Shown piece by piece: positions 1 to 64,000 of a stretch of 64,000 bases of DNA. This DNA comes from a virus (lineage: Duplodnaviria > Caudoviricetes): positions 24,243 to 88,242 of IMG/VR virus record IMGVR_UViG_3300024232_000009, one strand, 5' to 3'. Under the pieces are notes generated by a model, which saw nothing but the letters and a program-made list of their open reading frames with translations, was not told the DNA's origin and made no database searches. The position numbers and the translations under genes were made by a program. How positions within the stretch are numbered: position 1 is the first letter of the stretch; every line of letters begins with the position of its first letter.

Positions 1-903
1 CAGCAGCGGGTTGGTCGCGATGACCGCGCCACCATTGCACACGTAGAGTTCGAAGACATCGCGCGCCGCCGCGGTCGGTGTGATGGTGATCGCACCACCT
101 CCCGCCTTTTGGTAGCCGGAATTGATCGACAAGGTGAAGGCGGCGGTGGTTCCGTTCACGATCTCGATATTGCCTTCCATGCCGCCTGCGACATTCGTCG
201 GGAAAGCCAGCGTTCCGTTCATGGTCAGCGTGCACACGAAGTTGTGGGAGATGGCAAAATCCGGCGTGATCGTCGCCGCGCTGGTCAATGTGGCCAGAGG
301 AAGGATCGAACCGCTGTTACGATGTTCCATTCCCATGAAGGTCAGGGTTTCGATGTTGCTGACCTGACGCCGCAGGGTATCGACCTCTCCTCTTTCATCA
401 CGGATCGTGAACGCCAGTTCGCTTCCCGCCGTCGTGGCTGTTCCCTCTGTCGCGTTCAGGATATTGCCATCGAGCGACAAATTCTCGCCGACAAAGATTT
501 CCGACACTGGGGCGGCAACCCCCAAAGGATTGCCAGCGAGGGTGCGCGCCGCCAAATTCGCCGCCGCCAGGGTGCCGTTTTCGAACGAAAGAGACGGAGC
601 GACGGTCTGCGGTGTGGCAGGCGCCTCGGTGCCCTGGCTATTGCCCAGAAGGGTGCGCGACGGGCTGTTGGCTGGTTCCAGCGTCCCGCCGTCGGTGATC
701 GACGTCGCGTTGAAGAAGCTGTTCGCGCCGATCACCAGGGGGTTGAGCAACCGGCCGGACAGATTGGTGATGTCGTTCAGGTAGCGCCACCAACCACGGC
801 TGACGCCCATCGTTTCAGGTTTGATCTTCCCGTCCCGGTCGGGTTCGCCACGTCCGTCGAGGAACGGCTCCCGCGGCTGAAGGATATTCGGCTTGTCGGC
901 CAT
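1..903 (-). CDS. Virion structural protein (tail needle/fibre-like), 3'-truncated by window edge; not in ORF track
   Basis: ATG at 903 overlaps the TAA of the cupin gene (TAATG). Translates MADKPNILQPREPFLDGRGEP..., with fibre-like repeats SRTLLGNSQG / ARTLAGNPLG. The stretches I translated (903-481 and 63-1) contain no stop. Confidence 0.7.
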   Translation of the reverse strand, partial: MADKPNILQPREPFLDGRGEPDRDGKIKPETMGVSRGWWRYLNDITNLSGRLLNPLVIGANSFFNATSITDGGTLEPANSPSRTLLGNSQGTEAPATPQTVAPSLSFENGTLAAANLAARTLAGNPLGVAAPVSEIFVGENLSLDGNILNATEGTATTAGSELAFTIRDERGEVDTLRRQVSNIETLTFMGMEHRNSGSILPLATLTSAATITPDFAISHNFVCTLTMNGTLAFPTNVAGGMEGNIEIVNGTTAAFTLSINSGYQKAGGGAITITPTAAARDVFELYVCNGGAVIATNPLL

Positions 904-1301
904 TAAACGATGCCGTTTTCCTCAAAGATCTCGATCTCTCCGTTGCGGCTCACATTATGCACACACAAGATGACCGTCTTATCCTCCAATGCCTGAAACA
1001 GATGCTTCACCTTGGCGTCGATGACGATTTGCTGGGGAGAAACGAACTCGCCCAGGTAGGAGCTATCTTTCCACACCGCCACCTTTCCGGAAGCGATCAC
1101 CGAAGTATGCGGGTAATTATGCGCGTGCTGCGGAATGTAGGTTCCGGCACAATGGATCAAGGTCGCGACGATGCCTATGCCATCGACCATTTCAAAAGAA
1201 ACGGTGTTGGGCTGTTCAGGGTGGCGAACGAATTGAGAGGGAAGCGCTGGGTCCATGGCCGCCTTGATCACCGATGGTCCGACCGAAACTGCTGGCATCA
1301 T
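903..1301 (-). CDS. Cupin-domain protein
   Basis: Cupin-like motifs PQHAHNYPHTSVIASG and KHLFQALED; strong AAGGAG RBS. Confidence 0.75.
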   Translation of the reverse strand: MMPAVSVGPSVIKAAMDPALPSQFVRHPEQPNTVSFEMVDGIGIVATLIHCAGTYIPQHAHNYPHTSVIASGKVAVWKDSSYLGEFVSPQQIVIDAKVKHLFQALEDKTVILCVHNVSRNGEIEIFEENGIV

Positions 1302-1861
1302 AATCTCCTTGTGCAGACAATGAGCGCGATCCGCTCCGTGTCGCCTTGGTTGTGGACGCTGTGCACCAATAGGTTGTTGAATGTCCAGACCGACCCAGGC
1401 CGCATGACCACCGTCTCATCCTCACTGGTGTTGAAGCATTGATCGTTCGCCCGCAGCGGCATCCACAGCTTGGTCGTGTAGTACTCGCTGTGCCATGTGC
1501 CCAGATCGTGATGCGGGTACACGTTGCGCCCGGCCGGGATCTTGGTCATCAGCACGCCACCAAGGCGCAGCCGCGGACTTTCGGCGAGGATCGGAGCGAT
1601 CATCGCGATCACGGTGCGGCGCATCGACGGCAGGATTTCCGCGGCCGGATACCAGACCGATCTATGCTCGGTCCGATAGTCCTCGGGCTCGCGCAATTCC
1701 TCGCGGGCGCGGTAACGAACCCAAATGTCCGACGTTTCTCGATGCGGGCCCACCCCCATCAGACGGCCAGGGTTTTCGTTCCACAGTTCGGGGTGCGCAT
1801 CGAGTTCCGCGAGCAGCGGCGCCACGTCGACACCTTCGGCAATCAGCGTGAAGTTTTTCAT
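1298..1861 (-). CDS. Aspartyl/asparaginyl beta-hydroxylase-like 2OG-Fe(II) oxygenase
   Basis: HxD (YPHHD), distal His (HSVHN) and 2OG-binding Arg (ERIALIV); MRPGSVWTFNN segment typical of the family. Confidence 0.85.
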   Translation of the reverse strand: MKNFTLIAEGVDVAPLLAELDAHPELWNENPGRLMGVGPHRETSDIWVRYRAREELREPEDYRTEHRSVWYPAAEILPSMRRTVIAMIAPILAESPRLRLGGVLMTKIPAGRNVYPHHDLGTWHSEYYTTKLWMPLRANDQCFNTSEDETVVMRPGSVWTFNNLLVHSVHNQGDTERIALIVCTRRL

Positions 1862-3810
1862 GAGACATCGACCTCCGCATCGAGGATTGCCGTAACGAAC
1901 GGATCAGACGATGACAATTCGAAAATTCGGTCCGCGCCACTAAAGCGGCGAGTGGCACCCAGTCTATTCGCCTTCACGGTGAAATTGGTTTCTCCTTCAC
2001 GGCCCACGGGGATAATCCTCTCATCACTGAATGTGTGACCGCCGTCATCACTCCACCGCAGGACCACCTGCGGCCTTGCATCCGGCACGATGCCCGCGCC
2101 GGTCTGCATGTCCACGCTCAACCAGTGGAACCGCACCGCCTGGTTCGTCGTCGCTGGGAGCGCCCGCCACCGGCGCAGCCAGCGTCTTTGCGTACCGTTG
2201 TCCGTCAGGGTCGCCGGATTGAAGGCATACAGGTTCCCATTCCGGTAATCGCCGAGGACGCCGCGGCCAGCGGCGGCTGGCGTGAAGACGGTCGTGCTGG
2301 TGGACGAGCCAGGCGGGTTTGTCGCGGGATCACCAAGCGTTCCGCTTGAAATACTGAATGGACCACCACGCCCATTGTTGACCGTGAACGTCGTCGCCGC
2401 ACCGTCTCGGGTGAGAAAGAGCGGTGGCGTAACACCAAAGGGGTTTTCTCCGGTGACACCCAAGAACCGTGCACCACCGGTCGCTGAAATGAAATTCCGC
2501 CGATTGGCCTCTACCGTGAGATCAACGAAATCACCGGTTTGGCCAAACCAGAGATCGGCCACAGTAGCGGTTTTGTCAGTCGGCGGCGGACCAGTCGGTG
2601 CGTCACCATCCCCCCAGATCAACGTCCCATCCGGCGAAATTCCCAATGCTTCGCCCTGAAAAAAATCTCCAAAGTCCGCGACGGTCGGTAGCTTGTGAAT
2701 GACGTTCGCAGCGTCCCAATAGACCGGCCACTTTTGTGTAAAGCCATCCTCGAACGACCATCCGCAAACGATCGTGCCATCATCGGACACCCCAGTCGCG
2801 GTTGACTCCCCACCGCCCGGAAGAGCGCCCAGGTTGGTCGCTGTCGTTCCATCCCAACGGACTGCCCAGTTATCGCCGCCGGCATCCTGCATTTGGCCTA
2901 CGGCAACTCCGGTTGGAACTCCAGCGGCAATTCCGTTTATACTTCCTGGCGGGCCGCCCGGAAACCGATCCAGGACATGGCAAACGCCGTAGAATGTAAC
3001 GCCGTTATGCGCCGTCGTCGTTGTCAGGCTGTCCCAATAGCATGGTCCGATGTTGGGGTTGCCAGTAGGATTGTCGATCCCACCATAAATCAACCCGCCG
3101 CTCGGCGTTGTTCCTGTGGTGCAGACGCGAGCGAAAGACGAGACGCCATTACTCGTGCCAAACGGCAACCCCGGGAGAGGATAGCATGCCCCCCCATACC
3201 AGAAACAAGCGCCGTCGCCCCCGAAATAAGTGAACCCGGCGAAGCCAACAACCGTCGCGCCCGTCGAGTCGCACGATGATGCGCTGGTCGTCGAATCAAC
3301 CGTGGCACCCGTTGGATCAGGCAATAGTGCGGGCGTACCATTGTCCCAGATCGTTGCTCGATTGATAAGTCCGGGGCCACCCGTGCTGGTGCCCACGACG
3401 TAACGTCCATTATCGGACATGGCCCGGTAATTAAACAGTGAACCGCCTAGTCCAGCGGCAACCTGGGTGCCCGAATATCCCGCGAACGGCAGCAATATGG
3501 TCCCGGTTGTTCCGCCACCGGTCCATCGGACCGGCTGCGCGGACATGAAATCGCTCCAACCATAAATAATTGAACTATCTGTTGAAATGTTTATTGCTTG
3601 CGTATCGCCTCCAGGCGAAACGTCATCCAGCGCCGTGACGGCCGTACCTAACCACTTTACCGCCTTTATGTTGCTGCCATTGTAAGACTGTCCGACGACA
3701 TTGTTCGAAGTCTGAACGCCGCCGCGTGGCAGATTTGGATCGACATCGACCACCAGAGGATCAAGTTGACTGACCGAGAACGAGACCCATTTAAGCGCGA
3801 CGATACTCAT
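1858..3810 (-). CDS. HAF-repeat beta-propeller + partial LamG-like segment + C-terminal part of P22 gp10-like head-closure/tail-hub protein
   Basis: Real start ATG 3810 (ATGA overlap with upstream stop). HAF-type repeats ATGVSDDGTIVCG and ALGISPDGTLIWG. C-terminus GDYRNGNLY...LRWSDDGGHTFS...RLG...IFELSSSDP is gp10-like. Confidence 0.75.
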   Translation of the reverse strand: MSIVALKWVSFSVSQLDPLVVDVDPNLPRGGVQTSNNVVGQSYNGSNIKAVKWLGTAVTALDDVSPGGDTQAINISTDSSIIYGWSDFMSAQPVRWTGGGTTGTILLPFAGYSGTQVAAGLGGSLFNYRAMSDNGRYVVGTSTGGPGLINRATIWDNGTPALLPDPTGATVDSTTSASSCDSTGATVVGFAGFTYFGGDGACFWYGGACYPLPGLPFGTSNGVSSFARVCTTGTTPSGGLIYGGIDNPTGNPNIGPCYWDSLTTTTAHNGVTFYGVCHVLDRFPGGPPGSINGIAAGVPTGVAVGQMQDAGGDNWAVRWDGTTATNLGALPGGGESTATGVSDDGTIVCGWSFEDGFTQKWPVYWDAANVIHKLPTVADFGDFFQGEALGISPDGTLIWGDGDAPTGPPPTDKTATVADLWFGQTGDFVDLTVEANRRNFISATGGARFLGVTGENPFGVTPPLFLTRDGAATTFTVNNGRGGPFSISSGTLGDPATNPPGSSTSTTVFTPAAAGRGVLGDYRNGNLYAFNPATLTDNGTQRRWLRRWRALPATTNQAVRFHWLSVDMQTGAGIVPDARPQVVLRWSDDGGHTFSDERIIPVGREGETNFTVKANRLGATRRFSGADRIFELSSSDPFVTAILDAEVDVS

Positions 3811-6092
3811 GTCACGACCTCGACTTTCCACGCATGGTCGGCGGCGGGCGCGATCGGATTGCTCGACGACCACGTCAACGAGGCCGCCGTCAGTCGACTT
3901 TCGACCAGCAAGCCCGAGATTACAGTGTTGGCATACACCTCGATGTCCTGGTTCGCGGTGTCGATCGCCATCATCACGTTCACCCAAGTGGTCCAAGTGG
4001 CGAAATTGTATGTCGCCACCACGATCGGGTTCGCATCCCCATCCCATGCTGACACGGTGATTTGCGGCGTTCCCGTGCTATCGTTCTGAATGACGATTTC
4101 CATTCCGGGTGTCGCACCTGCGCCCTGGTTGCTGAAAATAAGCCCCGTCGCCGCAGCATCCGACAAATCAAGCCAGACCGAAAACATCGCCGTCGAGAAG
4201 CTGATCGGCAGGCCATTCAATCCGGTCAGAGTGTCAAGTTCGGTCGGGTCGGTGATTTTGACCGCTTCGGGCGAATACGCGCTGTTGGTTTGCGCGAGCG
4301 TTCCGGAGCCACGCCACGGCGTCCAGGCATTCCCCCAATGGCGCTTGAATTCGCCATTGTCGAACGCGGCCAGACGGTGCCAGAGAGGATACCCGACCAA
4401 GGCAGAGGCGGTTTGATCGTACTCCCAGGTCTTGTCCGCTTCGGGGAAAGTCAGCACGTAGTATTCGTGGCCGCCTTCCTGTCTCGCGTAACCGATCGCA
4501 TCGCCGAGATTGGGATATTTGTCGAATTCAGCAGTCATCGCCTGCGTCGAAATGGTCGTCACACGGTAGCCCTTGGCAGCGACCACGATGCCTTGGCCCT
4601 GATTGTTACGGGACAGCCAAACCAATTCCTCGCCGACCGTCGCCGGCGAGAACGGCGCCATGCAACCCGTCTCGATGTGGACGCTGGTGATCGGCGCGAA
4701 TGGGAAATTCGGCAGCCCCTGATCCACCCAGACCTCGGTGTTGTCGGTTTTGAGGACGAACACCTCGTCATGGATGACATGGAGGCTGATCGTATTGTCC
4801 GGCGACTGGTTTGCCAGCCCAAAACTCAGCGCTGGCCACGTCGAAAGGTCCAGGGACTCGGATGCCGCCACATTCTGCTGCCCGAGGAACACAAGCACGC
4901 CGAAGCCATCGCTGATCCCGCCGACGATCGGGTTGGGGAACGGTAGATCGACCGGGATGAGACCGACAAATGAACCAAATGACGGACTTGTCAGGGTTAG
5001 GCCGGAACCAGATCCAGAGGTGGCTCTCTGTGAAAAGAGCGTCGCCGGCGTGTCGATCGCCCCTGGCTGTGTGATCGTGAACGCGATCACCGATCCGGTT
5101 GGACCAACGCCAGTGACGAGATACGTGGCGTCGCCCGTGCCACCCGAGACGAACCCGGCCGCGCCGATGACGTAGCCGTGGCCGCCGTTCGCCAGAACAG
5201 ACGCCGTGATCGGCCCCGCCGCTGTGATGTTCAGCGTGAAACCGACACCGAGGTTATTTTGGATCCCCGGAGCCGCCTGTGTGGAGGCCGTCGCCAGGGT
5301 GCTGTAGGCGGTCCCGCGGTTCAGCAGGACGAACGTGGTCACAACGCCACCGGAAACCCCTGTCACCCGGTAAACGGCATCCCGCGACCCGCTGGTGATA
5401 ATCCCCGTGTCGCCGACCGCATACCCGGTCCCGCCCGCGCCCAGTGTCGCTGCGGTGATGCCCGCGCCCGCCGCCGTCACATTGATGGTCAGACCGCTTC
5501 CGCCCCCCGGATGCGGTTGAATGGCTGTCGTCGCCACGCCGCTGGCGGTCGCATAGGTCGTGCCAGCGTTGGCCAGCGTATAGGTGGTGATCGGATTGTC
5601 CGCGATCGCAGTGATGGTGATGATCGGGTAGGAGGTCTGTACCCCGCTGTTCGCCTGCAGCGTGACGGTATCGTTGACCGCGTACAGGCCGCCATGGAGA
5701 TTGATCGTGCCGCCAGTCAAAGGGTAACCGCCAGGGACGATCCACCCACCGACCCCATCGACGATCATAAGCTGGCGGGTGTTCTGAAACATCGATACCG
5801 GCGTGTCCTGGTCGCCGATGGTCCCGCACAGCGTTTTCACCAACCCGGTGGTAACGCTCCACACCTCCTGGCCGGAAACGACGTAGAGCAAGTTGCCCAA
5901 CGGCAGCACGCCCCGGATCGGCCCATCGCCGACCGTGACGACCAGATCGAGGCCGGACGCGAGGAACAGGAACCCAGGGACTTTCCCGTCCTTGGTCTCG
6001 ATCACCTCGGCGATGATGTTGATTGCTTCGTTATCGGCCGCGTTCGGGCTGCGCTGCGTCGAGAAGCCGCCAAGTATTGGGGACTTCGGCAT
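3807..6092 (-). CDS. N-terminal part of P22 gp10-like DNA stabilization/tail-hub protein with Gly/Thr repeat insert and C-terminal LamG-like segment
   Basis: GPIRG N-terminal motif, SPDN...TEVW...GC.A..S...WL and GHEYYVLTFPEADKTWEYD motifs of the gp10 family; position directly after the gp4-like gene. Confidence 0.8.
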   Translation of the reverse strand: MPKSPILGGFSTQRSPNAADNEAINIIAEVIETKDGKVPGFLFLASGLDLVVTVGDGPIRGVLPLGNLLYVVSGQEVWSVTTGLVKTLCGTIGDQDTPVSMFQNTRQLMIVDGVGGWIVPGGYPLTGGTINLHGGLYAVNDTVTLQANSGVQTSYPIITITAIADNPITTYTLANAGTTYATASGVATTAIQPHPGGGSGLTINVTAAGAGITAATLGAGGTGYAVGDTGIITSGSRDAVYRVTGVSGGVVTTFVLLNRGTAYSTLATASTQAAPGIQNNLGVGFTLNITAAGPITASVLANGGHGYVIGAAGFVSGGTGDATYLVTGVGPTGSVIAFTITQPGAIDTPATLFSQRATSGSGSGLTLTSPSFGSFVGLIPVDLPFPNPIVGGISDGFGVLVFLGQQNVAASESLDLSTWPALSFGLANQSPDNTISLHVIHDEVFVLKTDNTEVWVDQGLPNFPFAPITSVHIETGCMAPFSPATVGEELVWLSRNNQGQGIVVAAKGYRVTTISTQAMTAEFDKYPNLGDAIGYARQEGGHEYYVLTFPEADKTWEYDQTASALVGYPLWHRLAAFDNGEFKRHWGNAWTPWRGSGTLAQTNSAYSPEAVKITDPTELDTLTGLNGLPISFSTAMFSVWLDLSDAAATGLIFSNQGAGATPGMEIVIQNDSTGTPQITVSAWDGDANPIVVATYNFATWTTWVNVMMAIDTANQDIEVYANTVISGLLVESRLTAASLTWSSSNPIAPAADHAWKVEVVT

Positions 6093-6841
6093 CAGTTACG
6101 CCCGGTCCCACGATCCGAGTAAATATTGTAGACCTGATTTCCTCGGCTCACGAGTTCCGGATCGAACACGGCCACCTGGGTGCGCATGTTATTACGTTTT
6201 ACGATTCCCTTCGTCTCCTTCGCCTCCAGGATGACCAGCGGGTCCAGCGTACCGCTGACAAAGTAGGGCTTGAGAGACAGGCACAGATTGGTGGTGACCG
6301 CGCGTTTGTAGCCGGGCGGCAGGCTGAACACCGTCGCCGCGCTCTGGAAATTGCCAAGCTGGTGGTAGGACAGAAACGAGCAGGTGTAGCCGACCGACGG
6401 CGTGGGCCACACATTGATGATGCCGAGCGGAAATTGCGGGTCGTAGAACAGATGGTCCGGCAGATCGGAGTTGGCGACCGCCGTGGTCTGGATGTTCCAC
6501 GTAAGCTGATCGACCACGTCCATCAGGTAGCGGTTGAGGTTGTTGTCGAGCAGATAGGCCGAGCCCGGTGCATCGCTCACGCGCAACGGTCGCTCGCCGA
6601 CGATGTCCGGATTCAGCGAGGCCGGTCCGATGGTGTATTGGAATTGCCCCGGAACGAGCGGGAAGGTCTGGGTGATCCAATCGAAGGTGGCGAGGCTTTC
6701 GTTCGACCACACATCCATCATGTCGTTTAGCGTTGACAGCGACCGGCTCAGATCGGCGGCGCTGATGGTGTCGCCTGGGCTGTAGATGCCCATCAGTTCG
6801 AGCGCGTCCTGAATGATATCTCGGGCGGTCACGACGGGCAT
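6092..6841 (-). CDS. P22 gp4-like head-tail adaptor
   Basis: N-terminus TARDIIQDALELMG...LNDMMDVW resembles gp4 (KGDLVRAALRKLG...LEAMMAEW); synteny. Confidence 0.75.
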   Translation of the reverse strand: MPVVTARDIIQDALELMGIYSPGDTISAADLSRSLSTLNDMMDVWSNESLATFDWITQTFPLVPGQFQYTIGPASLNPDIVGERPLRVSDAPGSAYLLDNNLNRYLMDVVDQLTWNIQTTAVANSDLPDHLFYDPQFPLGIINVWPTPSVGYTCSFLSYHQLGNFQSAATVFSLPPGYKRAVTTNLCLSLKPYFVSGTLDPLVILEAKETKGIVKRNNMRTQVAVFDPELVSRGNQVYNIYSDRGTGRN

Positions 6842-6947
6842 GGGCGGTATCCGGGCGATGATGGAGCCGCCCGGCGAGGCGCGTGCCGGTCCGCAGGTGA
6901 TAGATTAGCGAGTTGTCAGGCCGATTGGTAGCGGGTCAGCACTCAGT

Positions 6948-7751
6948 CTATTTCGCCGCCTCGCGCTCGGCCTTCTTGCGAGCCAGGGTGGCCAGCCGCT
7001 TCTGCTGGGGCGTTTGTTTCGGTTCGGTCGGTTCGCGGAATATCACCGGTGGCGGTTCAAGCTGCTGCACTGGGAAAACTTCCAGCATGTTGACCTCGGT
7101 ATCGACCGCAGGTGCGGCCACCGGCATTTCCGAACTCGGCGAGGCGGGTTGCGGCGCACCGCCTGTCAGCAGTGCGGCCAGTTGCGCGAAGCCGGCGCTC
7201 ATTTTGTCTTCGATCCCGTCCAACCGCTTTTCCACGACATCGAGGCGCTTCTCCGCTTCGGACGGCGGCCGGAATTGTTCAGCGACGATGATGTCGGTTG
7301 TGGTGTTCTCTCCCGGCGCGGATGCCCCCGGGGGTTCGGTGCCCAGCGCAGCGGCTTCTTCCTCGGCCGAGTTGAACAGCTTGCCGTTGACCCATTTCGG
7401 ATACTCGACCGGCTGATAGCTGTCCTTCACCGGCACCGCGGCGGCCACTGCCTTGGCGAACGCGGCAGGATCAGATTTGCCGAGTGGTCGGTAGCCATCC
7501 GCTGCGTGACGCGCCTCTGTATCGGCGTCATGCACCAGCACATCAGGATATCGGATTGGCTGGCTTCCCCTGTAAAGCAGTTGTCCGGTCGGCCTTCCGT
7601 TCTCATCCACAACCTTGATTTCCTTGTCCGGGATGCCCGGTTGAAACCCAGGGTGCCTCATGTGCAACGGATACCGCTGGTGTTCGGTCGCCGACCCGCC
7701 GGGACGAACGATGCCCTCGCCCGGCTTTTGCATCGTACGCTGGTCGATCAA
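6948..7751 (-). CDS. Hypothetical phage protein (EYPKW motif, Pro/Glu-rich C-terminus)
   Basis: 267-aa ORF, GTGA/ATGA-type coupling in the late operon. Confidence 0.65.
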   Translation of the reverse strand: MIDQRTMQKPGEGIVRPGGSATEHQRYPLHMRHPGFQPGIPDKEIKVVDENGRPTGQLLYRGSQPIRYPDVLVHDADTEARHAADGYRPLGKSDPAAFAKAVAAAVPVKDSYQPVEYPKWVNGKLFNSAEEEAAALGTEPPGASAPGENTTTDIIVAEQFRPPSEAEKRLDVVEKRLDGIEDKMSAGFAQLAALLTGGAPQPASPSSEMPVAAPAVDTEVNMLEVFPVQQLEPPPVIFREPTEPKQTPQQKRLATLARKKAEREAAK

Positions 7752-7963
7752 GTCTTCCTCCTCATGACCTTGCCGAGAACCTCGCGCTCGGTCGCCGCAT
7801 GCTTCTTCACGGCGTCCATGAGCTTGGGGTCTCGTTTGATCTCTTCGGCCCGTTTCAGGGTAGAGAGAGCTTCTCTCGCCTGCCAGTCGTGATCAGAGAA
7901 TGTCGCCGGCACGGCGGCACCTACCGAGCGGGCTTTGTTGCCTTTCTTCGTCGACGATTTCAT
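7748..7963 (-). CDS. Small basic hypothetical protein
   Basis: ATG 7963 overlaps upstream TGA; MKSSTKKGNK... Confidence 0.6.
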   Translation of the reverse strand: MKSSTKKGNKARSVGAAVPATFSDHDWQAREALSTLKRAEEIKRDPKLMDAVKKHAATEREVLGKVMRRKT

Positions 7964-8400
7964 GTCGGTTGCTCCCGGTTCGCATTCCAAGGCTTGAAGG
8001 CCCGCATGGCATCCGCGGTCAACTCTGGCGCGGACCAATCACCCTTAAAGTGGATTGCCCGATCGTCAATCGTCAACCACGCAGCGGGCTTCTCGTGGGC
8101 GAACTCGATGCTGATGACGTTTTTACCGCTCAGAATGTCATCGGCACTATCCAGATCATTTGCCTTCGCCCACTCGGCGTATCGCTCGTGCATCCATTCC
8201 TGCATGGCACGAAGGAGTTCTTCGGTCTTTGACCTAGACGAGTAAATGACAAGTTTGAATTGCTTTTGTGTCTCCATAGCCCACTCGAAGAAGCCCGGGA
8301 CGACAGAGCCGTAAATCTCACCGCCCTTCCAACCCTTCTCGTAGCTGTGAATAACACCGTCAAAATCGACGCAGAGCGTCGGTTTGAAGTCCGACATCAC
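7960..8400 (-). CDS. HAD-superfamily phosphatase-like protein
   Basis: HAD motif I LCVDFDGVIHSY, motif II YSSR, C-terminal IDDRA. Confidence 0.8.
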   Translation of the reverse strand: MMSDFKPTLCVDFDGVIHSYEKGWKGGEIYGSVVPGFFEWAMETQKQFKLVIYSSRSKTEELLRAMQEWMHERYAEWAKANDLDSADDILSGKNVISIEFAHEKPAAWLTIDDRAIHFKGDWSAPELTADAMRAFKPWNANREQPT

Positions 8401-9203
8401 GCCGCCTCCTTCATCTTGGCCAGCGTCGCCCGGATGCTGTCACCGAACGTCGCTCCCCATGCTTTCGAACCGCGGTGGGTGAACCTGATCTCCGGGTCCA
8501 CCCAGACCTTCCCGCCCATTTCGCGCCACCGCTCAGTGAACCAGTAATCCTCGCCCCACCAGCCGCCGATATCCGACGATACCACAAGGCCAAGCGACCG
8601 TCTCAGGTGCGCGATCGCTTCCTCCCGCGTGAGATCCTCCAGGTCGGTCTTGCGTAGTGCCTCCATGTCGGTGTCGACGTAGCGGGCTTCGAAGATGTTG
8701 AACTGGAGCAGTCGCTCCCCGTAGATGTCCGTCTCGTAGTACTTGCCGACCTTCTGCGCCATTTGTTCAAGGACATGCCGCTTGATCCGCATGAACCCGG
8801 TCGGCGCGAGTTGCGCGAGATAGAGCCCGTCTTTCTCGATCATTTGGCCATCGGGCGCCAGTTCGAGTGTCACGGGGAACGACAGCGCATCCTTCTTTTG
8901 CGGATACACGCCACAGATCACGTCCTCGGGACGCTGGAGCAGGCGCACAACCGCGTCAGGATCCCAACCGATATCGTCATCGAGCCAGAACAGGTCGGTC
9001 GCGTGCGGCGTGGACAGTAGGAACTGCGAGGCGATGCGGTTGCGCACCTTGCCAAGGTACGGGTCGCCGGCGAGCAGGGTCATGCTGTAGCCAATACCGG
9101 CGTTGGCCAGCGCCGCCTGGGTTTCCATGATCGACAGAACGAACTCTCGCTCCGGTTTCCCCTGGAACGACGGCACGCCAAACACGACAAACTGGGGAGG
9201 CAT
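8397..9203 (-). CDS. Glycosyltransferase (GT-A fold, GT2-like)
   Basis: DxD-type LFWLDDDIGW; GTGF-like APTGFMRI; GEDYWFTERWREMGGKVWVDP...H. Confidence 0.85.
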   Translation of the reverse strand: MPPQFVVFGVPSFQGKPEREFVLSIMETQAALANAGIGYSMTLLAGDPYLGKVRNRIASQFLLSTPHATDLFWLDDDIGWDPDAVVRLLQRPEDVICGVYPQKKDALSFPVTLELAPDGQMIEKDGLYLAQLAPTGFMRIKRHVLEQMAQKVGKYYETDIYGERLLQFNIFEARYVDTDMEALRKTDLEDLTREEAIAHLRRSLGLVVSSDIGGWWGEDYWFTERWREMGGKVWVDPEIRFTHRGSKAWGATFGDSIRATLAKMKEAA

Positions 9204-10042
9204 CAGATGGTCCTTTCAGCTTCGAGGCGGGCCAGGAGAGCGATCGCATTCTCCTTCGCCGCGATGTAAGTTTCATCAGGCTCGCCGCCGGCACTCCACT
9301 GCGCCATCAGCGCATCCGCCCGCGCGAGGAACTGCCGGTCGCGCTCTTCGAAATGCGCCATGATCGGCGCGATGTCCCGCGGCGGAATACCGAGTTCGGC
9401 GGATACCCAGCGCGCCTCACGGACGCGGTCCGGCCTGGTCGCGGCGAATACCCCGATCCAAAAGGCCAGTTCCCGCATACGGGTGGTCTTGTCGGTGCGG
9501 GGGCCGGCGCACTTCGACGTGAGGGCGACGCGCGGGAAACCGTGCACCAGGGCATCGACTTCCTCGACGGCGCTATCATCAAACCAGAACGGGAAGATCG
9601 CGGGGTTGGCGGGACCGGGGAGGGCAGCGCGCCATGCCGGTGGCAGGATATATTGCGCGGGACCGACCAGGTGAATGCTATCGAGCCACAAAACACGATT
9701 GGGGAACTGCATCACGCCAGAGGCGAGGTCATGATCCCAGTGCGGCGCGATGATCACGGACCGGTCCGTCCAAAGCAGGAATGCCGCCTCTTTGTCGGCC
9801 GCGGCGATCAGCCGGTTGTTGATCTCACCCAGGCCGAGCGGGCGCGGACCGAACGATGATTTGACGTTCACGCCGCGCGCCAGCAACCGGGAGGCGATCT
9901 CCATTGTTTCCGTGTCGCCGTGATCATGGCCCACGATGTACTGGACCTCATGATGACCGCTGCGGGTCTTTTCGAGCGAGAGGATCGACGCGGCGAGATC
10001 AAGTGGACGCCCGCGCGAGGGCACGCCAACAGCGATTTTCAT
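9203..10042 (-). CDS. Second GT-A-like glycosyltransferase
   Basis: N-terminal IAVGVPSRGRP, VGHDHGD, LWTDR (degenerate DxD) and WFDD motifs. Confidence 0.65.
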   Translation of the reverse strand: MKIAVGVPSRGRPLDLAASILSLEKTRSGHHEVQYIVGHDHGDTETMEIASRLLARGVNVKSSFGPRPLGLGEINNRLIAAADKEAAFLLWTDRSVIIAPHWDHDLASGVMQFPNRVLWLDSIHLVGPAQYILPPAWRAALPGPANPAIFPFWFDDSAVEEVDALVHGFPRVALTSKCAGPRTDKTTRMRELAFWIGVFAATRPDRVREARWVSAELGIPPRDIAPIMAHFEERDRQFLARADALMAQWSAGGEPDETYIAAKENAIALLARLEAERTI

Positions 10043-10305
10043 CAGGCGTTTCCTTGGACTGGCGTAAGAATTTGCCGGATACCGGAGGCGACATTCTGCG
10101 TGATCAGATTGAACGCATGAACTGGATCGGTCTGGCTCATGAAGCTGCTCAACAGGACCGTGCCAAGGATGTCCGGAGTGTAGGCGCCTCCGACCTCATT
10201 CAGCATGAGTAAGATTTTTCCGGCGGTTTCCCTGACGATTTTTTCATGCTCAGGAGATGGGGTTGCCCCAATTCTCCCCATGAACTCTATCGGTTCATCA
10301 GCCAA
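10042..10305 (-). CDS. Hypothetical protein
   Basis: 87-aa ORF with TGATG coupling. Confidence 0.55.
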   Translation of the reverse strand: MADEPIEFMGRIGATPSPEHEKIVRETAGKILLMLNEVGGAYTPDILGTVLLSSFMSQTDPVHAFNLITQNVASGIRQILTPVQGNA

Positions 10306-10399
10306 GGCGCTCTCTCCACCCGGCTATCAGCCGCCGGTAGGCACCCGGCTGGATGCCGGTGGGGGAAGTAACAACCCCCACCGTTACCCTGTCAAATGG

Positions 10400-11833
10400 T
10401 TAGCTGCCGGACATTAGGCCCAGTGAGACCAGCGCGTTGCGCGCTGCGTTGGCCACGTTGGTCGTGCCAGTATCGGCCGCGAAGACCGGCTGGGCCATTG
10501 CATTGCCCGAGGTGGTGTCGATCAGCGCCTGGAAGTTGGCCACTGTGTAGACCTCGGCCGGCGTCGGAGTGATCGCCGTCGCGGTCGCGTTGCAGAAGTT
10601 GATCGCCAGGGTGTTCAACGCGGACACCCGGACACCGACGATACCAAGGCCGCGCTGCGCCGTCGGCTTGTTCACGATCACCACCGAACCAGAAACCAGG
10701 CCCGTGACAGTGAAGGTCTGCTCGGCAGTCGTGTTGGCCGCGACCACGGTTGGCGTCAGGGTCGGGCTGTAGACGACCGCTGGTGCCGCCGGTGCCATCC
10801 GGTTCAGCGTGATCAGGTAGATTTCCGAAGCCGTCGGCGTGAGGGTGCCAGCCGTCGGATTGACGAACGTCTCCTTCAGCGTGTTCGCCGCCGATACGCG
10901 GCCGGCGACCAGGCCAAGGCCCGCCTGCAGCGTGGGCTTCTGCACACCGATCTGCACGTCATCGACCAGCACGTTCGCCGAGGTCAGCGTGATATCGGCG
11001 GTCGTGATGGTCGCCACGGTCGCCGGCGTTAGCGTTGAGTTCGCCGCGATCAGGACCGTGTTGTTGTCCGCGCCGATACCCGCCGTCTGGAAGAAGGAAT
11101 AGGTCTGACCAGCGGTCGGCGTCAGGGTTCCGGTCGTCAGGTTGGCGAAAGTGATGCCGACCGAGTCATCGCCCGCGATGCGCACGCCGACGATATCCAA
11201 CCCGGCGTTGGTCGTTGGCTTGTTGACCGCGATCGCGCTCCCAACCGCGAGGCCGGGCACGGTGAACAACTGCTCGACCGTGGTGCTGGATACCACCGCG
11301 GCGGGGGTCAGTACCGCCGTGAGGACGCCAATCCCGCGCACGCCGACGATCCCGTAAACCTGAGAAGCGGTCGGGGTCAGGGTGCCAGCGGAGAAGTTGT
11401 TGAACGTCAGACCGATTACGTTCGCCGAGGACTGGCGCACGTTGCCGACACCAATCCCCGCCTGAGAGGTCGGCTTGTTGACGATCATGAAGTCTCCGGT
11501 GATCGGCGTCAGAGTGCTCCCGGTGCCGTTCTGGACGGTGATCGACTGCTCCGCACTCGTCAGGGTCACCACGGAAGATGGCGACTGCAAAGAGGCGAAG
11601 GTCATCACCAGGCCGCCAGCCTGGCCGGTGTTAACCGCGGCCTCCAGCGAGCCGGCGGGCTGCACGATCGGGGTCGCGCCGTAGAAGCCGAGTTTATCGC
11701 TCGCGCTGAAGCCCATCTGGGTGCCAGGGCCGCCGCGCAATCCATTGCCGTCGGAAAGTTGCCGGACGTTCGAGGTAGTGGTGACGTTGCCCGTCGTGCT
11801 GGGCTCACCGGTGCCGTTGTTGGTGCCGCTCAT
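10400..11833 (-). CDS. Capsid decoration-like protein with four tandem ~80-aa Thr-rich repeats
   Basis: N-terminal KLGFYGATPIVQP and C-terminal ARNALVSLGL motifs typical of the small gene after the coat gene; four internal repeats with VNKPT..GL.IVGVR...N...TLTPT. Confidence 0.7.
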   Translation of the reverse strand: MSGTNNGTGEPSTTGNVTTTSNVRQLSDGNGLRGGPGTQMGFSASDKLGFYGATPIVQPAGSLEAAVNTGQAGGLVMTFASLQSPSSVVTLTSAEQSITVQNGTGSTLTPITGDFMIVNKPTSQAGIGVGNVRQSSANVIGLTFNNFSAGTLTPTASQVYGIVGVRGIGVLTAVLTPAAVVSSTTVEQLFTVPGLAVGSAIAVNKPTTNAGLDIVGVRIAGDDSVGITFANLTTGTLTPTAGQTYSFFQTAGIGADNNTVLIAANSTLTPATVATITTADITLTSANVLVDDVQIGVQKPTLQAGLGLVAGRVSAANTLKETFVNPTAGTLTPTASEIYLITLNRMAPAAPAVVYSPTLTPTVVAANTTAEQTFTVTGLVSGSVVIVNKPTAQRGLGIVGVRVSALNTLAINFCNATATAITPTPAEVYTVANFQALIDTTSGNAMAQPVFAADTGTTNVANAARNALVSLGLMSGS

Positions 11834-11834
11834 G

Positions 11835-12158
11835 TCAGTTCACTCCATTCGGGGAAATTGGCGTCATCGGATAGGCTTCCGCCTTGGTCCAATCGCGGCG
11901 CCCTTGGGTGAGGATCTGGCGGTTGACCGCTTCGACCATCTGCCCGCAGGCATCCGCGCACATCATCGGGCCCAGAAACACGACCTTTCCGGTCTCGCGC
12001 ACGGTGACGCCAACCTGGAAGAGCGGCTCTGGCTCTTTCTGCTGGGTCATTCTCGCCGCCATCTCCGGGTCGATCGGACGCCCGTTGCGCTCTTGTTCAA
12101 GGAGCGAACGGTAATCTTCCCGGAGTTTGCGTTGCGCGCGTCGCTGGGCCCGGTTCAT
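11835..12158 (-). CDS. Hypothetical protein
   Basis: ATG 12158 overlaps coat-gene TGA (MNRAQRR...). Confidence 0.6.
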   Translation of the reverse strand: MNRAQRRAQRKLREDYRSLLEQERNGRPIDPEMAARMTQQKEPEPLFQVGVTVRETGKVVFLGPMMCADACGQMVEAVNRQILTQGRRDWTKAEAYPMTPISPNGVN

Positions 12159-13342
12159 CAGTTCGTCAACCGGCAAGCAAGCTCGTTGTAGAACTGGGCG
12201 ACGCCAAACAGGATATCGATACGGCACGGGGTCACGTCATTCCAGACGTCATAGGCCCGGACGATACGCATCGAGATATTGCGGAACATTTGCCGGGCCG
12301 CGAAGTCGACGCCTCCTGGCAGTTCCATCGGCACACACACGAGGCCCATGGCATCGCGGGTGAAGCCCATGTTCTGGAAGTAGGAGGTGCTGGCGCTGCC
12401 CAGCGGTGTGATAACTGCACCGTTGGCCGGGCCCGCCGACACGTTCTGGTATGCGCCAGAGGTCGTGATCGCCGGGGAGATTTGCAGCGTTGCGTTGCCG
12501 CCTGCGTCAGATGCCGCAACCGCAGTCACGGTGAACTGTTTCAGCGTCCCGGTGCTGAGATAGTTCTGGGGGTTGACCGCGTACACGCCGGCCATGGTGA
12601 AGGTATCACCGACGTTCAGCAGGGCCGCGATGCTGGCCGTCCAGCCATTGGTGATGATGCTCGAACCGCTCTGGTTCGCGCCATTGACCACCGGTGTGCC
12701 GGCGTAAGCGCCAACGGTCTGCGCCTGGACGTTCTGATCCAGGTAGATTTCGAAATTGGCGATCGCCGCGAGGAAGCCCTTCAGCGCGGGTTCGGCGACA
12801 GAGCGGGTGAACAGGTTGCTCACACCGTTGGCGATGGCCCAGTAAGCGGCCGGGTTCAGGATCAGCACGCGGCCATCCTGCGGCGCCGCGTTCTCATCGA
12901 GGCGCTGGCCAACCGCGGCGATCGACGCGAAGGAGTTCGGCGGCGTGCCGGGGGTGCCGACCTCGTTGGAAAACTGGTTCCACAGCGCCAGCACCGAGGT
13001 ATCGATGGTGTTCGCCAGGGTTTCCGCGGCGGGCTTGCAGTACCGCTCCGAGTATTCCTCGATCGTCAGGGTCAGTTCCTGCGAGGAAAACTGGAAGTCA
13101 ACGTGCGCCTGCGTCGAAATGCTGATCGACGTCGAGGGCTCGGTGATGTCCTGGATCTGAAGTGCCGGACCAAGCGTGACGGTGAAGCGGTTCGGCTTGC
13201 GGACAGTCAGCGTGGTGCCGATTTTGACGAACTGGTTCTCGAACTGACGATTGACCTTGCCCGCGGCGACCAGGTTGTTCGTCAAGATGACCAGCGTTTC
13301 CTTGGTGATCAAGGACGGCGTGAGCAGGGCGTTCGTGGCCAA
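12158..13342 (-). CDS. Major capsid protein (P22 coat protein family)
   Basis: KIGTTLTVRKP, AAETLANTID, CRIDILFG motifs; AGGAGA RBS; follows scaffold. Confidence 0.9.
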   Translation of the reverse strand: MATNALLTPSLITKETLVILTNNLVAAGKVNRQFENQFVKIGTTLTVRKPNRFTVTLGPALQIQDITEPSTSISISTQAHVDFQFSSQELTLTIEEYSERYCKPAAETLANTIDTSVLALWNQFSNEVGTPGTPPNSFASIAAVGQRLDENAAPQDGRVLILNPAAYWAIANGVSNLFTRSVAEPALKGFLAAIANFEIYLDQNVQAQTVGAYAGTPVVNGANQSGSSIITNGWTASIAALLNVGDTFTMAGVYAVNPQNYLSTGTLKQFTVTAVAASDAGGNATLQISPAITTSGAYQNVSAGPANGAVITPLGSASTSYFQNMGFTRDAMGLVCVPMELPGGVDFAARQMFRNISMRIVRAYDVWNDVTPCRIDILFGVAQFYNELACRLTN

Positions 13343-13485
13343 GGGATTTCTCCTGTGCGCCCCGCATGGGGCGTGTTCAGTTGTTCATGGGAATTGTCCT
13401 CGAACCCGAGATGCGCTCTCGGTCGCGATACCCGGTCATGCCGGTGGGTAGGCGGTCGTCACCCGGCCGAAGCCGGTGGGTAGGC

Positions 13486-14715
13486 TTAGTGCAGTCCACC
13501 TTCCGGGAAGAACGGGCGCCGGGTGGCGCGCAGTGCTTCGTTCCGTTTGGCGGCGTAGGCTTCCATATCAGGCTCTTCGTCTGATCGGTCGCCAGCATTC
13601 CGTCCGCTGTCAATTGGCTCGATCGGTTCTTCGCGCGGCGCACGCCGGCGAGGGGGATTGGCCAACCTCTCGGCGATACGGCCGATTTCGATGAAGTGCG
13701 ACGCGGCATCCGGCATGTTCGCGATGCGCGCCGCCTCTTCGGTGTTCTGTCCCAGGAAGTACGCGACTTCGGGGCCGTTCTCGACCTTCATGATGGCGAA
13801 CGCCATCGGTTTGGAGATCACCGGTCCACCCTCGGCGGGGTCGGCCTCGGCCACCTCCGCGTAATCGGCGTATTTCTCCATCGTGGCGGCGCGGCGTTCG
13901 TTCCAGGTGTTGTTGAGCTTGACGAGTTCCGCCTCCTGGGCGTCCTTTTCCTCTTGCTCTTTGGTGGCGCGCTCTTCGGCTTCCGCCGCGGCCTTCTTCT
14001 CGGCCGCTTCCTTTTCCGCCGCCCGGAGACCATCGCGGCGTGCCCAATCTGTCAGAGCATCATCGTAGGCGTCCGGGTCGTCGAAGGCGTCGCGGGTCGG
14101 GCGCGGGTCAGTATCGGCGACCTCATCGACCTTGGTTTCGGTCGGGACACGCGCCTTCAGTTCCGCGAGTTCCACCCGGGCAGCTTCGGCCGCGGCTTCC
14201 GCATCGCGAGCCTTCTTGCCGGCGCTGGTAGCGGCCTCCCGCTCCTTCTGGACGATCTGATCCCGGGCAAGATTGACCGCCGTTTCCCATGCTTCGCTGC
14301 CGACCTTCGCCTTGGCTGCTTTCTCCAGCGCCTGGCGATACTCCTTGGCCTTTTTCTTCTCGGTCAGGATTTGACGGCGGGCCCAGTCGGGAAGGCGATC
14401 GGATACCGCCGCTTCATCCTCGACCTCCTTGCCGTCGACGCTGAGTTCCTCGGCATCGTCATCGCCCTTGGCATCATCGGCTTTCGCCATCTCGCCAGTT
14501 TTTTCAGGGTCCGTACCATCACCTTTGCGCGCGGCATCGGCGAGTGCGAGGTCTTCCGGGCTGATTTCCTTGGAGACGCCGCCTGTCTGGTCCGTCGCGT
14601 CGTTCGAGGCTGACTCGGGGGGCTTCGGCAGTTCCGCCAACGGCTGATCCGACACCGCTGCCAAGGGTATGGCGCTACGAACGATGATGTCGGGTTGACG
14701 CGCTGCGAGTGCCAT
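13486..14715 (-). CDS. Capsid scaffolding protein
   Basis: Acidic coiled-coil protein with P.RDAFDDPDAYDDAL and GPEVAYFLG motifs, between portal and coat. Confidence 0.8.
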   Translation of the reverse strand: MALAARQPDIIVRSAIPLAAVSDQPLAELPKPPESASNDATDQTGGVSKEISPEDLALADAARKGDGTDPEKTGEMAKADDAKGDDDAEELSVDGKEVEDEAAVSDRLPDWARRQILTEKKKAKEYRQALEKAAKAKVGSEAWETAVNLARDQIVQKEREAATSAGKKARDAEAAAEAARVELAELKARVPTETKVDEVADTDPRPTRDAFDDPDAYDDALTDWARRDGLRAAEKEAAEKKAAAEAEERATKEQEEKDAQEAELVKLNNTWNERRAATMEKYADYAEVAEADPAEGGPVISKPMAFAIMKVENGPEVAYFLGQNTEEAARIANMPDAASHFIEIGRIAERLANPPRRRAPREEPIEPIDSGRNAGDRSDEEPDMEAYAAKRNEALRATRRPFFPEGGLH

Positions 14716-14786
14716 GGGCGGCGATAATCCTATAGCGATTTGGATTCCGTCACCCGGGGAGGCGCTTCCCGGTCAGCTAAGTCGGC

Positions 14787-14816
14787 GAGTTAGACCAGTG
14801 TTTTACCGCGCGTCAA
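14787..14816 (-). promoter_or_regulatory. Putative sigma70 promoter for scaffold/coat genes
   Basis: Minus strand TTGACG-N18-TAACTC. Confidence 0.35.
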
Positions 14817-14872
14817 GTCTCACGATTGGAAGTTCGGTTGCCAAACGACTGAGTCGGTGGCATTTCTCCTCC

Positions 14873-14945
14873 GTGAGGCGTCGGGCATAGTGCTGTATCT
14901 CTCGACGGCATGCAGTGCGATGGTACGGCCCGTCTGGCGTCTCAC
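14873..14945 (+). ncRNA. Long imperfect hairpin immediately upstream of the tRNA
   Basis: GTGAGGCG/CGTCTCAC, CGGGC/GCCCG and GTGCTGTAT/ATGCAGTGC stems with several G-U pairs. Confidence 0.4.
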
Positions 14946-14951
14946 TGCTGG

Positions 14952-15025
14952 GCGATCATAACTCAATGGTAGAGTGCCAGTCTGCCAGTCTGGCTACGAA
15001 GGTTCGATTCCTTCTGGTCGCTCCA
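14952..15025 (+). tRNA. tRNA-Gly (GCC)
   Basis: Acceptor GCGATCA/TGGTCGC, D arm ACTC/GAGT, anticodon loop CTGCCAG, T arm GAAGG-TTCGATT-CCTTC, discriminator U and encoded CCA; G1-C2-G3/U73 are Gly identity elements. Confidence 0.93.
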
Positions 15026-15089
15026 GGCTCCCACATCCGATCGACATCATCGTCCAGCCGGTCAGGCCCGCAAACTGGATAGAACGTGG

Positions 15090-15356
15090 TTAGGCGCCTG
15101 GATCGACCGTCTTTTCGCGCTGCGCCTTCATCTCGGCAACCAATTTCTCAATGCCGCTGGCGATGCGCTCCTGCGTACCGGCAAGTGAACTGATCGCGGC
15201 GATGAAATCGGGCGGGACCATCAGCATCATGCCCACCGGAGCGGGCACGCCACCGGTGGACTTCTTCTTCCCCTTGGGCTTTGGTTTGGTCGCTGGCTTC
15301 GCTGGCGGTTCGTCGGCGTCATGGTGCGCGATTGGATCCCACTCGCCGCCGCTCAT
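15090..15356 (-). CDS. Hypothetical protein
   Basis: 88-aa ORF, ATGA overlap with portal stop. Confidence 0.6.
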   Translation of the reverse strand: MSGGEWDPIAHHDADEPPAKPATKPKPKGKKKSTGGVPAPVGMMLMVPPDFIAAISSLAGTQERIASGIEKLVAEMKAQREKTVDPGA

Positions 15357-17728
15357 GCTGCCCTCGCTGGCTTGCCATCAGGCCCAAGGGTCCACTTCTG
15401 CCCGTTGCGGAAAGTGGTCACTCGATCCGGCCGCAAATGCTGAAGCGCTTCGGGCGGTGGCGTATCATCCGCGGGCGAAGCGTCTTGACCCGCACCGCCT
15501 GCACCATCCGCGCCTTCCGCCTCTTCGTCGTTGGCCGCGTCCGGTTCCTCCAGCGCGTGCATCAGCGACGTGACGCCTTCACCAAGCTGGCTGATCTGCG
15601 CGGCGATGTGCGTGTTGAAGTTGGCGCTCGCCTTCTCCTGGATCGCGGCCATCTTGGTCTCGACGTCGGACACGATCTTGATCAGCTTGGCCTCGAAGTC
15701 CTTCTGTATCTTCTCGGCCTCGAGCGCGCGATCTTCCTTCTTGTCCTGGAGCGCGGCCATCGCCGCCTGGAGCTGCTGCGTCAGTTCCTTCAGCGCCTGC
15801 TCTTGCTGCGTCAGCACCGCCTGCACCTGCGGCGGTACGTCCTTCATGTCCGGCGTCATCAGGCCTGGCGGGATCGTCTTGGCGAGGCGCGTCGCGATTT
15901 CCTCGGCACCTGGCCAATCCTGATTTTTGGCGAAAAGATCGGCGACGAGTGCCGCGGTCTGCGGGAGCGCCTTCATGAACGCCATCATGTTTTCGGCCGC
16001 CTCGATGCGCTTCGTCGCGTAGCTCGGGCCGATCGTCACCGTCACGCCGTATTTGCCGAATTTCGGGTTGAACAGCTTGCGGGTTTTGCCGTCGGCCTTC
16101 TTCTCTTCGCCCATGGCCTTGCCGAGCGTCGGATCGACCTTGACCTGTTCCTCCTTGTCGTCCTCGCGGAGGATCGTCACCACGCGCGGGTCGTCGTAAA
16201 TCTTCGGGATCACCTCCACGAAAATCTCGCCGGTCCGCTTCAGAGCGCGAGCCAGGTTGTCGACGTAGTGGAAGGAGCCAAGGTCACCGGACCGGCGAAG
16301 CTCGCGGATCGCCTTCCCTGACTCATCGATCATCCGCTCGTTCATCGTGGCGTCGAACCGGATACCGGTTGTCGCCATCATGTCCTGCCCGGCGTTCACG
16401 CCGGCCTGGACCACGCCGGCCGGAATCCCCGCCATCGGCTGCCGCTGCGGCGGCGGCGCCTGCGTCCCGCCAACCGACGTGCCTTTGTAAGACAGATAGG
16501 GCATGTTTTTGACGTTGGCGTTCTTCCACTCGTCCTCGTGCCCCTCGATCTGGCCTTCCTCGACCACCCAGGGCGATTTGGGCTGGAGCGCGATCAGTTC
16601 CGTCTCCGCGGTGCGCCAATAATTGAACATGCGCTGCGGATCTTTGGCGTGACGGATGACGCCCGAGTATTTGACCTTCCCCTCGATGTCGATCTCGTCA
16701 CCGACAACCTTGACGATCGGGATGGTGGAGCCCTGCCACTCGCGTTTCATCAGCACGTCGTTGGCCGTGATCTTGTACCACATGACCTTGGGAACCCGGC
16801 TCTCGCGTTCGTCCACGATTTGCACGCGCTTGCGCCCGATCCGAGCCAAGGTCATCTCGTCCAGTTCGTCGTACCAGCCAACATGGCCATTATCGAGTTC
16901 GACCAGCTTGCGCGTCTTGTAGTCGACCTCGAAATACTCGGCGATCCGAACCTCGTCCTTGGCGATCCAGTTGGTGAACTTCTCCCCTATTCCGCCTTCC
17001 GTGTAGTTGAGCGGGTCAGCGTCGGGGTATTTTTCCTCGTACTCGTCACGCGGCATCATCTCGGTGATGAAGCCCCACTTGGCATCTGCGGCGGTCGGGT
17101 CTTGGTGCGCCGGATCCAGATAGACGGTGAACGGATTGCGGATGCGCCGGACCACCAGCACCAGATTGAAGCTGTCCGGCGCCTCCCGCTCGGTCAGGAT
17201 ACGCCAGTAACCCCAGCCCATGGTCACCGCGTCATCGAACGCCGTGTCGTAGGCGATATCGGCCGCGCAGTCTCGTTCAATGAACCGGATCAGCCCACGG
17301 TACATCTTCGCGACCTCGGGGTCGCCGCGATCGCCAACCGGGCTGATGTTGATCGATGGACGGTTCTGGCGCTGATCGTTGACGATCTGATGAATAAACG
17401 TCGGCAGCTTGTTGATCGTCAGGCATGGCCGCTTATCCAGGTTGCGCTGGGCCATGATCTCTTTCGGCCACTGGTCGCCAGCCTTGAACAGGCGGTCATC
17501 GAGGGCTGATTTTCGGTTGTCGCTCTCCGCTGTGATCGCCTTTTCCATGCGCTTACGCGCGCGGCTCAACAGCTTTTCCTTTTCGGCTTCCTGCCCCTTT
17601 GGGAAGCCCAGTGCGGTGCCCTTGTCGTCGCCAAGCATCGACGCTGGACTGACCTTATTCATCGCACTGTCCACGGATGGCATGCGAATTCGCCCGTTAT
17701 CCTTGGGCTTGTCTACTGCCTGCGCCAA
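15353..17728 (-). CDS. Portal protein (P22-like)
   Basis: GDQWP, PCLTINKL, GWGYWRI, AKDPQRMFNYW and GKYGVTVTIGPSYATKR motifs. Confidence 0.92.
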   Translation of the reverse strand: MAQAVDKPKDNGRIRMPSVDSAMNKVSPASMLGDDKGTALGFPKGQEAEKEKLLSRARKRMEKAITAESDNRKSALDDRLFKAGDQWPKEIMAQRNLDKRPCLTINKLPTFIHQIVNDQRQNRPSINISPVGDRGDPEVAKMYRGLIRFIERDCAADIAYDTAFDDAVTMGWGYWRILTEREAPDSFNLVLVVRRIRNPFTVYLDPAHQDPTAADAKWGFITEMMPRDEYEEKYPDADPLNYTEGGIGEKFTNWIAKDEVRIAEYFEVDYKTRKLVELDNGHVGWYDELDEMTLARIGRKRVQIVDERESRVPKVMWYKITANDVLMKREWQGSTIPIVKVVGDEIDIEGKVKYSGVIRHAKDPQRMFNYWRTAETELIALQPKSPWVVEEGQIEGHEDEWKNANVKNMPYLSYKGTSVGGTQAPPPQRQPMAGIPAGVVQAGVNAGQDMMATTGIRFDATMNERMIDESGKAIRELRRSGDLGSFHYVDNLARALKRTGEIFVEVIPKIYDDPRVVTILREDDKEEQVKVDPTLGKAMGEEKKADGKTRKLFNPKFGKYGVTVTIGPSYATKRIEAAENMMAFMKALPQTAALVADLFAKNQDWPGAEEIATRLAKTIPPGLMTPDMKDVPPQVQAVLTQQEQALKELTQQLQAAMAALQDKKEDRALEAEKIQKDFEAKLIKIVSDVETKMAAIQEKASANFNTHIAAQISQLGEGVTSLMHALEEPDAANDEEAEGADGAGGAGQDASPADDTPPPEALQHLRPDRVTTFRNGQKWTLGPDGKPARAA

Positions 17729-17928
17729 TGTTCGAACACCCGCTCAATCGCGGTTCATGTGCCCGTGTAGACCGCGCCACGGTTCGCTTCGGCGACCGTA
17801 ACACTCTTGACGAACGTGTGTCCATTACGTCACGGTGCGGCGTGCGGTGAAGCGCAGCAAGGCAACCGAAAGAACCACAAACTGGCCCGACGTCACCCCA
17901 GATGCGGGCCATTTCTTTGTACGCAACA

Positions 17929-17960
17929 GAAAACCCGCCCAGGTTGCCCCAGGCGGGTTC
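17929..17960 (-). terminator. Rho-independent terminator
   Basis: Minus strand AACCCGCCTGGG-GCAA-CCTGGGCGGGTT-TTCT (GNRA loop, U tail) after the 17979 gene. Confidence 0.65.
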
Positions 17961-17978
17961 CGTCCGAAAAATCCGGCA

Positions 17979-18326
17979 TTACGACTTCGCGTTGATGGCG
18001 TCCAAGCCGTCCTTCACCGCGCCAACCCGAGTGTTGATCGAGTTGGCCGCGTCGACCATTTCCTGAGTGATCGTGGTACCGGGCGTCATGCTGGCGAGCA
18101 GCCGGTCCACGTCCGCGCTGATCTCGGTCACATCGGTGCCAATGGCATCGAGTTTGGCATTGGTTTCCGCCTGCGCGGCGGCGAGTTGTTCGGCAAGAGT
18201 TCCAGACATGGTTTCGATCCTTTTCACAGTGGCGAGGATTTCAGACAACACAGGGCACGCGAGCGGCCCGCACAGGTCAATCGTCGTGACACCCGGCAGA
18301 TGAATGTGGATGCTGCGGTCGATCAT
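17979..18326 (-). CDS. Hypothetical coiled-coil protein
   Basis: MIDRSIHIHL...LAEQLAAAQAETNAKLDAIGTDV; start uncertain. Confidence 0.55.
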   Translation of the reverse strand: MIDRSIHIHLPGVTTIDLCGPLACPVLSEILATVKRIETMSGTLAEQLAAAQAETNAKLDAIGTDVTEISADVDRLLASMTPGTTITQEMVDAANSINTRVGAVKDGLDAINAKS

Positions 18327-18385
18327 GCGAACCCTCTGCAACCAGAGACGGAGCCGGGTCAAATTACAAAACCGTGTCCTGACCG

Positions 18386-18703
18386 TCAAACCGGATACCC
18401 ATCCCCCTCTGGCGGCACACCCATGGCCTGCTGAAGCACCGCGCCGTTCACCTGATCGACGTAGTGCACCAGGTTGTCCAGGTCGGTCAGCCGGATCAGC
18501 ACGTAGACCTCCGCGGCCGGGTGGAAGAGGACCACGGCAGGCTCCAGGGGCGGTTCGTTGAACAGCCGCCCCTCCATGCTCGCCGGCAGGCCAGGCAGCG
18601 CGTCACGGTCGATCAGCGGCAAGCTGGGGATGTCGATGTCCGTCGTGGCGATCGGCTGGCCATCGTAATCGAGCAGTCGGTGGCGTCGGTGGGTGTCGGT
18701 CAC
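18386..18703 (-). CDS. Hypothetical protein
   Basis: GTG start 18703 overlapping upstream TGA. Confidence 0.55.
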   Translation of the reverse strand: MTDTHRRHRLLDYDGQPIATTDIDIPSLPLIDRDALPGLPASMEGRLFNEPPLEPAVVLFHPAAEVYVLIRLTDLDNLVHYVDQVNGAVLQQAMGVPPEGDGYPV

Positions 18704-18885
18704 GCGATTGCTCCCAACCCGGCAAACTGCCGCTTCATATCGAAGCGACGCCACAATTCCGCGCGCCATTTAGCTTCGGCGTCAGCATCGGCATAGATCA
18801 CGCTGTTTGTCCCCGGAGGATACGAGAGGCGCGCAATGGCTCGAATAAACAGATTGTCGTCGTCATACGGAGGCTTCTCGCTCAC
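18700..18885 (-). CDS. Hypothetical protein
   Basis: 61 aa, coupled overlaps on both sides. Confidence 0.55.
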   Translation of the reverse strand: MSEKPPYDDDNLFIRAIARLSYPPGTNSVIYADADAEAKWRAELWRRFDMKRQFAGLGAIA

Positions 18886-19094
18886 TTCACCTCTCCAGGC
18901 GGGTCATTCCGCTCAATCGCTTCCTCGATCCGGTCCAGTATCTCGTCCTTCTGGGCGCGGCGCGATTTCCCGGCCGGCGCGAGCGGCGCGGTCACCCAGT
19001 AAGTACCATGCCCGCTATATCCGGAATAGGTGATCGCGTCCTCCCCGGTGCGCGGATCCCAGAACAGCGTCTTGGTCCAGCCAGTCAGGGGCAT
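18882..19094 (-). CDS. Hypothetical protein
   Basis: 70 aa, coupled overlaps. Confidence 0.55.
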   Translation of the reverse strand: MPLTGWTKTLFWDPRTGEDAITYSGYSGHGTYWVTAPLAPAGKSRRAQKDEILDRIEEAIERNDPPGEVK

Positions 19095-19516
19095 CAGTCA
19101 TCCCGTTCGGCCGCGCGCCACACGCCCATGGCGACGTTGCGCAGCAGCGCGTCGATGTCGATGAAGTCGTGTTCCGGCTTCGGCGTGTCATAGCGCGAAG
19201 TGAACATGATCTGCACGGTATGACCGCTGCGAGGCTTATTCCACTCGGTCGGCGCCCAGTGTGCATCGAAGATCGGCCGCAGCCAGCGTTCGAGTTCCAG
19301 CCACCCACCAACGCGCCACATGCGTAGGCTGGGGACGCCGTCCGGCCACGCCTTCGCCGCCTCTCTGACTGCCTCACACAGTTCGAACAAACCGTTTGGC
19401 TGTCCGTACGGGTGCTGGCGCACTGCCCACATGGCGATCTGCCCCACCACCTCACTGTCGGTGATCAGGCGCGGCTTTCCGGTGTCGTCGACAGCCAGGG
19501 TGATCGTGTCGCTCAT
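19094..19516 (-). CDS. Hypothetical protein
   Basis: ATG 19516 (MSDTITL) with ATGA overlap. Confidence 0.6.
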   Translation of the reverse strand: MSDTITLAVDDTGKPRLITDSEVVGQIAMWAVRQHPYGQPNGLFELCEAVREAAKAWPDGVPSLRMWRVGGWLELERWLRPIFDAHWAPTEWNKPRSGHTVQIMFTSRYDTPKPEHDFIDIDALLRNVAMGVWRAAERDD

Positions 19517-19710
19517 GATGGCTTGCGTCCTTCCTCGTATTCCTCGCGGCGGTCCATCGAATGATGAACCAGAATGCCGTCCTTCATGGTCGGCTTGCAC
19601 CAGCACGCGGGGTTGTCACCCTCGTGATCGCGCAGATCGTCCATCGGATACACCGCCGGCGGTCGCCCATTCCATGGACCGTCAGCGCGCCAACGCGACG
19701 TCGTGTTCAC
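19513..19710 (-). CDS. Small His/Cys phage protein (DDLRDH...CWC.P...HHSMDRRE)
   Basis: GTG 19710 overlapping upstream TGA; putative metal-binding motif. Confidence 0.6.
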   Translation of the reverse strand: MNTTSRWRADGPWNGRPPAVYPMDDLRDHEGDNPACWCKPTMKDGILVHHSMDRREEYEEGRKPS

Positions 19711-19898
19711 GCCGGCCTCGTCGGCACATGCACTACCCGCCGCGTCCACCCGGGCTGGGTGTGCCAGATCGGCCGCGTGCGCAAGCTGTCCATCCGCTGG
19801 AGCGCGCGCACCCGCATCGCCGGCGTCCACCTATCGGTCTGGCACCACAAAACCTGCGGCGTTTGGGTGGTGATGACGGTGGCGTGGCGCGGCAGCAT
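19707..19898 (-). CDS. Hypothetical protein
   Basis: ATG 19898 (TGATG overlap). Confidence 0.45.
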   Translation of the reverse strand: MLPRHATVITTQTPQVLWCQTDRWTPAMRVRALQRMDSLRTRPIWHTQPGWTRRVVHVPTRPA

Positions 19899-20191
19899 CA
19901 CTTCGGCCTCGCAGGTTGATCCGGGGCCAGCATCAGCGCCTTCAGCCGGTCGATCAGCCAATTCGTCTGCGCCATGGTCATGCCGCTGTCGAGCAGCACC
20001 AGACCACCGGCCTCGGTCTCGGAAAGCACCACGCAATGCGGTAGGTTCATCTTCGCCGCGGCACCGAGGACTTCATCTACCGAATGGAACGAAGTCGGGA
20101 TGCGTAAGAGTTGCGGCGGCTTCGGAGACGCCGCGCCTTTCGGCATTTCTACCTTCAAATCGGACCGAGGGATCACGTCCGTTTCTTTCAT
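19898..20191 (-). CDS. Hypothetical protein
   Basis: ATG 20191 (ATGA overlap). Confidence 0.55.
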   Translation of the reverse strand: MKETDVIPRSDLKVEMPKGAASPKPPQLLRIPTSFHSVDEVLGAAAKMNLPHCVVLSETEAGGLVLLDSGMTMAQTNWLIDRLKALMLAPDQPARPK

Positions 20192-20553
20192 GCCAGCGCC
20201 TTCCGCGCAATCTGATCGATGAGCGACAGCGCGGTCCATGGTCGGTCCTGTCGCACGCCGGTCACCTCACGGATCGCGCGCAAGGCTGCCTCGTGTCCGA
20301 TATCAGAAGCCTTCCTGTTCCGGGCGCTCGGGATCGCCAGGAACAGCACGCACTCGCCCGCCTCCGTGCAGTGCGGTTCGTTCTGGCAGTAGGACATGCT
20401 GCGCATGTGGCATTCCAGACCGCTGTGCGCGGGCGGCGGCGTCCGGACAGGAGCGTCAGGGAAGTCCGTGTATTCCGGCCGAGACAGAACTTCATGCGCC
20501 TTCGCAATCACCTTGGCCGGGTCCGAGGGCGGCATCGGCAGGATGTCCATCAC
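20188..20553 (-). CDS. Hypothetical Cys-containing protein
   Basis: 121 aa, coupled. Confidence 0.5.
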   Translation of the reverse strand: MMDILPMPPSDPAKVIAKAHEVLSRPEYTDFPDAPVRTPPPAHSGLECHMRSMSYCQNEPHCTEAGECVLFLAIPSARNRKASDIGHEAALRAIREVTGVRQDRPWTALSLIDQIARKALA

Positions 20554-20849
20554 ACGTCCCCCGTCGGCAGTTCGTTCGGCACCACCTTCTCGACCTCGGA
20601 CGACAGCGCGATCGCCCCGATCTGCTCCATCAGCCGCCCATGCGTGTCGGCCATCGCCGTGCGCAACCGGCCATACGCCTGCTCGACCGCCACCAGCCGG
20701 TCAACGTCCTTCTGGGTGACCTCGCGCTTATCGTCGATCGCCACGTCATACATTGTCAGAGGCATGTTGCTTCGATCCTTTGGCCAACCGCAAAACCGAC
20801 ACGCCCCGCGCTCATAGATACACCACGAAACGCACGGTTCTGGCCGCAT
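20550..20849 (-). CDS. Hypothetical protein (N-terminal Cys cluster, C-terminal coiled coil)
   Basis: TAATG overlap at 20849. Confidence 0.5.
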   Translation of the reverse strand: MRPEPCVSWCIYERGACRFCGWPKDRSNMPLTMYDVAIDDKREVTQKDVDRLVAVEQAYGRLRTAMADTHGRLMEQIGAIALSSEVEKVVPNELPTGDV

Positions 20850-21031
20850 TAGCTCATTTTTTGGGTCTGGCTGGGCTTTCCATACCGGGTCTTCATATCC
20901 ACCTGCGGCACCTTCGCCGGCGGCATCTGTTTGGCGGTCTTGTTCACGCCCGAGCCCTTGATCTTGCCCTGCGGCTTCTCGGCCTTGTGCTTGCCGCCCG
21001 CCGCCTTCATTGCCTTAACTGGCGCCTTCAT
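20849..21031 (-). CDS. Small Lys-rich basic protein
   Basis: MKAPVKAMKAAGGKHK...; coupled. Confidence 0.6.
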   Translation of the reverse strand: MKAPVKAMKAAGGKHKAEKPQGKIKGSGVNKTAKQMPPAKVPQVDMKTRYGKPSQTQKMS

Positions 21032-21294
21032 CGGTTTGCTCCGTCGTTGGTTGGTCGTTTCAGGTAGTGGCCGCGGTCGATGTAGCCCGTGGACCCAGCC
21101 AGGTTCGTCGCGGCTGACCTGATCTGTTCAGCCGTCCACGGCCCAACGGAGGCGACGTGCGAGTTGTCGCAGTAAACGCACCACCATTCCTCGCCGGTCT
21201 CCGGGTGCTTTCCCTTTAGCCCGGCCATGCCGCCAATCTCGGTCGGCTCGTAGCCGTATTCCGGGTTGGCCCGAATGATGTCGTCGGCTGTCAT
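21028..21294 (-). CDS. Hypothetical protein
   Basis: 88 aa, coupled. Confidence 0.55.
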   Translation of the reverse strand: MTADDIIRANPEYGYEPTEIGGMAGLKGKHPETGEEWWCVYCDNSHVASVGPWTAEQIRSAATNLAGSTGYIDRGHYLKRPTNDGANR

Positions 21295-21473
21295 GACGCC
21301 CCCATAGCTTCAACCTTACCCGCAAGCATTTCTTGCCCCAGGTGGATAAGAAAGCGGCCGAGGATTTCCGGCGGGCAGTCTTTCCGATCAATCACCGCGA
21401 TCTGATCGAACGACTGGCCGCCGTCCGCCACCACGAAACTCAGTGTGATCGCGTACTGGGTTCCGTCGATCAC
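21291..21473 (-). CDS. Hypothetical protein
   Basis: 60 aa, coupled. Confidence 0.5.
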   Translation of the reverse strand: MIDGTQYAITLSFVVADGGQSFDQIAVIDRKDCPPEILGRFLIHLGQEMLAGKVEAMGAS

Positions 21474-21655
21474 CTGCGCTGTCCCATAGACCCTTCACCC
21501 GACGACGCCGACAGCCGCGGCTTACCGTCCCTGGTGAAGTTCCGGTCCTTCGCCCCGTCCTTCGGCGTGACGTTGTGCGGCGGGCCCTTCTTCTTCTTGC
21601 CCTTCGCGGGCAGGACCGGCGTCAGTGTACTGTTCTTCATGGTGTGACCCTTCAC
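21470..21655 (-). CDS. Small Lys-rich basic protein
   Basis: KGKKKKGPPH...; coupled. Confidence 0.55.
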   Translation of the reverse strand: MKGHTMKNSTLTPVLPAKGKKKKGPPHNVTPKDGAKDRNFTRDGKPRLSASSGEGSMGQRR

Positions 21656-22182
21656 AGTTCGATTTCCCGCGCGACGATCTTCGGTGCCTCAACCTCGCGG
21701 ATTTGGTCAAGGTCAAGTTCACGCTTGCCGGGTGGCGGCGGTTCAGCGGGCACGGCCTCGGCCTGGGTAGGCGCCACCTCCAAGCCCTGGTAGCCCGGCT
21801 GCTGCCACGGCTGAAGAACGGATTGGCCAAGCCCCTGGTCAATCCCCTGACCAAGGTACTGCTGGATCGCCAGCGCCTGCAGGTAAGCCTGCTGCTGTTG
21901 CTCGGCATTATAGCGTTGTGCAACGCCCATCCACTGAGGCGTGCTTGGCGTGGTGATCGTGCCACCGCCCACCAACACCGAACCAATCGCACCACCAGCG
22001 ATAGACCACGGCATGCCGTTATTCCTTCCTCGTGGTGGAGACTGCGACCCCATTATCGCCTGCCGGTTCCGCTCGGCGATTTCCGCCATGACAGCCCTGT
22101 CCTGCTTTCGGCAGGCTTCCTCCCAGCGTCGGTCATCCGCAGGCGTCGCGTTCAGTGGAGGGCCGCTACCGTATGCCATCAC
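21652..22182 (-). CDS. Gln-rich hypothetical protein
   Basis: 176 aa, coupled. Confidence 0.55.
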   Translation of the reverse strand: MMAYGSGPPLNATPADDRRWEEACRKQDRAVMAEIAERNRQAIMGSQSPPRGRNNGMPWSIAGGAIGSVLVGGGTITTPSTPQWMGVAQRYNAEQQQQAYLQALAIQQYLGQGIDQGLGQSVLQPWQQPGYQGLEVAPTQAEAVPAEPPPPGKRELDLDQIREVEAPKIVAREIEL

Positions 22183-22445
22183 TTCCTCTTTGGTTTCGTC
22201 ACCTTCGCCGTGCCCTTGTTCGATTTCGTGATCCTCGCGACTTTCTTCACCTTGCCACCCTTGGAATAGCCACCAAGCGCGTCAGGAGCGTTGTAGAACT
22301 GGCGCATTTCAGCGGTCATCTTGCTCGGCGGCTGAGACATCTGCTTTTGCTGCCCGTCTCGAAGAAATTTGCGCGCACGACTATCCGCCGCCCGGCTCTC
22401 GTTGGTATCTGACTCGATGTAGGCTGGCAGATCGTCTCTGGCCAT
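22179..22445 (-). CDS. Basic protein with SKGGKV motif
   Basis: 88 aa, coupled. Confidence 0.6.
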   Translation of the reverse strand: MARDDLPAYIESDTNESRAADSRARKFLRDGQQKQMSQPPSKMTAEMRQFYNAPDALGGYSKGGKVKKVARITKSNKGTAKVTKPKRK

Positions 22446-22768
22446 TAGCGCTTACTCCCCTTCGGCATAGTCACTTTCGCCGTTCCTCGGTTTACCGCCG
22501 CCATCTTGCGATCGCCATACTTCTGCGCGGACGCCCGCTTGATGACGTGCTCTCCCTTCTGCGCCGCGATCAACCCGTCGTCGCGCCCGACCGGTTTGCC
22601 AGCGACCTTGGTCACCTTCCCGCCCTTCGCCTTCTGCGGCGGCTTCTCGGGTTCGCGTTTGTCGCCGCCCTTTTTCCCGCCAGAGGCGGCTTCCTCTACC
22701 TTCCGCGCAAACCCCTCCGCGAGCGTCTTTCGCGGGTCCCGTATCCCGAGAGTGTCGAACAGCGCCAT
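22445..22768 (-). CDS. Basic protein with AKGGKV...D...KGEHVI motif
   Basis: 107 aa; resembles the GGxV...D.ipa.ls.GE.V motif of tape-measure/ejection proteins. Confidence 0.6.
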   Translation of the reverse strand: MALFDTLGIRDPRKTLAEGFARKVEEAASGGKKGGDKREPEKPPQKAKGGKVTKVAGKPVGRDDGLIAAQKGEHVIKRASAQKYGDRKMAAVNRGTAKVTMPKGSKR

Positions 22769-22932
22769 CAGCGTTTTCCTTTCGGTTTGGTCTTCGCGGG
22801 ACGATCGCGGACAACCGCGTTCGCGGCCATAGCGGCGCGCTTCGGCGATCCTGTCTGTTTCAGGACCGATTCCTCAATTGCATCCCACTGGCGCTTGCGA
22901 GCGGGCGTGTTGGCCTTCTTCGAACGTGGCAT
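22768..22932 (-). CDS. Small basic protein (ChaB-like pattern, tentative)
   Basis: ATG 22932 (TGATG); RKRQWDAIEESVL...AAMAANAVV. Confidence 0.55.
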   Translation of the reverse strand: MPRSKKANTPARKRQWDAIEESVLKQTGSPKRAAMAANAVVRDRPAKTKPKGKR

Positions 22933-23882
22933 CAGATCCCCTCCGGTCCCATGCGCCACGGCTCGCACTCCCGGTGCTGGAACGGGTTGTGCGTCGGCTT
23001 CGGGGTATCAGGAACGGTCGGCGCGTTTGCCGCGGTGAACTGGGCCAGCCGCGTGTTCAGGTCGGCGATCGTCGCGTCGCGCGCGGCAATCTCGTCCCGC
23101 GCCTGCTTTCGACCGTCCAATCGGGCACAGCGTATGACCTCCGTTAGCCGCGCGTGCGCCATCGGGTCATCGCGCCGGCCCTCGCGATCCATCAGAACCT
23201 TCGCGACGAACTCGGGCGGATGCTGGGTCGGCGGCCCATTTGCCAGACGATCAACTTCGCCCTTCAGGTGGTCCCGCTCAGTCACCATCCTGGCGCACTG
23301 CGCGGACCATTCATCCCGATCGTGCGCCATGGTGTTGTAAGCCCTGCGCCACGTCTCAGCATCGGCGCGCGCCGCGTCCCGCTCCCGCACCAGATCGTCC
23401 GAGGGCGTGTGGGGCAGATACGACACCGCCCCCTGCATCGCGTCCTTCCACGCCGCCTCGTCGACGTCGATTGCCGACACGAAGAAAGGCGGCTTTGGCT
23501 CCAAGGCGACGGACACCGGCCCCTCGATAGCGCTCATCGCCTCCGTGACGCGATCAATTTTGAAGTCATGGGTATGCCCAAGGTCCATCGCAGTCGCTGC
23601 CACAGTTGTCCCCTGCTTGACCGTGTAGCTGATCGGCTTGCGGAGGCGCTGCCCTGGTTGAAGCGGGGTCGTGCCGCCGTTCGTCTTCATCGCCGCAACC
23701 TGCTCGGGCGTCCACTGCTCGCCCTCGGCGAATTCGAAGTAGAGGATTTGCTCGGGCCACAACCGACAATCAGCCGAGGCAACTATTGATAGGTCACCAC
23801 GCTCTCGGTACAGGATGGTCTTATTCATGTAGGGTTTCGACACCCACCCGCTCGGTAGATCAACCTCAGTTTCCCGTTCCAT
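22932..23882 (-). CDS. Hypothetical protein with C-terminal coiled coil
   Basis: GAGGTGAGG RBS before ATG 23882. Confidence 0.65.
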   Translation of the reverse strand: MERETEVDLPSGWVSKPYMNKTILYRERGDLSIVASADCRLWPEQILYFEFAEGEQWTPEQVAAMKTNGGTTPLQPGQRLRKPISYTVKQGTTVAATAMDLGHTHDFKIDRVTEAMSAIEGPVSVALEPKPPFFVSAIDVDEAAWKDAMQGAVSYLPHTPSDDLVRERDAARADAETWRRAYNTMAHDRDEWSAQCARMVTERDHLKGEVDRLANGPPTQHPPEFVAKVLMDREGRRDDPMAHARLTEVIRCARLDGRKQARDEIAARDATIADLNTRLAQFTAANAPTVPDTPKPTHNPFQHRECEPWRMGPEGI

Positions 23883-23894
23883 CCTCACCTCCTG

Positions 23895-23975
23895 TCAACG
23901 CCCAAACAGCAGCCACTCAATCGTCCCTATCACTGCGGCCACGCCGATACCAAGCAGGATCACGAACTCAGTCAC
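23895..23975 (-). CDS. 26-aa hydrophobic peptide (MTEFVILLGIGVAAVIGTIEWLLFGR); below ORF-track cutoff
   Basis: Fills the gap between coupled genes; single transmembrane helix. Confidence 0.4.
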   Translation of the reverse strand: MTEFVILLGIGVAAVIGTIEWLLFGR

Positions 23976-24177
23976 GGCTCGCCCAACCAATCGCGTCGGC
24001 CAAGAACAGCGCTTCGCCATCGATCGAGGGATACGCCACTGTGCTGTAGCGGATCCCGAGGCGCTTCGCTTCCGCCGCCTTCGTCAGCGCCTCACGCATC
24101 TTTTGGCGCGGATCATTCCAATAGGCGATGATCTGGTCGACGCGACGGCGCTTTTCATGGTCCGTCATATCCATCAC
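23968..24177 (-). CDS. Hypothetical protein
   Basis: 69 aa, coupled. Confidence 0.55.
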   Translation of the reverse strand: MMDMTDHEKRRRVDQIIAYWNDPRQKMREALTKAAEAKRLGIRYSTVAYPSIDGEALFLADAIGWASRD

Positions 24178-24347
24178 GTCCTGAACTCCTCATCCGCCGG
24201 CACGTAGCTGAACGCCACATGCTTACCGTCCACCTTCCCGCACCCGTGGCACCGAAACCCGATCCACACCACGCCGCGCGCGGTCACGGACACCACCTCG
24301 CCACGGTTCCAACGCAGCAGGTGCGCGAGACGGTGCAGCCAGGTCAT
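24174..24347 (-). CDS. Small CxxC protein
   Basis: ATG 24347 (ATGA overlap); FRCHGCG. Confidence 0.55.
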   Translation of the reverse strand: MTWLHRLAHLLRWNRGEVVSVTARGVVWIGFRCHGCGKVDGKHVAFSYVPADEEFRT

Positions 24348-24493
24348 GGCATCCTCAAGACGGCTGCAATCGCCGCGCACGCCAAGGAGAGCATCGCAAA
24401 CGGGATGGTCTGCCGAGGGTTGTAGAGCATCGCACCTAACCCGATCCCCATCAGAGCCGCCGCCGCGACCACGAACGTATAGCTTTCGCTCAT
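24344..24493 (-). CDS. Small membrane protein (2 TM)
   Basis: ATG 24493 (ATGA overlap); hydrophobic. Confidence 0.5.
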   Translation of the reverse strand: MSESYTFVVAAAALMGIGLGAMLYNPRQTIPFAMLSLACAAIAAVLRMP

Positions 24494-24813
24494 GGCTCGA
24501 ACGGCACAGCGCGCCACTCCCGCTCGCCGCTGGTCCGGCAGAACCATTCCTGCTGGAGTTCCTGCCGGTCGCCAAGGTGCTTGTCGTTCCACATGATCGG
24601 GAACCCCTTCCACCGGAACATAGGCAACGGCTCCCACGTCTTACCCACCGACGGCGTCAATACGATCACGGACGGGTCAGGCGTGTCGGCCTGCAACCCG
24701 GCCATCTGCGTACGCTCCCATACGCACCGCTCGCAGTGGCCGCACGCGGAGCCCAGCGCATACGATCCCCGACACGTCGGCTTGGTGAAGGTCTCGAACG
24801 GCGGCCTGCTCAC
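24490..24813 (-). CDS. Hypothetical protein with Cys cluster (C...CGHCERC)
   Basis: 107 aa, GTGA overlap. Confidence 0.55.
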   Translation of the reverse strand: MSRPPFETFTKPTCRGSYALGSACGHCERCVWERTQMAGLQADTPDPSVIVLTPSVGKTWEPLPMFRWKGFPIMWNDKHLGDRQELQQEWFCRTSGEREWRAVPFEP

Positions 24814-25079
24814 AACGCGCCCTCCCGGATGCGTGCCGCCCGCAACGGCGCATACTCCCAGAACCGCTTGTATCCACGGTCGGTCCAGACGACGTCAGCC
24901 GCCAGCACCTCGGCCCAAAACGGACTCCCCGGATAGTTCTCGCCGGCGATGACCGTGTCGCCGTCCTTTCGGTCCTTGCTCGGGTCGTCGGGCTTCTCCG
25001 GGTCCGGTATGCCCTCGACCAACCGAACGAACCCCTCGCCCAGGTTGACGACGTGGTAGCGCTTGCCGGCCTCGATCAT
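24810..25079 (-). CDS. Hypothetical protein
   Basis: 89 aa, coupled. Confidence 0.55.
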   Translation of the reverse strand: MIEAGKRYHVVNLGEGFVRLVEGIPDPEKPDDPSKDRKDGDTVIAGENYPGSPFWAEVLAADVVWTDRGYKRFWEYAPLRAARIREGAL

Positions 25080-25492
25080 AGCTGCCCTTCCTGTTTAAGC
25101 TGCCTGACCCGCTGCACCGCGTTCTCGCTGGCCATTTGCAGGAGCGACGACATCGAGTTACCCAAAAACGTCAACATCGCCTGCGGCAGAACGTCCAGGA
25201 TCGCGTCACGTATCGTTTGCTTCACCTTCGGATCCGCCAACAACTCGCCCATGACTGTCTTACACATGGCCACAGCCGTGCTTTCCGCCGCAGCGACGGC
25301 CGGACTGGCAATCTCCCGGGTATGATACCCTTCCTTGATCTGCCGACGGTCGAACAGCGCCTGCTTTACGGCGCGACGGACCAGCTCCGTCATCGCGTCC
25401 TCGTCACCGATCAACGACATCAGCGTGTCGTCCTTGAGTCGCTGAACGATCCGTTCCTCGAGGCTCATCGTCGCTGAATTCGTGCTGCTCAT
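25076..25492 (-). CDS. Hypothetical helical protein
   Basis: 138 aa, coupled. Confidence 0.6.
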   Translation of the reverse strand: MSSTNSATMSLEERIVQRLKDDTLMSLIGDEDAMTELVRRAVKQALFDRRQIKEGYHTREIASPAVAAAESTAVAMCKTVMGELLADPKVKQTIRDAILDVLPQAMLTFLGNSMSSLLQMASENAVQRVRQLKQEGQL

Positions 25493-25872
25493 GCCTTCTT
25501 GCCCTTCCCTGGGTTGATCGCGCCGACCAAAAGCTTGCGTCGATACTCCCGCTCGGCATCGGTCAGTGGTTTGGCCTCAACCGCACCAGTCAAAACGGGG
25601 CCTAATGGGGAGGCCGACACAACCGCTTCCAATGATGCCTTCGGAGCTGCGGCGCGAAGCACCTTCCCCACCTGCCGCGCCTTCGCCGCCAATTTGGTCG
25701 AGCCGCGCGAGGGTGGCACCGGTAGCGCCGTCTCGTTCGCCTCGGGCCGCCGCATCCGCATCCGCACCAGTTCAGCGAGGGTCAGACTGAGCGCCTTTGC
25801 CTGCGCTTCCCAATCGGCCAGCTCCTCGGGTGTTGTACGCACAATCAGTCGGCTCGTTCGCTTCTCTGCCAT
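25489..25872 (-). CDS. Ribbon-helix-helix (MobC-like) DNA-binding protein
   Basis: KRTSRLIVRTTPEELADWEAQAKALSLTLAELVR pattern; GAGGGG RBS before ATG 25872. Confidence 0.65.
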   Translation of the reverse strand: MAEKRTSRLIVRTTPEELADWEAQAKALSLTLAELVRMRMRRPEANETALPVPPSRGSTKLAAKARQVGKVLRAAAPKASLEAVVSASPLGPVLTGAVEAKPLTDAEREYRRKLLVGAINPGKGKKA

Positions 25873-25885
25873 CGAATCCCCCTCG

Positions 25886-25942
25886 TGTGCGTACAGAGGC
25901 TGGCATATTCTGTGCGTACGTTCAATGCCGCGTACGCACAGA
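25886..25942. promoter_or_regulatory. Putative operator: three TGTGCGTAC half-sites (direct, direct, inverted)
   Basis: 25886-25894, 25911-25919 and inverted 25932-25940; perfect 12-bp inverted repeat 25909-25920/25931-25942 with 10-bp spacer. Confidence 0.6.
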
Positions 25943-25948
25943 TAGGCG

Positions 25949-26455
25949 TCACACCCTCCCGACGTGCCCCTTCGCGCGCTCGGCCCGCCACTTCTCGGCC
26001 ATCGGGTCGGGGCCGGCCATCGCACCCATGGAGAAGCCAGGACGCGGCGCTGAAGGTGTCTTCGTGGTGAAGATGCCTTCCGGCTTGGCCGGCGCAACAA
26101 CGACGGGAGGCGGCGCAACAGGCGCGGGCTTCGGTGCAACGGGTTCAGGCTTGGCGATCGGGATCACGATGCGCAGCGACCGCGCCCGGTTCTGCACCGC
26201 CTTGTCGCTCGGCATCTCGGGCCCGGGCATTCGCCGCAGCAGCGGGCAATACTGGTGCGGCATCATGCGATCTTCGATGACAAAGTGCCGCAGCGCGGCC
26301 AACCTGTCGTCCGTCAGCCACCTGCCGCGCACGACAACCTTGTCGACTGCCTCGGCCAGCGCCGCGCGTTCGATCCCGCGTAATTCGTCCTCGGCAACGG
26401 CCAACGCCCGCTTGATCGCCGCGATCCTCGCACGTAGATGATCCCGGCGCGTCAC
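25949..26455 (-). CDS. Hypothetical protein with possible HTH and Pro-rich tail
   Basis: GTG 26455 overlapping the terL TGA. Confidence 0.55.
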   Translation of the reverse strand: MTRRDHLRARIAAIKRALAVAEDELRGIERAALAEAVDKVVVRGRWLTDDRLAALRHFVIEDRMMPHQYCPLLRRMPGPEMPSDKAVQNRARSLRIVIPIAKPEPVAPKPAPVAPPPVVVAPAKPEGIFTTKTPSAPRPGFSMGAMAGPDPMAEKWRAERAKGHVGRV

Positions 26456-29088
26456 GCCCCCATCCACGACTGGGTGGGGCCCGTCGCCGCCTCCACCATC
26501 TCACGACGGCCCTCGCGTGCTGGCGCGCGGTCCTTCACCGGCTCGGCGAACGTCAGCGCGACCGCGTCGCCCTCGTCAGGCGAGCGGATGCCGCGCTTCT
26601 TCATGTCCTCCTTGCTTTCGAGCACCATCTTCCCGTCCAGCGTCCGGTAATGGAAGCCTGGGGCCGAGAGATCACTCTGAAGGCTGTTAAGCTCCGGGAG
26701 ATCGGCGCCGCCCACCTGACCCAGCCAATCGGCCAGCCGCTCCCACATTTGCGCCCGACGGTTGAGCGGGCCGGCGCGCTTCGTGCCGTCGCGCAGGATC
26801 GTCACCTCTTGGTGCGCGGGATCGCCGAAGTTCACCAGCTTCAGCACCTTGGAGTAGGGTTCACCCCAGCTATTGAGGATATCGAAGAGCTTATCGCCGC
26901 CGCCGCCGACGTCCATGAACACGGCGTCCGGCTTGTCCTGATCGATGATGTCGCGCAGCCACGCCAGTTGCTCGTTAGTGCCGATGCCCGACCGGCTTTC
27001 GACCTTCGTCACCTTGCGGCCGCGGCGCCACGCCACCGAAAACCGACCATTCAGGCCGCGCCCGCCCGGGTCCACGCCGATGACCAGCGCGCCCAGGCCA
27101 TCGCACACGTTACGCCGCGCCGCCATGACGAGCTCGGGATCGATGAACGAGTTCGCCGCCGTATATTGGAACATCTCCATCGGGCAGTTGTGCACGAGGA
27201 TGCCACCGGCATCGAAGCATTCGGCCCCCGGGATCGTCAGGTCATAGACCGGCCGAGTTCCCGCCTCTGTCACCGAGGCCACACGATCCAGCAGGTTCGC
27301 ATCCTGCCCAGGACGCCCTTGTCCATTCGATCGATAGCCACTTAGTCGGTCCTGTTTCCGCTGCGAGATAAACCCGACCTCACGTAGAAACAGGCGTGTC
27401 TCCTTGGCGCGCAGCACGAGCGCATTCCCTGGGAACACGCGACCGTCCTTCGCGATCTTGCGTTCCCTGGTGCGCCGACACGTGATGCCGAAGCCGAGCA
27501 ACAGGTGCTGCACGTCCCGAAGGAACGCCTCGTGCTTCGAGAACAGAGAAACACCAGCGCCGCTTCGCTGGCAGAACCCGTCTGCCTCGAACAGCGCGCG
27601 CAAGAACTCCCGCACGATCGGTTTGGGAGAGGCGAATATGCACTCAGGCACCTTGACGATGCGATGCGGCGCGGAGGGCCGGATCACATCCAGCGCGCGC
27701 AGCACATCAGCAAAGCCGGCACGGCCTATGCGAACCTCGACGCCGCCCCCCTGCTTGCCGACAGGCCGCGTTGTTGGCTCGCCTATGAACTCGGCAACCA
27801 AAGCCAACACGTCAGTCACCACATCGTCGTCAACGCCAGTGCAGACGATTGAGAATGTCCCATCGTGCCATGAGCCATCACCCATGAAGTAGCCGAGTAA
27901 CCGGGCGAACCGCTCTGTGACGGCGAGGCGCGACACCACACATGGGAACGGATGCCATTCGACCACGGCGTGATTGCGGGCGAACCGCGGCACAGCGAGT
28001 TGAACGATCTCACCCTCGGTTTCACCCGCCTCAATCCAAGAACCGTCATGTCGAGCGATGCGATGGTCTGGCGTGCAGATGACCTCGTAACCCATCTCGG
28101 TCCTGACCTTGACCGTTTCCCGCTCGCCATTGGCCATCACAGCAGACACGGCGCCGGTTTGCGTCGAGCAACCCACCTTAACCTGCTCGATGGGCACCAA
28201 GCCGGCTTCGTGGACACCAACACGCTGACCAGCGGCAATGCAGGCCGGGTACTCCTGCTTGAACAGCTTCGGGTTCTTCAGCTCGAGGATCTTCGCACGG
28301 CGCCAGCACATTTGCGCGTCGGTCAGCTTGTAGAGCGCCTGATACTCGCGTTCCTCATCGTCGCATGCGAACCCCGGCTCAGGCTCGCGCGCATACTCGC
28401 CGGCGACGAACCACGGGATGAATACCGCCTCGTAGTCGCCGATACCGCCCTCGGCCTGCTGCCAGTCAGCATGGAACAGACCGGTGGGCCCGTTGCCGGT
28501 GCTTTCCTTGATGATCTCGGTCCCTACGCGGTCAGGCACCGTCTGGACGACGCCCGCCTGGTGCGCCTCCGCGTTCGCGCTGAACGCCACCTCTGACCAG
28601 TGCAGCATCTGGATCGTCTGGGACCGGCCCGTGCCCTTGTTCGACGCCACGCCCACTGCGTAGCCGCTGTCGAGCTTGTCGAAGTAGAGCTCCTTCTCGT
28701 TCGACGCGCCCGTGCTGGGTCGAAGCGGCGTGTGTTCGTGGAACCGCGTCACCATTTCGAATAGCGCATCCGTGCCGGCCTGGCTGTGCGTCAGGATGAA
28801 CGTGCGCAGTCCCTTGCGCAGGCTGGTGCGGTGATAGAACCGTCCTCCCACGTAGGTGCTCGCAGTCGTTTGCCGGCCCTTGCCGACGATGATGCGCACC
28901 TTGCCCGTCTTCGCGCGCTGCGCCTCTATGCGCTCGTGCAAATACCGCTGCTGGCTGTTCATCACGAACGGGATGATCAGCCCGTCCTTGTCCCTGATCT
29001 TCAGGCATTCCGCCGCGTAGCGCGGGTAATCGTCGCGTAGCCGCTTCAGATTGGCGAGGAACCGGTCCTCAGTCGTCGAGCCGGCCAA
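26452..29088 (-). CDS. terL: Terminase large subunit containing an intein
   Basis: Walker A-like GKGRQTTAS, Walker B-like LHWSEVAF, ESTGNG, nuclease IGVDPGG, SPDEGDAVALTF; probable TTG start at 29088 preceded by GGAGG. Confidence 0.9.
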   Translation of the reverse strand: MAGSTTEDRFLANLKRLRDDYPRYAAECLKIRDKDGLIIPFVMNSQQRYLHERIEAQRAKTGKVRIIVGKGRQTTASTYVGGRFYHRTSLRKGLRTFILTHSQAGTDALFEMVTRFHEHTPLRPSTGASNEKELYFDKLDSGYAVGVASNKGTGRSQTIQMLHWSEVAFSANAEAHQAGVVQTVPDRVGTEIIKESTGNGPTGLFHADWQQAEGGIGDYEAVFIPWFVAGEYAREPEPGFACDDEEREYQALYKLTDAQMCWRRAKILELKNPKLFKQEYPACIAAGQRVGVHEAGLVPIEQVKVGCSTQTGAVSAVMANGERETVKVRTEMGYEVICTPDHRIARHDGSWIEAGETEGEIVQLAVPRFARNHAVVEWHPFPCVVSRLAVTERFARLLGYFMGDGSWHDGTFSIVCTGVDDDVVTDVLALVAEFIGEPTTRPVGKQGGGVEVRIGRAGFADVLRALDVIRPSAPHRIVKVPECIFASPKPIVREFLRALFEADGFCQRSGAGVSLFSKHEAFLRDVQHLLLGFGITCRRTRERKIAKDGRVFPGNALVLRAKETRLFLREVGFISQRKQDRLSGYRSNGQGRPGQDANLLDRVASVTEAGTRPVYDLTIPGAECFDAGGILVHNCPMEMFQYTAANSFIDPELVMAARRNVCDGLGALVIGVDPGGRGLNGRFSVAWRRGRKVTKVESRSGIGTNEQLAWLRDIIDQDKPDAVFMDVGGGGDKLFDILNSWGEPYSKVLKLVNFGDPAHQEVTILRDGTKRAGPLNRRAQMWERLADWLGQVGGADLPELNSLQSDLSAPGFHYRTLDGKMVLESKEDMKKRGIRSPDEGDAVALTFAEPVKDRAPAREGRREMVEAATGPTQSWMGA
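27187..28242 (-). mobile_element. Intein (352 aa) with LAGLIDADG homing endonuclease in TerL
   Basis: EYPA|CIAAGQRV ... GGILVHN|CPMEMF; N-terminal Cys, C-terminal His-Asn, +1 Cys; LAGLIDADG motifs LLGYFMGDG and LRALFEADG. Confidence 0.92.
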
Positions 29089-29338
29089 GCAAAGCCTCCA
29101 ACGTCGGGAGATCGGTGCTGTGCTCGATCGCGCGCCGCTTCGGTGCGATGTATTGCGCCAGTTCGGCGAACATGCGCCCGCGCAGCTCCATCGGGTTATT
29201 CTTGCCCATGGCGATGCGCGCCATGCCCACGATGGGATCGCAGCCCAGCTTGGCGAGCCGCTCGGCGACCTCAAGCGTGCGCTTGTTCGGCGCTCCCTTT
29301 GGCCGTCCAGCGCCTTGCCGCTTGCCACCTACCGGCAT
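29069..29338 (-). CDS. terS: Terminase small subunit
   Basis: GGKRQGAGRPKGAPNKRT and ELAQYIAPKRRAIE motifs directly upstream of terL. Confidence 0.75.
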   Translation of the reverse strand: MPVGGKRQGAGRPKGAPNKRTLEVAERLAKLGCDPIVGMARIAMGKNNPMELRGRMFAELAQYIAPKRRAIEHSTDLPTLEALLGRLDD

Positions 29339-29558
29339 GATTTATTCTGATTTGAAATTGGCACTATCACGTAGCCGCGCGCGTCGATGGCGACCACGCC
29401 CCACAGTCTGGTGTCGGGCGGGAAGCTGAGAACGTCACCGACACGGATCAGCGGCTTGGTCAGTTTCTGTCTCCACTCGTGGAAACGGCCCGCCTGGATC
29501 ACTCCTGGGTAGCGGGCCGCTTCACTCGGACGCGCCAACCCGGCGCGGATGTATGAGG

Positions 29559-29768
29559 TTAGCCGCGCGCCTTTTCGCCACCACTGCCAAGCCAACCTGC
29601 TGGCGGGTCGCGATCGAGCATGCGCGGGTTCGAGGGAGCAGACGACTCGATGGGGTAGCGCGTGTTACCCGGGCGCGAGCCCGAGCCTGTGCTGGTGTCC
29701 ATCTTCGCCGAGGTCTGCGATGGAGCGCGCACGGTCCCTTGGACCGGGCTTCCGAGGGGCTGACCCAT
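29559..29768 (-). CDS. Small Ser/Gly/Pro-rich hypothetical protein
   Basis: AAGGAG RBS before ATG 29768. Confidence 0.45.
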   Translation of the reverse strand: MGQPLGSPVQGTVRAPSQTSAKMDTSTGSGSRPGNTRYPIESSAPSNPRMLDRDPPAGWLGSGGEKARG

Positions 29769-29831
29769 TTGTGATCTCCTTCCATGTTGCAACGCCGCCA
29801 TCTACTACCCGAATGTCACGCTCCGCAAGCC

Positions 29832-30659
29832 TCACAACAACAATCCATTGCGTTGGGCGAAATCCACCGGATGCTCGGCCCCCTTCCTTAGATTACATGG
29901 TGGGCACAGCAGTTGAATATTGCGATGCGAATTGGACCCGCCGAGTTTCAACGGCATGACGTGATCAACGTGATATTTGGCCTTCAAGCTGGCGCGACAG
30001 GCTGGATTGGCGCATCGACCCCGCTGTCTTTTCAACAACGCCTCGATGTGGCGACGTTGAAAATTGCCGCCAGTTTGGGTTGTGCGTTCCAACCGTCGTA
30101 AGCGTTTAATCGCTCCAGCGGCTTTGATTGCCGGCGCGTTTCGTTTGCGCCCCTCTTTCTCTCGCGCATGCAGCATTTTGAGGTTCGCCACGCGAAACTC
30201 GGCTGATTGTCTACCAGCACACGACCGACAATACGGCTTCAGCCCGTCCCATGACTTCGTGCTCTTGTTGAAAGCATCAAAGTCCTTCTCGATCTCACAA
30301 CGGGTACATATCTTAGTTCGGATTGCAAAACAGGTCCGATATATTTCAATCCTGGGACGATGAACCTCTGCATTCTGGATGATTTTAAGGATCGTTGATC
30401 GCCTGACCCCAAAGTCCGCCGCCAGGACGCTCATACTCGTCGGCAGCAAATACCGCCGCACGACCTCGGCGTTGCGTTCTGTCTTCTTGTTCGGCCGGAC
30501 GGGAATTATCGGCGCGCGAACTGCGCCGGCCACTTTAACGATCTGACTAATCCGCTGCGGAGTGACCCCGAACTCGACAGACAACGCCTCTAGGCTGGTA
30601 GGCAGAAGGTATCGGCGAACAATCTCAGCATTCCGCACTGGGTCTCCCCAGTCTTTCAT
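29832..30659 (-). CDS. HNH endonuclease with two tandem HTH repeats and a Zn ribbon
   Basis: RNAE(I/V)VRRYLLPTS x2; CTRC...YCRSC; HVDHVMPLKLGGSNSHRNIQLLCPPCN. Confidence 0.85.
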   Translation of the reverse strand: MKDWGDPVRNAEIVRRYLLPTSLEALSVEFGVTPQRISQIVKVAGAVRAPIIPVRPNKKTERNAEVVRRYLLPTSMSVLAADFGVRRSTILKIIQNAEVHRPRIEIYRTCFAIRTKICTRCEIEKDFDAFNKSTKSWDGLKPYCRSCAGRQSAEFRVANLKMLHAREKEGRKRNAPAIKAAGAIKRLRRLERTTQTGGNFQRRHIEALLKRQRGRCANPACRASLKAKYHVDHVMPLKLGGSNSHRNIQLLCPPCNLRKGAEHPVDFAQRNGLLL

Positions 30660-30826
30660 CGGTTCACCAGCCGGTTGAGGATGAACCGGACGCGCTGGCG
30701 TGCGAGCCTGGCGTAGAGGGACTCGGTCTCGGCGTGGGTGCGCTGCATGCGGCGATAGTCGGCGCGCACGATGGCGAGCTGCACGCTGTCGTCGTAATCG
30801 AGCCAGCCGGGCCAGTAATCAGGCAT
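30656..30826 (-). CDS. Hypothetical protein
   Basis: GGAG RBS before ATG 30826. Confidence 0.5.
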   Translation of the reverse strand: MPDYWPGWLDYDDSVQLAIVRADYRRMQRTHAETESLYARLARQRVRFILNRLVNR

Positions 30827-31151
30827 CGGCTCGCTCCTTCGCGACCAAGGCTGCGATGGCACGTCGGATGGTGTCGGTGCGCGTCACCGCGTCGCCGGTC
30901 TGCCGTCTGAGGCTGGCGCAATAGTCGTCGAGGGCAGCCAGTTCAGCCTCAGTCAACCGCAGCAGAATAGTCTTTGTGCGGGTGGAGCCAGCCTCCGGTG
31001 GGGAGGGCGACACTTCAGCGCCCACCAGTTCAATGACGAGTGACCCCGTGGACACTCCGACCTCGACGGCAATTCGTTTGAGCGATGCCAACATTCCCAC
31101 CGGAAAGCGCACCGCGAACAACTCTGTTCCGCCTGCCCTGGGCTTCGTCAC
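30819..31151 (-). CDS. Tandem ribbon-helix-helix regulator
   Basis: Two RHH-like units (FAVRFPVGMLASLKRIA; ILLRLTEAELAALDDYC...RTDTIRRAI); GAGGTG RBS before GTG 31151. Confidence 0.6.
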   Translation of the reverse strand: MTKPRAGGTELFAVRFPVGMLASLKRIAVEVGVSTGSLVIELVGAEVSPSPPEAGSTRTKTILLRLTEAELAALDDYCASLRRQTGDAVTRTDTIRRAIAALVAKERADA

Positions 31152-31162
31152 GATCACCTCAT

Positions 31163-31209
31163 ATTTGTATAACAAATCTCTTGTATAACATTCATGGACG
31201 TTATACAAG
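31163..31209. promoter_or_regulatory. Putative operator/divergent promoter: three TTGTATAAC half-sites (direct, direct, inverted)
   Basis: 31165-31173, 31181-31189 and inverted 31200-31208; CTTGTATAAC-N10-GTTATACAAG perfect inverted repeat. Confidence 0.65.
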
Positions 31210-31289
31210 CCATTCCTGAGACCTGATTAACCGCTACGTAAGAGATCGATACCCGCGCCTCGGGGCTTTCAGGGGCAGGAGACAGGACC

Positions 31290-31496
31290 ATGGCAATATC
31301 CGTTCGCAAACTGACCCTCGACCTTCACACCGACCTCTCTAACCTCGACGCTTACGCTGGTAACCGCGTCATGATCGCGGCGCTCATCGCCACCGCGAGC
31401 GAGAAAATCGCAGTTATCACCGCGCACCTGAACGATACCGCCGCCGCTGCTGGTCTCGACGCTCCCGGCATCATCCTCGACGGTAAAGCTGCCTGA
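31290..31496 (+). CDS. Hypothetical protein
   Basis: AGGA RBS; first gene of the plus-strand operon. Confidence 0.6.
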   Translation: MAISVRKLTLDLHTDLSNLDAYAGNRVMIAALIATASEKIAVITAHLNDTAAAAGLDAPGIILDGKAA

Positions 31497-31591
31497 CGCT
31501 CCACCCGAGGGATAGGCCAGCAGGCTGGTCTATCTCCCGCGTGACGCGGATCGACAGGGCGCCTCGCCTGATTTCAGGGGCTGGAACGAAA

Positions 31592-33184
31592 ATGAGCGAG
31601 ACGAAAAGCAAGTCCTTGGAGCGCACCGCCGATGTGGCGGCCTTGCTCCGGGCCCGTAACCCCCTCCTTTGGATCGTATCGCGCGAAGAGGCGCGGGTTG
31701 AGGCCGCGTTGTTCGAGGCCGCGGCATCAGCCGGCTACGTCGCGCGGACCTGGGACGTTGGCCAGGGCGTGGCTGACATGGGCGGGCGCGTTCAGCCTAA
31801 CCTCGCCTCGCCTGACCCGGGCGACATGCTGCGGGTCATCGGCGAGCGCGCCCAACGCGGCGGCGAGCGTGGTGTGTGGATCCTCCGCGATCTCGCACCG
31901 TGGCTGTCCGGATCGATCGGGCTGACCACCTGCCGTCAACTCCGGAACCTCGCGCGCATCCTGCCCACCATCGCGCGCGACAACGCGCAAGCCGTCATCG
32001 TGCTATCCACCAGCGCCGATGTGCCGCCCGAGCTGGCGAACCATGCGACCGTCATTGAATGGCCAATGCCCGACCGCGAGGAAATCGCCGCCATCCTCGA
32101 CGCCGCGATCAACGCGCTACCCGACACGATGAAGGAGACCGCCGCGCCGAACGGCACGCGCGATGCGGCAATCGATGCCGCGATCGGGCTGTCAGGCGAG
32201 GAAGCCGCCGCATGCTACGCGCGGTCGTTGGTGCAGCACCGCGCCATCGTCCCGGCGACGGTCGCCAAGGAGAAGAAGCGGGTCATCGCCCGCGAGCGCG
32301 TGCTGGAATGGTACGATCCTCTCCTGGGCGGGCTGGACGCGGTTGGCGGGCTGGACGTGCTGAAGGGCTGGCTTGCCTCGCGCCGCCAGGCCTACAGCGC
32401 CAAGGCCCGCGCCTATGGCCTGCCCGCGCCGCGTGGCGCGATGCTGGTTGGCATTCCGGGGTGCGGCAAATCGTTGACCGCGAAAGCCATCGCGACGGCA
32501 TGGGGCGTGCCGCTACTGCGCCTCGACCTGGGTTCGCTCAAGAGCAAGTTCGTAGGGGAGTCCGAGGGCAATCTTCGCCGCGCGCTGCGGGTCGTGGAGG
32601 CTATCGGCCGCTGCGTCGTGTGGCTGGACGAGATTGAAAAAGCACTGGCCGGCGCGACCCAGGGCGCGGCCGACGGCGGCGTATCGTCCGATGCGCTTGG
32701 CACGATCCTGTCGTGGATGCAGGAGCGCGCGGGCGAGGCGTTCGTTATTGCCACCGCCAACGACGTGACCAGCCTACCGCCGGAACTGATGCGCAAGGGG
32801 CGGTTCGATGAGATTTGGTTCGTCGACCTTCCGACCTATCAGGAGCGCGCGGACATCGCTATTGCCGCGCTGAAGGCCAACGGTCGGGGAGATAACCGGA
32901 CCATCGACCTTCCGGCTATCGCCAACGCCACGGCGGGCTTCACCGGATCCGAGATTGCCGCGCTTGTCCCGGACGCCATGTACACCGCGTTCGCCGACGG
33001 CGGGCGGGACATCATCACCTCGGACATGCTGATGGCCGCGGCGACGGTCGTCCCGCTGTCTAAGACATCAGCCGAGAAGATCGCCACGCTCCGCTCATGG
33101 GCCGAGGGACGCGCGCGCCGCGCCACCACCGCCGAGGCCGCTATCGCCGGGGGCACCATCGCCGCCCGGTCCATCGATCTCTGA
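31592..33184 (+). CDS. Ycf46-like AAA+ ATPase
   Basis: N-terminal PLLWIVSREEAR, Walker A GIPGCGKS, Walker B WLDEIEK, TAN, R-finger RKGRFDEIWFVDLP. Confidence 0.88.
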   Translation: MSETKSKSLERTADVAALLRARNPLLWIVSREEARVEAALFEAAASAGYVARTWDVGQGVADMGGRVQPNLASPDPGDMLRVIGERAQRGGERGVWILRDLAPWLSGSIGLTTCRQLRNLARILPTIARDNAQAVIVLSTSADVPPELANHATVIEWPMPDREEIAAILDAAINALPDTMKETAAPNGTRDAAIDAAIGLSGEEAAACYARSLVQHRAIVPATVAKEKKRVIARERVLEWYDPLLGGLDAVGGLDVLKGWLASRRQAYSAKARAYGLPAPRGAMLVGIPGCGKSLTAKAIATAWGVPLLRLDLGSLKSKFVGESEGNLRRALRVVEAIGRCVVWLDEIEKALAGATQGAADGGVSSDALGTILSWMQERAGEAFVIATANDVTSLPPELMRKGRFDEIWFVDLPTYQERADIAIAALKANGRGDNRTIDLPAIANATAGFTGSEIAALVPDAMYTAFADGGRDIITSDMLMAAATVVPLSKTSAEKIATLRSWAEGRARRATTAEAAIAGGTIAARSIDL

Positions 33185-33210
33185 ACCTCACACACAAGGA
33201 CACCACGACA

Positions 33211-34001
33211 ATGCAAATCTCAACTCTGCGCCCCGGATTGCTCGTATCACTTAAAACCTCCATGCGCGGCAACGTCAGCTACACGAAGATGGACATCGAG
33301 GCCGACCACCTAACCGATGACGGCACCCGGCAGGCCGCATGGGAGACCAAGCGGGGCATCGAGCATCCGCGCGAGCATGAGGAAGCGACCAAGATCCGCA
33401 GCAAGGCGCGGAGCCTGATTACCTCGGTTTGCTCGCCGTCATCGTTCGGCCTGCTTTGCCCCGCGTCCGACGGGGAGAAGCTGACCGCCGCGGTGGAAGA
33501 GGCGCGCGGTCTGGCCGATGCGTTCAACCGCACCGCCAACGTGACCCGTATCGCGGTCTACGTGATCATCGGGCGCGTCGCCGCTGATGACGTGGAGGCA
33601 ATCCGCGCGATCAATGGCGAGATCCGCGACCTCATGACCGCCATGGAACGCGGCCTTCGGAACCTCGACGTCCAGGCGGTCCGGGACGCCGCCAACAAGG
33701 CGAAAGCATTAAGCACGATGCTGTCACCAGACGCGGCGGAACGGGCCCAACGCGGCATCGACGCCGCCCGCAGCGCGGCCCGCAAGATCGTCAAGGCCGG
33801 CGAACAGGCGCGGCGGAACTCGATGAGCAAACGATGCGCACGATCCAGCAGTCGCGCGCGGGCTTCATCGACATGGACGACGCCGCCGAGGTGCGCGAGG
33901 CCACCGTGACCGGCCGCGCGATCGACCTGGACGCCGACATGCCGGATCCCCCGCCCCCGGCTCCCGCCGCTGGCGTCGCCACCCCCGCCATTGAATTCTG
34001 A
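33211..34001 (+). pseudogene. Conserved-looking partner protein of the AAA ATPase with an apparent 1-nt deletion frameshift at ~33810
   Basis: Frame changes after KAGEQA. The alternative frame reads AELDEQTMRTIQQSRAGFIDMD...GRAIDL...IEF* and ends at 34001, just before the next RBS. Confidence 0.65.
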
Positions 34002-34015
34002 GGGAGACCACCGCA

Positions 34016-34360
34016 ATGCCGTGCGACACCCAACGCCGCCCAAATCAGACCTTTGACCAACGGAAAGCGGAGGTGCGCACGGCTATCGCGCGCCTGTCCG
34101 TCCTGCTGGCGAATGGCCAGGCCAAGGCCATCGTCTCCCGCGCTACCGGTTCGGTGGCGTTCAGGGGATGGGCCGAAGGCGAGACCGCCCGCGTGACTGA
34201 CGCCTGCGCTTACCGGATCGTGATGGCGACCGGATCAGCCCTGGCGAAGCAGGCCATCGCGAAGGCGGAAATGCTGGCCGGCCGGACGGTTGACCGTGCG
34301 GCGTTGACCAATGGTTGGCACTCCCATGATGGGGGCGAGACTTTTCATAAAGGCCACTGA
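34016..34360 (+). CDS. Hypothetical protein (third gene of the AAA module)
   Basis: GGGAG RBS; MPCDT...HSHDGG. Confidence 0.7.
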   Translation: MPCDTQRRPNQTFDQRKAEVRTAIARLSVLLANGQAKAIVSRATGSVAFRGWAEGETARVTDACAYRIVMATGSALAKQAIAKAEMLAGRTVDRAALTNGWHSHDGGETFHKGH

Positions 34361-34442
34361 CTGACCCTGACGTCCCCTGTACCCGCGCCGTGCTGGACAG
34401 GGAACGCCTGGAGCAGAAACCCAGGTCAACCAAGGAGCAACC

Positions 34443-36446
34443 ATGTTCAGCGAATTCAAGGCCGCGATCGACCGCCAGTGGCAGGCGATGAGCAAACACG
34501 AGCTATTCCGCACCGGAGCCGACAAGGACGCGATGTGGACCACCTACCTCGGATCATTCCCCAAGGGGAGCAATCCGATCTTCCGCGAGCGAACCGAGCA
34601 TGATTGCTCGTGCTGCCGTCAGTTCGTGCGCGCGATCGGTGACGTCGTCGCCATCGTGGACGGCAGGATCGTGAGCCTTTGGGACATCGAAACGCCCAAC
34701 CAGGCCTATCAGACCGTGGCCCAGGCCATGGCCGAGCTTGTCCGTGAGAAGACCATCGACAACGTATTTCTGCACACCGAGGCGACCGCCGGCACCGACA
34801 AGAATTATGAACAGACCGACACTGGCGCACTGACATGGGAGCATTTCTTCGTGCGCCTGCCCAACAGCCGGGTTTGCAGGGGTGTGGATATCGGGCCACG
34901 GTTGTCCGAGACGCGCGCGCTTCATGACGTGCTGAAACGCAGCCTTGTCGAGATCAAGGTCGATGCCGTTGACGCAGTGCTGGAACTGATCGGACAGAAC
35001 GCGCTCTACCGAGGGCAGGAACATCAGCACGCGCTGACCACGTTCCGCCAGACACAGACCGCTTTCGCGCAACTCTCGCCGACGAACCTGGAACCGTTCG
35101 TGTGGTCCCAAATCGGCACGCTTCCCGGTTCGGTGTCCAAAATCCGCAACACCAGCATTGGTACGCTGCTGGTCGACCTGTCCGAGGGCATGGACCTGGA
35201 AGGCGCGGTCCGCAAATTCGAGGCCATGGTGGCGCCTGCCAACTACAAACGGCCCACGGCGCTAGTAACGCCGGCGATGGTGGCGAAAGCAAAGGCCACC
35301 GTGGAGGAACTGGGCCTTACGTCGGCCCTGGAACGCCGGTACGCCCACCTGACCGACATCACGGTCAACAACGTGCTGTACGCGGACCGGAGCGCCAAGA
35401 AGGCGATGAGCGGCGGCGCGTTCGATGACATCGCGACGTCGGCCGCGGTCAAGCCCGCGTCATTCGAGAAGGCCCAGAATGTCGGCATCGCCGAATTCCT
35501 CGCCGAGGTGCTGCCGCAGTCTACCAGCGTCGAATTGCTCGTGGAAAACCGCCACGCGGGCAATCTGGTCAGCTTGATCGCCCCGGTAGACCCGAACGCT
35601 GGCCAGTTGTTCAGGTGGGATAACCGCTTCTCGTGGTCCTATGCGGGAGACTTCGCTGACTCGGTGAAGGAGCGGGTCAAAAAGGCGGGCGGCAACGTCA
35701 CCGGGGAACTGTGCTGTCGGCTGGGTTGGTTCAACACCGACGATCTGGACTTTCACATGGTCGAGCCTGGGCCCGAGCATATCTACTATGCCAACAAAAT
35801 CAGCCGCGTGTCGCGCGGTCAACTGGACGTGGATATGAACGTCATGACCCTCGTGCGCGATCCCGTAGAAAATATCTTCTACGAGACAACCGCCAGGATG
35901 CGCGAAGGCACATACCAACTCGCCGTGAACCAGTTCACCAAACGGAACACGGCTGACGTTGGCTTTGAAGCTGAAATCGACTTCAAGGGCACTGTCTATC
36001 GCTTCGCCTACCCGAAAGCACTGCGGCTCGGCGAAACTGTCACGGTGGCCACCTTCCGCTACAGTCACGCCAAGGGGCTCGAAATCATTGAGTCCCTCCC
36101 GTCGACAACAACCTCCCGGAAGGTCTGGAATATCGACACAGGCACCTTCAACCGGGTGAACGTCGTCATGCTCTCGCCCAACCACTGGGACGGGCATGGC
36201 GTGGGCAACCGGCACCACTTCTTCATGCTGGCAAACTGCCAGAACGACGGCACCGCTCGGGGCTTCTACAACGAATTCCTCCGCGGCGACCTCGATCAGC
36301 ACCGGAAGGTGCTGGAACTCGTGGGTGCGAAGATGCGCACCGACGAGGCGACCAATCAGTTGAGCGGCCTCGGCTTCTCATCGACCCAACGCAACGACGC
36401 GATCGTTCGCGTGAACGGCGCGCGGGTTGTCCGCGTGCAATTCTAA
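34443..36446 (+). CDS. Large phage protein with N-terminal HDCSCC motif and C-terminal DUF2135/YfaP-like domain
   Basis: 667 aa, AAGGAG RBS; DLDFH..EP...HIYY...GQLDVDMN...PVENI pattern. Confidence 0.75.
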   Translation: MFSEFKAAIDRQWQAMSKHELFRTGADKDAMWTTYLGSFPKGSNPIFRERTEHDCSCCRQFVRAIGDVVAIVDGRIVSLWDIETPNQAYQTVAQAMAELVREKTIDNVFLHTEATAGTDKNYEQTDTGALTWEHFFVRLPNSRVCRGVDIGPRLSETRALHDVLKRSLVEIKVDAVDAVLELIGQNALYRGQEHQHALTTFRQTQTAFAQLSPTNLEPFVWSQIGTLPGSVSKIRNTSIGTLLVDLSEGMDLEGAVRKFEAMVAPANYKRPTALVTPAMVAKAKATVEELGLTSALERRYAHLTDITVNNVLYADRSAKKAMSGGAFDDIATSAAVKPASFEKAQNVGIAEFLAEVLPQSTSVELLVENRHAGNLVSLIAPVDPNAGQLFRWDNRFSWSYAGDFADSVKERVKKAGGNVTGELCCRLGWFNTDDLDFHMVEPGPEHIYYANKISRVSRGQLDVDMNVMTLVRDPVENIFYETTARMREGTYQLAVNQFTKRNTADVGFEAEIDFKGTVYRFAYPKALRLGETVTVATFRYSHAKGLEIIESLPSTTTSRKVWNIDTGTFNRVNVVMLSPNHWDGHGVGNRHHFFMLANCQNDGTARGFYNEFLRGDLDQHRKVLELVGAKMRTDEATNQLSGLGFSSTQRNDAIVRVNGARVVRVQF

Positions 36447-36460
36447 CCCAGGAGACCACC

Positions 36461-36826
36461 ATGTTCGAAAAAGCCACTCGCCTGAAACTGCGGTTTGAAA
36501 GCAGCCATGGGCCACTACTCGCGGAAGACCTCTGGGATTTGCCGCTGAAGTCCCTGGACAACCTGGCCGTCGGGCTGAAGCGCAGTCTCGAGACCGATAC
36601 GACCTCGTTCATCAACGAGAGGAAGCCGGACGAGACCGTGCAACTCCGCTTCGACATCGCGAAGCACGTCATCGACGTGCGGCTTAACGAGGCGCAGCAG
36701 GCCAAGGACGCGAAGGATCGGGCGCAGAAGAAACAGCAGATCCTCGGCATCCTCGCCACGCGCGAGAACGCCAAGCTGGAAGGCGCCAGCGAGGACGAAC
36801 TGAGGGCGCTGCTCGCCAGCCTCTGA
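36461..36826 (+). CDS. Phage protein (MFEKATRLKLRF...EDLWDLPL)
   Basis: AGGAG RBS; coiled-coil C-terminus. Confidence 0.75.
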   Translation: MFEKATRLKLRFESSHGPLLAEDLWDLPLKSLDNLAVGLKRSLETDTTSFINERKPDETVQLRFDIAKHVIDVRLNEAQQAKDAKDRAQKKQQILGILATRENAKLEGASEDELRALLASL

Positions 36827-36892
36827 CCGTGCCGCGAGACGTACCCGGGTCGTCCGGGGCGTTTCGTGCAACGGCCAGCACAGGAGGTTCCA

Positions 36893-37195
36893 ATTACAAA
36901 TCACCCTAATCGCAGCAAACGCACTGCTGCCACCAACGATACAGGTTACCCGCAGACGCCCGGGATCGAAGCCACGGCCAAGCAGGTAATCAGCGCCATA
37001 GAGCGCGGCGAACGCCTCGCGAGAGCATTCGACCGCCAGGACCGGATCAAAGCGAACGCCCGCGATATGTTCGCGGTCCTGCAAGCCATCTCCGGCTGCC
37101 CGCAGGCCGCTCCCTGGTTGGCTCGCCTGCCGTTTGGCGACGGCAACACCTGGGACGCGCTACAGGCCGTCCTCGTTGCGGTTGAAAATCAATGA
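36893..37195 (+). CDS. Hypothetical protein, possible ATT start
   Basis: AGGAGG at 36882-36887 followed by in-frame ATT; the ORF-track start 36866 lies upstream in an intergenic hairpin. Confidence 0.4.
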   Translation: MTNHPNRSKRTAATNDTGYPQTPGIEATAKQVISAIERGERLARAFDRQDRIKANARDMFAVLQAISGCPQAAPWLARLPFGDGNTWDALQAVLVAVENQ

Positions 37196-37359
37196 CCCCC
37201 GACACCCGCCGCCTGATCAGCCAGGCACTCGCGAAATCGTTGGCGTTCAAACAATGCGGCGACGATGCCAAGGCGTCCATGTGGGCGTGGCGCCTGCTGG
37301 AAATGCTTGGAGACGCGGGGATCCGCCCCGAGCCTTTGAGCGCGGAGGAAAAACCGTGA
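37192..37359 (+). CDS. Small hypothetical protein (55 aa); not in ORF track
   Basis: ATGA and GTGA overlaps on both sides. Confidence 0.55.
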   Translation: MTPDTRRLISQALAKSLAFKQCGDDAKASMWAWRLLEMLGDAGIRPEPLSAEEKP

Positions 37360-37736
37360 CCAATCTCTATGCGCTCGATGGCATCTGTCACAACGCTGAA
37401 CCGGGCACCTACGGCCACGAGTGCGGTAAGCCCGCGAAGTGGCTTGGCACGGGCGCCAGCGGCTTCCAGAGTGGCTTCTGCGACGATTGCAAGGCCCACG
37501 GCTACGAGGCAAAGGGGATGGTCGCATGGGTGCCTGCTGGCACTCCCTGGCGCGTCGAGCAATGGCGCTGCGATAGCGACTTCAAGGGCTGGCAGGTGGT
37601 GCGCGACCTCGATGACGGGGTGAAATCCTACGCTGCACTGCTGGAAGCCCCGACCGGCCCCGTAGACGGCTGGCGACACCGGATCGCGGCGCAAACGCTC
37701 GCGGTCGACCTCAATAAACGGGAGTTAGGAATATGA
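37356..37736 (+). CDS. Cys/His-rich hypothetical protein
   Basis: GGAGG RBS, GTG start; CHN...HECG...FCDDC. Confidence 0.55.
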   Translation: MTNLYALDGICHNAEPGTYGHECGKPAKWLGTGASGFQSGFCDDCKAHGYEAKGMVAWVPAGTPWRVEQWRCDSDFKGWQVVRDLDDGVKSYAALLEAPTGPVDGWRHRIAAQTLAVDLNKRELGI

Positions 37737-37981
37737 CGCTCCATCTTTTTTCGTGCGAAAATTCGGACAACGATATTTGTGGGCTGTGCGGTGAACGTGG
37801 TGCCGACAAGATGGCTCTATGGACCGGTGGCGGCGTCTACTGGCCTGGCGAGCATCGGCCAGATGGAGAAATGGTGCACCAAACGTGCGAACAAGCCGAG
37901 ACGCGCCGCGCGCACGCCGCTCTAAGCCAACCACAACGTGACGCGGTGTTACGATCAATTACAGGAGGAGCGTGGCCATGA
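37733..37981 (+). CDS. Small Zn-finger-like protein
   Basis: CGLCG...H..C; coupled. Confidence 0.55.
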   Translation: MTLHLFSCENSDNDICGLCGERGADKMALWTGGGVYWPGEHRPDGEMVHQTCEQAETRRAHAALSQPQRDAVLRSITGGAWP

Positions 37982-38199
37982 CAGAGATCGCCGGATACGC
38001 GGCGGAATACGCATCGACCGACGGCATGTTCTGCATGGGCTTCGGGGAGACCCAGGCCATCGCGCAAATGCGGGCGAACTTCCAAATCTCGGGCGCATCG
38101 GCCGGGATGAAGGCCCTGATGCGGACGCGGATCACCTATCGCCCGGTCGGGGCGGATGAGGCGAGCGAGATCATGGAAATGCTGGACACGCCCTACTGA
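37978..38199 (+). CDS. Hypothetical protein
   Basis: ATGA overlap; GGAGGAG RBS. Confidence 0.55.
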   Translation: MTEIAGYAAEYASTDGMFCMGFGETQAIAQMRANFQISGASAGMKALMRTRITYRPVGADEASEIMEMLDTPY

Positions 38200-38270
38200 A
38201 CAACGCCGGGACTGAAATCCGATTGAAAGCCGTTCCGTGACACACGGGACGGGCAACACCGGAGTCACCC

Positions 38271-38465
38271 ATGCAAATCACGTTGAACGCAATCACTTAC
38301 CGGCGCGTCCTCGACCTCGATGGCAACCCCGTCGTGCTACGTCCCAGCGGCAAACAATGGCGCGTCGCCTCGCGCGAACAAAGCGCGAAAATCCTGGCGG
38401 GATTGTTGAGGCCAGCACTCGGGAATGTCGTTCCGTATCGTACGGTCCCCGACAAACACACTTAG
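38271..38465 (+). CDS. Hypothetical protein
   Basis: GGAG RBS. Confidence 0.5.
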   Translation: MQITLNAITYRRVLDLDGNPVVLRPSGKQWRVASREQSAKILAGLLRPALGNVVPYRTVPDKHT

Positions 38466-38558
38466 ATTAACGATTTTTCGCTGGTAATTTCTTCAATCTT
38501 GCGATTTAACCGTGGGTGCGCGGTTTTTATCTGTCCCGCGCATACCCACCCCACACTT

Positions 38559-38598
38559 GGCCCGCCCTTCACTCGCTCGGGGGCGGGTCCTTTTTTTG
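38559..38598 (+). terminator. Rho-independent terminator at the convergence of plus and minus operons
   Basis: GGCCCGCCC...GGGCGGGTCC followed by T7. Confidence 0.7.
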
Positions 38599-38624
38599 TT
38601 TGTCGGGGAGCGCGCCCGATTCCG

Positions 38625-40283
38625 TCAAGCGTTAACCACCTCGGCGAACAACCCAGCATCGCGCTCCACCCGTCGGCGAGCCATATCAGCGTATTCCGGG
38701 TTCAACTCGATCAGGATGGCATCGCGGCCCAAACGATCAGCCACGAGGCCAGAGGTTCCGGCCCCGCCGAACGGATCCAACACAGTGCACGGGCGCACTA
38801 CGGCGTCGCATGAGCATGTCGGTTCCCAAGAATAGGCTTTCTCTCGCATCCCTTCGAGGATGCGGCGTTTCACGTCACTGGCGTTCTGCACCCCCGCGCT
38901 GTCGTGACCCTTCGTGGATCGCCCGCTATAGCCGCCAGAGGCGTCAGCACCGGACGCGGCGCGGTGCACCATGTCAGGCTCACCCTTGGTTGTAATCCTG
39001 GCCAACGGAGCACCACAGGCCGAACAACAGCCATGTGCGGACGTGGCCGCCAAGATGCAACGCTCTGCCAGATCGGGCGGAAAGGTGGCGAAGTGCGCCT
39101 CGGAGAATGGTTGCGTTGCCATGGTCCAAACATTCCGGCAATTCGCTCCCATCGCCTGCTGCTCGTCTTTTGGCATGGCGTCCCAACGATCATTGAAACC
39201 ATCGTGACGGCGTCCGTGTCCGCGTTGCTTGTCCGTTCGCCCCACCGCTTTCATGGTCCCATTGATTTTGGCCCCTCCGTTGGCTCTAGCCGAGCCCTCC
39301 TGCGCCTCAATATTTTGTGCCAATCTGGCGATAGATGCTTCGGCCATCGGTTGTCGGATTGCTTCCGCGTCCCAGAAATAATCATGACCTGACCACAAAT
39401 TGACGCGCTGCCAGATTTGTTTGACCTCCTCCGGTGAGCCGGATGGCGCGGTGCGGACCTCTTCTTTCGTTTTACGGTGTATCCAACGATAATCTGGTTC
39501 AGGGTGATTGCGCGTGCCCGACCTGTTCCGGTGCGTCCAGAATGTATGATCACCGGATTTTACGAACAGAAACAAATGCTCATGCGCTGAAGTAGGACGA
39601 TCGGTAACGCTTTCGGGCATGGGATTAGGTTTTGCCCAGATGATGTCGGACCGTAGCCACCACCCCGCAGAGCGCAGGGCAAATGCCGCCATCCAAGGGA
39701 TGCCGATCAAGTCTTTCGGCTTTAACCCAGGCAGCGGCATCCGATTGGGCTGTGTGTTGATGTGCCCTTGTCGAAGGAAGCGCGCCCCCTGTTCACCACC
39801 GCCAGGACTTCGACCGATGGAGCCCCCGCCGGTCGCATAGCTGTCGCCTAGATTCATGAACAGTACGCCATCATCCCGCAACACACGGCGCACTTCCGCG
39901 AAGACCTCAACGATATGGGCAATGAACAGTTCTGGGGTGGGCTCCAGGCCCAATGCCCCCGCCCATGCGCCGCAATGGTGGCAGAACTTCCCCTGCGGCA
40001 CCTTCGTCCGTAGCCACGCGACGCGCTTCTCTGTCGGTTGTTCTTCGTCTCGACCGTTCCGCGTTTGGTTCCATCGGCGTTTATCGGTGTGATTCGTGGC
40101 ATTGACCGCGATCACGTCGCCCCATTCGTGGTCGCATTCGGGATTACCTCCCCAAACGGTTGCATCCACTCCATAGTCGCGCAATCCCCAGTACGGCGGA
40201 CTAGTTACGCACATCTGCACGCTCGCATCGGGCAGCGTTTTGAGGATGTCGCGGCAATCTCCATGCAGCACCCTGATCGTCAT
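38625..40283 (-). CDS. DNA methyltransferase, beta class (N4-C/N6-A) with Zn-ribbon insertions
   Basis: CVTSPPYWGLRDY, WAKPNPMPES..DRPT.AHE, HFATFP, VLDPFGGAGT; start ATG 40283 (ATGA overlap). Confidence 0.9.
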   Translation of the reverse strand: MTIRVLHGDCRDILKTLPDASVQMCVTSPPYWGLRDYGVDATVWGGNPECDHEWGDVIAVNATNHTDKRRWNQTRNGRDEEQPTEKRVAWLRTKVPQGKFCHHCGAWAGALGLEPTPELFIAHIVEVFAEVRRVLRDDGVLFMNLGDSYATGGGSIGRSPGGGEQGARFLRQGHINTQPNRMPLPGLKPKDLIGIPWMAAFALRSAGWWLRSDIIWAKPNPMPESVTDRPTSAHEHLFLFVKSGDHTFWTHRNRSGTRNHPEPDYRWIHRKTKEEVRTAPSGSPEEVKQIWQRVNLWSGHDYFWDAEAIRQPMAEASIARLAQNIEAQEGSARANGGAKINGTMKAVGRTDKQRGHGRRHDGFNDRWDAMPKDEQQAMGANCRNVWTMATQPFSEAHFATFPPDLAERCILAATSAHGCCSACGAPLARITTKGEPDMVHRAASGADASGGYSGRSTKGHDSAGVQNASDVKRRILEGMREKAYSWEPTCSCDAVVRPCTVLDPFGGAGTSGLVADRLGRDAILIELNPEYADMARRRVERDAGLFAEVVNA

Positions 40284-40678
40284 GCCGCGCTCTCCGGCAA
40301 GAACCCGAGCATCCGGCTCGCCGCCGCGATACGCGCTGCTTCCTCCATCAGATCCAGCCCCCATTCCGTGGCGCACGTCTTTTCGCCGCGCTGATGCAAT
40401 TCGGAATGGTGCGCCGCACAAAGTCCGCAACAGTCCGTATCTGGCGGCTTTACCCCGGTGCCGCTCGAAGAGGATCGCCTCACATGGTGCGCGACCACAT
40501 AGGGGTTCTGCATCACATACCCGCGCCCGTGGGTGCGGATGCCCTCCATGATGCGCTCAATCATCGCTGGCGAGCACCACCAGCGGCAGCCGGGGACCAC
40601 GCAGCCCATGTACGACACAAATTCCAAATGTGGCCGACTGCGTATGACCGGCACCTTAAAGAATGGAACAACGCTCAT
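40280..40678 (-). CDS. DUF968/HNH-like protein
   Basis: RSRPHLEFV...CVVPGC; AHHVR...GTGVKP.D...LCAAHH.ELH. Confidence 0.7.
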   Translation of the reverse strand: MSVVPFFKVPVIRSRPHLEFVSYMGCVVPGCRWWCSPAMIERIMEGIRTHGRGYVMQNPYVVAHHVRRSSSSGTGVKPPDTDCCGLCAAHHSELHQRGEKTCATEWGLDLMEEAARIAAASRMLGFLPESAA

Positions 40679-40902
40679 CGCATTCCCACCCCTGAAATGT
40701 GCGGCGCGACCTTGCCGGGGCGCTCAGCTGGATTGTCGCGCCACCGCTCAATCAGCCGTTGCGCGGTCGCCGGAAGTCTGGCTTTCCACCGATCCATCGT
40801 GTGGAGGTCGATCTGGTAACCCTCGAACGCGAGCGCGTCGGCAAACTGACGCCTGCTTATGCTCCACTCGGCCAGCAGGGAGCGGAGTTCAGGTCCAGTC
40901 AT
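40675..40902 (-). CDS. HTH DNA-binding protein
   Basis: MTGPELRSLL...SRRQFADAL...TMDRWK. Confidence 0.6.
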   Translation of the reverse strand: MTGPELRSLLAEWSISRRQFADALAFEGYQIDLHTMDRWKARLPATAQRLIERWRDNPAERPGKVAPHISGVGMR

Positions 40903-41898
40903 GAGCAGCCTCGATGATTGCGCGCCCGATCAACTCGGGGATCAAGGGGTCTAGAGTATTTCCGGTGGCTTTCGTTCGGTCCATCCAATCGGGAGTCTCA
41001 TCATCCACTCCCGAAAGCGCGGGTTCATCCGGCCAGATCGATTCCCCGACATCCTGGCCACGACTTCGTTCAGCGGCCTCGAATTGGTCGAATGCGTTTC
41101 TTCCGAAGCCAAACCGGAACGCCAGTCTCGCGCCGTAGGGGTCGGCAGCGTTCCGGCGTGCTTCGTCTCGTATCCGCGCAAAACTGTCAGGAGGTCGCCG
41201 CGGCCACCCTTGTCCGCATCCGTCGCCCTGGGCGTCGGCAGTGCCGCTAGATGACGCAGTCCCGGAGAGTTCCCGCCGCCATGCCTCTTCCCGTCCTGGT
41301 TCCTCGGCCCCCAGGCCGGCACCGCATCGAACGCTGTCGGGGTCGGTAGACTGGGAAGGGACCGGTGTTTGAGGACACCCGCAAGGTTCATCCCGTGCGA
41401 GCGAGGCTTGTCCTCCCTGTCCGGACCGCCGTCCGTCGCTGTCGGCGTGGGCAACGATCCATACGCGGTCCCTCTCATGACAAGCGCCGAGGGCGTTCGC
41501 CGGTACGCAATCCCATTCAACACAATCCCCGCCCTCGGTCAAGTCTCCAAGAACGGTGCCCATTCCATCGTCAAGGAGAGCTGCCACGTTCTCCACAATC
41601 GCGATGCGCGGTCGAACCACGCGAATGGCACGCACCAGTTCCCGGTACAGTCCTGAACGCTCTCCGGTAACGCCGGCGCGTTTCCCGGCTCGGGAGATGT
41701 CCTGGCAGGGGAACCCGCCGCAGGAAACGCGGCACTTCTAACGTCTTCAAGGATCGGGACTCCTGGCCAATGACGCGCGAGGACATCGCGGCAAAATGGG
41801 TCAATTTCGACAAAAGCGACTGGTTCCATACCAGCGCGCTGGAGTCCCAAGGTGAAAGCACCGATCCCGCTGAACAGATCAAGGACGCGCCAGATCAT
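40889..41898 (-). pseudogene. C5-cytosine DNA methyltransferase alpha-type chain, frameshifted at ~41722
   Basis: Motif I LDLFSGIG is in one frame. Motifs IV (GGFPCQDIS), VI (IVENV), VIII (HERDRVWIVA) and X (KATGN) are in the -1 frame. About five residues are missing between FP and CGG. Confidence 0.75.
40951..41523 (-). CDS. Overlapping alternative-frame ORF carrying the C5-MTase motif IX-like segment (beta-type chain)
   Basis: Four LPTPxAxD repeats and MNPRFREWMMRLPIGWT; nested within the alpha ORF in another frame; GTG start. Confidence 0.65.
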   Translation of the reverse strand: MLNGIAYRRTPSALVMRGTAYGSLPTPTATDGGPDREDKPRSHGMNLAGVLKHRSLPSLPTPTAFDAVPAWGPRNQDGKRHGGGNSPGLRHLAALPTPRATDADKGGRGDLLTVLRGYETKHAGTLPTPTARDWRSGLASEETHSTNSRPLNEVVARMSGNRSGRMNPRFREWMMRLPIGWTERKPPEIL

Positions 41899-42077
41899 GA
41901 TATGCGCCTCAGATCGCCATCCGGCCTCCACGTCGCCGCGGCAATGAAAAGCACCATGGCCGCCGGAAGGCTCAGGAAGTGCATCAGGACGATGGCGCTA
42001 AGACAGCCCCATACCACCGCCAGCACGGCAAACGGGATCAGCAGCCCCCACGCGAAGCCGATGAAAAACCGCTTCAT
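41895..42077 (-). CDS. Small membrane protein
   Basis: Two hydrophobic helices; GGAAG RBS. Confidence 0.55.
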   Translation of the reverse strand: MKRFFIGFAWGLLIPFAVLAVVWGCLSAIVLMHFLSLPAAMVLFIAAATWRPDGDLRRIS

Positions 42078-42081
42078 GAAA

Positions 42082-42360
42082 TCACTTCCCGGTCCAAGCC
42101 ACGCGCAGCGCCTCAATTGAGCGGCACACAGTCCAGAGGTGGAACAGGGGCCCAGGCCCGTACACTTTCAACGCCTCCGCGATCGACGTCTTCTCGTTTT
42201 CCGCGGGAGAAAGATCACCTTGGACCACCCAGAACGGCGGCATCACCGTTCCGGCCTTCTCGTGGTGCGCCGCCAAATCGTGCATGAGGCCATGGGAGGC
42301 GACAAGCACGTCCTCGACGGCTTTGGTCGTGTCACGTAGACGATGGGACAGGTCGGTCAT
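42082..42360 (-). CDS. Hypothetical protein
   Basis: GGAGGT RBS, ATGA overlap. Confidence 0.6.
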   Translation of the reverse strand: MTDLSHRLRDTTKAVEDVLVASHGLMHDLAAHHEKAGTVMPPFWVVQGDLSPAENEKTSIAEALKVYGPGPLFHLWTVCRSIEALRVAWTGK

Positions 42361-42548
42361 GCAATTACCTCCAAATCTCGTTCAGCGATCGCCCGCGAAA
42401 AGCCGCTGACACACGGCAAGCCGTCCCATTCGACATGGACGCTGGTCCCCACTGCCTTGACGATACCAGACCGGGTGCCGACGTCGTCATACTTCCAGAC
42501 TTCGGCGCGAGCTTCCGGCGTAAGTGCGACACGATCGCCAGCTTTCAC
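42357..42548 (-). CDS. Small SH3-like beta protein
   Basis: GTG 42548 (GTGA overlap); KAGDRV...GIVKAV...VHVEWDG. Confidence 0.55.
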   Translation of the reverse strand: MKAGDRVALTPEARAEVWKYDDVGTRSGIVKAVGTSVHVEWDGLPCVSGFSRAIAERDLEVIA

Positions 42549-42853
42549 AATGGCAATTCCTCGACCATGAGTGCCGCACGGCGGTTCGCTGCCTGGACGC
42601 GCATGTGGTGCGGCCGATCGTGCCCCAGGTGGCATTTTTGACAAAGCGCCGCCAGGTTGGCTGGCCGAACGTCCTCCGGAGCATCGTTCAAAATGTGGGC
42701 TACGGTCAGCACGACGCGCCACCCAGACGGCAACTTCGCGCCCTGTTCGATGTCGCACCACTCGCATCTCCAGCCAGCGCACACGCGCACCCAAAGGCTG
42801 ATAACCGGCCACTCTGGCGGGTATCTGTGACGATTTTCCGCACGAATTGGCAT
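42545..42853 (-). CDS. HNH-family protein
   Basis: RCEWC...LTVAHI...NLAALCQKCHLGHD. Confidence 0.75.
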   Translation of the reverse strand: MPIRAENRHRYPPEWPVISLWVRVCAGWRCEWCDIEQGAKLPSGWRVVLTVAHILNDAPEDVRPANLAALCQKCHLGHDRPHHMRVQAANRRAALMVEELPL

Positions 42854-44340
42854 CAGCGCCAGTTCCCCGCCAACAAATCATCACCCATCGCCGCGGCTGC
42901 ATCCCTGGCCTGCGTCGGCGTGCTGTAGCGTCCGGTGAATTTGTCGAACTCCATCGTCGCTAGCGTCGATCTCGACCCCCACCGTCGTGCCCTGGACTTC
43001 CACAGGTGCAACTCAGCTACCCCAGGATCCGGACTGTGCACGGTCAGGCCGAGGTCTGTCCGGTTCACCCAGTTGGCGCTTCCGGACATATCGTAGGGCC
43101 CCGGGGCGGCGCGCTTTTCATTCGGCCGCAAAGGCATCGGCTTGGCTGGGTGCGCGATTACCCACACGTTGCAGCCGTGGCGCAGCGCGAAAGCCTTCAA
43201 CCGCTGGAGACACAGCCCGATGTAATCCGTCTCGGACATGCCCGCTCGGTCCTGGTCGACCTCATTCCACGGATCGATCAGAAAGTCCGTCGTCCCCTCC
43301 CGTAGAACACAAGCCCGCGCGCGCTCGAGCAGCCAATTCACCGACGGCGCTTTGTCTTCGGCATCACAGACCAGCATCGTCACTTTGTCGGCCAGGAACG
43401 CTTCTGCTTCCTCGATGTCGGCCGCCGTCATCGACGGAATTCGGTCCATCTCGTAGAACGGCTTCCCGATGTATGCTTCAGCGCATTCCGCCGCGAATTG
43501 CTCCCATGGCTGGCTTTCCGGCGAAAACACGCACCAGCGTCGATTGTGGTTCGCCGCGGTGTGAACCATCACGTAGCGGGTCCAATTCGTTTTGCCATGA
43601 CCAGGCCATCCGGTCACCACGATCAAGCGGCCTTCCATCGGCAGCTTCAGCACGTAATCGCTCGCCGCCGTCCCTGTCGTCATCACCCCGGGCGGCGGCA
43701 GGCTGCGCAGCATTGCCAGGGTTCCACGCCTGATTCGGTGCATCCCTTCGATCGGATATGGCGTGGCGTCCTCAACCCCCTTCGTGACCAGTTCAGGATC
43801 ATCCAGGAGCGCAGCGAAAGGCGACCCGGCCGAAATCCAGCACCGATGCCGCCCTAACCGTCGCGCCGTCTCTTCGCGCTGCGCGACGTCGTCGCCGAAG
43901 GCCAGGATCACGCGATGCGTGGGTGCGATCTGATCCGCGTGCGCAGCCAGCGCATCCGCCCGGGTCGAAGACACACCGCCGGCCACTCCGCACTCAGCCA
44001 GCGCCAGCACATCCAACTCAGTCTGGCACCAAACGATCGGCTCAATGCCAGCGAACGCCGCCGCATTGAATACCGCTGCCACCTTGGGATTTTCCAAAAC
44101 CGAGGCATCGCCCTTCCGTGCGAACAGGACGCGATTGACCGGAATGCCCTTGCTCGTGAGCGTCAATGCGATCGCATCGACTTCACCGACTTTGGGATCG
44201 AACGTCCAACGCGCGGCTTCCGCGCCGAAAGCATCCACCACGCGCGCGCCGATCTTCCGATCAGCGAACCACACGTACACCCAATCCGGCTTTGCCTCGG
44301 CGCGAGGGCTTGTGTCCCAGAAATCAGGCTTTTCTTGCAC
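42853..44340 (-). CDS. T7 gp4/Twinkle-like SF4 helicase with degenerate TOPRIM domain
   Basis: Walker A GWPGHGKT, FLIDPWNEV, VIAHPAK, SGSANW...D.GL.VH; primase acidic motifs eroded. Confidence 0.85.
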   Translation of the reverse strand: MQEKPDFWDTSPRAEAKPDWVYVWFADRKIGARVVDAFGAEAARWTFDPKVGEVDAIALTLTSKGIPVNRVLFARKGDASVLENPKVAAVFNAAAFAGIEPIVWCQTELDVLALAECGVAGGVSSTRADALAAHADQIAPTHRVILAFGDDVAQREETARRLGRHRCWISAGSPFAALLDDPELVTKGVEDATPYPIEGMHRIRRGTLAMLRSLPPPGVMTTGTAASDYVLKLPMEGRLIVVTGWPGHGKTNWTRYVMVHTAANHNRRWCVFSPESQPWEQFAAECAEAYIGKPFYEMDRIPSMTAADIEEAEAFLADKVTMLVCDAEDKAPSVNWLLERARACVLREGTTDFLIDPWNEVDQDRAGMSETDYIGLCLQRLKAFALRHGCNVWVIAHPAKPMPLRPNEKRAAPGPYDMSGSANWVNRTDLGLTVHSPDPGVAELHLWKSRARRWGSRSTLATMEFDKFTGRYSTPTQARDAAAAMGDDLLAGNWR

Positions 44341-44737
44341 GTTGACGCTCCCTGGTCAGATGATCTCGGTAAGGTTTTGAAATCGCGCCGAAGGTCAGAC
44401 GCATCCGTTCTGGATCGGAGCAACGAGACGCCAGACCGTCGTAAAACCGGGCTGGATTGTCGGCGATCGCCGCGTCCATGCGCATCTCGATCACGGCCAC
44501 GCGATCGTCAGCTTTTTCGATTTCCCGCCAGACTGTTTCTCCGATCCAGTCGATCAAACGATCTTGATCCCTCGACGAGAGCATAGGGGAACCCAACTTT
44601 CGAGCCAGAGTGATGACCTCGTCCTTGGCGATCCACGGCTCGATAAATTCCAGCGCCACGAAGAACGCCTGCACCCTCGCTGCCTCTTTGAGACGCGGCA
44701 CGACGTTTTCCCGGAAGTCGTCGATGATAGCCATCAA
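44324..44737 (-). CDS. Hypothetical protein in replication module
   Basis: 137 aa, coupled. Confidence 0.6.
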   Translation of the reverse strand: MMAIIDDFRENVVPRLKEAARVQAFFVALEFIEPWIAKDEVITLARKLGSPMLSSRDQDRLIDWIGETVWREIEKADDRVAVIEMRMDAAIADNPARFYDGLASRCSDPERMRLTFGAISKPYRDHLTRERQRARKA

Positions 44738-45492
44738 AGACCGTTCGACACAGTTGGAAGAAAGCTAGGGCGAGCCGGGTTTAGAAGGTCAACCGTAGCT
44801 TGGGGTTTAGAGCCCGTTCGCTCGGCCTCTTTGATGCACCAATTTTGCCAAACCTGGGACCAATTCAGTTTGATCGCTGATTGCCCGGCCTTGGACTGCC
44901 AATAATTCCGGAACACGGTGAAAACAGCGGTCGGGTTTAATCCGAGCTTTCGGGCATAGACCGCTCCCTCCGGTCCTGGCGTCCAGTCGTCAGCCAGGCG
45001 CGTGCCCTTGGTGCGCGCTCTGTCAGTCGAACGTAGTGAGACTGACTCTGCTTCTGCTTCTGCTTCTGAATATAGAGTATCACCCCCCCTAATAGGGTCA
45101 GGCGTAGGGGGGATAACATCTGGCTTCTTGGGCTCGCGGACTTTTTCCCATCGCTTTTCGACGTTCTGCCTACCAGCCTTCGCTGCTTCTTCGTCGCGTA
45201 GCATCCGGCGGGAGAAAATGGTTCCTTCCTCTGTTTTACTGAAAACTCCCGCTTCTTCCAGTTCGGCCAGGAGTCTCGAAACCTCCCTTTCCGGAGTGCC
45301 TGTTATGGTCGCCAGTTGCCTGAGAGTAGCCGTCTTCCCGTTGATGGTGACGTGGCCAAAAGGGGTCGCGTCGTGCGCGATACAAAGCATCTCAATCCAG
45401 AGACCGCGCGCCGCGAGGCCACAAGAACGGAGCGCAGGATCGCGCTGCCAGTCCTGCGGCCAGAACTTCAGCCAGCGACGATTGGCGGCCAC
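44734..45492 (-). CDS. Replication initiator protein
   Basis: N-terminal WLKFWPQDW...AARGLWIEMLC wHTH region; C-terminal DWTP...FRNYW...W...WQNW (DnaT-like). Confidence 0.8.
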   Translation of the reverse strand: MAANRRWLKFWPQDWQRDPALRSCGLAARGLWIEMLCIAHDATPFGHVTINGKTATLRQLATITGTPEREVSRLLAELEEAGVFSKTEEGTIFSRRMLRDEEAAKAGRQNVEKRWEKVREPKKPDVIPPTPDPIRGGDTLYSEAEAEAESVSLRSTDRARTKGTRLADDWTPGPEGAVYARKLGLNPTAVFTVFRNYWQSKAGQSAIKLNWSQVWQNWCIKEAERTGSKPQATVDLLNPARPSFLPTVSNGL

Positions 45493-45495
45493 GGG

Positions 45496-45822
45496 TCAGG
45501 CCGCTTGCTGCTCGACCTCGACCGCCGGCGCTTCGTCCGGCTTAGCCACCTCGACCTTCGCGGCGATCCCGGTGAAGTGGAACACGCCGAACCGCCAGCC
45601 GAGCTTGTCGGGTTCGCCAGCCAGCCGGTTGGCCTCAGTGATGGCGGATTCGAGCGATGGGTGCCGAAACGGAAACCTCGGCGGCATGTAGTGTAGTTGC
45701 TTGTGTGGCGACAGATTGATGACGATCCAGTATTCGGCGGCGTCGCCGGGCGCTTGCCCCGGGCGCATCATCTGGCGGTGCAGGTGCTTCAATAAAATCT
45801 CGTCGGATTTACGCTTTCCCAC
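45496..45822 (-). CDS. Hypothetical protein (H.S..SA..EA.RLA motif)
   Basis: GTG start 45822; paralog of 59503..59718. Confidence 0.6.
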   Translation of the reverse strand: MGKRKSDEILLKHLHRQMMRPGQAPGDAAEYWIVINLSPHKQLHYMPPRFPFRHPSLESAITEANRLAGEPDKLGWRFGVFHFTGIAAKVEVAKPDEAPAVEVEQQAA

Positions 45823-45875
45823 GGTAACCCCCTGTGTCGTCCAGGTTAACGGTTGATGACCGTTGCGGACCGGGG

Positions 45876-45904
45876 TTGCAATTCGTGGGAAACGCCAATA
45901 AATT
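45876..45904 (+). promoter_or_regulatory. sigma70-like promoter, antisense to the replication operon
   Basis: TTGCAA-N17-TAAATT. Confidence 0.55.
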
Positions 45905-45910
45905 ATGGCC

Positions 45911-46031
45911 TTCAAACACGAACTGTTCGACCGGTGTATTCGGTCAGCATGCTCGGAAGGTCTGGACAACCAACCGAGCGCCCTCATCAGACTACTGAAA
46001 GGCCGATGGCGTCAAGCCTCGGCCCTTTTCA
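45911..46031 (+). ncRNA. Candidate small RNA (~120 nt) between promoter and terminator
   Basis: Hairpins GACCG/CGGTC and GCTCGG/CCGAGC, ending at a terminator hairpin. Confidence 0.45.
45997..46030. terminator. Possibly bidirectional terminator hairpin
   Basis: GAAAGGCCGA-N12-TCGGCCCTTTTC. Confidence 0.55.
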
Positions 46032-46075
46032 TTTGTATCACACGCAAAATAGCCCGTGCGTCGGCCGCGTGGCCT

Positions 46076-46957
46076 TCACTGTTCGTTTTCCATCATGTGC
46101 AAAGCACGTTTTCTTGCCTCACGGGCAAGACATCCAGCGCTAATGCGAGCCCGCGCTTCCGGTGACCGTGTCCGCCCGCGATTGGATGCGGCAGCCTGCT
46201 CTCTGGACGCTTTTGACTGCGGTGGCCTGCCTCTGATCCCTTCCATGAACCGGTCCCGAGTATCCGGATCAGACCATGCCAGCGAGACACCTTCACCTAC
46301 CCGCTTTCGAAATTCCGGGTCACTGGCGACCTGTTTGCGGGACGCCAACAGCCTTGATCGGCTATCTGGGTCAGTCCAGGCGGCCAGCGCCATACCCTTC
46401 ATGTGGTCACTTCCAGCAGCTTCAGCTTGAGCAACTGCGGCCGCCCGGATTTTCTCGATCGTTTCGGAGGACATATTGAGGCTTCGCTGGCGCAGCGCTT
46501 CTAACTGTTCAGGATCAGAGAATTGTCGCAGCGCGTTCCTGCGAGCGATTTCTCGCTGATCCACTTGAGACCAACGCCTCTCGGCCGCCCGCCTGCAATT
46601 CTCTCGCTGTTCTTCCGTTGCCTTTCTGCCGTAGGTTCCTTCGCCGCCGGCCGTCAGGTTGGTGAGCATCGCACCGGCTTCGCGACAATAGGTTATCCAG
46701 AAGGCTTCACGTTCAGCCCAATCATCCGCAGCCCGTTCGAGGGCAGAGATGGTTGGCCGAACGCCATCGACCGTAAGTGTCCTGATCCATCTTGCTACCC
46801 ACAGATCGTAGCGCCCACTCCTCGGGTTCACTGCCTTGGTGAAATGCCCAGCGAGGCGTTTGTGGAGCGGCGATATGGTCTTGCCGATATACCGGATAGT
46901 CAAGAGACTATTTTGGTCCTCGCGCGGGTCCCGCAAAGCGTAAATCGTCGTGACCAT
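46076..46957 (-). CDS. GIY-YIG homing endonuclease with NUMOD3-like repeats
   Basis: TIYAL...RYIGKT, EREAFWI, LTNLTAGGEG; C-terminal S.E.R..IS repeats. Confidence 0.85.
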   Translation of the reverse strand: MVTTIYALRDPREDQNSLLTIRYIGKTISPLHKRLAGHFTKAVNPRSGRYDLWVARWIRTLTVDGVRPTISALERAADDWAEREAFWITYCREAGAMLTNLTAGGEGTYGRKATEEQRENCRRAAERRWSQVDQREIARRNALRQFSDPEQLEALRQRSLNMSSETIEKIRAAAVAQAEAAGSDHMKGMALAAWTDPDSRSRLLASRKQVASDPEFRKRVGEGVSLAWSDPDTRDRFMEGIRGRPPQSKASREQAAASNRGRTRSPEARARISAGCLAREARKRALHMMENEQ

Positions 46958-47032
46958 CTACTGCCCGTCGTTCAGCGTAAAGCCGAGTGTGTTCAGCATG
47001 ATGCACTCGGTTGGTCTTGGCCATCCACTGTC

Positions 47033-47332
47033 TTACCCTCCATCGCAACCAGCCCAGACGTGCTTCTCGATGATGTCCGATAGGTGCAGGTCATCGGGCC
47101 AATCGTTGTCTCCATGCTCGACGCAAATTCGACGGCACGTTGCTACCGCCTCCTCTCGTTCGGAGATCAAGCGGCCGAGTTGCCATTCCGGCGCGTCGCG
47201 CCCCAGCCCACGCAAAGCGGTCGCCAGCATTTCCAGGTAGACCCGACGCTGGCCAGCCAGGTAGCCGTTCTCGAAGGGGTTATCTTCGGGCGCGCTCGGT
47301 TGGTTAATGGGGTTTGTCACTTGCCGCCTCAC
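47033..47332 (-). CDS. Hypothetical protein
   Basis: C..HGDNDWPDDLHLSDIIEKH; start uncertain. Confidence 0.55.
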   Translation of the reverse strand: MRRQVTNPINQPSAPEDNPFENGYLAGQRRVYLEMLATALRGLGRDAPEWQLGRLISEREEAVATCRRICVEHGDNDWPDDLHLSDIIEKHVWAGCDGG

Positions 47333-47558
47333 CTTGGTCGAGCAGAAACGTGACCCGGCAACTACCGTTCATCGCACAGCCGCCGCGCCATTCTTTGTCC
47401 AGCGCCGCAAGTTGCTGGCGCAGGCTTTCGACCTCCGCTTTGGCTTGCATAAACAGATTGTAATAATGGATGGAGTTGTCTGGTTTGGGCGGCGCGCAGC
47501 GATGTCCGCAATCGGCGCAAACGTCGTCCGGCATCGGACACTTGGCTGTATCGGTCAT
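47304..47558 (-). CDS. Hypothetical Cys-containing coiled-coil protein
   Basis: TAATG overlap. Confidence 0.5.
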   Translation of the reverse strand: MTDTAKCPMPDDVCADCGHRCAPPKPDNSIHYYNLFMQAKAEVESLRQQLAALDKEWRGGCAMNGSCRVTFLLDQGEAASDKPH

Positions 47559-47752
47559 TAGCCGTCCTCCATTGCTCGGTGTGTCTGATGCAGGATGGAT
47601 GACAGGCAGTAGACGGCGTGCTTCACTGTGATTGGCGGCTCATCGATCGGCACGGTCATCGTCACGACTGTTCCATCCGGGAATCGCCAGTTTTCAGTGC
47701 GCCCGTCTGTGACCGTCAAGCGGACAAGATTACTCGTTTCAGAGTTTGGCAC
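47558..47752 (-). CDS. Hypothetical protein
   Basis: 64 aa, GGAG RBS. Confidence 0.5.
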   Translation of the reverse strand: MPNSETSNLVRLTVTDGRTENWRFPDGTVVTMTVPIDEPPITVKHAVYCLSSILHQTHRAMEDG

Positions 47753-47981
47753 GGTCGATTGACTCCTTGGCGTTGGTCAGGTGTCGTGCGAGTTCGGACG
47801 CCTCTTCCGGTTGAAGCCAGAGGTTGATCTCGCCGCAGTCCATTTGAACGGTGATGGTCACGATCGGCGCATACCCTCCCGTCTCGCCTTCGATCTTGAG
47901 GAAGTCTCCGCTTCGCCGGAACACCTCGCCGTGATAGCGGACGGAACCGCGAGCCAGTGCCGTTCGATTTGTCACTCCCAT
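47739..47981 (-). CDS. Hypothetical protein
   Basis: 80 aa. Confidence 0.5.
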   Translation of the reverse strand: MGVTNRTALARGSVRYHGEVFRRSGDFLKIEGETGGYAPIVTITVQMDCGEINLWLQPEEASELARHLTNAKESIDRAKL

Positions 47982-48199
47982 CTGATGTTCTCCACGAGCT
48001 TCGCGGCCTCCCGATCGGCTTCATTCATTTCCTGGGCAGACCAAACGGGAGCGCCCAAGGCACGCATGATCGCATCGCGCTGTGCGGCGCTGGAGCACTG
48101 AAGGTAAAGACCGGGAGAATCGTTGTCAGGTTGAAATTGCCAAGGCTCTAGCTGTGGCAGGTCGCTCGGTTGGTTAGAGCCTTTGTCGCTTTCACTCAT
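47972..48199 (-). CDS. Hypothetical protein
   Basis: 75 aa, ATGA overlap. Confidence 0.5.
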   Translation of the reverse strand: MSESDKGSNQPSDLPQLEPWQFQPDNDSPGLYLQCSSAAQRDAIMRALGAPVWSAQEMNEADREAAKLVENIRWE

Positions 48200-48426
48200 C
48201 GGTCGAGCCTCCTCAAAATCATCCTGGCGATTGCCCGGTCACGCCAATCCGGTCGGAAATAGATACTTGTCCGAAATTCCTCATCGCGGATGTTTTGACC
48301 ATCCGCGATCACCGCGGCGATTTCCTCAACCTCGGCGGCACGGTCGCGGCGCTGAGCGCACCCGAGCAGGGCAAAAACACAGACCAGGGCCGCGAATGGC
48401 CGCAGGCGGCTCGTATCAGATGGCAT
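48196..48426 (-). CDS. Putative lipoprotein
   Basis: Signal peptide with lipobox LLGC; AAAGGA RBS. Confidence 0.5.
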   Translation of the reverse strand: MPSDTSRLRPFAALVCVFALLGCAQRRDRAAEVEEIAAVIADGQNIRDEEFRTSIYFRPDWRDRAIARMILRRLDR

Positions 48427-48604
48427 CGGCGTTCCTTTCACGGGTCTCTAGTTGCAGTTCGACATACCCGTCGCGCGCGCTGGCGCACACCTGATCGTAG
48501 AGTTCCATCGCCGCATATTGGCTGGTGCAGGTGATCGTTAGCGTGACCACTTCCAGCTTGCGCTCGACGGCAAGTTGCGCCCGGCTCGGTTGGTCTGCGC
48601 TCAC
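48416..48604 (-). CDS. Hypothetical protein
   Basis: GTG 48604 (GTGA overlap). Confidence 0.5.
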   Translation of the reverse strand: MSADQPSRAQLAVERKLEVVTLTITCTSQYAAMELYDQVCASARDGYVELQLETRERNADAI

Positions 48605-48801
48605 TGTTCGTTTCTCCCCAGGATTTCGCGCTCCCGTCGATCCATCGCCTCGGCCTGGATGTGGTGGCAAATGCGACTGACCAGGATACGGCGCATGTGT
48701 TCGTCGCCTGTGCGACAGGCATCCGCATGGGCACGTGCCAGGCGGTCAATTATTATGCTTCGATCGTTCGGCTCTGGTCTTGTTTCAGGATTTGTCGCCA
48801 T
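48601..48801 (-). CDS. Hypothetical protein
   Basis: GGAG RBS; overlaps the recombinase 3' end. Confidence 0.55.
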   Translation of the reverse strand: MATNPETRPEPNDRSIIIDRLARAHADACRTGDEHMRRILVSRICHHIQAEAMDRREREILGRNEQ

Positions 48802-49441
48802 CGGCTGACTCCTTCGCTTGTGCAGCGCGGATCCGCTTGGAAATGCCCTGCTTGGTGAACCCCATGTCCTTGGCGATCTCTTCCAATGTCTCGCCCTTGT
48901 GCAGTCGGCAGATCGCCTGCTTGACCTGTTCGTCGGTGATCTGTTGACGTCGGCCCCCGAGGCGCCCCATTGATCGCGCTACAGCGAGGCCGTGGCGGGT
49001 ACGTTCGACAATCAGGTCGCGCTCCCATTCAGCCAAGGCGGCGATGAAGTTGAAAAGCAGGCGTCCGGTCGCTGTCCGGGTATCGATGTCCATAGTCAGG
49101 ACTTTGAGGTTCGCGCCTCTTTCATGGAGATCCCGCACGGTTCTCACCAGCTCGATCAGGTCGCGGCCAAGGCGGTCGATGGAGTGGACGACAAGCAGAT
49201 CACCGGCCCGAATGTCTCTCCAGCAGCCCTGCCAGCCCGCGCGGTTCATGCTGCGACCGCTTGCCTTGTCCTCCCAGATGTCGCGCGGATCGACCCCGAA
49301 CGCCTCGAGCGCATCCTTCTGTCGGCGGTTGTCCTGGTCGCCGGTCGAGACCCGCGCGTAGCCGATCATGATCGAGCCGTCTGGCAGTGTCGGGCCTCGA
49401 CGAGGGACTTCTTCAGAGGGCTCGGACGGCGTTTTCGACAT
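48785..49441 (-). CDS. Small serine recombinase (resolvase/invertase family) with C-terminal HTH
   Basis: GYARVSTGDQ (catalytic Ser), EDKASG...R, GDLLVVHSIDRLGR, ERDLIVERTRHGLAVAR..GR.GGR, HTH; start ATG 49441. Confidence 0.93.
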   Translation of the reverse strand: MSKTPSEPSEEVPRRGPTLPDGSIMIGYARVSTGDQDNRRQKDALEAFGVDPRDIWEDKASGRSMNRAGWQGCWRDIRAGDLLVVHSIDRLGRDLIELVRTVRDLHERGANLKVLTMDIDTRTATGRLLFNFIAALAEWERDLIVERTRHGLAVARSMGRLGGRRQQITDEQVKQAICRLHKGETLEEIAKDMGFTKQGISKRIRAAQAKESADGDKS

Positions 49442-49529
49442 GTCAATTCCACTATCACGGCGATAGTTGGTTGACAAGTTGGTTTCGCGACGGTATGTCC
49501 GATTTCGCAATAAGTCAACGATACGGACA
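49441..49529. promoter_or_regulatory. res-like recombinase binding region with divergent overlapping promoters
   Basis: Palindrome TGTCAA..ACTATC..GATAGT..TTGACA (49441-49476); TGTCCG-N22-CGGACA (49496-49529); plus promoter TTGACA-N17-TATGTC (49471-49499); minus promoter TTGACT-N17-TACCGT (49518-49490). Confidence 0.7.
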
Positions 49530-49753
49530 ATCGAAAATGACGACCTTTGGCCCTCGGGCGTGATGCGCTCCATCCTCAAAAATCTGGTCATGCGGACGGC
49601 AAGCCGAGTAACCCGTCCGACCCCGACTGCCGGGGTAGCTGTGGGGCGCGTCGCGCGTCCGATCTGGAGGCAGGAACCGGCGTTAATGGCTCAGTGCGGG
49701 CGATGACGTTCGGGCGCGACGATTTTTTGCGTGTAACCAAACGGACAAATGCA

Positions 49754-50068
49754 ATGAAATACCCGCCAGACATTGATCGGGAGTGCATCGCCCTCTGTGA
49801 TGCACTCAACTGTCTACCGGGTATCATGACCTTCGAGTCATGCTGTGGACACGGCATTCACCCGCATCGAATTTTCTTTAATGCCGACACTATTCAGGAC
49901 TTGCGGCCGATCGTCACGAGCACATCCAGTTCAGGATGGGCGGTCGAATGTCGGTATGCCAATGGGTCAGACACTATCTACTTCCTTCTGGAAGGCCCCC
50001 GAGGCCCGGCTGAAATGCATGGCGGAGCAAACGATCTGGCGTCCTGGATCACCAATCGCGCAACCTAA
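49754..50068 (+). CDS. Cassette gene: Tyw3/Taw3-like domain protein (tentative)
   Basis: DID..CIALCDALN.LPGI.TFESCCGHG resembles the Tyw3 N-terminal T.SSCSG motif. Confidence 0.6.
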   Translation: MKYPPDIDRECIALCDALNCLPGIMTFESCCGHGIHPHRIFFNADTIQDLRPIVTSTSSSGWAVECRYANGSDTIYFLLEGPRGPAEMHGGANDLASWITNRAT

Positions 50069-50088
50069 ACACCAAACGGAGAAATGCG

Positions 50089-50352
50089 ATGGTGCAAAGT
50101 TTCTGGCTACAAAACGGCATGGGTGGCAAGCACATCCTAGTTGATATGGGCAGCGCCGAGGAACAAGCCGTGCGCGATGCGACTGACCGACTGGCGCCGA
50201 TGCTGGGCCGCGGCAATATCCAGATTGTGGGGAATGCCAGGGTGACCGTGCGCCTCTCTCCAAAGAAGGCCGACGCCATCCTGGCGCAGTTCCCGCAGAT
50301 CGTCGCGGGAGCAGCGGGATATTGCTGGTGCACGCACGGCTGGAAACACTGA
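50089..50352 (+). CDS. Cassette gene: hypothetical protein
   Basis: 87 aa filling the interval between two repeats. Confidence 0.6.
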   Translation: MVQSFWLQNGMGGKHILVDMGSAEEQAVRDATDRLAPMLGRGNIQIVGNARVTVRLSPKKADAILAQFPQIVAGAAGYCWCTHGWKH

Positions 50353-50372
50353 GTACCAAACGGACGGAGCGA

Positions 50373-50561
50373 ATGGCCCATCACGAGACGATCGACGTCA
50401 CCTTGCCGGATCCCTTAATCGATTGCCTGGAAGCTATGCGAAAAACCGGACTGTTCGGTCTCACGACCAATGACGTCGCCAGCTATCTGATCACCCGTCA
50501 GATCGATGACATGATGCGGGCGAAGTCTCCGCTGTTGCCTGCCTCAATGATACAACCCTAA
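50373..50561 (+). CDS. Cassette gene: RHH/CopG-ParD-like small protein
   Basis: IDVTLPDPLIDCLEAMRKTGLFG...VASYLI; TAA stop lies inside the next repeat. Confidence 0.6.
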   Translation: MAHHETIDVTLPDPLIDCLEAMRKTGLFGLTTNDVASYLITRQIDDMMRAKSPLLPASMIQP

Positions 50562-50569
50562 ACGGACAA

Positions 50570-50800
50570 ATGGCCTTGAAACATCTCGCCCCGTTCGCTT
50601 TTCTGCCGTTCTGCGTGGCTCTCTCTTGCGTCCTGTTTGTTCAATGGGAGCGTGCCGACGGCGCGGAATATCGCGCCCGCGAATGGGAGCGCGTCGCCAA
50701 ACAACAGGGAGGCGCTTTGGACGAATTGATGAAGGCAGACGAGAAGCTGAAGGCAGCGACAAATCGGCTACAAATCGCCTGTGCTGCACGACAACCCTAA
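50570..50800 (+). CDS. Cassette gene: single-TM + coiled-coil protein
   Basis: N-terminal hydrophobic helix, then coiled coil; TAA stop inside the next repeat. Confidence 0.6.
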   Translation: MALKHLAPFAFLPFCVALSCVLFVQWERADGAEYRAREWERVAKQQGGALDELMKADEKLKAATNRLQIACAARQP

Positions 50801-50820
50801 ACGGACGGAGCGGAACGATT

Positions 50821-51078
50821 GTGCCACATGCCCAAAGAACATCGATTATATCAACATCAAACCCGTTTGAAGACGCGCAGCGCGGGTTACATTGGTTGTT
50901 GCGGCATCCCACCACTCAAACTGAGCCAGGCCTCTATTTCCACGGTTGGAGCAAACTGTTCGGAGAAGATCGTTGGTGGGCGGTTGATGAATTAGATCAG
51001 CCCGATTCTGACTGGACGGCCGGCGACATGCTGAAAGAAGGATGGAAATATGTGCGCCCATGGTCGGACGCAGATTGA
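50821..51078 (+). CDS. Cassette gene: Trp-rich hypothetical protein
   Basis: GTG start after GGAG; ends 4 nt before the next repeat. Confidence 0.5.
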   Translation: MPHAQRTSIISTSNPFEDAQRGLHWLLRHPTTQTEPGLYFHGWSKLFGEDRWWAVDELDQPDSDWTAGDMLKEGWKYVRPWSDAD

Positions 51079-51099
51079 GAGATCCAAACGGAAGTCTCG

Positions 51100-51273
51100 A
51101 TGCCCAAATACGTTGTCGAAATGAAGGAATGGGTCGAATACGAAACCTCGTGCGAGATCGAGGCGCGTGACCCGACCGAAGCTCGGCGACTTGCGAATGA
51201 TGAGGCGGACAGTTGGGGGCGCACCGGGCGCGTGCGCGACACCACAAAGATTGTGCGCCGCGCAAAAGACTGA
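51100..51273 (+). CDS. Cassette gene: 57-aa protein (MPKYVVEMKEW...EIEARDPTEARRLA); not in ORF track
   Basis: Exactly fills the interval between repeats 7 and 8; KY.V...V.A....EA pattern (DpnD/PcfM-like, tentative). Confidence 0.6.
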   Translation: MPKYVVEMKEWVEYETSCEIEARDPTEARRLANDEADSWGRTGRVRDTTKIVRRAKD

Positions 51274-51564
51274 CAACCATACGGACAAAGGGAATCTGGT
51301 GAAGCGAACGGCGGTGTGGAAGGACACACAAGGTGTGCGCGGTCAGGCCGATGCCCCGGGGACTAAGCCGGATCAGCATGTTCGGAGCGCGTGGACGCAA
51401 CTCTTGGCTCTGACGGTGTGGAACCGCCGGCGGGGTATCACACAACGCAGGGATGACGCCCTGCCCGCCTACTGAGGCCCAGCAGCCGATGTCAATTTCG
51501 GCCCGCCGCTTCACCAGACCTGAGTGACAACACCGATCCCCCGCATCGGGGTAGCGTCAAGCGG

Positions 51565-51756
51565 TCACCGCAATGCGATCTCCCGAAACGAGGCGGTCAG
51601 CACTTCGTAGTGCTCCTTCATGCAGACCAGCATCTCGTGGTAATTCACAACGGTAGGATTGATCGCGTAGGTGTTCGCCGCCTCTTCCAGGTTCAGCGAC
51701 GCCGTGAGAAGCCGCTGGGCCATGTCCACGGACCGCAGGCCGCCGGGGGATATCAT
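51565..51756 (-). CDS. Hypothetical protein
   Basis: ATGA overlap with upstream gene. Confidence 0.5.
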   Translation of the reverse strand: MISPGGLRSVDMAQRLLTASLNLEEAANTYAINPTVVNYHEMLVCMKEHYEVLTASFREIALR

Positions 51757-51986
51757 TCGTCCGGCCGCTCAACAGGAACGGGCACCACCGCCCCTTCGGG
51801 TAACGGCTGAACGCAATACCCATTCGCGTGCAGCGCGGCGAGGAACTTCGAAAACACGGCGATCCGGTGGCCACTGACCGCCTGGATGGATGTTTCGACG
51901 GCGTTCTCCATCTTGGAGAAACTGAGGCTCGATAAAAGGTCAGGCTGCATAGCGGTATCCTTTATGGGTTTCAGGTGAAGGGTCAT
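51753..51986 (-). CDS. Hypothetical protein
   Basis: ATG 51986 (ATGA overlap). Confidence 0.5.
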   Translation of the reverse strand: MTLHLKPIKDTAMQPDLLSSLSFSKMENAVETSIQAVSGHRIAVFSKFLAALHANGYCVQPLPEGAVVPVPVERPDE

Positions 51987-52966
51987 TGGCCTCGGCCACC
52001 ATGGCCGAAGAACGCAACGCGGACGTGATTCAATTCGGGCTTCCAGCAAACGCCGCACGTTCCGCAGGTTTGCGTTTTGCCGAGTTCCTGCGGGCAGACC
52101 ATCGTTTTCGTCGCCGGATCGTAGACGTTCCGATCTGGCTTCTCCCAAAGCGTGGTCACCTGCATAGGCTCGTACGGCGCATCGGGAGCGACTGAGTTAC
52201 GGATTTGCCAACGATTGGACCGCTTCGCGTTCATCGCCGCGATGATTGACCCAATCTCACTATGCCTTGGGTGCGCTGTATAACCCTCGACGCGCAAAGC
52301 CGGGAATTCGCTCGACCACCGAGCCCACTCGCGAGCATAACGAGCGTCCGGGAAGTCACCGAGAACATGCAACCGGACCACGAACCCACGCTTCGATCTG
52401 GGCAACTTGGACAGGATCGTTAGATCACGATGGATCGCCAGCAGGAGCGCTGGTGTGTACCGGAACCTAACGGCAGCGGGCATGCCATTACCGTAGCACT
52501 CAGCCCACGCGGCACACGTCCGCGGGCATGTCGCGCGTTCCTCAAGCGACATCGTGTAAATCGGAAATCCGGCCCAGTCGCCGACGGTTACCCTCTTGCC
52601 CAGTTTCGCGTTGTTTTCGCCGCTGATCAGTACTCGGTCGCGTTCGTGTGCGTCGAACACTCGGGTCGAGAAGATAGTACGACCTTCCCTCAAGGCGGGG
52701 TGCCGCAGGTTCAGCGCCGCCGTGGATCGACGTGAGGGTTCCGTCACTGCTAGGTTCACGAAGCGAGCCAGGGTGGATGTTGCCCGGCTCTTGTTGTGAA
52801 ACGTGCGCTGGACACGGTCGACAGGGTCACGAACGAGCCCCGGATTGTCATGCCGGTATGTCGACTGACGCCGAGCGGAATATTTTGCCGCCTCATCCAC
52901 GAGGCCGCCGGCGACTTCAAGCGCGACGGCGGCGGTCAAAGACGCTGCTTCCTCCGGAGACATCAT
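51983..52966 (-). CDS. GP88-like phage protein (Cys-rich)
   Basis: TCPRTC....CY, VRLHVLGDF, GYT, CP......TCGTCGVCW. Confidence 0.7.
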   Translation of the reverse strand: MMSPEEAASLTAAVALEVAGGLVDEAAKYSARRQSTYRHDNPGLVRDPVDRVQRTFHNKSRATSTLARFVNLAVTEPSRRSTAALNLRHPALREGRTIFSTRVFDAHERDRVLISGENNAKLGKRVTVGDWAGFPIYTMSLEERATCPRTCAAWAECYGNGMPAAVRFRYTPALLLAIHRDLTILSKLPRSKRGFVVRLHVLGDFPDARYAREWARWSSEFPALRVEGYTAHPRHSEIGSIIAAMNAKRSNRWQIRNSVAPDAPYEPMQVTTLWEKPDRNVYDPATKTMVCPQELGKTQTCGTCGVCWKPELNHVRVAFFGHGGRGQ

Positions 52967-53169
52967 GGCGACCTCTTTATCGGCGGCTCACGCGCCGGAA
53001 AATCGTTCCGATGCGCGATCCCGCACACCGCGCTACGCGATAACTCCACGAAAAACGCTACCTCAGATGCGGAGTAGCCAAGATCCCAGAACTGACGTGC
53101 GCGCTGAATGAGGGTCTTCGGATGGTGCGGCTTGCAGCGGTTCGTGTTGCCGCGCAGACGGTCGCTCAT
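52963..53169 (-). CDS. GcrA-like HTH protein (N-terminal domain only)
   Basis: ARQFWDLGYSASEVA...SRSAVCGIAHR matches the GcrA W.eG.SasqIA...tRnAViG..hR pattern. Confidence 0.7.
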   Translation of the reverse strand: MSDRLRGNTNRCKPHHPKTLIQRARQFWDLGYSASEVAFFVELSRSAVCGIAHRNDFPAREPPIKRSP

Positions 53170-53197
53170 TCCTCGCCAGCCATGGACCGGATATCGA

Positions 53198-54067
53198 TCA
53201 CTTGGACCATTCCCATCCCTCAATCATTCGGCCAACTTGGCCTTCGATCATCTTGTAGGTTTTGCGGGGGATCACGATCAGTTTAACCTTACCGTGGTAA
53301 ATCCGCATCCGCTTGATTTTGGTCCGGCTCCGCTGGTCCATCCAGCCCTTGACCTCATGGTAGGCGATTTCGCCATTCAGTTCAGTCACACGAAAGTCCG
53401 GCAGATAGCTTCTGGTGCCGCGCTTGATCTTGTTGAACCAGAATACTTGCGGCTCATGCTCCCATTCAGCGATGGCTGAGTGTTCCTTCAACCATTGCAG
53501 ATATCGACCGTAATTCGCCTCCCAACTGGATCGAAAGAACACGCGACGACCAGCGACCTCCCGCCAACCAGACTTCCAACTACGCTGACTGTCGGTGTCG
53601 GGAACCAGCTTCCCGTACCGCTCCATCATTGTGTCCTGCATTTTTCGTGTCCTCGCCGCGATCTCTTCTATGGTCCAGTCATGGCGCTTCCCGAGCATCC
53701 CCCGAGGATGCGGATTGTTCGCGCCCCATTCCTGAAACAGGTTTGGGTTGACGAAATTACCCACCCTCTCCCAGTCGGTTAAGCCAAGATCGTTTGCCTG
53801 ACGACAGATAAAGTGCTTTGTGCGGCCCATTTCCTTGGCGAGGATAGAAAGGGTGCCATTGTCCGCATGGTCAGCGTAACGAGCAATCAGGACAAGCCGT
53901 TCAGCATTGGTGAACACCCGCTTCGGGTTTATCACCCCGGCCTTCTTCAATCTTTCATGAACGGACTGACCGCACATCCCAAACCGCTCGGCCACGCGCC
54001 AGACGTTGGGCGTTTGGTCGTAGGCGGCGGTCAGTTCCTCCACGGAGGCTTTAGCCGGTTGTGGCAT
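53198..54067 (-). CDS. PD-(D/E)xK endonuclease (DUF1064/TnsA-N-like) with N-terminal HTH repeats
   Basis: FRSSWEANY...WEHEP...YLPDF...YHEVKGW. Confidence 0.75.
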   Translation of the reverse strand: MPQPAKASVEELTAAYDQTPNVWRVAERFGMCGQSVHERLKKAGVINPKRVFTNAERLVLIARYADHADNGTLSILAKEMGRTKHFICRQANDLGLTDWERVGNFVNPNLFQEWGANNPHPRGMLGKRHDWTIEEIAARTRKMQDTMMERYGKLVPDTDSQRSWKSGWREVAGRRVFFRSSWEANYGRYLQWLKEHSAIAEWEHEPQVFWFNKIKRGTRSYLPDFRVTELNGEIAYHEVKGWMDQRSRTKIKRMRIYHGKVKLIVIPRKTYKMIEGQVGRMIEGWEWSK

Positions 54068-54791
54068 CCGACACTTTCGAATGCAGAGAAGCAGCTAACG
54101 CAGTCGGATCGGCGGGGATGTCGGCGTTAGGTTGAGCGGCAGTGCCGTTTGTGGGTTTGCCTCCATGTTCCTTCTCCCAGTGCCAGTCGCCGAAGCCTTT
54201 GGCCCAGTTCTGGTGGTCGGCTGTCCCAGCGATCTTGGGATTCTGCGTCACCAGGCCGCCTTCCTTCGCGCTGTTCCAGCCATCATTGTAAGCGCGGGTG
54301 CGGTCCAGAGCCTCTTCCGCCTCTACCGTTGGCTTGATCGGGGTCTCCAGCACATCGGCCAAGGAACCCTGCCCCTGGGCGTCGAAGATCACCCTCGGCG
54401 GTTCGATACCGACCTTGATCGCGTACCCCATGTATTCGGCGATGAAGGCGTCGGCCTCGGCCTTCGTCATATCGGTCAAATCGAACATCTTCCGGAGCAT
54501 GTCCGGGTTCCCACCCTTGCTCTCGAACGACTTCAGGATGGACCGACCGTTGCCGCGTTCCTCTCCTGCCTCCTTCATGATGTCGGCCAAGGCGCGACGG
54601 TGATTGCGGTAGCGTTCGAGATACTGGCGGATCTCGATCTCGGTCGGGCCGTTCGACTGCTGGGCTGGCGACATCGGTTTGGCCTCGCGCGGTGGCGTGG
54701 CCGCTCCCGCCGCCGCCTTCTTCCCGGCTGCCTTCTTCCCGGCGGCTTTCTTGGCCGCGTTCTTCGATCCGGCTGGTCGTCCCATACTCAT
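54051..54791 (-). CDS. GapR (DUF2312)-like protein with Lys/Ala-rich N-terminus and Rmf-like C-terminal motif
   Basis: IRQYLERY...ILKSFESKGGNPDMLRKM...Y...VGI; AYNDGW...G...NP....H.NW.KGF; start ATG 54791. Confidence 0.65.
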   Translation of the reverse strand: MSMGRPAGSKNAAKKAAGKKAAGKKAAAGAATPPREAKPMSPAQQSNGPTEIEIRQYLERYRNHRRALADIMKEAGEERGNGRSILKSFESKGGNPDMLRKMFDLTDMTKAEADAFIAEYMGYAIKVGIEPPRVIFDAQGQGSLADVLETPIKPTVEAEEALDRTRAYNDGWNSAKEGGLVTQNPKIAGTADHQNWAKGFGDWHWEKEHGGKPTNGTAAQPNADIPADPTALAASLHSKVSDATTG

Positions 54792-55261
54792 TGCTCCTGG
54801 TGGGTGGATTCGGTCGGCGTGGAAACGGCGTCCCTCAGACGACGATACATGGACAGCGACGGTTCGCCTTTCCCGGCTCTCCAGCGCCAAAACGTGGTGT
54901 AAGCAACACCCAAATCAGCGCAAACTTGCTGCATGGTACGCCCACGCTCGGTCGCCATGCGCTCGATATCGGCGGCACACAGATTATCCTCTTCGAGAGT
55001 GCCAGGAGAGGTTTCTGGTGCTACGAATGGCTCTATTGTCAGCATACGCTCATCAAAAGTGAACCACTCTCCATTCAGCCTCTGCTCGGAGAATATTTGA
55101 TGTAGCCATGGCTCAACGCACCGCGGAACGTCAAGAAGCCTGATGATTGTCAGTTCCGTCGTTGGCGTAGGCTTGATTGCGCGCATCCTCTTAACGACAC
55201 TGTTACTCCAGCCTATCTTGACCGGGCCTGTTTCGTCGGCGCGAACTATATAAACCGGCAT
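54788..55261 (-). CDS. GIY-YIG (T5orf172/Mug113-like) domain fused to XRE HTH
   Basis: VYIV...PVKIGWS...R, E..LH..F...RLNGEWF; C-terminal QVCADLGVAYTTFWRW. Confidence 0.75.
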   Translation of the reverse strand: MPVYIVRADETGPVKIGWSNSVVKRMRAIKPTPTTELTIIRLLDVPRCVEPWLHQIFSEQRLNGEWFTFDERMLTIEPFVAPETSPGTLEEDNLCAADIERMATERGRTMQQVCADLGVAYTTFWRWRAGKGEPSLSMYRRLRDAVSTPTESTHQEQ

Positions 55262-55452
55262 TAAGGTGCATCCCATAGATCAGGGCGAAGTTCATGCCGC
55301 GGAACGCCGGTAGCCGCCTCTACGGCCTTTGCGCGTTCCGCCGGGACCCGGTCCCAAGCAGACACTGCTTGCGGTTTCACACCGATCTTCGCAGCTAAAG
55401 CTGCTATCGACCCCACGACCTGGATTGCCTTTGCAAGCGGTTCGTCACGCAT
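55261..55452 (-). CDS. Cro/YdaS-like HTH regulator
   Basis: GSIAALAAKIGVKPQAVSAW..VPAER...VE.ATGVPRHELRPDL. Confidence 0.85.
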   Translation of the reverse strand: MRDEPLAKAIQVVGSIAALAAKIGVKPQAVSAWDRVPAERAKAVEAATGVPRHELRPDLWDAP

Positions 55453-55482
55453 GAGAATCCCTTACCATTCAAAAAAAAGCGT

Positions 55483-55519
55483 CGCAAGGCGAAATTGCGG
55501 CTTGCGGAACTATCGCAAG
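55483..55519. promoter_or_regulatory. Putative Cro operators
   Basis: CGCAA-N7-TTGCG and CTTGCG-N7-CGCAAG inverted repeats. Confidence 0.45.
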
Positions 55520-55538
55520 ACATGCTTGTTTCTTGTCG

Positions 55539-55676
55539 CCCCCAACGAACTAGGGTTGGGGGGAAGGGTCGGGTAACCGGCTCGCCGTCCCGACACCTGG
55601 GAGGAACTGCGCCCAGTGGTGTGACAGCCGGGAGAGCACCGGCAACTTTCCAGGCGGTCCTGCGGGGCCGTCCGCC
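55539..55676 (+). ncRNA. Multi-hairpin structured leader/small RNA
   Basis: Five adjacent stems: CCCCCAAC/GTTGGGGG, GTCGGG/CCCGAC, ACACCTGGG/CCCAGTGGTGT, GCCGG/CCGGC, GGCGG/CCGCC. Confidence 0.45.
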
Positions 55677-55692
55677 ACATAGGGATTGAGCC

Positions 55693-55827
55693 ATGGCTTC
55701 CTCGTTGAACTGGCACCGGCCGCGCCGGATCGAGCCGACACCCGCTCCGCTCTCCGTGCGCATCACGGCGGGCGCACTGCTCGGTGGGATCATCCTCGGG
55801 CTGATCTACATAATGATGATCATCTGA
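55693..55827 (+). CDS. 44-aa single-TM peptide; not in ORF track
   Basis: AGGGA RBS; hydrophobic C-terminus. Confidence 0.5.
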   Translation: MASSLNWHRPRRIEPTPAPLSVRITAGALLGGIILGLIYIMMII

Positions 55828-55829
55828 CC

Positions 55830-56021
55830 ATGTCCGCACCTCTTCCGCCGATCCTGGACGATCTGCACGCGATGCTGCTGGACGACGGTTTCGAGTTCTG
55901 GGGCGGCCTGTATCACAAGTCCGGGACGACTTGGCGCCTGGAGCGCCGTCGCGGCGGGTGGAGGCTGGTGGCGACGTCGCCCAAGGTCGGGCTGAAAGCA
56001 CTAAGGGGGGATAGATCATGA
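55830..56021 (+). CDS. Hypothetical protein
   Basis: ATG 55830; ATGA overlap downstream. Confidence 0.5.
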   Translation: MSAPLPPILDDLHAMLLDDGFEFWGGLYHKSGTTWRLERRRGGWRLVATSPKVGLKALRGDRS

Positions 56022-56398
56022 AAAGTCGTACGGCACTATTGGGCTTTGGTCTCTTAGCATTGATGTCTTGCGACAAGGACGCCGACGTTGCCTCGCGCAA
56101 TATCTCAACGGCGGCTGACAACTTCGAGATCGATCGTAGGGTCGTCTTCTATAACGGTATCACCGGCAACTACATCCTTCAGATTGAGGGAAAGTGTTCG
56201 ATTGGGCCGGCGGCCACTCCCAAGGCCATCTACGTCATCTGTAAGACAGGACCTGGGGCTTACAAAAAGCACTTTCTCGGAGTGTCCGATAACGTCACCT
56301 ATTTTGCCGAGCAACTCGAACCCGCACCGGCCAGCACTTATCGATATCGCGTGGTGTTCAAGCCGACCGTCATCATTCCGGACATTGAAGTGCGATGA
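56018..56398 (+). CDS. Phage lipoprotein (beta-rich)
   Basis: Lipobox LMSC; DADVASRN...ADNFEIDRRVVFYNGITG motif. Confidence 0.75.
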   Translation: MKSRTALLGFGLLALMSCDKDADVASRNISTAADNFEIDRRVVFYNGITGNYILQIEGKCSIGPAATPKAIYVICKTGPGAYKKHFLGVSDNVTYFAEQLEPAPASTYRYRVVFKPTVIIPDIEVR

Positions 56399-56402
56399 TG
56401 TC

Positions 56403-56747
56403 ATGAGCATCAAAACCTTTCTGGATACGACCTTCGAATACGACGCGCCCGCTGGCGATCCCGGCTTTGTGGAGTTGCGCATTCATTTCGATTTCACGCC
56501 GGGCACACCGGAGACCGGACGCGGCTATCTGGCCGATCCCGCGCGGTACGATCCCGGTTCAGGCCACGAGGTTGATTACGACTACGCCGAGCGGGAACAC
56601 ACGGACCCAGGCGGCAACAAGCATTGGATCAGGATTCAGCAGGGCGAATGGCTTGATGAGTTCTGCCAACACTGGCTGTCCACCCGTGACGCGGACGACT
56701 TCAACGAGTGCATTCCGGAACGTGATCCGGATTACGGGAGGGACTGA
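56403..56747 (+). CDS. Acidic hypothetical protein
   Basis: 114 aa. Confidence 0.55.
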   Translation: MSIKTFLDTTFEYDAPAGDPGFVELRIHFDFTPGTPETGRGYLADPARYDPGSGHEVDYDYAEREHTDPGGNKHWIRIQQGEWLDEFCQHWLSTRDADDFNECIPERDPDYGRD

Positions 56748-56923
56748 TGCTGACAACCAAAAGCGGCACCCCTCTGCGGTGCTGGTCGTGCATGGCCCCG
56801 CTGACCGAACGCGAGGCGACTGAGTCACCGTATTTCTGCGAGGGATGCGAGCGCACCTACATCAAGGTCGCGCCGTTCCACTGGCAGACCAACGCCCATC
56901 TGGCAAAGGAAACGACACCGTGA
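56747..56923 (+). CDS. Small Zn-ribbon protein; not in ORF track
   Basis: CWSC...FCEGC; TGATG and GTGA overlaps. Confidence 0.6.
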   Translation: MLTTKSGTPLRCWSCMAPLTEREATESPYFCEGCERTYIKVAPFHWQTNAHLAKETTP

Positions 56924-58374
56924 AAATCCTCAATTTCTCCGCGGAGAACTTCAAGCGCATATCCGTCGTCCAGATCACGCCGACCGGGAATCTGGTGCAG
57001 ATCACCGGCAAGAACGGTCAGGGCAAGACCTCGGTGCTGGACGGGATATGGGCCGTACTCGAGGGCGCGGATGCGATTCAGGCGGCGCCGATCCGCAAGG
57101 GCCAAGACAAGGCCGTGATGCAGTTGAAGCTGGGAGGCGACAAGGTCGAACTGATCGCCACCCGCACGCTGCGGCGGCGGAAGGAGGCGGCGGGCTTCAC
57201 CAATACCCTGACGGTCGAGACCGCGGACGGTTTCCGCGCGCCATCGCCCCAGGCCATGATGGACAAGCTGATGGGCCGGATCACCATGGATCCGCTCGCG
57301 TTCAGCCGGATGAAGTCCAAGGAGCAATTCGACCAGTTGCGGGTGTTCGTACCCGACGTCGACTTCGACGACATCGCCGCGCGCAACAAGTCCGATTTCA
57401 CCAAGCGTACCGAGGTCAACCGCGACGCCAAGCAGGCGCGCTCGGCGGCATTGTCGGTGCAGGTGCCGGACAGCATCGACGACACGACGCAACCCGTGGA
57501 TGAGGCCGCGCTGATCGAGCAGTTGAACGGCGCCGCGAACCACAACGCCAGCATCACGACCAGGGCGGACCGGCGCGAAGCGGCGCGGAAGCAGGTGGAA
57601 GCCAATCGCGCCACGGCCGATCGCGTGGAGGGTGAATTACCCGATCTGATTGCTGGACACGAAAAGGTTCGAGACCAGGATATCGCCTCGCTCAGAGAGC
57701 AAATCGCACTGCTTGAAAAGCGGATCGTCGAGCGTCAGGAGCGAGCGAACTCTATGATCACTGAAGCCCGGGAGATAACGGCTGACCATGTCAAAAAGGC
57801 CCGCGAAGCCGCCGACGATTTGGAGAAGACGCTTAACGACGCGGAGCCACTACCCGAACCGATCGACACCGAGGCGCTGACCGCGCGCATCACCGAGGCG
57901 CGCAACACCAACGCCGCCATCCGCCTGCGGGATCAGCGCAAGCGACACGAGGCGGACGCCGAACGTCTGGAAGGGGAGGCCCTGGAACTGACGACTGCCA
58001 TGGCCGCACGCGACAAGACGAAGGCCGACGCGATCGCCGCGGCGAAACTGCCGGTGGAGGGACTGGGCTTCGGCGATGGGATGGTGACCATCGATGGCCT
58101 ACCCTTCGACCAGGCGAGCGACGCGCAGCAACTCCGCACGTCGATCGCCATCGCCATCGCGACGGCGGGCCCATTGAAGGTGATCCGGGTGCGGGACGGC
58201 TCCCTCTTGGACGACGAGGGCATGAAGCTGCTCGCTCAGATGGCAGACGAAGCCGACATGCAGATTTGGGTTGAGGTAGTTGGTAATGGGGAGAAGGTAG
58301 GGTTTGTTTTGGTCGATGGACACTTGGCCGACCAGCCGCCGACTGACGATCAACCAAGCGGTAATCTTCTATGA
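56920..58374 (+). CDS. SbcC/Rad50-like (AAA_23) coiled-coil ATPase
   Basis: NFKRI, Walker A GKNGQGKTSVLD, long coiled coil, signature-like ASDAQQ, RDGSLLD. Confidence 0.85.
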   Translation: MKILNFSAENFKRISVVQITPTGNLVQITGKNGQGKTSVLDGIWAVLEGADAIQAAPIRKGQDKAVMQLKLGGDKVELIATRTLRRRKEAAGFTNTLTVETADGFRAPSPQAMMDKLMGRITMDPLAFSRMKSKEQFDQLRVFVPDVDFDDIAARNKSDFTKRTEVNRDAKQARSAALSVQVPDSIDDTTQPVDEAALIEQLNGAANHNASITTRADRREAARKQVEANRATADRVEGELPDLIAGHEKVRDQDIASLREQIALLEKRIVERQERANSMITEAREITADHVKKAREAADDLEKTLNDAEPLPEPIDTEALTARITEARNTNAAIRLRDQRKRHEADAERLEGEALELTTAMAARDKTKADAIAAAKLPVEGLGFGDGMVTIDGLPFDQASDAQQLRTSIAIAIATAGPLKVIRVRDGSLLDDEGMKLLAQMADEADMQIWVEVVGNGEKVGFVLVDGHLADQPPTDDQPSGNLL

Positions 58375-58898
58375 AAAAAGGGAGGATGATGCCGCGCTCG
58401 GTAAACTGTGCGGTCTGTCAAACCACCTTTGAAACTCGGCATAGCATGGGGAAATATTGCTCTCCCCCATGCGCCCGGGTCGGCCAACGCAAGAGTTGGC
58501 GGGAATATGGCGACCGGAACAGAGAGGGTCGCCGCTCCTATCACAAAGCCCTGTATCTTGCGGCACCCGAGAAAGTCATGGATCGGGTTTTGGTCTACCG
58601 GAAAACTGAGGCCGGAAAGGCCGCAACGAAGATAAGCGACGCGCGCACCAAACAAAAAAATCCTGAAAAGGTAGCCGCACGCACGGCTGTATCGGCCGCG
58701 ATCAAAGCTGGAAAAATAACGAAAAAGCCATGCGAACGATGCGGCGAGGCAAAGACGCACGCGCACCATCCGGACTATTCTAAGCCGCTCGATGTTATAT
58801 GGCTCTGCCATATTTGCCACGCCGCTGAACATGGTCGTCTGGTTAACCCGCAGCTTCTGCGCAAAGTCGAACTGTCTGGCAAAGGAGTGTCACCATGA
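58371..58898 (+). CDS. HNH-like endonuclease with Zn fingers
   Basis: CAVC...YCSPPC; CERCG...HAHHPDYSKPLDVIWLCHICH..EH. Confidence 0.8.
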   Translation: MKKGRMMPRSVNCAVCQTTFETRHSMGKYCSPPCARVGQRKSWREYGDRNREGRRSYHKALYLAAPEKVMDRVLVYRKTEAGKAATKISDARTKQKNPEKVAARTAVSAAIKAGKITKKPCERCGEAKTHAHHPDYSKPLDVIWLCHICHAAEHGRLVNPQLLRKVELSGKGVSP

Positions 58899-59506
58899 CC
58901 ATCACAGCACACGACTTCGAGACCGAGGGCCTGATCGATTTCACCAAGCGAAGCCATGATCCTTCGCATCCGCACATCGTCAGCATGGCGATCATCAAAT
59001 ACGCGGACGACGGCACCCAACTGTCATGCCGCCACGTCCTCGCCAAGCCGGTCAATGGGTCGGTCAGCCAGCCGGACGCCTTCAAGGCGCACGGCATCAC
59101 CGAGGCGCAGCGCGAGGCCGAGGGCATCCCGGAGGAACACGTCATCAGCCTTTGGTTGATGTCGATGGCGCGGGCGACGTTACGGGTTGCCCATAATGGG
59201 TCGTTTGACGATCGCGTGGCCCGCATCGCCCTGACGCGGTACGGCTTCCAGCGCGACGTGATCGAGTTCATCGAGAAGCGACCCAGCTTCTGCACGATGA
59301 ACAACTCCAAGGCGATCGTGAACCTGCCACCGACGGAGCGCATGGTTGCGAAGGGGATAAACGGCCCGAAGCCGCCGAACCTGGCCGAGTGCGTGAAGCA
59401 CTTCTTCCCCGACGAGGCGATCGAAGGGCTCCACGGCGCGCTGGCCGACGCTCGGTATGCGGGTCGAATTTACTTCCACCTGAAAAGCCTGGGGAAGGCT
59501 GCATGA
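58895..59506 (+). CDS. DnaQ-like 3'-5' exonuclease (DEDDh)
   Basis: DFETEG, VAHNGSFD, HGALAD. Confidence 0.85.
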   Translation: MTITAHDFETEGLIDFTKRSHDPSHPHIVSMAIIKYADDGTQLSCRHVLAKPVNGSVSQPDAFKAHGITEAQREAEGIPEEHVISLWLMSMARATLRVAHNGSFDDRVARIALTRYGFQRDVIEFIEKRPSFCTMNNSKAIVNLPPTERMVAKGINGPKPPNLAECVKHFFPDEAIEGLHGALADARYAGRIYFHLKSLGKAA

Positions 59507-59718
59507 GAGATCAAATTACTACGCCGCCATTCTGGCTCGTCTGGGATCCCCAGGGACGCTCGCCCAGCCGTCAGCACCCAAATGAGCGGTCTGCCATGGA
59601 CGAAGCCACTAGGCTGGCCCGCGAGCATCCCGGCCACGACTTCTACGTCCTCGAACCGATCTCGGTCACCAAGCGTCAGGACATCGTTACCCAACGCTTC
59701 ACAAGGATTCCATTCTGA
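59503..59718 (+). CDS. Hypothetical protein (H.N..SA..EA.RLA motif)
   Basis: ATGA overlap; paralog of 45496..45822. Confidence 0.65.
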   Translation: MRDQITTPPFWLVWDPQGRSPSRQHPNERSAMDEATRLAREHPGHDFYVLEPISVTKRQDIVTQRFTRIPF

Positions 59719-60599
59719 TGCCAACAAAAACAATCGAAGCCGAACAGACAGACCTCGGGATCGACACGCCAATCGCACAGGACGTCGCTGTGCGACACGA
59801 GGGAGCAATCGAAACGGCGAACCAAGGCGAGATTGTCCGGAGCGCGATCCTGGAACTCGCGCGTGATCCGTCATTCGACGTGGCGAAGCTGCAGGCTCTC
59901 ACCGCGATGCAAGAGCGGGCCGAGGACCGCCAAGCCCTACGCGCATTCGCCGTCGACATGGCAGCGGCACAGTCCGAGTGTCAGGCCGTGGTGCGCAACG
60001 CCGAGGTCAAACTCGGCAAGGAGGGCGAGAACAAGGGCGGTTACCGCTATGCCGCGCTCGAGGACATCGACGAGATGATCCGCCCGATCATGACCAAGTA
60101 TGGCTTCTCAGTTACCTACGACAGGGCCCCCCGACAGGGCGACGGAGGCGGGTTCGTGGTCACTGGCACGCTTTGGCATCGGGGAGGGCACAACATCACC
60201 GCCTCGTTCCCTCTGCCGCTGGACAGCGGCCCAGGCCGCGGGAACCTCCAGGCCGCAGGCTCGACCGACACCTACGGTCAGAAATACATCCTGATTGGGT
60301 TCTTCCGAATTGTGCGAAAGGGTGCTGATGACGATGGAGTTGCCGCCGGCGGTCTACCGATCACCTTCGATGAGGCCGCGCAGATCAAGATCATGGTCGA
60401 GGAAGCCGGGCTTGGTGAAGGACTTGGACCCGACGAACGCAAGACTATCATTGTCGAGTGGTTCAACGACATGCTCGGCTACGCACTTCCGAAGGGCTAC
60501 ATTTCAATCCGCCAGGAGGACAACGTCCGCGTGCGGCGCGCGCTGTTGAGCCTGAAGGCCAAGCACCTGACCTCCATCGAACAGAAGGTCAAACTCTGA
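59718..60599 (+). CDS. ERF-family ssDNA-annealing protein
   Basis: YRYAALEDI...I.PI..KYGFS, Q..GS..TYGQKY. Confidence 0.85.
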   Translation: MPTKTIEAEQTDLGIDTPIAQDVAVRHEGAIETANQGEIVRSAILELARDPSFDVAKLQALTAMQERAEDRQALRAFAVDMAAAQSECQAVVRNAEVKLGKEGENKGGYRYAALEDIDEMIRPIMTKYGFSVTYDRAPRQGDGGGFVVTGTLWHRGGHNITASFPLPLDSGPGRGNLQAAGSTDTYGQKYILIGFFRIVRKGADDDGVAAGGLPITFDEAAQIKIMVEEAGLGEGLGPDERKTIIVEWFNDMLGYALPKGYISIRQEDNVRVRRALLSLKAKHLTSIEQKVKL

Positions 60600-61357
60600 T
60601 GCCGAAGTTCCTCACGCACATCGAGGGGACGGAGAACCTACTGGCCCAAGGGAGCCCAGAGTGGCGCGAACTACGCATGGGGCGAGCAACCGCATCCAGC
60701 TTTGATCGGATACTCAGCGAGGCCACCGGCCAATGGAAGACAGGCCGCACGAAAGGCACCACGGGATCGGCTGAAAAATATGCTCGCGAAGTGGCGGTTC
60801 AACGCCTTCTGAAGGAGGACACCGAGAAACCGATTGACGGGCTATATTGGGTCGAGAGAGGGAAGAAAGAGGAGCCAAACGCCGTCAAACATTACGAGAC
60901 GGTGCGTGGGAGAACCACCGACGCGATCGGTATCATCATATCGGACGACGGCACTCGGGCGTGCTCACCAGATCGAATTAGCACTGACCGCCTATGGGGC
61001 GTCGAAATCAAAGTGCCTTCCGCCGCGCAGCACCTCCAATACATGGTGGAAGGGCCCGGCGCTGACTATCGCTGGCAGGTTGTCGGCTCAATCCTGGTTT
61101 CGGGATTCGATGGTTGGGATTTCGTAAGCTATAGTCCGAACCTGAAGGAAGTGATCATCCCGTACCGCCGAGAGGATTACCTAGACGATATTGAAGCGCT
61201 CGACAGGGCACTGATCCGCTTTGAGGCGTTGGTTCAGGAATATTGCGACATCATGAAACGCGATGGCATCGTGGAAGTTCTGACGGGTTCAACGCGGTCG
61301 GACAGCGAGTGGCAGCGAATGTTGGAAGCAGATTCCGGCATGTGGGCCCTGGGTTAA
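60599..61357 (+). CDS. YqaJ/lambda-exonuclease-like nuclease
   Basis: QGSPEW..LR.G..TAS, ACSPD, VEIKVP, WQV.G, DFVSY.P. Confidence 0.88.
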   Translation: MPKFLTHIEGTENLLAQGSPEWRELRMGRATASSFDRILSEATGQWKTGRTKGTTGSAEKYAREVAVQRLLKEDTEKPIDGLYWVERGKKEEPNAVKHYETVRGRTTDAIGIIISDDGTRACSPDRISTDRLWGVEIKVPSAAQHLQYMVEGPGADYRWQVVGSILVSGFDGWDFVSYSPNLKEVIIPYRREDYLDDIEALDRALIRFEALVQEYCDIMKRDGIVEVLTGSTRSDSEWQRMLEADSGMWALG

Positions 61358-61452
61358 TAGGAAAGATCGATATCTTGAGCGTTGAGATCGGATTCGACTA
61401 TCCGAGAATGACAGGATTTGTTAATATCGTTCTCTCATTACGGAGAACCGAA

Positions 61453-62178
61453 ATGCGGTTCATCGATCTAACGGGACAATGGTTCGGTCGTCTGATTGTC
61501 GAATCTCTCTCGGGAAAAGTTCCATCAGGAAACCGAACGCGTCCAATGTGGAACTGTCGATGCGACTGCGGACGAACAACAATCACTACCACCGGTAGCT
61601 TAAGGAGCGGTGATACACGCTCTTGTGGGTGCCTGGTGGTGGAGATGATGACGCGGCCAATCCCAAACATCGAAGCGATTGCACGAGACTACAACAGCAA
61701 AATTTCCCTCGCGTCTCTCGAAAGCAAGTACAACATACCACGAAGCACCATTCGATTACATCTCATCGCATTTGGCGTTCAGATGCGGAAGGTATCGGAC
61801 TGGATGCAAGACTATCCAGATCTTGGCTCCCGTACGCGCGGTCGGCGGTTTACAATGACTGACGAACACAAAGAGAATATACGTGCCGCTCGTATTGAGT
61901 GGGGGGAGAAGAATGCCGTCGGCGTTAGCCTGAAGCCAAGCGGTTACGTGGAATACACAAGAGGACCGAACAAAGGTCGCGGGGTTCACCGAGTTCTGGC
62001 TGAAAAACGTGAAGGACGCCAACTTCTGCGTAGCGAGCACGTTCACCACGATGATGAAATCAAAAGCAATAACGACCCGAGTAATCTGAAGCTGCTCCCT
62101 CTCAGAGAACATATGCGGCTTCATGCCCTAAAGAATGTAAAACTAAGAAAGAGAGACGCCCGTGGACGCTTCAGTTAA
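61453..62178 (+). CDS. HNH homing endonuclease
   Basis: DLTGQWFGRL...WNCRCDCG...SCGC N-terminus; VHR...VHH.DE.KSNN.PSNL HNH. Confidence 0.85.
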   Translation: MRFIDLTGQWFGRLIVESLSGKVPSGNRTRPMWNCRCDCGRTTITTTGSLRSGDTRSCGCLVVEMMTRPIPNIEAIARDYNSKISLASLESKYNIPRSTIRLHLIAFGVQMRKVSDWMQDYPDLGSRTRGRRFTMTDEHKENIRAARIEWGEKNAVGVSLKPSGYVEYTRGPNKGRGVHRVLAEKREGRQLLRSEHVHHDDEIKSNNDPSNLKLLPLREHMRLHALKNVKLRKRDARGRFS

Positions 62179-62632
62179 TCTTGCCATCATTCAGGGTAAT
62201 TTGGGCCGCGATCCTGAAATCCATAACACGCAGTCTGGCGGCAAGATCGCCAATATGACAATCGCCACATCCGAGCGGTGGAAGGACCGTGCATCGGGGG
62301 AGCGGAAAGAAAAAACTGAGTGGATCCGCGTGTGCGTGTTCAATGAAGCGCTGGTCAACGTCATCGAGCGGTACGTCAAAAAGGGCTCGACAATTTATGT
62401 CGAGGGCGAGCTTCGCACCCGCAAATGGCAAGATAGGGAAGGTGTAGAGCGACACACCACCGAGGTCGTGCTGACCCAGATGCGCGGCGTCCTGAAGCTC
62501 ATGGGGTCGCCGAAGCGCGAAGGCGGGGCATCCGCCGGCGATGGCTACGAACAGCGACAGGCGACCCGCACCGACGCCCGGGGCAACCCGCAATACAGCG
62601 GGGGCGACCTCGACGACGAGGTGCCATTCTAG
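62162..62632 (+). CDS. ssb: Single-stranded DNA-binding protein
   Basis: GNLGRDPE, ATSERWKD, TEWIRV, VEGELRTRKW, acidic DDEVPF tail. Confidence 0.93.
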   Translation: MDASVNLAIIQGNLGRDPEIHNTQSGGKIANMTIATSERWKDRASGERKEKTEWIRVCVFNEALVNVIERYVKKGSTIYVEGELRTRKWQDREGVERHTTEVVLTQMRGVLKLMGSPKREGGASAGDGYEQRQATRTDARGNPQYSGGDLDDEVPF

Positions 62633-63024
62633 TGGTTGCATACTCGTTTCGTCCACAGTTTCGCGCCCCGATTATCGCTGGCACAAAGCAGCAGACCATC
62701 AGGGCAGACCGAAAACGGCACGCTCGGGAGGGCGAGACGCTGCAACTCTACACCGGCATGCGAACGCGCCAGTGCAAGGCGATCGGGACTGCGACGTGTT
62801 TCACGGTGCAGCCGATCCGCATTGAGGTCGAGAACGCCGTTATCGGCACTCAGACCGGGCGCACGCTGACCACGATCGACGAACTGGACAACTTCGCCCG
62901 CATGGACGGGTTCGACGACTGGAAGGCCATGCGGGCGTTCTGGCACGAGAATCACCCTGATACCCCGGTCTTCTCGGGCGTTCTGATTCGCTGGACCAAC
63001 TTCAAGGAAGCACCAACCCCATGA
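62632..63024 (+). CDS. ASCH-domain protein
   Basis: YSF...I.AGTKQQTIR, LQLYTGMRT, FARMDGF. Confidence 0.8.
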   Translation: MVAYSFRPQFRAPIIAGTKQQTIRADRKRHAREGETLQLYTGMRTRQCKAIGTATCFTVQPIRIEVENAVIGTQTGRTLTTIDELDNFARMDGFDDWKAMRAFWHENHPDTPVFSGVLIRWTNFKEAPTP

Positions 63025-63167
63025 GACTGGCCATCCTCGCGCTACTCGCCCTGTCCGCGTGTGCAACGCCGCCGGCCCGGCCTAACGCCCCCGTCCAGGA
63101 GTGCATCCTGTCCCACGCCTACCGGGATGTCACGACCGGAGAAATCACCTGCGGGTTCGGTCCATGA
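63021..63167 (+). CDS. 48-aa lipoprotein; not in ORF track
   Basis: MRLAILALLALSAC lipobox; ATGA overlap. Confidence 0.6.
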   Translation: MRLAILALLALSACATPPARPNAPVQECILSHAYRDVTTGEITCGFGP

Positions 63168-63198
63168 CCGACACCGACGCTGCGTTGTCCGAGGGAGC

Positions 63199-63519
63199 CT
63201 AACTCTTCGGTGCCGGCGTTGCCGCGATTGGAGCCGCCACCACTGGCGCCTGAGATGGGTTCGGCGGCGGCGACACGGGGATTGCGCCGACGGCGGCACA
63301 AGCGGCTGCCACGGACGCTGCCGAGCGTCCTGTCACGCTGATCGGTGCGCCGGCTGCATCCGCGAGCGCGACCACGAGCGAACCGGCTGCGGAAGCTCTG
63401 GCGCAAAATAGCTGCCCCTGAACAATCGCACGGTCGATCTTCGCATTGGTGGTGTCGCTGCACCCAGCGAGCGTGCACCCGGCGAGCGCGAGAATTCCGA
63501 TGAGGATGGCGGGCTTCAT
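63199..63519 (-). CDS. Lipoprotein (possible spanin component)
   Basis: LAGC lipobox (twice); next to the holin-like gene. Confidence 0.6.
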   Translation of the reverse strand: MKPAILIGILALAGCTLAGCSDTTNAKIDRAIVQGQLFCARASAAGSLVVALADAAGAPISVTGRSAASVAAACAAVGAIPVSPPPNPSQAPVVAAPIAATPAPKS

Positions 63520-63800
63520 GGTGTGGTTCCTTGTGCTGGAGTAGCCTGCGCGGCGATTACCGCGTCTTTCGCCTGACTGGATTTGCTTGAACCGAAATAG
63601 AAACCGCCAACCCCGCTCCCGAGCCCAAACACAAACCCGAGCACGAGCTTAATATTGCCGTCGTCCCCGTGGAGCAGGACCGCACCGACCGTGCCGGCGA
63701 CGATGGCCATGGTCACGCCGGCGAGGATGAACTGAGGGGAGATGAGGCTGTCATTGGTGCTCGCCGCGACGATCGCGGGGGTGGGAGTGGTGCCGCTCAT
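63516..63800 (-). CDS. Holin-like membrane protein
   Basis: Two TM helices, FYFGSSKSSQAKD tail. Confidence 0.7.
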   Translation of the reverse strand: MSGTTPTPAIVAASTNDSLISPQFILAGVTMAIVAGTVGAVLLHGDDGNIKLVLGFVFGLGSGVGGFYFGSSKSSQAKDAVIAAQATPAQGTTP

Positions 63801-63973
63801 TTCGAGGATCCAATCGCAACGGGTGATTTAGCGGGCTTGCGCGGACACATCGGATTCTCGCACTCTTTGTTCGCGCCAGATGGGCAGATACAGCCAACGG
63901 GTAGTACCGGGAGCGCCATTGGAAATGCCGGATACTGTCCTGGCATCCAAGGAGGCAGATCGCCGGCACTCAT
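63797..63973 (-). CDS. 58-aa Pro/Cys-rich protein; not in ORF track
   Basis: GCICP....CENP.CPRK; ATGA overlaps on both sides. Confidence 0.55.
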   Translation of the reverse strand: MSAGDLPPWMPGQYPAFPMALPVLPVGCICPSGANKECENPMCPRKPAKSPVAIGSSK

Positions 63974-64000
63974 CCCTTCACATCCTTTTCCAATCGGAAG

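Follow-up and report, generated by a model that had tools for sequence, protein, structure and literature searches.

In the 64,000-nucleotide stretch of phage DNA analysed here (the window), two adjacent genes on the minus strand are very likely both real and separately translated, and would jointly encode one protomer of a P22 gp10-type tail hub. The usual view of such hubs is of a conserved structural ring below the head, built from single chains, where the DNA exits, receptor binding being the task of tailspikes, fibres or a needle. In this phage the first gene product, P1, corresponds to about the first two thirds of a hub of the P22 gp10/Sf6 gp8 type followed by most of a LamG-like sandwich, and the hub is completed only by the second product, P2. 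Both ORFs and the ATGA at which they overlap had been noted in the original prediction, and they are present as it described them. The features of the locus are the following:

6092-6841, minus strand: gp4-like head-to-tail adaptor gene, directly 5' of the hub gene and abutting it (phrog_12985, E 1.4e-33; weak match to phrog_637, 'head-tail adaptor Ad3')
3807-6092, minus strand: hub gene 1 (P1, 761 aa), comprising the N-terminal part of the hub, the repeats, the core propeller and the larger share of the LamG-like sandwich
5733-6092, minus strand: hub N-terminal segment (P1 1-120), aligning with residues 39-112 of the Pan3 hub 9vyg_M and kept across all hub relatives
4923-5732, minus strand: insertion of three tandem repeats of ~88 aa (P1 121-390), from repeat pair scores
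4323-4922, minus strand: hub beta-propeller core (P1 391-590; phrog_578 profile 150-334; PDB sequence matches 9vyg_M and 7eeq_1)
3810-4322, minus strand: L1, first ~170 residues of the probable LamG/ConA-like sandwich (P1 591-761), from ESM-Atlas features and fold similarity
3807-3810, minus strand: ATGA junction, overlap of the gene 1 stop and gene 2 start, read directly from the sequence, with GAGG 8-11 nt 5' of the ATG
1858-3810, minus strand: hub gene 2 (P2, 650 aa), with a variable module, the remainder of the sandwich and the hub C-terminus
2575-3810, minus strand: variable module V, here a HAF-like beta-propeller of eight ~50-aa repeats (P2 1-412), from AlphaFold2, Foldseek, TIGR02913 and motif recurrence
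2272-2574, minus strand: L2, last ~100 residues of the probable LamG-like domain (P2 413-513), contiguous with L1 in P0167 and in the tandem paralogues P0125 and P0135
1861-2271, minus strand: C, hub C-terminal segment, the last 137 residues (P2 514-650)
1298-1861, minus strand: Asp/Asn beta-hydroxylase-like gene (187 aa), next after P2 via a second ATGA (PF05118, E 9.7e-11, 42.2 bits versus a cut-off of 22.6)

The gene order is P22-like, with terminase, portal, scaffold and coat upstream, then the adaptor-like gene (6092-6841), the hub, and ejection-protein genes downstream; no needle gene was identified among the small downstream ORFs. Adaptor homologues (42-77% identity) also lie directly 5' of the hub gene in the related loci L002-L013. 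The phage belongs to a large lineage of uncultured, short-tailed phages of soil and freshwater; megablast of the region against GenBank phages and a single-protein scan of IMG/VR gave no match.

The gp10-like sequence is shared by the two ORFs, as had been predicted. The profile phrog_578 (head closure Hc3, the P22 gp10 family) is matched completely only when both are combined, its positions 150-334 corresponding to P1 395-587 (E 3e-52) and its positions 341-469 to P2 514-649 (E 3e-15), with the division at 334/341. The gp10-like sequence thus stops after ...RHWGNAWTPWRG in P1 and resumes at GVLGDYRNGNLY in P2, and in the insert-free unsplit relatives P0072, P0077 and P0084 these two motifs stand 4-20 residues apart in one chain. 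The second match also upholds the gp10 origin of the C-terminal segment of P2. An interrupted six-bladed beta-propeller, an apical domain made from N- and C-terminal segments, and a position next after the adaptor in a P22-like head-tail module, all typical of P22 gp10-type hubs, are found here; a single polypeptide per protomer is not, the hub being encoded by two ORFs in different frames that are kept so in relatives. The GenBank phage genes that the hub core matches bear the name 'packaged DNA stabilization protein' or 'Hc3', and a PDB profile search returned the two cyanophage hubs only, with no LamG chain. PF11134 (Phage_stabilise) is listed for P1 and all its relatives in the precomputed table of the protein collection; hmmscan at E<=1 gave no PF11134 match for P1 or P2, nor did a six-frame search over the record.

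Within P1, the three tandem repeats occupy approximately residues 121-375 of the 121-390 insertion and align with each other at pair scores of 121-123, versus 43 +/- 7 for shuffled sequences. The hub residues that flank this insertion are ~20 residues apart in 9vyg_M. The number of copies differs among relatives, and the repeats are absent or reduced in P0078, P0084 and P0085. This repeat insertion goes beyond the original prediction, and so do three findings described below: the cut is conserved throughout the family, relatives with an unsplit gene exist, and a hub has been split independently at a second site.

The domain that intervenes between the two hub segments is interrupted, as had been proposed. 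In the unsplit relative P0167 the sequences corresponding to the end of P1 (...HAWKVEVVT-stop) and to ...ADLWFGQTGDFVDL... of P2 are contiguous, ~17 residues apart, and the proposed cut after HAWKVEVVT stands; the two pieces are not halves, however, since ~170 residues precede the cut and ~100 follow it. The name LamG is probable, on language-model and fold similarity. Among the 30 named ESM-Atlas clusters nearest to L1 (P1 591-761, score 0.90), 29 are Laminin_G_3, as are 20 of the 30 nearest to P0167 490-775 (scores 0.90-0.91, with L1), and the Atlas model of P1 592-761 resembles Laminin_G_3, GH43_C2 and polysaccharide-lyase sandwiches at TM 0.55-0.66, support for a ConA-like fold that comes from one source. 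Pfam PF13385 had no match in P1, in seven L1 pieces, in the unsplit relatives or in six frames over the record, and neither LamG nor Phage_stabilise was reported when the two ORFs and the unsplit relatives were scanned with Pfam and NCBIfam. Short proteins related to L1 and standing alone were also looked for, which yielded a single fragment and nothing annotated as LamG, and whole-model fold searches of the unsplit P0140 were dominated by propellers.

Structure prediction suggests that the sandwich needs both chains. The segment of P0140 homologous to L1 is modelled with 12 strands and pLDDT mostly 75-95. L2 appears unstructured when P2 is folded alone with AlphaFold2 (pLDDT 38-47), whereas the homologous segment of P0140 reaches ~59-86 in a model based on an alignment to which the downstream halves contributed C-terminal pieces. 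Together with the contiguity of L1 and L2 in relatives, these pLDDT values point to a contact between L1 and L2 across the two chains.

The predicted HAF-repeat propeller was recovered as a fold, with HAF-like repeats. AlphaFold2 models P2 1-405 with 32 strands and block-mean pLDDT mostly >90 (dips at ~121-130 and ~211-220), and the best Foldseek matches are beta-propellers (prolyl oligopeptidase, TolB, CylK, PknD; E 1e-8 to 1e-5). Eight copies of a HAF-like motif recur at a spacing of ~50 residues, and TIGR02913 (HAF_rpt), with a cut-off of 22.65 bits, matches one partial repeat at P2 338-354 with 22.1 bits. This module is the part of the protein that varies. The ~58 relatives of P2 have only their last ~240 residues in common, and the modules before this constant tail are unrelated, falling into at least 14 sequence clusters with Pfam matches to fn3, Big_9 (Ig-like) and cadherin-like domains. 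P2-type proteins with a homologous propeller are alike from residue 1 (MSIVALKW, MTVLALKW, MSIFALRW). The inserted modules are candidates for receptor binding.

Every layer of the proposed nesting, in which a variable module sits in a LamG-like sandwich and this in turn in the hub, exists as a separate natural form among the relatives with which we compared the window. Hubs without LamG are represented by 73 unsplit proteins, which on examination all contain the C segment; P0167 is a hub with uninterrupted LamG; P0081, P0140, P0150 and the open ORF of L093 (>1279 aa) carry hub, LamG and insert in one chain; and the split form is represented by 72 upstream and ~58 downstream halves, none from a cultured phage in the collection searched. 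Since unsplit one-chain relatives exist, the split is not needed for function. In a second lineage (L084) the hub is cut at a different site, inside the C segment, with a junction that is again ATGA, and the downstream gene encodes a propeller 43% identical to that of the window followed by the last 68 hub residues. In locus L089 the hub seems to be spread over three genes, the module occupying an ORF to itself; either another fission or a faulty assembly could account for this.

We propose that the two chains would assemble into one hub protomer. The product of gene 1 would supply the propeller core, preceded by the N-terminal extension of the hub and the three decorative repeats, and a sandwich short of its last ~100 residues. 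That of gene 2 would begin with the HAF-like propeller of eight repeats and continue with the piece that the sandwich lacks and the 137 C-terminal residues of the hub. The ATGA overlap probably couples translation of gene 2 to that of gene 1, which would favour equal amounts. In Sf6 gp8 and Pa223 gp59, the C-terminal residues come together with the N-terminal extension in an apical domain, the part of the hub to which the adaptor ring is bound (PMC9728967; bioRxiv 10.1101/2025.06.11.659172). Because P2 carries both the remainder of the sandwich and these C-terminal residues, the partner in the apical domain of solved hubs, it would be held at two seams, one in the sandwich and one in the apical domain. 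A hexameric hub would then comprise six P1+P2 pairs, with six LamG-plus-propeller modules on the outside as putative adhesion or receptor-binding units; the outward display, like the binding, is what the arrangement suggests.

It could be argued that P1 is in itself a sufficient, remodelled one-chain hub, to which P2 docks via a hub-derived domain as an optional or sub-stoichiometric appendage. Fibres are indeed attached to the Pa223 hub without a covalent link (bioRxiv 10.1101/2025.06.11.659172), the module and anchor of L089 are seemingly separate ORFs, and short 'anchor only' proteins (P0128, 240 aa; P0168, 278 aa) hint at a looser modularity. We nevertheless think this hypothesis unlikely: the C segment, present in 73 of 73 unsplit LamG-free hubs, is half of the adaptor-binding apical domain in solved hubs, and it has no other copy in the record, where each hub part occurs once only; the ATGA overlap favours equal synthesis; and L2 does not fold alone in the prediction.

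The other alternative, already raised with the original prediction, is that a programmed -1 frameshift near the end of gene 1 yields one chain of ~1400 aa, or that a one-base sequencing or assembly error has created the split. The P2 frame is open for 79 codons 5' of its ATG, the offset is -1 in most split loci, and one-chain relatives exist in nature (P0081, P0140, P0150, L093). Against this, the last nine codons of P1 contain neither a slippery heptamer X XXY YYZ nor a homopolymer run. In nine other split loci the junctions are ATGA, TAATG or TGAnATG and the frame offsets differ; ATGA is found in the window, L002, L005, L007 and L009, TAATG in L086, TGAgATG in L003 and (G)TGA in L006, and in L003 stop and start are separate, with a stop in the P2 frame just two codons 5'. 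This variety of junctions and offsets and the missing slippery site argue against frameshifting, and so do the start codons that coincide with the junction in eight further loci and the likeness of propeller-bearing downstream halves from their first residue on. In 69 of the 72 P1 relatives with the same architecture (identity mostly 50-73%), the protein ends within 10 residues of the same point, and these are divergent proteins from independent assemblies, which speaks against an error. Judged on these sequences, the split is genuine and no artefact, the frameshift or error reading is largely refuted and has in our opinion very little chance of being correct, and, because dozens of relatives keep the same cut, the hub probably consists of two chains. 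A split intein with trans-splicing was considered and rejected, as P1 and P2 have no intein or Hint match in Pfam, P1 ends inside the sandwich and P2 starts directly with the first propeller strand; the same Pfam library does pick up an intein in the phage's terminase. Finally, a broken, non-functional hub gene in a decaying or defective phage, which a stop codon within a usually single gene and a record classed as 'linear' and 88% complete might evoke, is hardly credible and is refuted by the conservation of both halves at 50-73% identity along their whole length in numerous independent contigs, where the structural genes next to them are intact; the record contains no second hub gene.

If the two-gene, two-chain hub is accepted, the position of the cut, which coincides with the 5' end of the exchangeable module, gives the constant 240-residue tail the appearance of an integral anchor, the same for every binding module that a lineage may carry. 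We tentatively extend this, as an idea that may or may not hold, to podovirus hubs that repeatedly became two-chain 'plug-in' devices: wherever a binding module entered the hub gene, the gene would be cut directly before it, which would leave the module with an N-terminus of its own and turn the hub strands beyond it into a universal anchor; by strand complementation this anchor would re-enter both the apical domain that binds the adaptor and the split sandwich. Lineages might then trade host-range modules between insertion sites as start-codon-to-anchor cassettes, and the presence of the same propeller at two sites suggests such exchange.

None of the known hubs that we compared has this organisation. 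P22 gp10 and Sf6 gp8 (PHROG 578 'Hc3'; PF11134; 8u10, 8eap, 7sg7) are encoded by one gene rather than two, are ~470 aa long versus a combined 1411 aa here, and lack the three insertions (tandem 88-aa repeats, LamG-like sandwich and nested propeller). Neither the 'needle head' of cyanophage Pam1 (7eeq) nor the 'stabilization protein' of Pan3 (9vyg) contains the insertions; both are single chains (442-446 aa). In the Pseudomonas phage Pa223 gp59 hub (9nwi), an outward loop of 34 residues just N-terminal to the C-terminal segment holds the tail fibres (bioRxiv 10.1101/2025.06.11.659172); the insertion site in our phage corresponds, by an approximate mapping, to this loop. In Pa223, binding resides on separate fibre trimers, whereas here modules of a binding type are within the hub polypeptides, and the chain is cut. 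Coliphage SU10 (7z47_G, 912 aa) and the crAss001 muzzle protein (7qok_A, 1361 aa) are hub/nozzle homologues with large insertions, in one polypeptide each; the literature searched contained no report of nested insertion or gene fission for these two proteins, and nothing relevant on a split hub or on fission of tail genes.

The lineage would thus place exchangeable, putatively adhesion-type domains in the hub itself, with a sandwich and an apical domain each shared by two polypeptides, and it offers a natural case of gene fission at the boundary of a domain insertion with all the intermediates extant. It also brings out a candidate determinant of host range that is overlooked by present annotation: in the collections searched, the two halves are called 'hypothetical protein' at most. 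The ~240-residue anchor sequence could be used to find hub-borne binding modules and, in laboratory phage-host pairs, to swap them. For annotation, a hub ORF that ends in ...W-x-V-x-x-V and is followed by an ORF ending in a gp10 C-terminus should be read as one functional unit, and not as a truncated gene next to an unknown one. The beta-hydroxylase-like gene that follows P2, which we regard as genomic context only, has homologues 3' of the hubs in L003 and L011-L013 as well.

A single family profile is divided over two minus-strand ORFs with almost no profile positions missing: positions 150-334 of phrog_578 ('head closure Hc3', the P22 gp10 family) match residues 395-587 of P1, the product of hub gene 1 (ORF 3807-6092, 761 aa; E 3e-52), and positions 341-469 match residues 514-649 of P2, the product of hub gene 2 (ORF 1858-3810, 650 aa; E 3e-15). 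P1 ends in ...HAWKVEVVT, and its TGA stop shares bases with the P2 start as ATGA. The claim that a gp10-like hub is split over two genes at such an overlap, with gp10-derived sequence closing the second, is therefore borne out. P1 also matches, by sequence, the solved cyanophage hubs Pan3 (9vyg_M) and Pam1 (7eeq_1). In cultured phages, homologues of P1 391-590 and P2 514-650 adjoin within a single gene whose annotation is 'packaged DNA stabilization protein' or 'Hc3'. Each hub part is present just once in the record. By profile, fold and gene position the pair belongs to the gp10/gp8 hub family, from which it departs in not being one polypeptide.

Both ORFs lie in a P22-like head-tail module on the minus strand. 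The window covers bases 24243-88242 of an 88-kb IMG/VR record, which is of the linear class with 88% completeness. The rest of the module comprises:
26452-29328, minus: large terminase
15353-17728, minus: portal
13486-14715, minus: scaffold
12158-13342, minus: major head protein
6092-6841, minus: gp4-like adaptor
Downstream of the hub ORFs follow a DNA-ejection protein, a 2887-aa protein, a lysozyme-domain protein and a tail fibre. The phage is short-tailed and known from metagenomes only; megablast against 50,697 GenBank phage records gave no match to the region.

The nested insertion originally proposed (a LamG domain in the hub, a propeller in the LamG domain) has its counterparts in nature: the comparison with unsplit relatives yields a complete series. 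In the relatives P0072, P0077 and P0084, ...RHWGN... is joined directly to ...GDYRNGN...; in P0167 (906 aa) the sandwich is unbroken, the equivalents of ...AWKVEVV and ...ADLWF... lying about 17 residues apart; in P0081 (1213 aa), P0140 (1069 aa) and P0150 (1389 aa) the sandwich break is filled, within one chain, by unrelated inserts of 205-385 residues; and at the same point the window and most relatives are cut. AlphaFold2 of P2 alone gives a confident propeller (1-405) and a good hub C segment (P2 514-650), while residues 410-530 remain at pLDDT <50. In some relatives (among them P0125 and P0135) the two sandwich parts, L1 (P1 591-761) and L2 (P2 413-513), are duplicated jointly in the tandem paralogues that form the variable module. 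Taken together, this shows L1 and L2 to be a single domain unit and the C segment to be part of the hub fold. P0226 (960 aa), with four L2-like segments and no hub parts, shows that tandem arrays of the LamG-like unit exist away from hubs too.

The label LamG/ConA-like for this sandwich is probable, not proven: in the ESM Atlas, P1 591-761 and P0167 490-775 adjoin viral Laminin_G_3 clusters (scores 0.90-0.91) and the Atlas model of P1 has TM 0.55-0.66 to Laminin_G_3, GH43_C2 and polysaccharide-lyase sandwiches, but HMM searches gave no confirmation. The propeller has eight HAF-like repeats and fold matches to propellers, TIGR02913 scoring just below threshold. A further insertion had been overlooked: three tandem repeats of about 88 aa in P1 121-390 (window 4923-5732, minus), between hub positions about 20 residues apart in Pan3, whose copy number across relatives varies between about 0-1 and 3 or more. 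These repeats, near the N-terminus of the hub protein, are beta-rich with the motif GG-x-GY-x-x-G-D-T-G...DA-x-Y-x-VT-x-V.

A search with P1 found 104 relatives, most of about 760 aa with 50-73% identity at 100% query coverage. When 253 gathered proteins were classified by the presence of seven segments, there were 72 upstream halves, about 58 downstream halves, 4 unsplit LamG-bearing hubs and 73 unsplit hubs without the LamG segment, counts skewed towards the split form by the split-form seeds of the searches. In 69 of the 72 upstream halves the C-terminus is no more than 10 residues away from the end point in the window. At ten related LamG-bearing loci the junctions were read from the DNA:
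L002, L005, L007, L009: ATGA (the junction sequence of L087 and L088 is identical to that of L005)
L089: ATGA at the P1 stop, that ATG starting just a 9-codon ORF; possible three-gene form
L086: TAATG
L003: TGAgATG, with a P2-frame stop two codons ahead of the start
L006: (G)TGA, with the contig end soon after
L093: no junction; unsplit, one open ORF of >1279 aa
The last codons of P1 contain neither a slippery heptamer nor a homopolymer, and downstream halves with a homologous propeller have N-termini alike from residue 1. Sequencing error is therefore very unlikely, and so is the alternative once offered, a -1 frameshift giving one long chain. The cut is real and old.

Its site is not exactly identical in every lineage, since three upstream halves (P0047, P0046 and similar, 862 aa) extend about 105-114 residues beyond the usual break, into a region of repeated W-N-D-G-G motif. 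In L089 (2995-7213; Ga0302320_10028774) an apparent three-gene version has a 777-aa upstream half, a separate 343-aa ORF at the variable-module position and a 274-aa ORF holding only L2 and the C segment; such a form may account for P0128, P0148 and P0168, which are short proteins of the 'anchor only' kind, and an assembly error is a possible source of the layout.

The locus L084 (3800-5470; IMGVR_UViG_3300033475_000125) provides a second split, independent of the window's. Its hub, without LamG, breaks off within the C segment, about 66 residues into the 137, with an ATGA overlap between its stop and the start of the gene that follows; this gene (P0137, 488 aa) encodes a HAF-like propeller, 43% identical to the window's and with the same N-terminus, then the last 68 hub residues. 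Inserts at this second site are present, unsplit, in many IMG/VR hubs and in P0218. One and the same module, bearing its own start codon, is thus found at two hub sites, and at both the cut lies at the module's 5' edge.

In a FastTree of the hub-core columns alone (145 proteins, SH-like support, unrooted), LamG-bearing forms lie inside forms without LamG. P0167 and P0081 branch close to the base of the LamG clade, whose split forms enclose P0140 and P0150 (99) and, deep among them, a clade of seven proteins that lack LamG (96). The tree requires at least nine changes of state. An order from no insert to LamG, nested insert and fission, then fusions, losses or cassette transfers, fits this tree, though FastTree alone is no proof.

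An exhaustive representative search with P2 found about 50 proteins of 430-680 aa sharing with it only their last ~240 residues (49-65% identity), the parts ahead of these falling into at least 14 sequence clusters. They match fn3 (6 members), Big_9, cadherin-like and BNR domains, and also include LamG paralogues and HAF-like propellers, all typical adhesion or carbohydrate-binding modules. That the 'receptor-binding domains' of the original prediction may bind a receptor is thus a reasonable reading.

The hubs of Sf6 (gp8) and Pa223 (gp59) have an interrupted six-bladed propeller, their N- and C-terminal extensions forming an apical domain that binds the adaptor ring (PMC9728967; bioRxiv 10.1101/2025.06.11.659172). 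The fibres of Pa223 are held by a loop that points outward immediately ahead of the C-terminal segment (bioRxiv 10.1101/2025.06.11.659172); the window's insertion, immediately ahead of the C segment, lies at roughly that position. From this anatomy and position we infer a two-chain protomer: chain 1 would comprise the hub N-terminal extension, repeats and propeller together with all but the last part of the sandwich, and chain 2 would supply that last part, preceded by the HAF-like propeller and followed by the hub's C-terminal share of the apical domain. The ring would be built of six such pairs, presenting six modules outward for binding, and ATGA coupling would favour equal synthesis of both chains. 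Hubs with extra domains are already known from SU10 and crAss001. The literature searched contained no description of a hub split over two genes or bearing a nested insertion. The LamG part was not found in cultured phages of the collection searched.

Gene 1298-1861 (minus) follows directly 3' of hub gene 2, joined to it by a second ATGA overlap; its product is an Asp/Asn beta-hydroxylase-like protein of 187 aa (PF05118, 42.2 bits; cut-off 22.6). Since L003 and L011-L013 have homologues downstream of hub genes, it may modify a virion protein. The large terminase ORF (958 aa) contains an intein with a homing endonuclease, terminase matches lying on both sides; LAGLIDADG_3 matches residues 572-652 (E 7.9e-16) and Intein_splicing residues 389-714, just below cut-off (35.4 against 35.8 bits). 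Within the ejection-protein cluster, an 885-aa protein (L082 5085-7742, minus; record bases 9384-12041) carries a phage tail lysozyme domain at its N-terminus (PF18013, E 1e-7) and is probably an injected cell-wall hydrolase.

Follow-up and report, generated by a model that had tools for sequence, protein, structure and literature searches.

A start-associated repeat at the gene junctions of a cassette-like array beside a serine recombinase gene in a soil phage

Results

Gene organisation of the locus

The window analysed here is a stretch of 64,000 nucleotides (positions 24,243 to 88,242) of the 88,242-nt IMG/VR virus record IMGVR_UViG_3300024232_000009, and coordinates are counted from its first letter. 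A recombinase gene on the minus strand is separated by a divergent control region from a row of small plus-strand ORFs, which alternate with copies of a short repeat:

48785..49441, minus strand, small serine recombinase, 218 aa, first gene of a leftward small-gene operon
49442..49753, divergent control region and leader, between the recombinase and ORF1
49518..49529, plus strand, junction repeat copy 1, ACGATACGGACA, without a real ORF behind it
49736..49747, plus strand, junction repeat copy 2, ACCAAACGGACA, with the ORF1 ATG 6 nt downstream; belongs to a 21-nt family (D1) that reaches the start codon
49754..50068, plus strand, cassette ORF1, 104 aa, Cys-rich, without a family; matched in the protein atlas by viral hypothetical clusters only
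50071..50082, plus strand, junction repeat copy 3, ACCAAACGGAGA
50089..50352, plus strand, cassette ORF2, 87 aa, with a C-terminal YCWCTHGW motif
50355..50366, plus strand, junction repeat copy 4, ACCAAACGGACG, followed by GAGCGAATG
50373..50561, plus strand, cassette ORF3, 62 aa
50557..50568, plus strand, junction repeat copy 5, CCTAAACGGACA, in which TAA is the ORF3 stop codon
50570..50800, plus strand, cassette ORF4, 76 aa, with a hydrophobic N-terminus
50796..50807, plus strand, junction repeat copy 6, CCTAAACGGACG, in which TAA is the ORF4 stop codon
50821..51078, plus strand, cassette ORF5, 85 aa, GTG start
51083..51094, plus strand, junction repeat copy 7, TCCAAACGGAAG
51100..51273, plus strand, cassette ORF6, 57 aa
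51276..51287, plus strand, junction repeat copy 8, ACCATACGGACA, family D5
51299..51475, plus strand, probable last cassette ORF7, 58 aa, GTG start, following copy 8

The minus-strand gene had been described as a small serine recombinase, and the profile searches bear this out, with matches to Pfam PF00239 (Resolvase, E 3.7e-40, spanning positions 1-144 of 145) and to PHROG_125 'DNA invertase' (1.7e-61). The protein combines a Resolvase catalytic domain carrying the Ser nucleophile motif (YARVSTGDQ and DRLGR motifs are present) with a C-terminal HTH that gave weak matches at residues 181-210, as is expected of small serine recombinases; a public gene call places its start at 49369 (194 aa). 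Among solved structures the closest is that of the Gin invertase (4m6f/3uj3), which matches with E 2e-35, against E 8e-25 for gamma-delta resolvase. The 88-kb record encodes no other serine recombinase, and no PF00589 match was found in it, in agreement with the preliminary description that an integron-type tyrosine integrase is lacking.

Between the recombinase and ORF1, the control region carries a rightward TTGACA (49471-76)-N17-TATGTC (49494-99) arrangement, GTTGAC/GTCAAC inverted hexamers, repeat copy 1 and an 8-codon mini-ORF, and a leader of ~190 nt without an ORF. Upstream of the recombinase homologues in the related contigs L009, L108 and L109, there are again GTTGAC-N5-9-GGTCAAC palindromes with a TATA-like hexamer after them. 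No promoter was called in the control region by consensus scan, and the leader has neither an unusual structure (z -0.64) nor an Rfam match. The palindrome TGTCCG-N22-CGGACA, to which weight had been given, does exist (49496-49529, arms at 49496-501 and 49524-29) but is not significant on its own, because chance alone predicts ~4 perfect inverted repeats with 6-nt arms <=40 nt apart in the 390-nt intergenic stretch, where 8 were found.

Seven mutually unrelated small ORFs begin 1-13 nt past the repeats. Six of the seven intervals between repeats hold exactly one ORF each (57-104 aa), as had been noted, the first interval (49530-49735) containing the 8-codon mini-ORF only; the stop codons either precede the next repeat by 2-4 nt or form part of it, as the TAA of CCTAAACGG, again as described. 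The frame of ORF5 was selected because its end falls 4 nt ahead of copy 7. A codon-usage score trained on the long genes of the phage gave log-odds of -0.06 to +0.31 for the plus-strand ORFs and -0.22 to -0.50 for the overlapping antisense ORFs, every one of which, including one of 222 aa, scored lower. Among the window cassettes, homologues elsewhere were found for ORF2 alone (74, 61 and 54% identity, and 45% in two IMG/VR contigs); its homologue belongs to a motif array in L006, whereas in L004/L005, L007 and L008 it lies by itself and lacks the motif.

An array-specific repeat at the gene junctions

All eight 12-mers were located on the plus strand as reported, co-oriented within 1.77 kb, and yield the consensus (A/C)C(C/T)A(A/T)ACGGA(C/G/A)(A/G); copies 1 and 8 are identical at 14 of 15 nt. 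The heptamer A[AT]ACGGA occurs 8 times on one strand of the array's 1773 nt, compared with 12 times on both strands of the remaining 88,242-nt record, a clustering that is not due to chance (0.12 expected, Poisson P ~1e-12), and half of the 12 AAACGGA occurrences in the window lie inside the array. Whether the 12-mer might be a general ribosome-binding site (RBS) had been raised as a check; the core proved specific to the array, while neighbouring and other genes of the window's genome are served by ordinary AAGGAG/GGAGG sites.

In every array the motif keeps to one strand, and most copies have 7-8 nt between AAACGGA and the start codon. In the window, its Shine-Dalgarno (SD) part is weak (GGAC or GGAA, with GGAG in copy 3 only), and three copies have their start codon 3 or 13 nt from AAACGGA (for copies 6 and 8, 11-13 nt from the 12-mer). 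Copies 6 and 8 are followed by a second SD-like element before the start, that of ORF7 being AAGGGA. These off-spaced starts and the weak SD argue that translation cannot be the sole reason for the conservation of the junction, and the invariant CC(A/T)AAAC half has no known role in initiation. In a consensus scan, the junctions showed nothing resembling a promoter or a terminator, internal promoter-like sites being no more frequent than chance, and neither a conserved RNA structure nor an Rfam match was found for the repeat.

The same junction in related elements

The same junction was found in seven further distinct arrays (L006, L009/L011, L010, L012, L108, L109 and L111/L112); L194 has a two-gene version of it and L115 a diverged variant. 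The L108 contig carries type IV secretion genes and the L109 contig a ParA-like gene. In these relatives, the 3' half of the junction is GGAGG or GGAG, with G at +7 in 16 of 28 copies, and the final positions are GG (AAACGGAGG) rather than CA. The junction often reads GGAGGCGAT(G), matching the anti-16S sequence GGAGGUGAU at 8 of 9 positions. Junctions of the deeper relatives L114/L115 vary (CCCCGGAGG, CCCCAGGAGG, AAACTGAGG), always keeping an SD at the right distance.

As predicted in the preliminary description, cassette content varies between related arrays, with three families in common among the 47 ORFs of seven junction arrays. Homology between relatives stopped at junction repeats. To the right of the motif at L009:2866-2868, L009 and L010 share 99.4% identity across 1482 nt, whereas their sequences to its left are unrelated. 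Between L009 and L111, 96.5% identity covers the recombinase and the leader and ends at the first motif (L009:2001), past which the two are unrelated. For an NT5C-like gene (84-89% nucleotide identity), three different neighbours were seen upstream and three downstream, and the spacers ahead of it vary by array (GCACTAAGAC, GGCGATGAC, GAAATTGAC). Such breakpoints are partly trivial, because gene-level mosaics must break in the 15-25-nt gaps, which the motif fills. Related mobile elements with the same layout thus carry almost wholly different genes, the mark of a fast-changing accessory-gene array, and the window array is a real cassette-like structure of this kind in a soil phage.

Further irregularities were observed. 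Out-of-register junctions of the form AAACGGA-CGGAGCGGA occur at window copies 4 and 6 and in L108 and L012, relic copies without an ORF at L009:2811, L010:1165 and window copy 1, a copy without a gene behind it at the end of the L009/L010 array, and five distal genes without the motif in L109.

The proposed association of recombinase and array was corroborated, in that a serine recombinase is the recurrent divergent neighbour wherever the upstream side is visible (the window, L009, L108, L109, L111/L112, L194 and the variant L115), with identities down to 41% among these recombinases, except in L010, where none was found within 1.3 kb upstream. The nearest homologues of the window recombinase outside this group (60-63%) have no arrays beside them, and the link carries an ascertainment bias because most of these arrays were found by recombinase search. 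No excision or circle joints were seen in the contigs, the sole data type.

Discussion

Comparison with known systems

The junction is an asymmetric, short, single-orientation repeat with an SD core, placed just upstream of the starts of a subset of genes, and as such belongs to the start-associated sequences (SAS) as a kind, though not to the sequence family described in Cluster K mycobacteriophages (consensus GGGATAGGAGCCC; Pope et al. 2011, PMC3203893). Both are repeats of 12-13 bp a few nucleotides upstream of start codons, in which an SD core is joined to conserved positions unable to pair with 16S rRNA, both occur at some non-structural genes only, of different families, and in both the upstream stop sometimes lies inside the repeat. 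The two differ in sequence (CCAAACGGAG here), host and phage group, and the copies, scattered in SAS, are here packed at consecutive junctions of one operon; moreover, gene content here differs almost wholly between relatives, a serine recombinase is adjacent, and ESAS-type inverted repeats are missing. Similarly, the PeSL cassettes in the hyperplastic regions of T4-type phages (Arbiol et al. 2010, PMC2839356; PMC4122927) have short conserved intergenic repeats flanking small non-essential ORFan genes, to which insertions, deletions and replacements between close relatives map, indels and replacements being seen here as well. However, a PeSL is a promoter plus terminator stem-loop of ~50-70 bp, whereas the present junction is 12-20 nt long, sits in RBS position and has neither promoter nor hairpin; mini-circles are a feature of PeSL, while the present array is known from contigs alone.

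With integrons, the locus shares a divergent recombinase, one promoter region upstream of the genes, a first site where the conserved leader ends, and co-oriented promoter-less single-gene cassettes whose content varies from relative to relative with very high turnover, the latter being a defining trait of integrons. Unlike IntI, a tyrosine integrase, the recombinase here is a small serine enzyme with a putative role only, and the reported lack of attC hairpins holds, the 12-20-nt junctions having no inverted partner and no attC-type imperfect palindromes. The rAID-1 arrays of gut Bacteroidales (Ross et al. 2019) reportedly also consist of small unrelated genes, for orphan immunity, with a conserved intergenic sequence and an adjacent recombinase, their order varying from relative to relative; they are said to differ in using a tyrosine recombinase, in being chromosomal or ICE-borne and in having longer, promoter-bearing junctions.

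Interpretation and rival explanations

We favour, with a probability of about one half, the view that the repeat is a start-associated junction serving both as translation start for promoter-less genes and as short homology for their gain, loss and swap. The 12-mer would be the core of a junction of ~20 nt, laid out as stop codon, (A/C)C(C/T)AAAC, GGA(G/C)(G/A), ~5-8 nt and start codon, that punctuates an operon of small accessory genes, probably expressed early and transcribed rightwards from a bidirectional control region common with the recombinase operon. At the RNA level, it would supply the translation-initiation region of each gene, the relatives' version AAACGGAGGCGATGATG being a strong extended SD sequence. 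A directly oriented junction every 200-450 bp would provide short homology for loss, gain, duplication and swap of genes between related elements, probably by general or microhomology-mediated recombination of the type put forward for the PeSL repeats of T4-type phages. Published precedents exist for both halves of this view, namely SAS (PMC3203893) and PeSL-mediated modular shuffling with mini-circles (PMC2839356). The out-of-register forms, the differing spacers of the NT5C-like gene and the relic copies make the junctions look imprecise, which suits joining through homology better than joining at one fixed crossover point. The serine recombinase may then be a conserved neighbour that heads the early operon running the other way, rather than the shuffling enzyme, and its recurrence is left unexplained by the favoured reading.

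The preliminary description instead proposed an integron analogue in which the recombinase captures or shuffles cassettes at half-site-like junctions doubling as RBS. In a fuller form of this proposal, the recombinase, now seen to be related to Gin, would capture, excise, insert or shuffle single-gene cassettes at asymmetric half-site-plus-core junctions, the first copy at the end of the conserved leader acting like attI. The cassette-like array, the almost non-overlapping content and the breakpoints at repeats stand, and the recombinase beside the arrays listed above, with identities as low as 41%, the L009/L111 homology ending exactly at the first motif and the gene-less closing copy of L009/L010 speak for it. 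So do the closeness of the recombinase to Gin and a resemblance of the left half and centre of the junction (TAAAC-G-GA-GG) to the inner half-site and core of the gix, cix and mix crossover sites of Din invertases (Gin, Cin, Pin, Min; PMC3241671): TATCCTAAACGGAGG resembles the cixL half-site (reverse complement) CAATCCTAAACC, TAAACGGAGG resembles the gix centre TAAACCGAGG, and mix half-sites read TTCCCC(T/C)AAACC (Table 3 of PMC3241671). The GA at the would-be crossover is invariant in copies that were selected by a regex requiring it. However, Din sites are dyads of 26 bp, arranged as inverted pairs within tail-fibre genes and dependent on an enhancer, whereas the sequences here are half-site-like, all direct and between unrelated small genes, with the outer TTC/TTATC missing and stop codons in its place. 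None of the junctions is matched by an inverted half-site, a search of 44000-56000 for 12+2+12 sites with >=10/12 dyad symmetry found none, and the genome contains no Din-like full site, a single weak AAAC-N-GTTT core lying far from the array. The known relatives of this enzyme need dyad-symmetric sites, and known small invertases and resolvases do not integrate circles. The half-site argument drawn from gamma-delta/Tn3 resolvases fails because the relatives end in GG, not CA, so that CGGACA is not conserved; the recombinase is also nearer to Gin than to gamma-delta resolvase. Constrained start-codon spacing as for an RBS, spacers right of the putative GA core that are not co-inherited with the NT5C-like gene, the out-of-register junctions, the exceptions in L010 and L109, the array-less outside homologues and the ascertainment bias count further against this proposal, which we consider unlikely.

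Three other readings were considered. The repeat could be an mRNA operator, bound or cleaved by a phage or host factor that co-regulates all array genes. This factor might repress translation, cut as an endoribonuclease at GGAG-type sites or bind ANGGA in the manner of CsrA. A similar role has been suggested for SAS, where the same question is left open (PMC3203893). The conservation of CC(A/T)AAAC beyond the need of 16S pairing, the confinement of the motif to one operon with plain SDs elsewhere and the strict single orientation agree with an mRNA operator, but no candidate factor was found, the RNA searches above were negative and an operator alone does not explain gene turnover at the repeats. 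We give this reading a small chance. A smaller chance goes to a plain translation signal, the operon's own RBS, inherited or homogenised, with turnover due to illegitimate recombination and selection for intact genes; SD content and spacing, and deeper relatives that hold the SD and vary the rest, are as this would predict, and against it stand a 9-10-nt core invariant across at least eight arrays of unrelated genes, the gene-less copies, both relic and terminal, and a junction that extends into the last codons of unrelated upstream ORFs, e.g. TATCCTAAACGG. Least probable, and only slightly credible, is a stoperator-like DNA operator at which an HTH protein, possibly the C-terminal domain of the recombinase, binds asymmetric sites as monomers and silences the operon. 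The asymmetric 12-13-bp sites, all in one orientation at gene junctions, and the window copy overlapping the control region beside TGTCCG are compatible with it. Unlike the stoperators of Cluster A mycobacteriophages, which occur in operons genome-wide, the sites here keep to a single operon of 1.8 kb; the TGTCCG/CGGACA palindrome does not exceed chance expectation, and relatives do not conserve CGGACA.

Biological significance

Phages and plasmids keep their functions for host takeover and counter-defence in hypervariable rows of small early genes, and to our knowledge the assembly of such rows is poorly understood outside T4-type phages and integrons. A compact, recognisable junction, CC(A/T)AAACGGAG, marks gene rows of almost wholly different content in the phage, L108 and L109, and can serve as a search key for gathering many unknown accessory genes. 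The start-associated junction also offers a natural system for asking whether short RBS-linked repeats drive modular exchange. The locus is, in addition, a concrete, bench-testable candidate for a serine-recombinase cassette system, which, if true, would give soil phages and plasmid-like elements an integron analogue based on a serine recombinase.

Organisation of the window array

The window (bases 24243-88242) comes from a soil metagenome virus record of 88,242 nt with a completeness of 88% (CheckV estimate). All eight copies of the 12-mer (A/C)C(C/T)A(A/T)ACGGA(C/G/A)(A/G) reported in the preliminary description were recovered, positions included, on the plus strand to the right of the recombinase gene.

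48785-49441, minus strand: small serine recombinase (Pfam Resolvase, E 3.7e-40; PHROG_125 'DNA invertase'; weak C-terminal HTH)
49518-51475, plus strand: eight 12-mer copies (junctions) with seven small ORFs (ORF1-ORF7; 104, 87, 62, 76, 85, 57 and 58 aa)
50089-50352, plus strand: ORF2 of this row

The recombinase, whose start is placed at 49369 in the public gene call, is the leading gene in a leftward operon whose small genes have ordinary AAGGAG/GGAGG RBSs. On the other side, all seven ORFs start 1-13 nt past a repeat, and the first six end 2-4 nt short of the next repeat or within it, the stop being the TAA of CCTAAACGG. Apart from an 8-codon mini-ORF, the first interval (49530-49735) contains no ORF. 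When codon usage was scored with the long genes of the phage as the training set, the array ORFs ranked above every overlapping antisense ORF, including one of 222 aa. The seven ORFs are mutually unrelated; searches of Pfam and PHROGs gave no family for any of them, and the protein atlas gave no usable function. Rfam returned no family in the region, the fold of the leader is not unusual, and RecT was not found in the 88,242-nt record. Elsewhere in the window, two similar 26-bp dyad-symmetric sites, GGAT(T/A)GGCCA..-..TGGTC(A/T)ATC (21820-21845 and 31510-31535, about 9.7 kb apart, each with 10/12 symmetry), are candidate operators of some phage regulator.

The core A[AT]ACGGA occurs 8 times in the 1773 nt of the array on one strand, compared with 12 copies over both strands of the other 86 kb (0.12 expected in the array; Poisson P about 1e-12). 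None of the outside copies lies convincingly ahead of a gene start, and elsewhere in the phage, genes are preceded by canonical SDs (ccAAGGAGtcaatcgaccGTG and tttGAGGAGGctcgaccgATG, for example). The motif is operon-specific and is not the RBS in ordinary use throughout the phage that the preliminary description had weighed against its own reading.

Related arrays in other contigs

Blastn of the region against GenBank phages gave no match, IMG/VR protein scans with the recombinase and with its GP88-like neighbour gave no near relatives, a metagenome scan with an ORF2 alignment found nothing, and the junction patterns ACCAAACGGASRRRNGCRATG and CYAAACGGAGGCGAYGATG gave single chance matches and no arrays in IMG/VR and GTDB genomes. 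ORF2 has a few homologues, one of which (74% identity) is the fourth gene in a row on L006, a 1.6-kb Logan contig with the junctions cTAAACGGAGA, ACCAAACGGAGC, cTAAACGGAGGCGACGATG and ACCAAAACGGAGA. Directly upstream of it lies a 152-aa NT5C-like gene, with members of at least 90% identity on further Logan contigs (L009/L011, L010 and L012); these carry rows of small plus-strand genes with the same junction at nearly every gene boundary, always on one strand. In L009, a serine recombinase 41% identical to that of the window stands divergently beside the row, and a search with it found the following loci.

Loci found with the L009 recombinase
L108, 24-kb JGI contig with VirB4/VirB3/TrbC and a tyrosine integrase: junction on the divergent side
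L109/L110, NCBI MAG with a ParA-like gene: junction on the divergent side
L111/L112: junction on the divergent side of the recombinase
L194/L195: junction on the divergent side of the recombinase; row of only two genes in L194

Alignment of 28 copies gave the consensus (A/C)C(C/T)AAACGGA(G/C)(G/A), with TATCCTAAACGGAGGCGATGATG and AAACGGACGGAGCGGA..ATG as recurrent longer forms. Divergent small-gene rows also accompany more distant recombinase relatives of 48-64% identity (L113-L115), where looser junctions (e.g. TAACCCCAAACTGAGGCCGACATG, TAACCCCGGAGG and AACCCCAAAGGAG) retain a C-rich element and an SD. A PWM scan of about 1.4 Mb of fetched loci gave no further strict-motif arrays; among 80 IMG/VR relatives of the L009-type recombinase (identity up to 64%) it likewise gave none, diverged junctions being present only in L115 and L113/L114. 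A TAACGGA cluster in the IMG/VR phage locus L137 was rejected as a motif array, as it is a duplicated gene pair on the other strand: a two-gene unit (53-55 aa and 58 aa; 2097-3657) is tandemly duplicated there upstream of a 40%-identical recombinase.

Gene turnover and its breakpoints

Comparison of the arrays, which the preliminary description had proposed as a check, revealed almost non-overlapping content: among 47 ORFs in seven arrays, only three families are common, namely the NT5C-like gene, ORF2 and a 72-aa protein. Homology ends at junctions. L009 and L010 are 99.4% identical over 1482 nt rightward from the motif at L009:2866-2868, with unrelated sequences to the left, while in L009 and L111 the recombinase and leader are 96.5% identical, the match ending at the first motif (L009:2001) with unrelated sequences beyond. 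The alignment between the window and L006 covers ORF2 only and stops at the next motif. Three different neighbours precede the NT5C-like gene, which is followed by ORF2, a 119-aa gene or the array end. Because the motif takes up the intergenic gaps, which measure only 15-25 nt, any gene-level mosaic would show its breaks there.

Single ORF2 homologues without the motif occur in other phages (L004/L005, L007 and L008), and motif arrays are absent from 60 JGI metagenome loci that encode NT5C-like homologues, some of them reaching 86% identity, so the NT5C-like gene is widespread and the junction lineage-specific. Since both genes are found without the motif, genes enter and leave the arrays, and the junction is a property of the array lineage rather than of the genes.

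Other repeats were seen beside such genes. In the IMG/VR phage locus L008 (5960-6300), a 23-nt direct repeat, CCGCGCACACCCACCCAGGACAC, lies just ahead of two consecutive start codons and brackets an ORF2 homologue (45%); in L007 (4976-6366), from an unrelated IMG/VR phage, two 103-nt copies, 96% identical and 1288 nt apart, bracket another (45%). This suggests that repeat-flanked insertion of an ORF2-type gene recurs with different repeats. In L109 (5100-6720, minus strand), a 479-bp segment encoding 67-aa and 77-aa proteins is present twice at 100% identity with junction motifs at both ends; this duplication was set aside as evidence because one copy adjoins a run of N, and the assembly may have produced it artefactually.

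The array region of the window is complete in one soil run, probably its source, and fragmentary in four others. Assembled contigs from four soil runs contained no joints or circles, and as contigs only they are uninformative on excision either way. A 335-nt contig of run X3, from another soil sample (window 49571-49906), has 9 differing positions and a 3-nt deletion, with 5 changes within the 5 nt directly before repeat copy 2 and the 12-mer itself unchanged. A 265-nt contig of run X4, also from another soil sample (window 50117-50372), matches ORF2 and repeat 4 with 2 mismatches and departs from the reference 6 nt past repeat 4, where ORF3 would start, in 9 unlike letters (TGTTCACCA); it may derive from a variant array in which the third gene is another one, the 9-letter tail being too short to judge.

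Role of the junction

The full anti-16S sequence is GGAGGUGAU. The 3' half of the junction occupies the SD position, where the relatives read GGAGG or GGAG, often as GGAGGCGAT(G), which is close to it, and the start codon usually follows AAACGGA by 7-8 nt. No internal promoters or terminators were found in the array. Together with the single orientation, these sequence features argue that the junction serves as the translation-initiation region of each promoter-less gene.

Translation initiation is not its whole role, because the CC(A/T)AAAC half is conserved equally with the SD half, and because the SD in the window is weak (GGAC/GGAA). There, the distance between AAACGGA and the start is 3 or 13 nt at three copies, and copies 6 and 8 have a second SD-like element in between. 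Gene-less relic copies (window copy 1, L009:2811 and L010:1165), a motif copy after the last array gene of L009 and L010, and the overlap of the repeat with the final codons of unrelated ORFs upstream (TATCCTAAACGG) point the same way.

Source of the turnover

Our preferred reading, at a probability of roughly 0.5, is of a new start-associated repeat whose copies at the junctions delimit an operon of hypervariable accessory-gene content within a lineage of soil mobile elements, with repeat-to-repeat recombination as the likely source of turnover. What probability remains is divided between shuffling by the recombinase and readings of the repeat as an RNA-level operator, a plain RBS or a DNA operator.

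Catalysis of the shuffling by the neighbouring Gin-related recombinase is a live but unsupported alternative, which we consider unlikely. The enzyme is the divergent neighbour of every array with a visible upstream side except L010, where unrelated genes occupy the expected position, and the first motif, at the end of a conserved leader, has an attI-like position; however, most recombinase-linked arrays came from recombinase-based searches, no arrays accompany the nearest homologues of the window recombinase beyond the group (60-63%, from Asaia and a JGI contig), and the distal five genes of the L109 row lack the motif. The preliminary description, which proposed an integron analogue, was right about the array, now extended to a family, but its gamma-delta/Tn3 half-site argument fell: CGGACA is not conserved in the relatives, and the palindrome TGTCCG-N22-CGGACA is within chance expectation for 6-nt arms. 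The window recombinase is nearer to Gin invertase (E 2e-35) than to gamma-delta resolvase (8e-25), and the inner part of the junction resembles published Din-family crossover sites, with TAAACGGAGG against the gix centre TAAACCGAGG and TATCCTAAAC against the cixL half-site CAATCCTAAACC; mix half-sites are TTCCCC(T/C)AAACC (PMC3241671, Table 3). Against this, the junctions all lack an inverted partner, the surroundings of the array contain no 12+2+12 dyad site, and the genome contains no Din-like full site. Stop codons stand in place of the outer TTC/TTATC, which the HTH reads. The copies are direct repeats throughout, some junctions are out of register (ACGGA-CGGAG), and the spacers on the right-hand side of the putative GA core do not travel with the NT5C-like gene. 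Small invertases and resolvases are not known to integrate circles.

Inverted GTTGAC/GTCAAC hexamers lie between recombinase and array in the window (49468-49519) and in all relatives (L009:1919-1945, L108 and L109), with a spacer of 38 nt in the window and 5-9 nt in the relatives, and also upstream of the 60-63% recombinase homologues L103 and L105. TATATA/TTATAG follows them. The combination of GTTGAC-N5-9-GGTCAAC and a subsequent TATA-like hexamer recurs upstream of these recombinase genes and would likely form a bidirectional promoter or operator.

Kinship and cargo of the arrays

Arrangements of this kind are already known as start-associated sequences (SAS), PeSL-type modular regions and integron-like layouts. 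The junction features match the published description of the SAS of Cluster K mycobacteriophages (PMC3203893), and turnover at the repeats parallels the modular shuffling mediated by PeSL, the intergenic repeats of T4-type phages (PMC2839356). New here are the 12-20-nt RBS-linked junction, the recombinase-adjacent array and the occurrence in both a phage and plasmid-like contigs. Several arrays include the NT5C-like nucleotidase; a DNA methylase (PF00145) and a DHHA1-domain protein are array genes in L108 (3854-6956, minus strand), a crAss001_48-family protein (PF21825) is one in L010 (1299-1490), and L109 carries a Lar restriction-alleviation-like gene in its leftward operon. These recognisable families are consistent with a cargo for counter-defence or host takeover.
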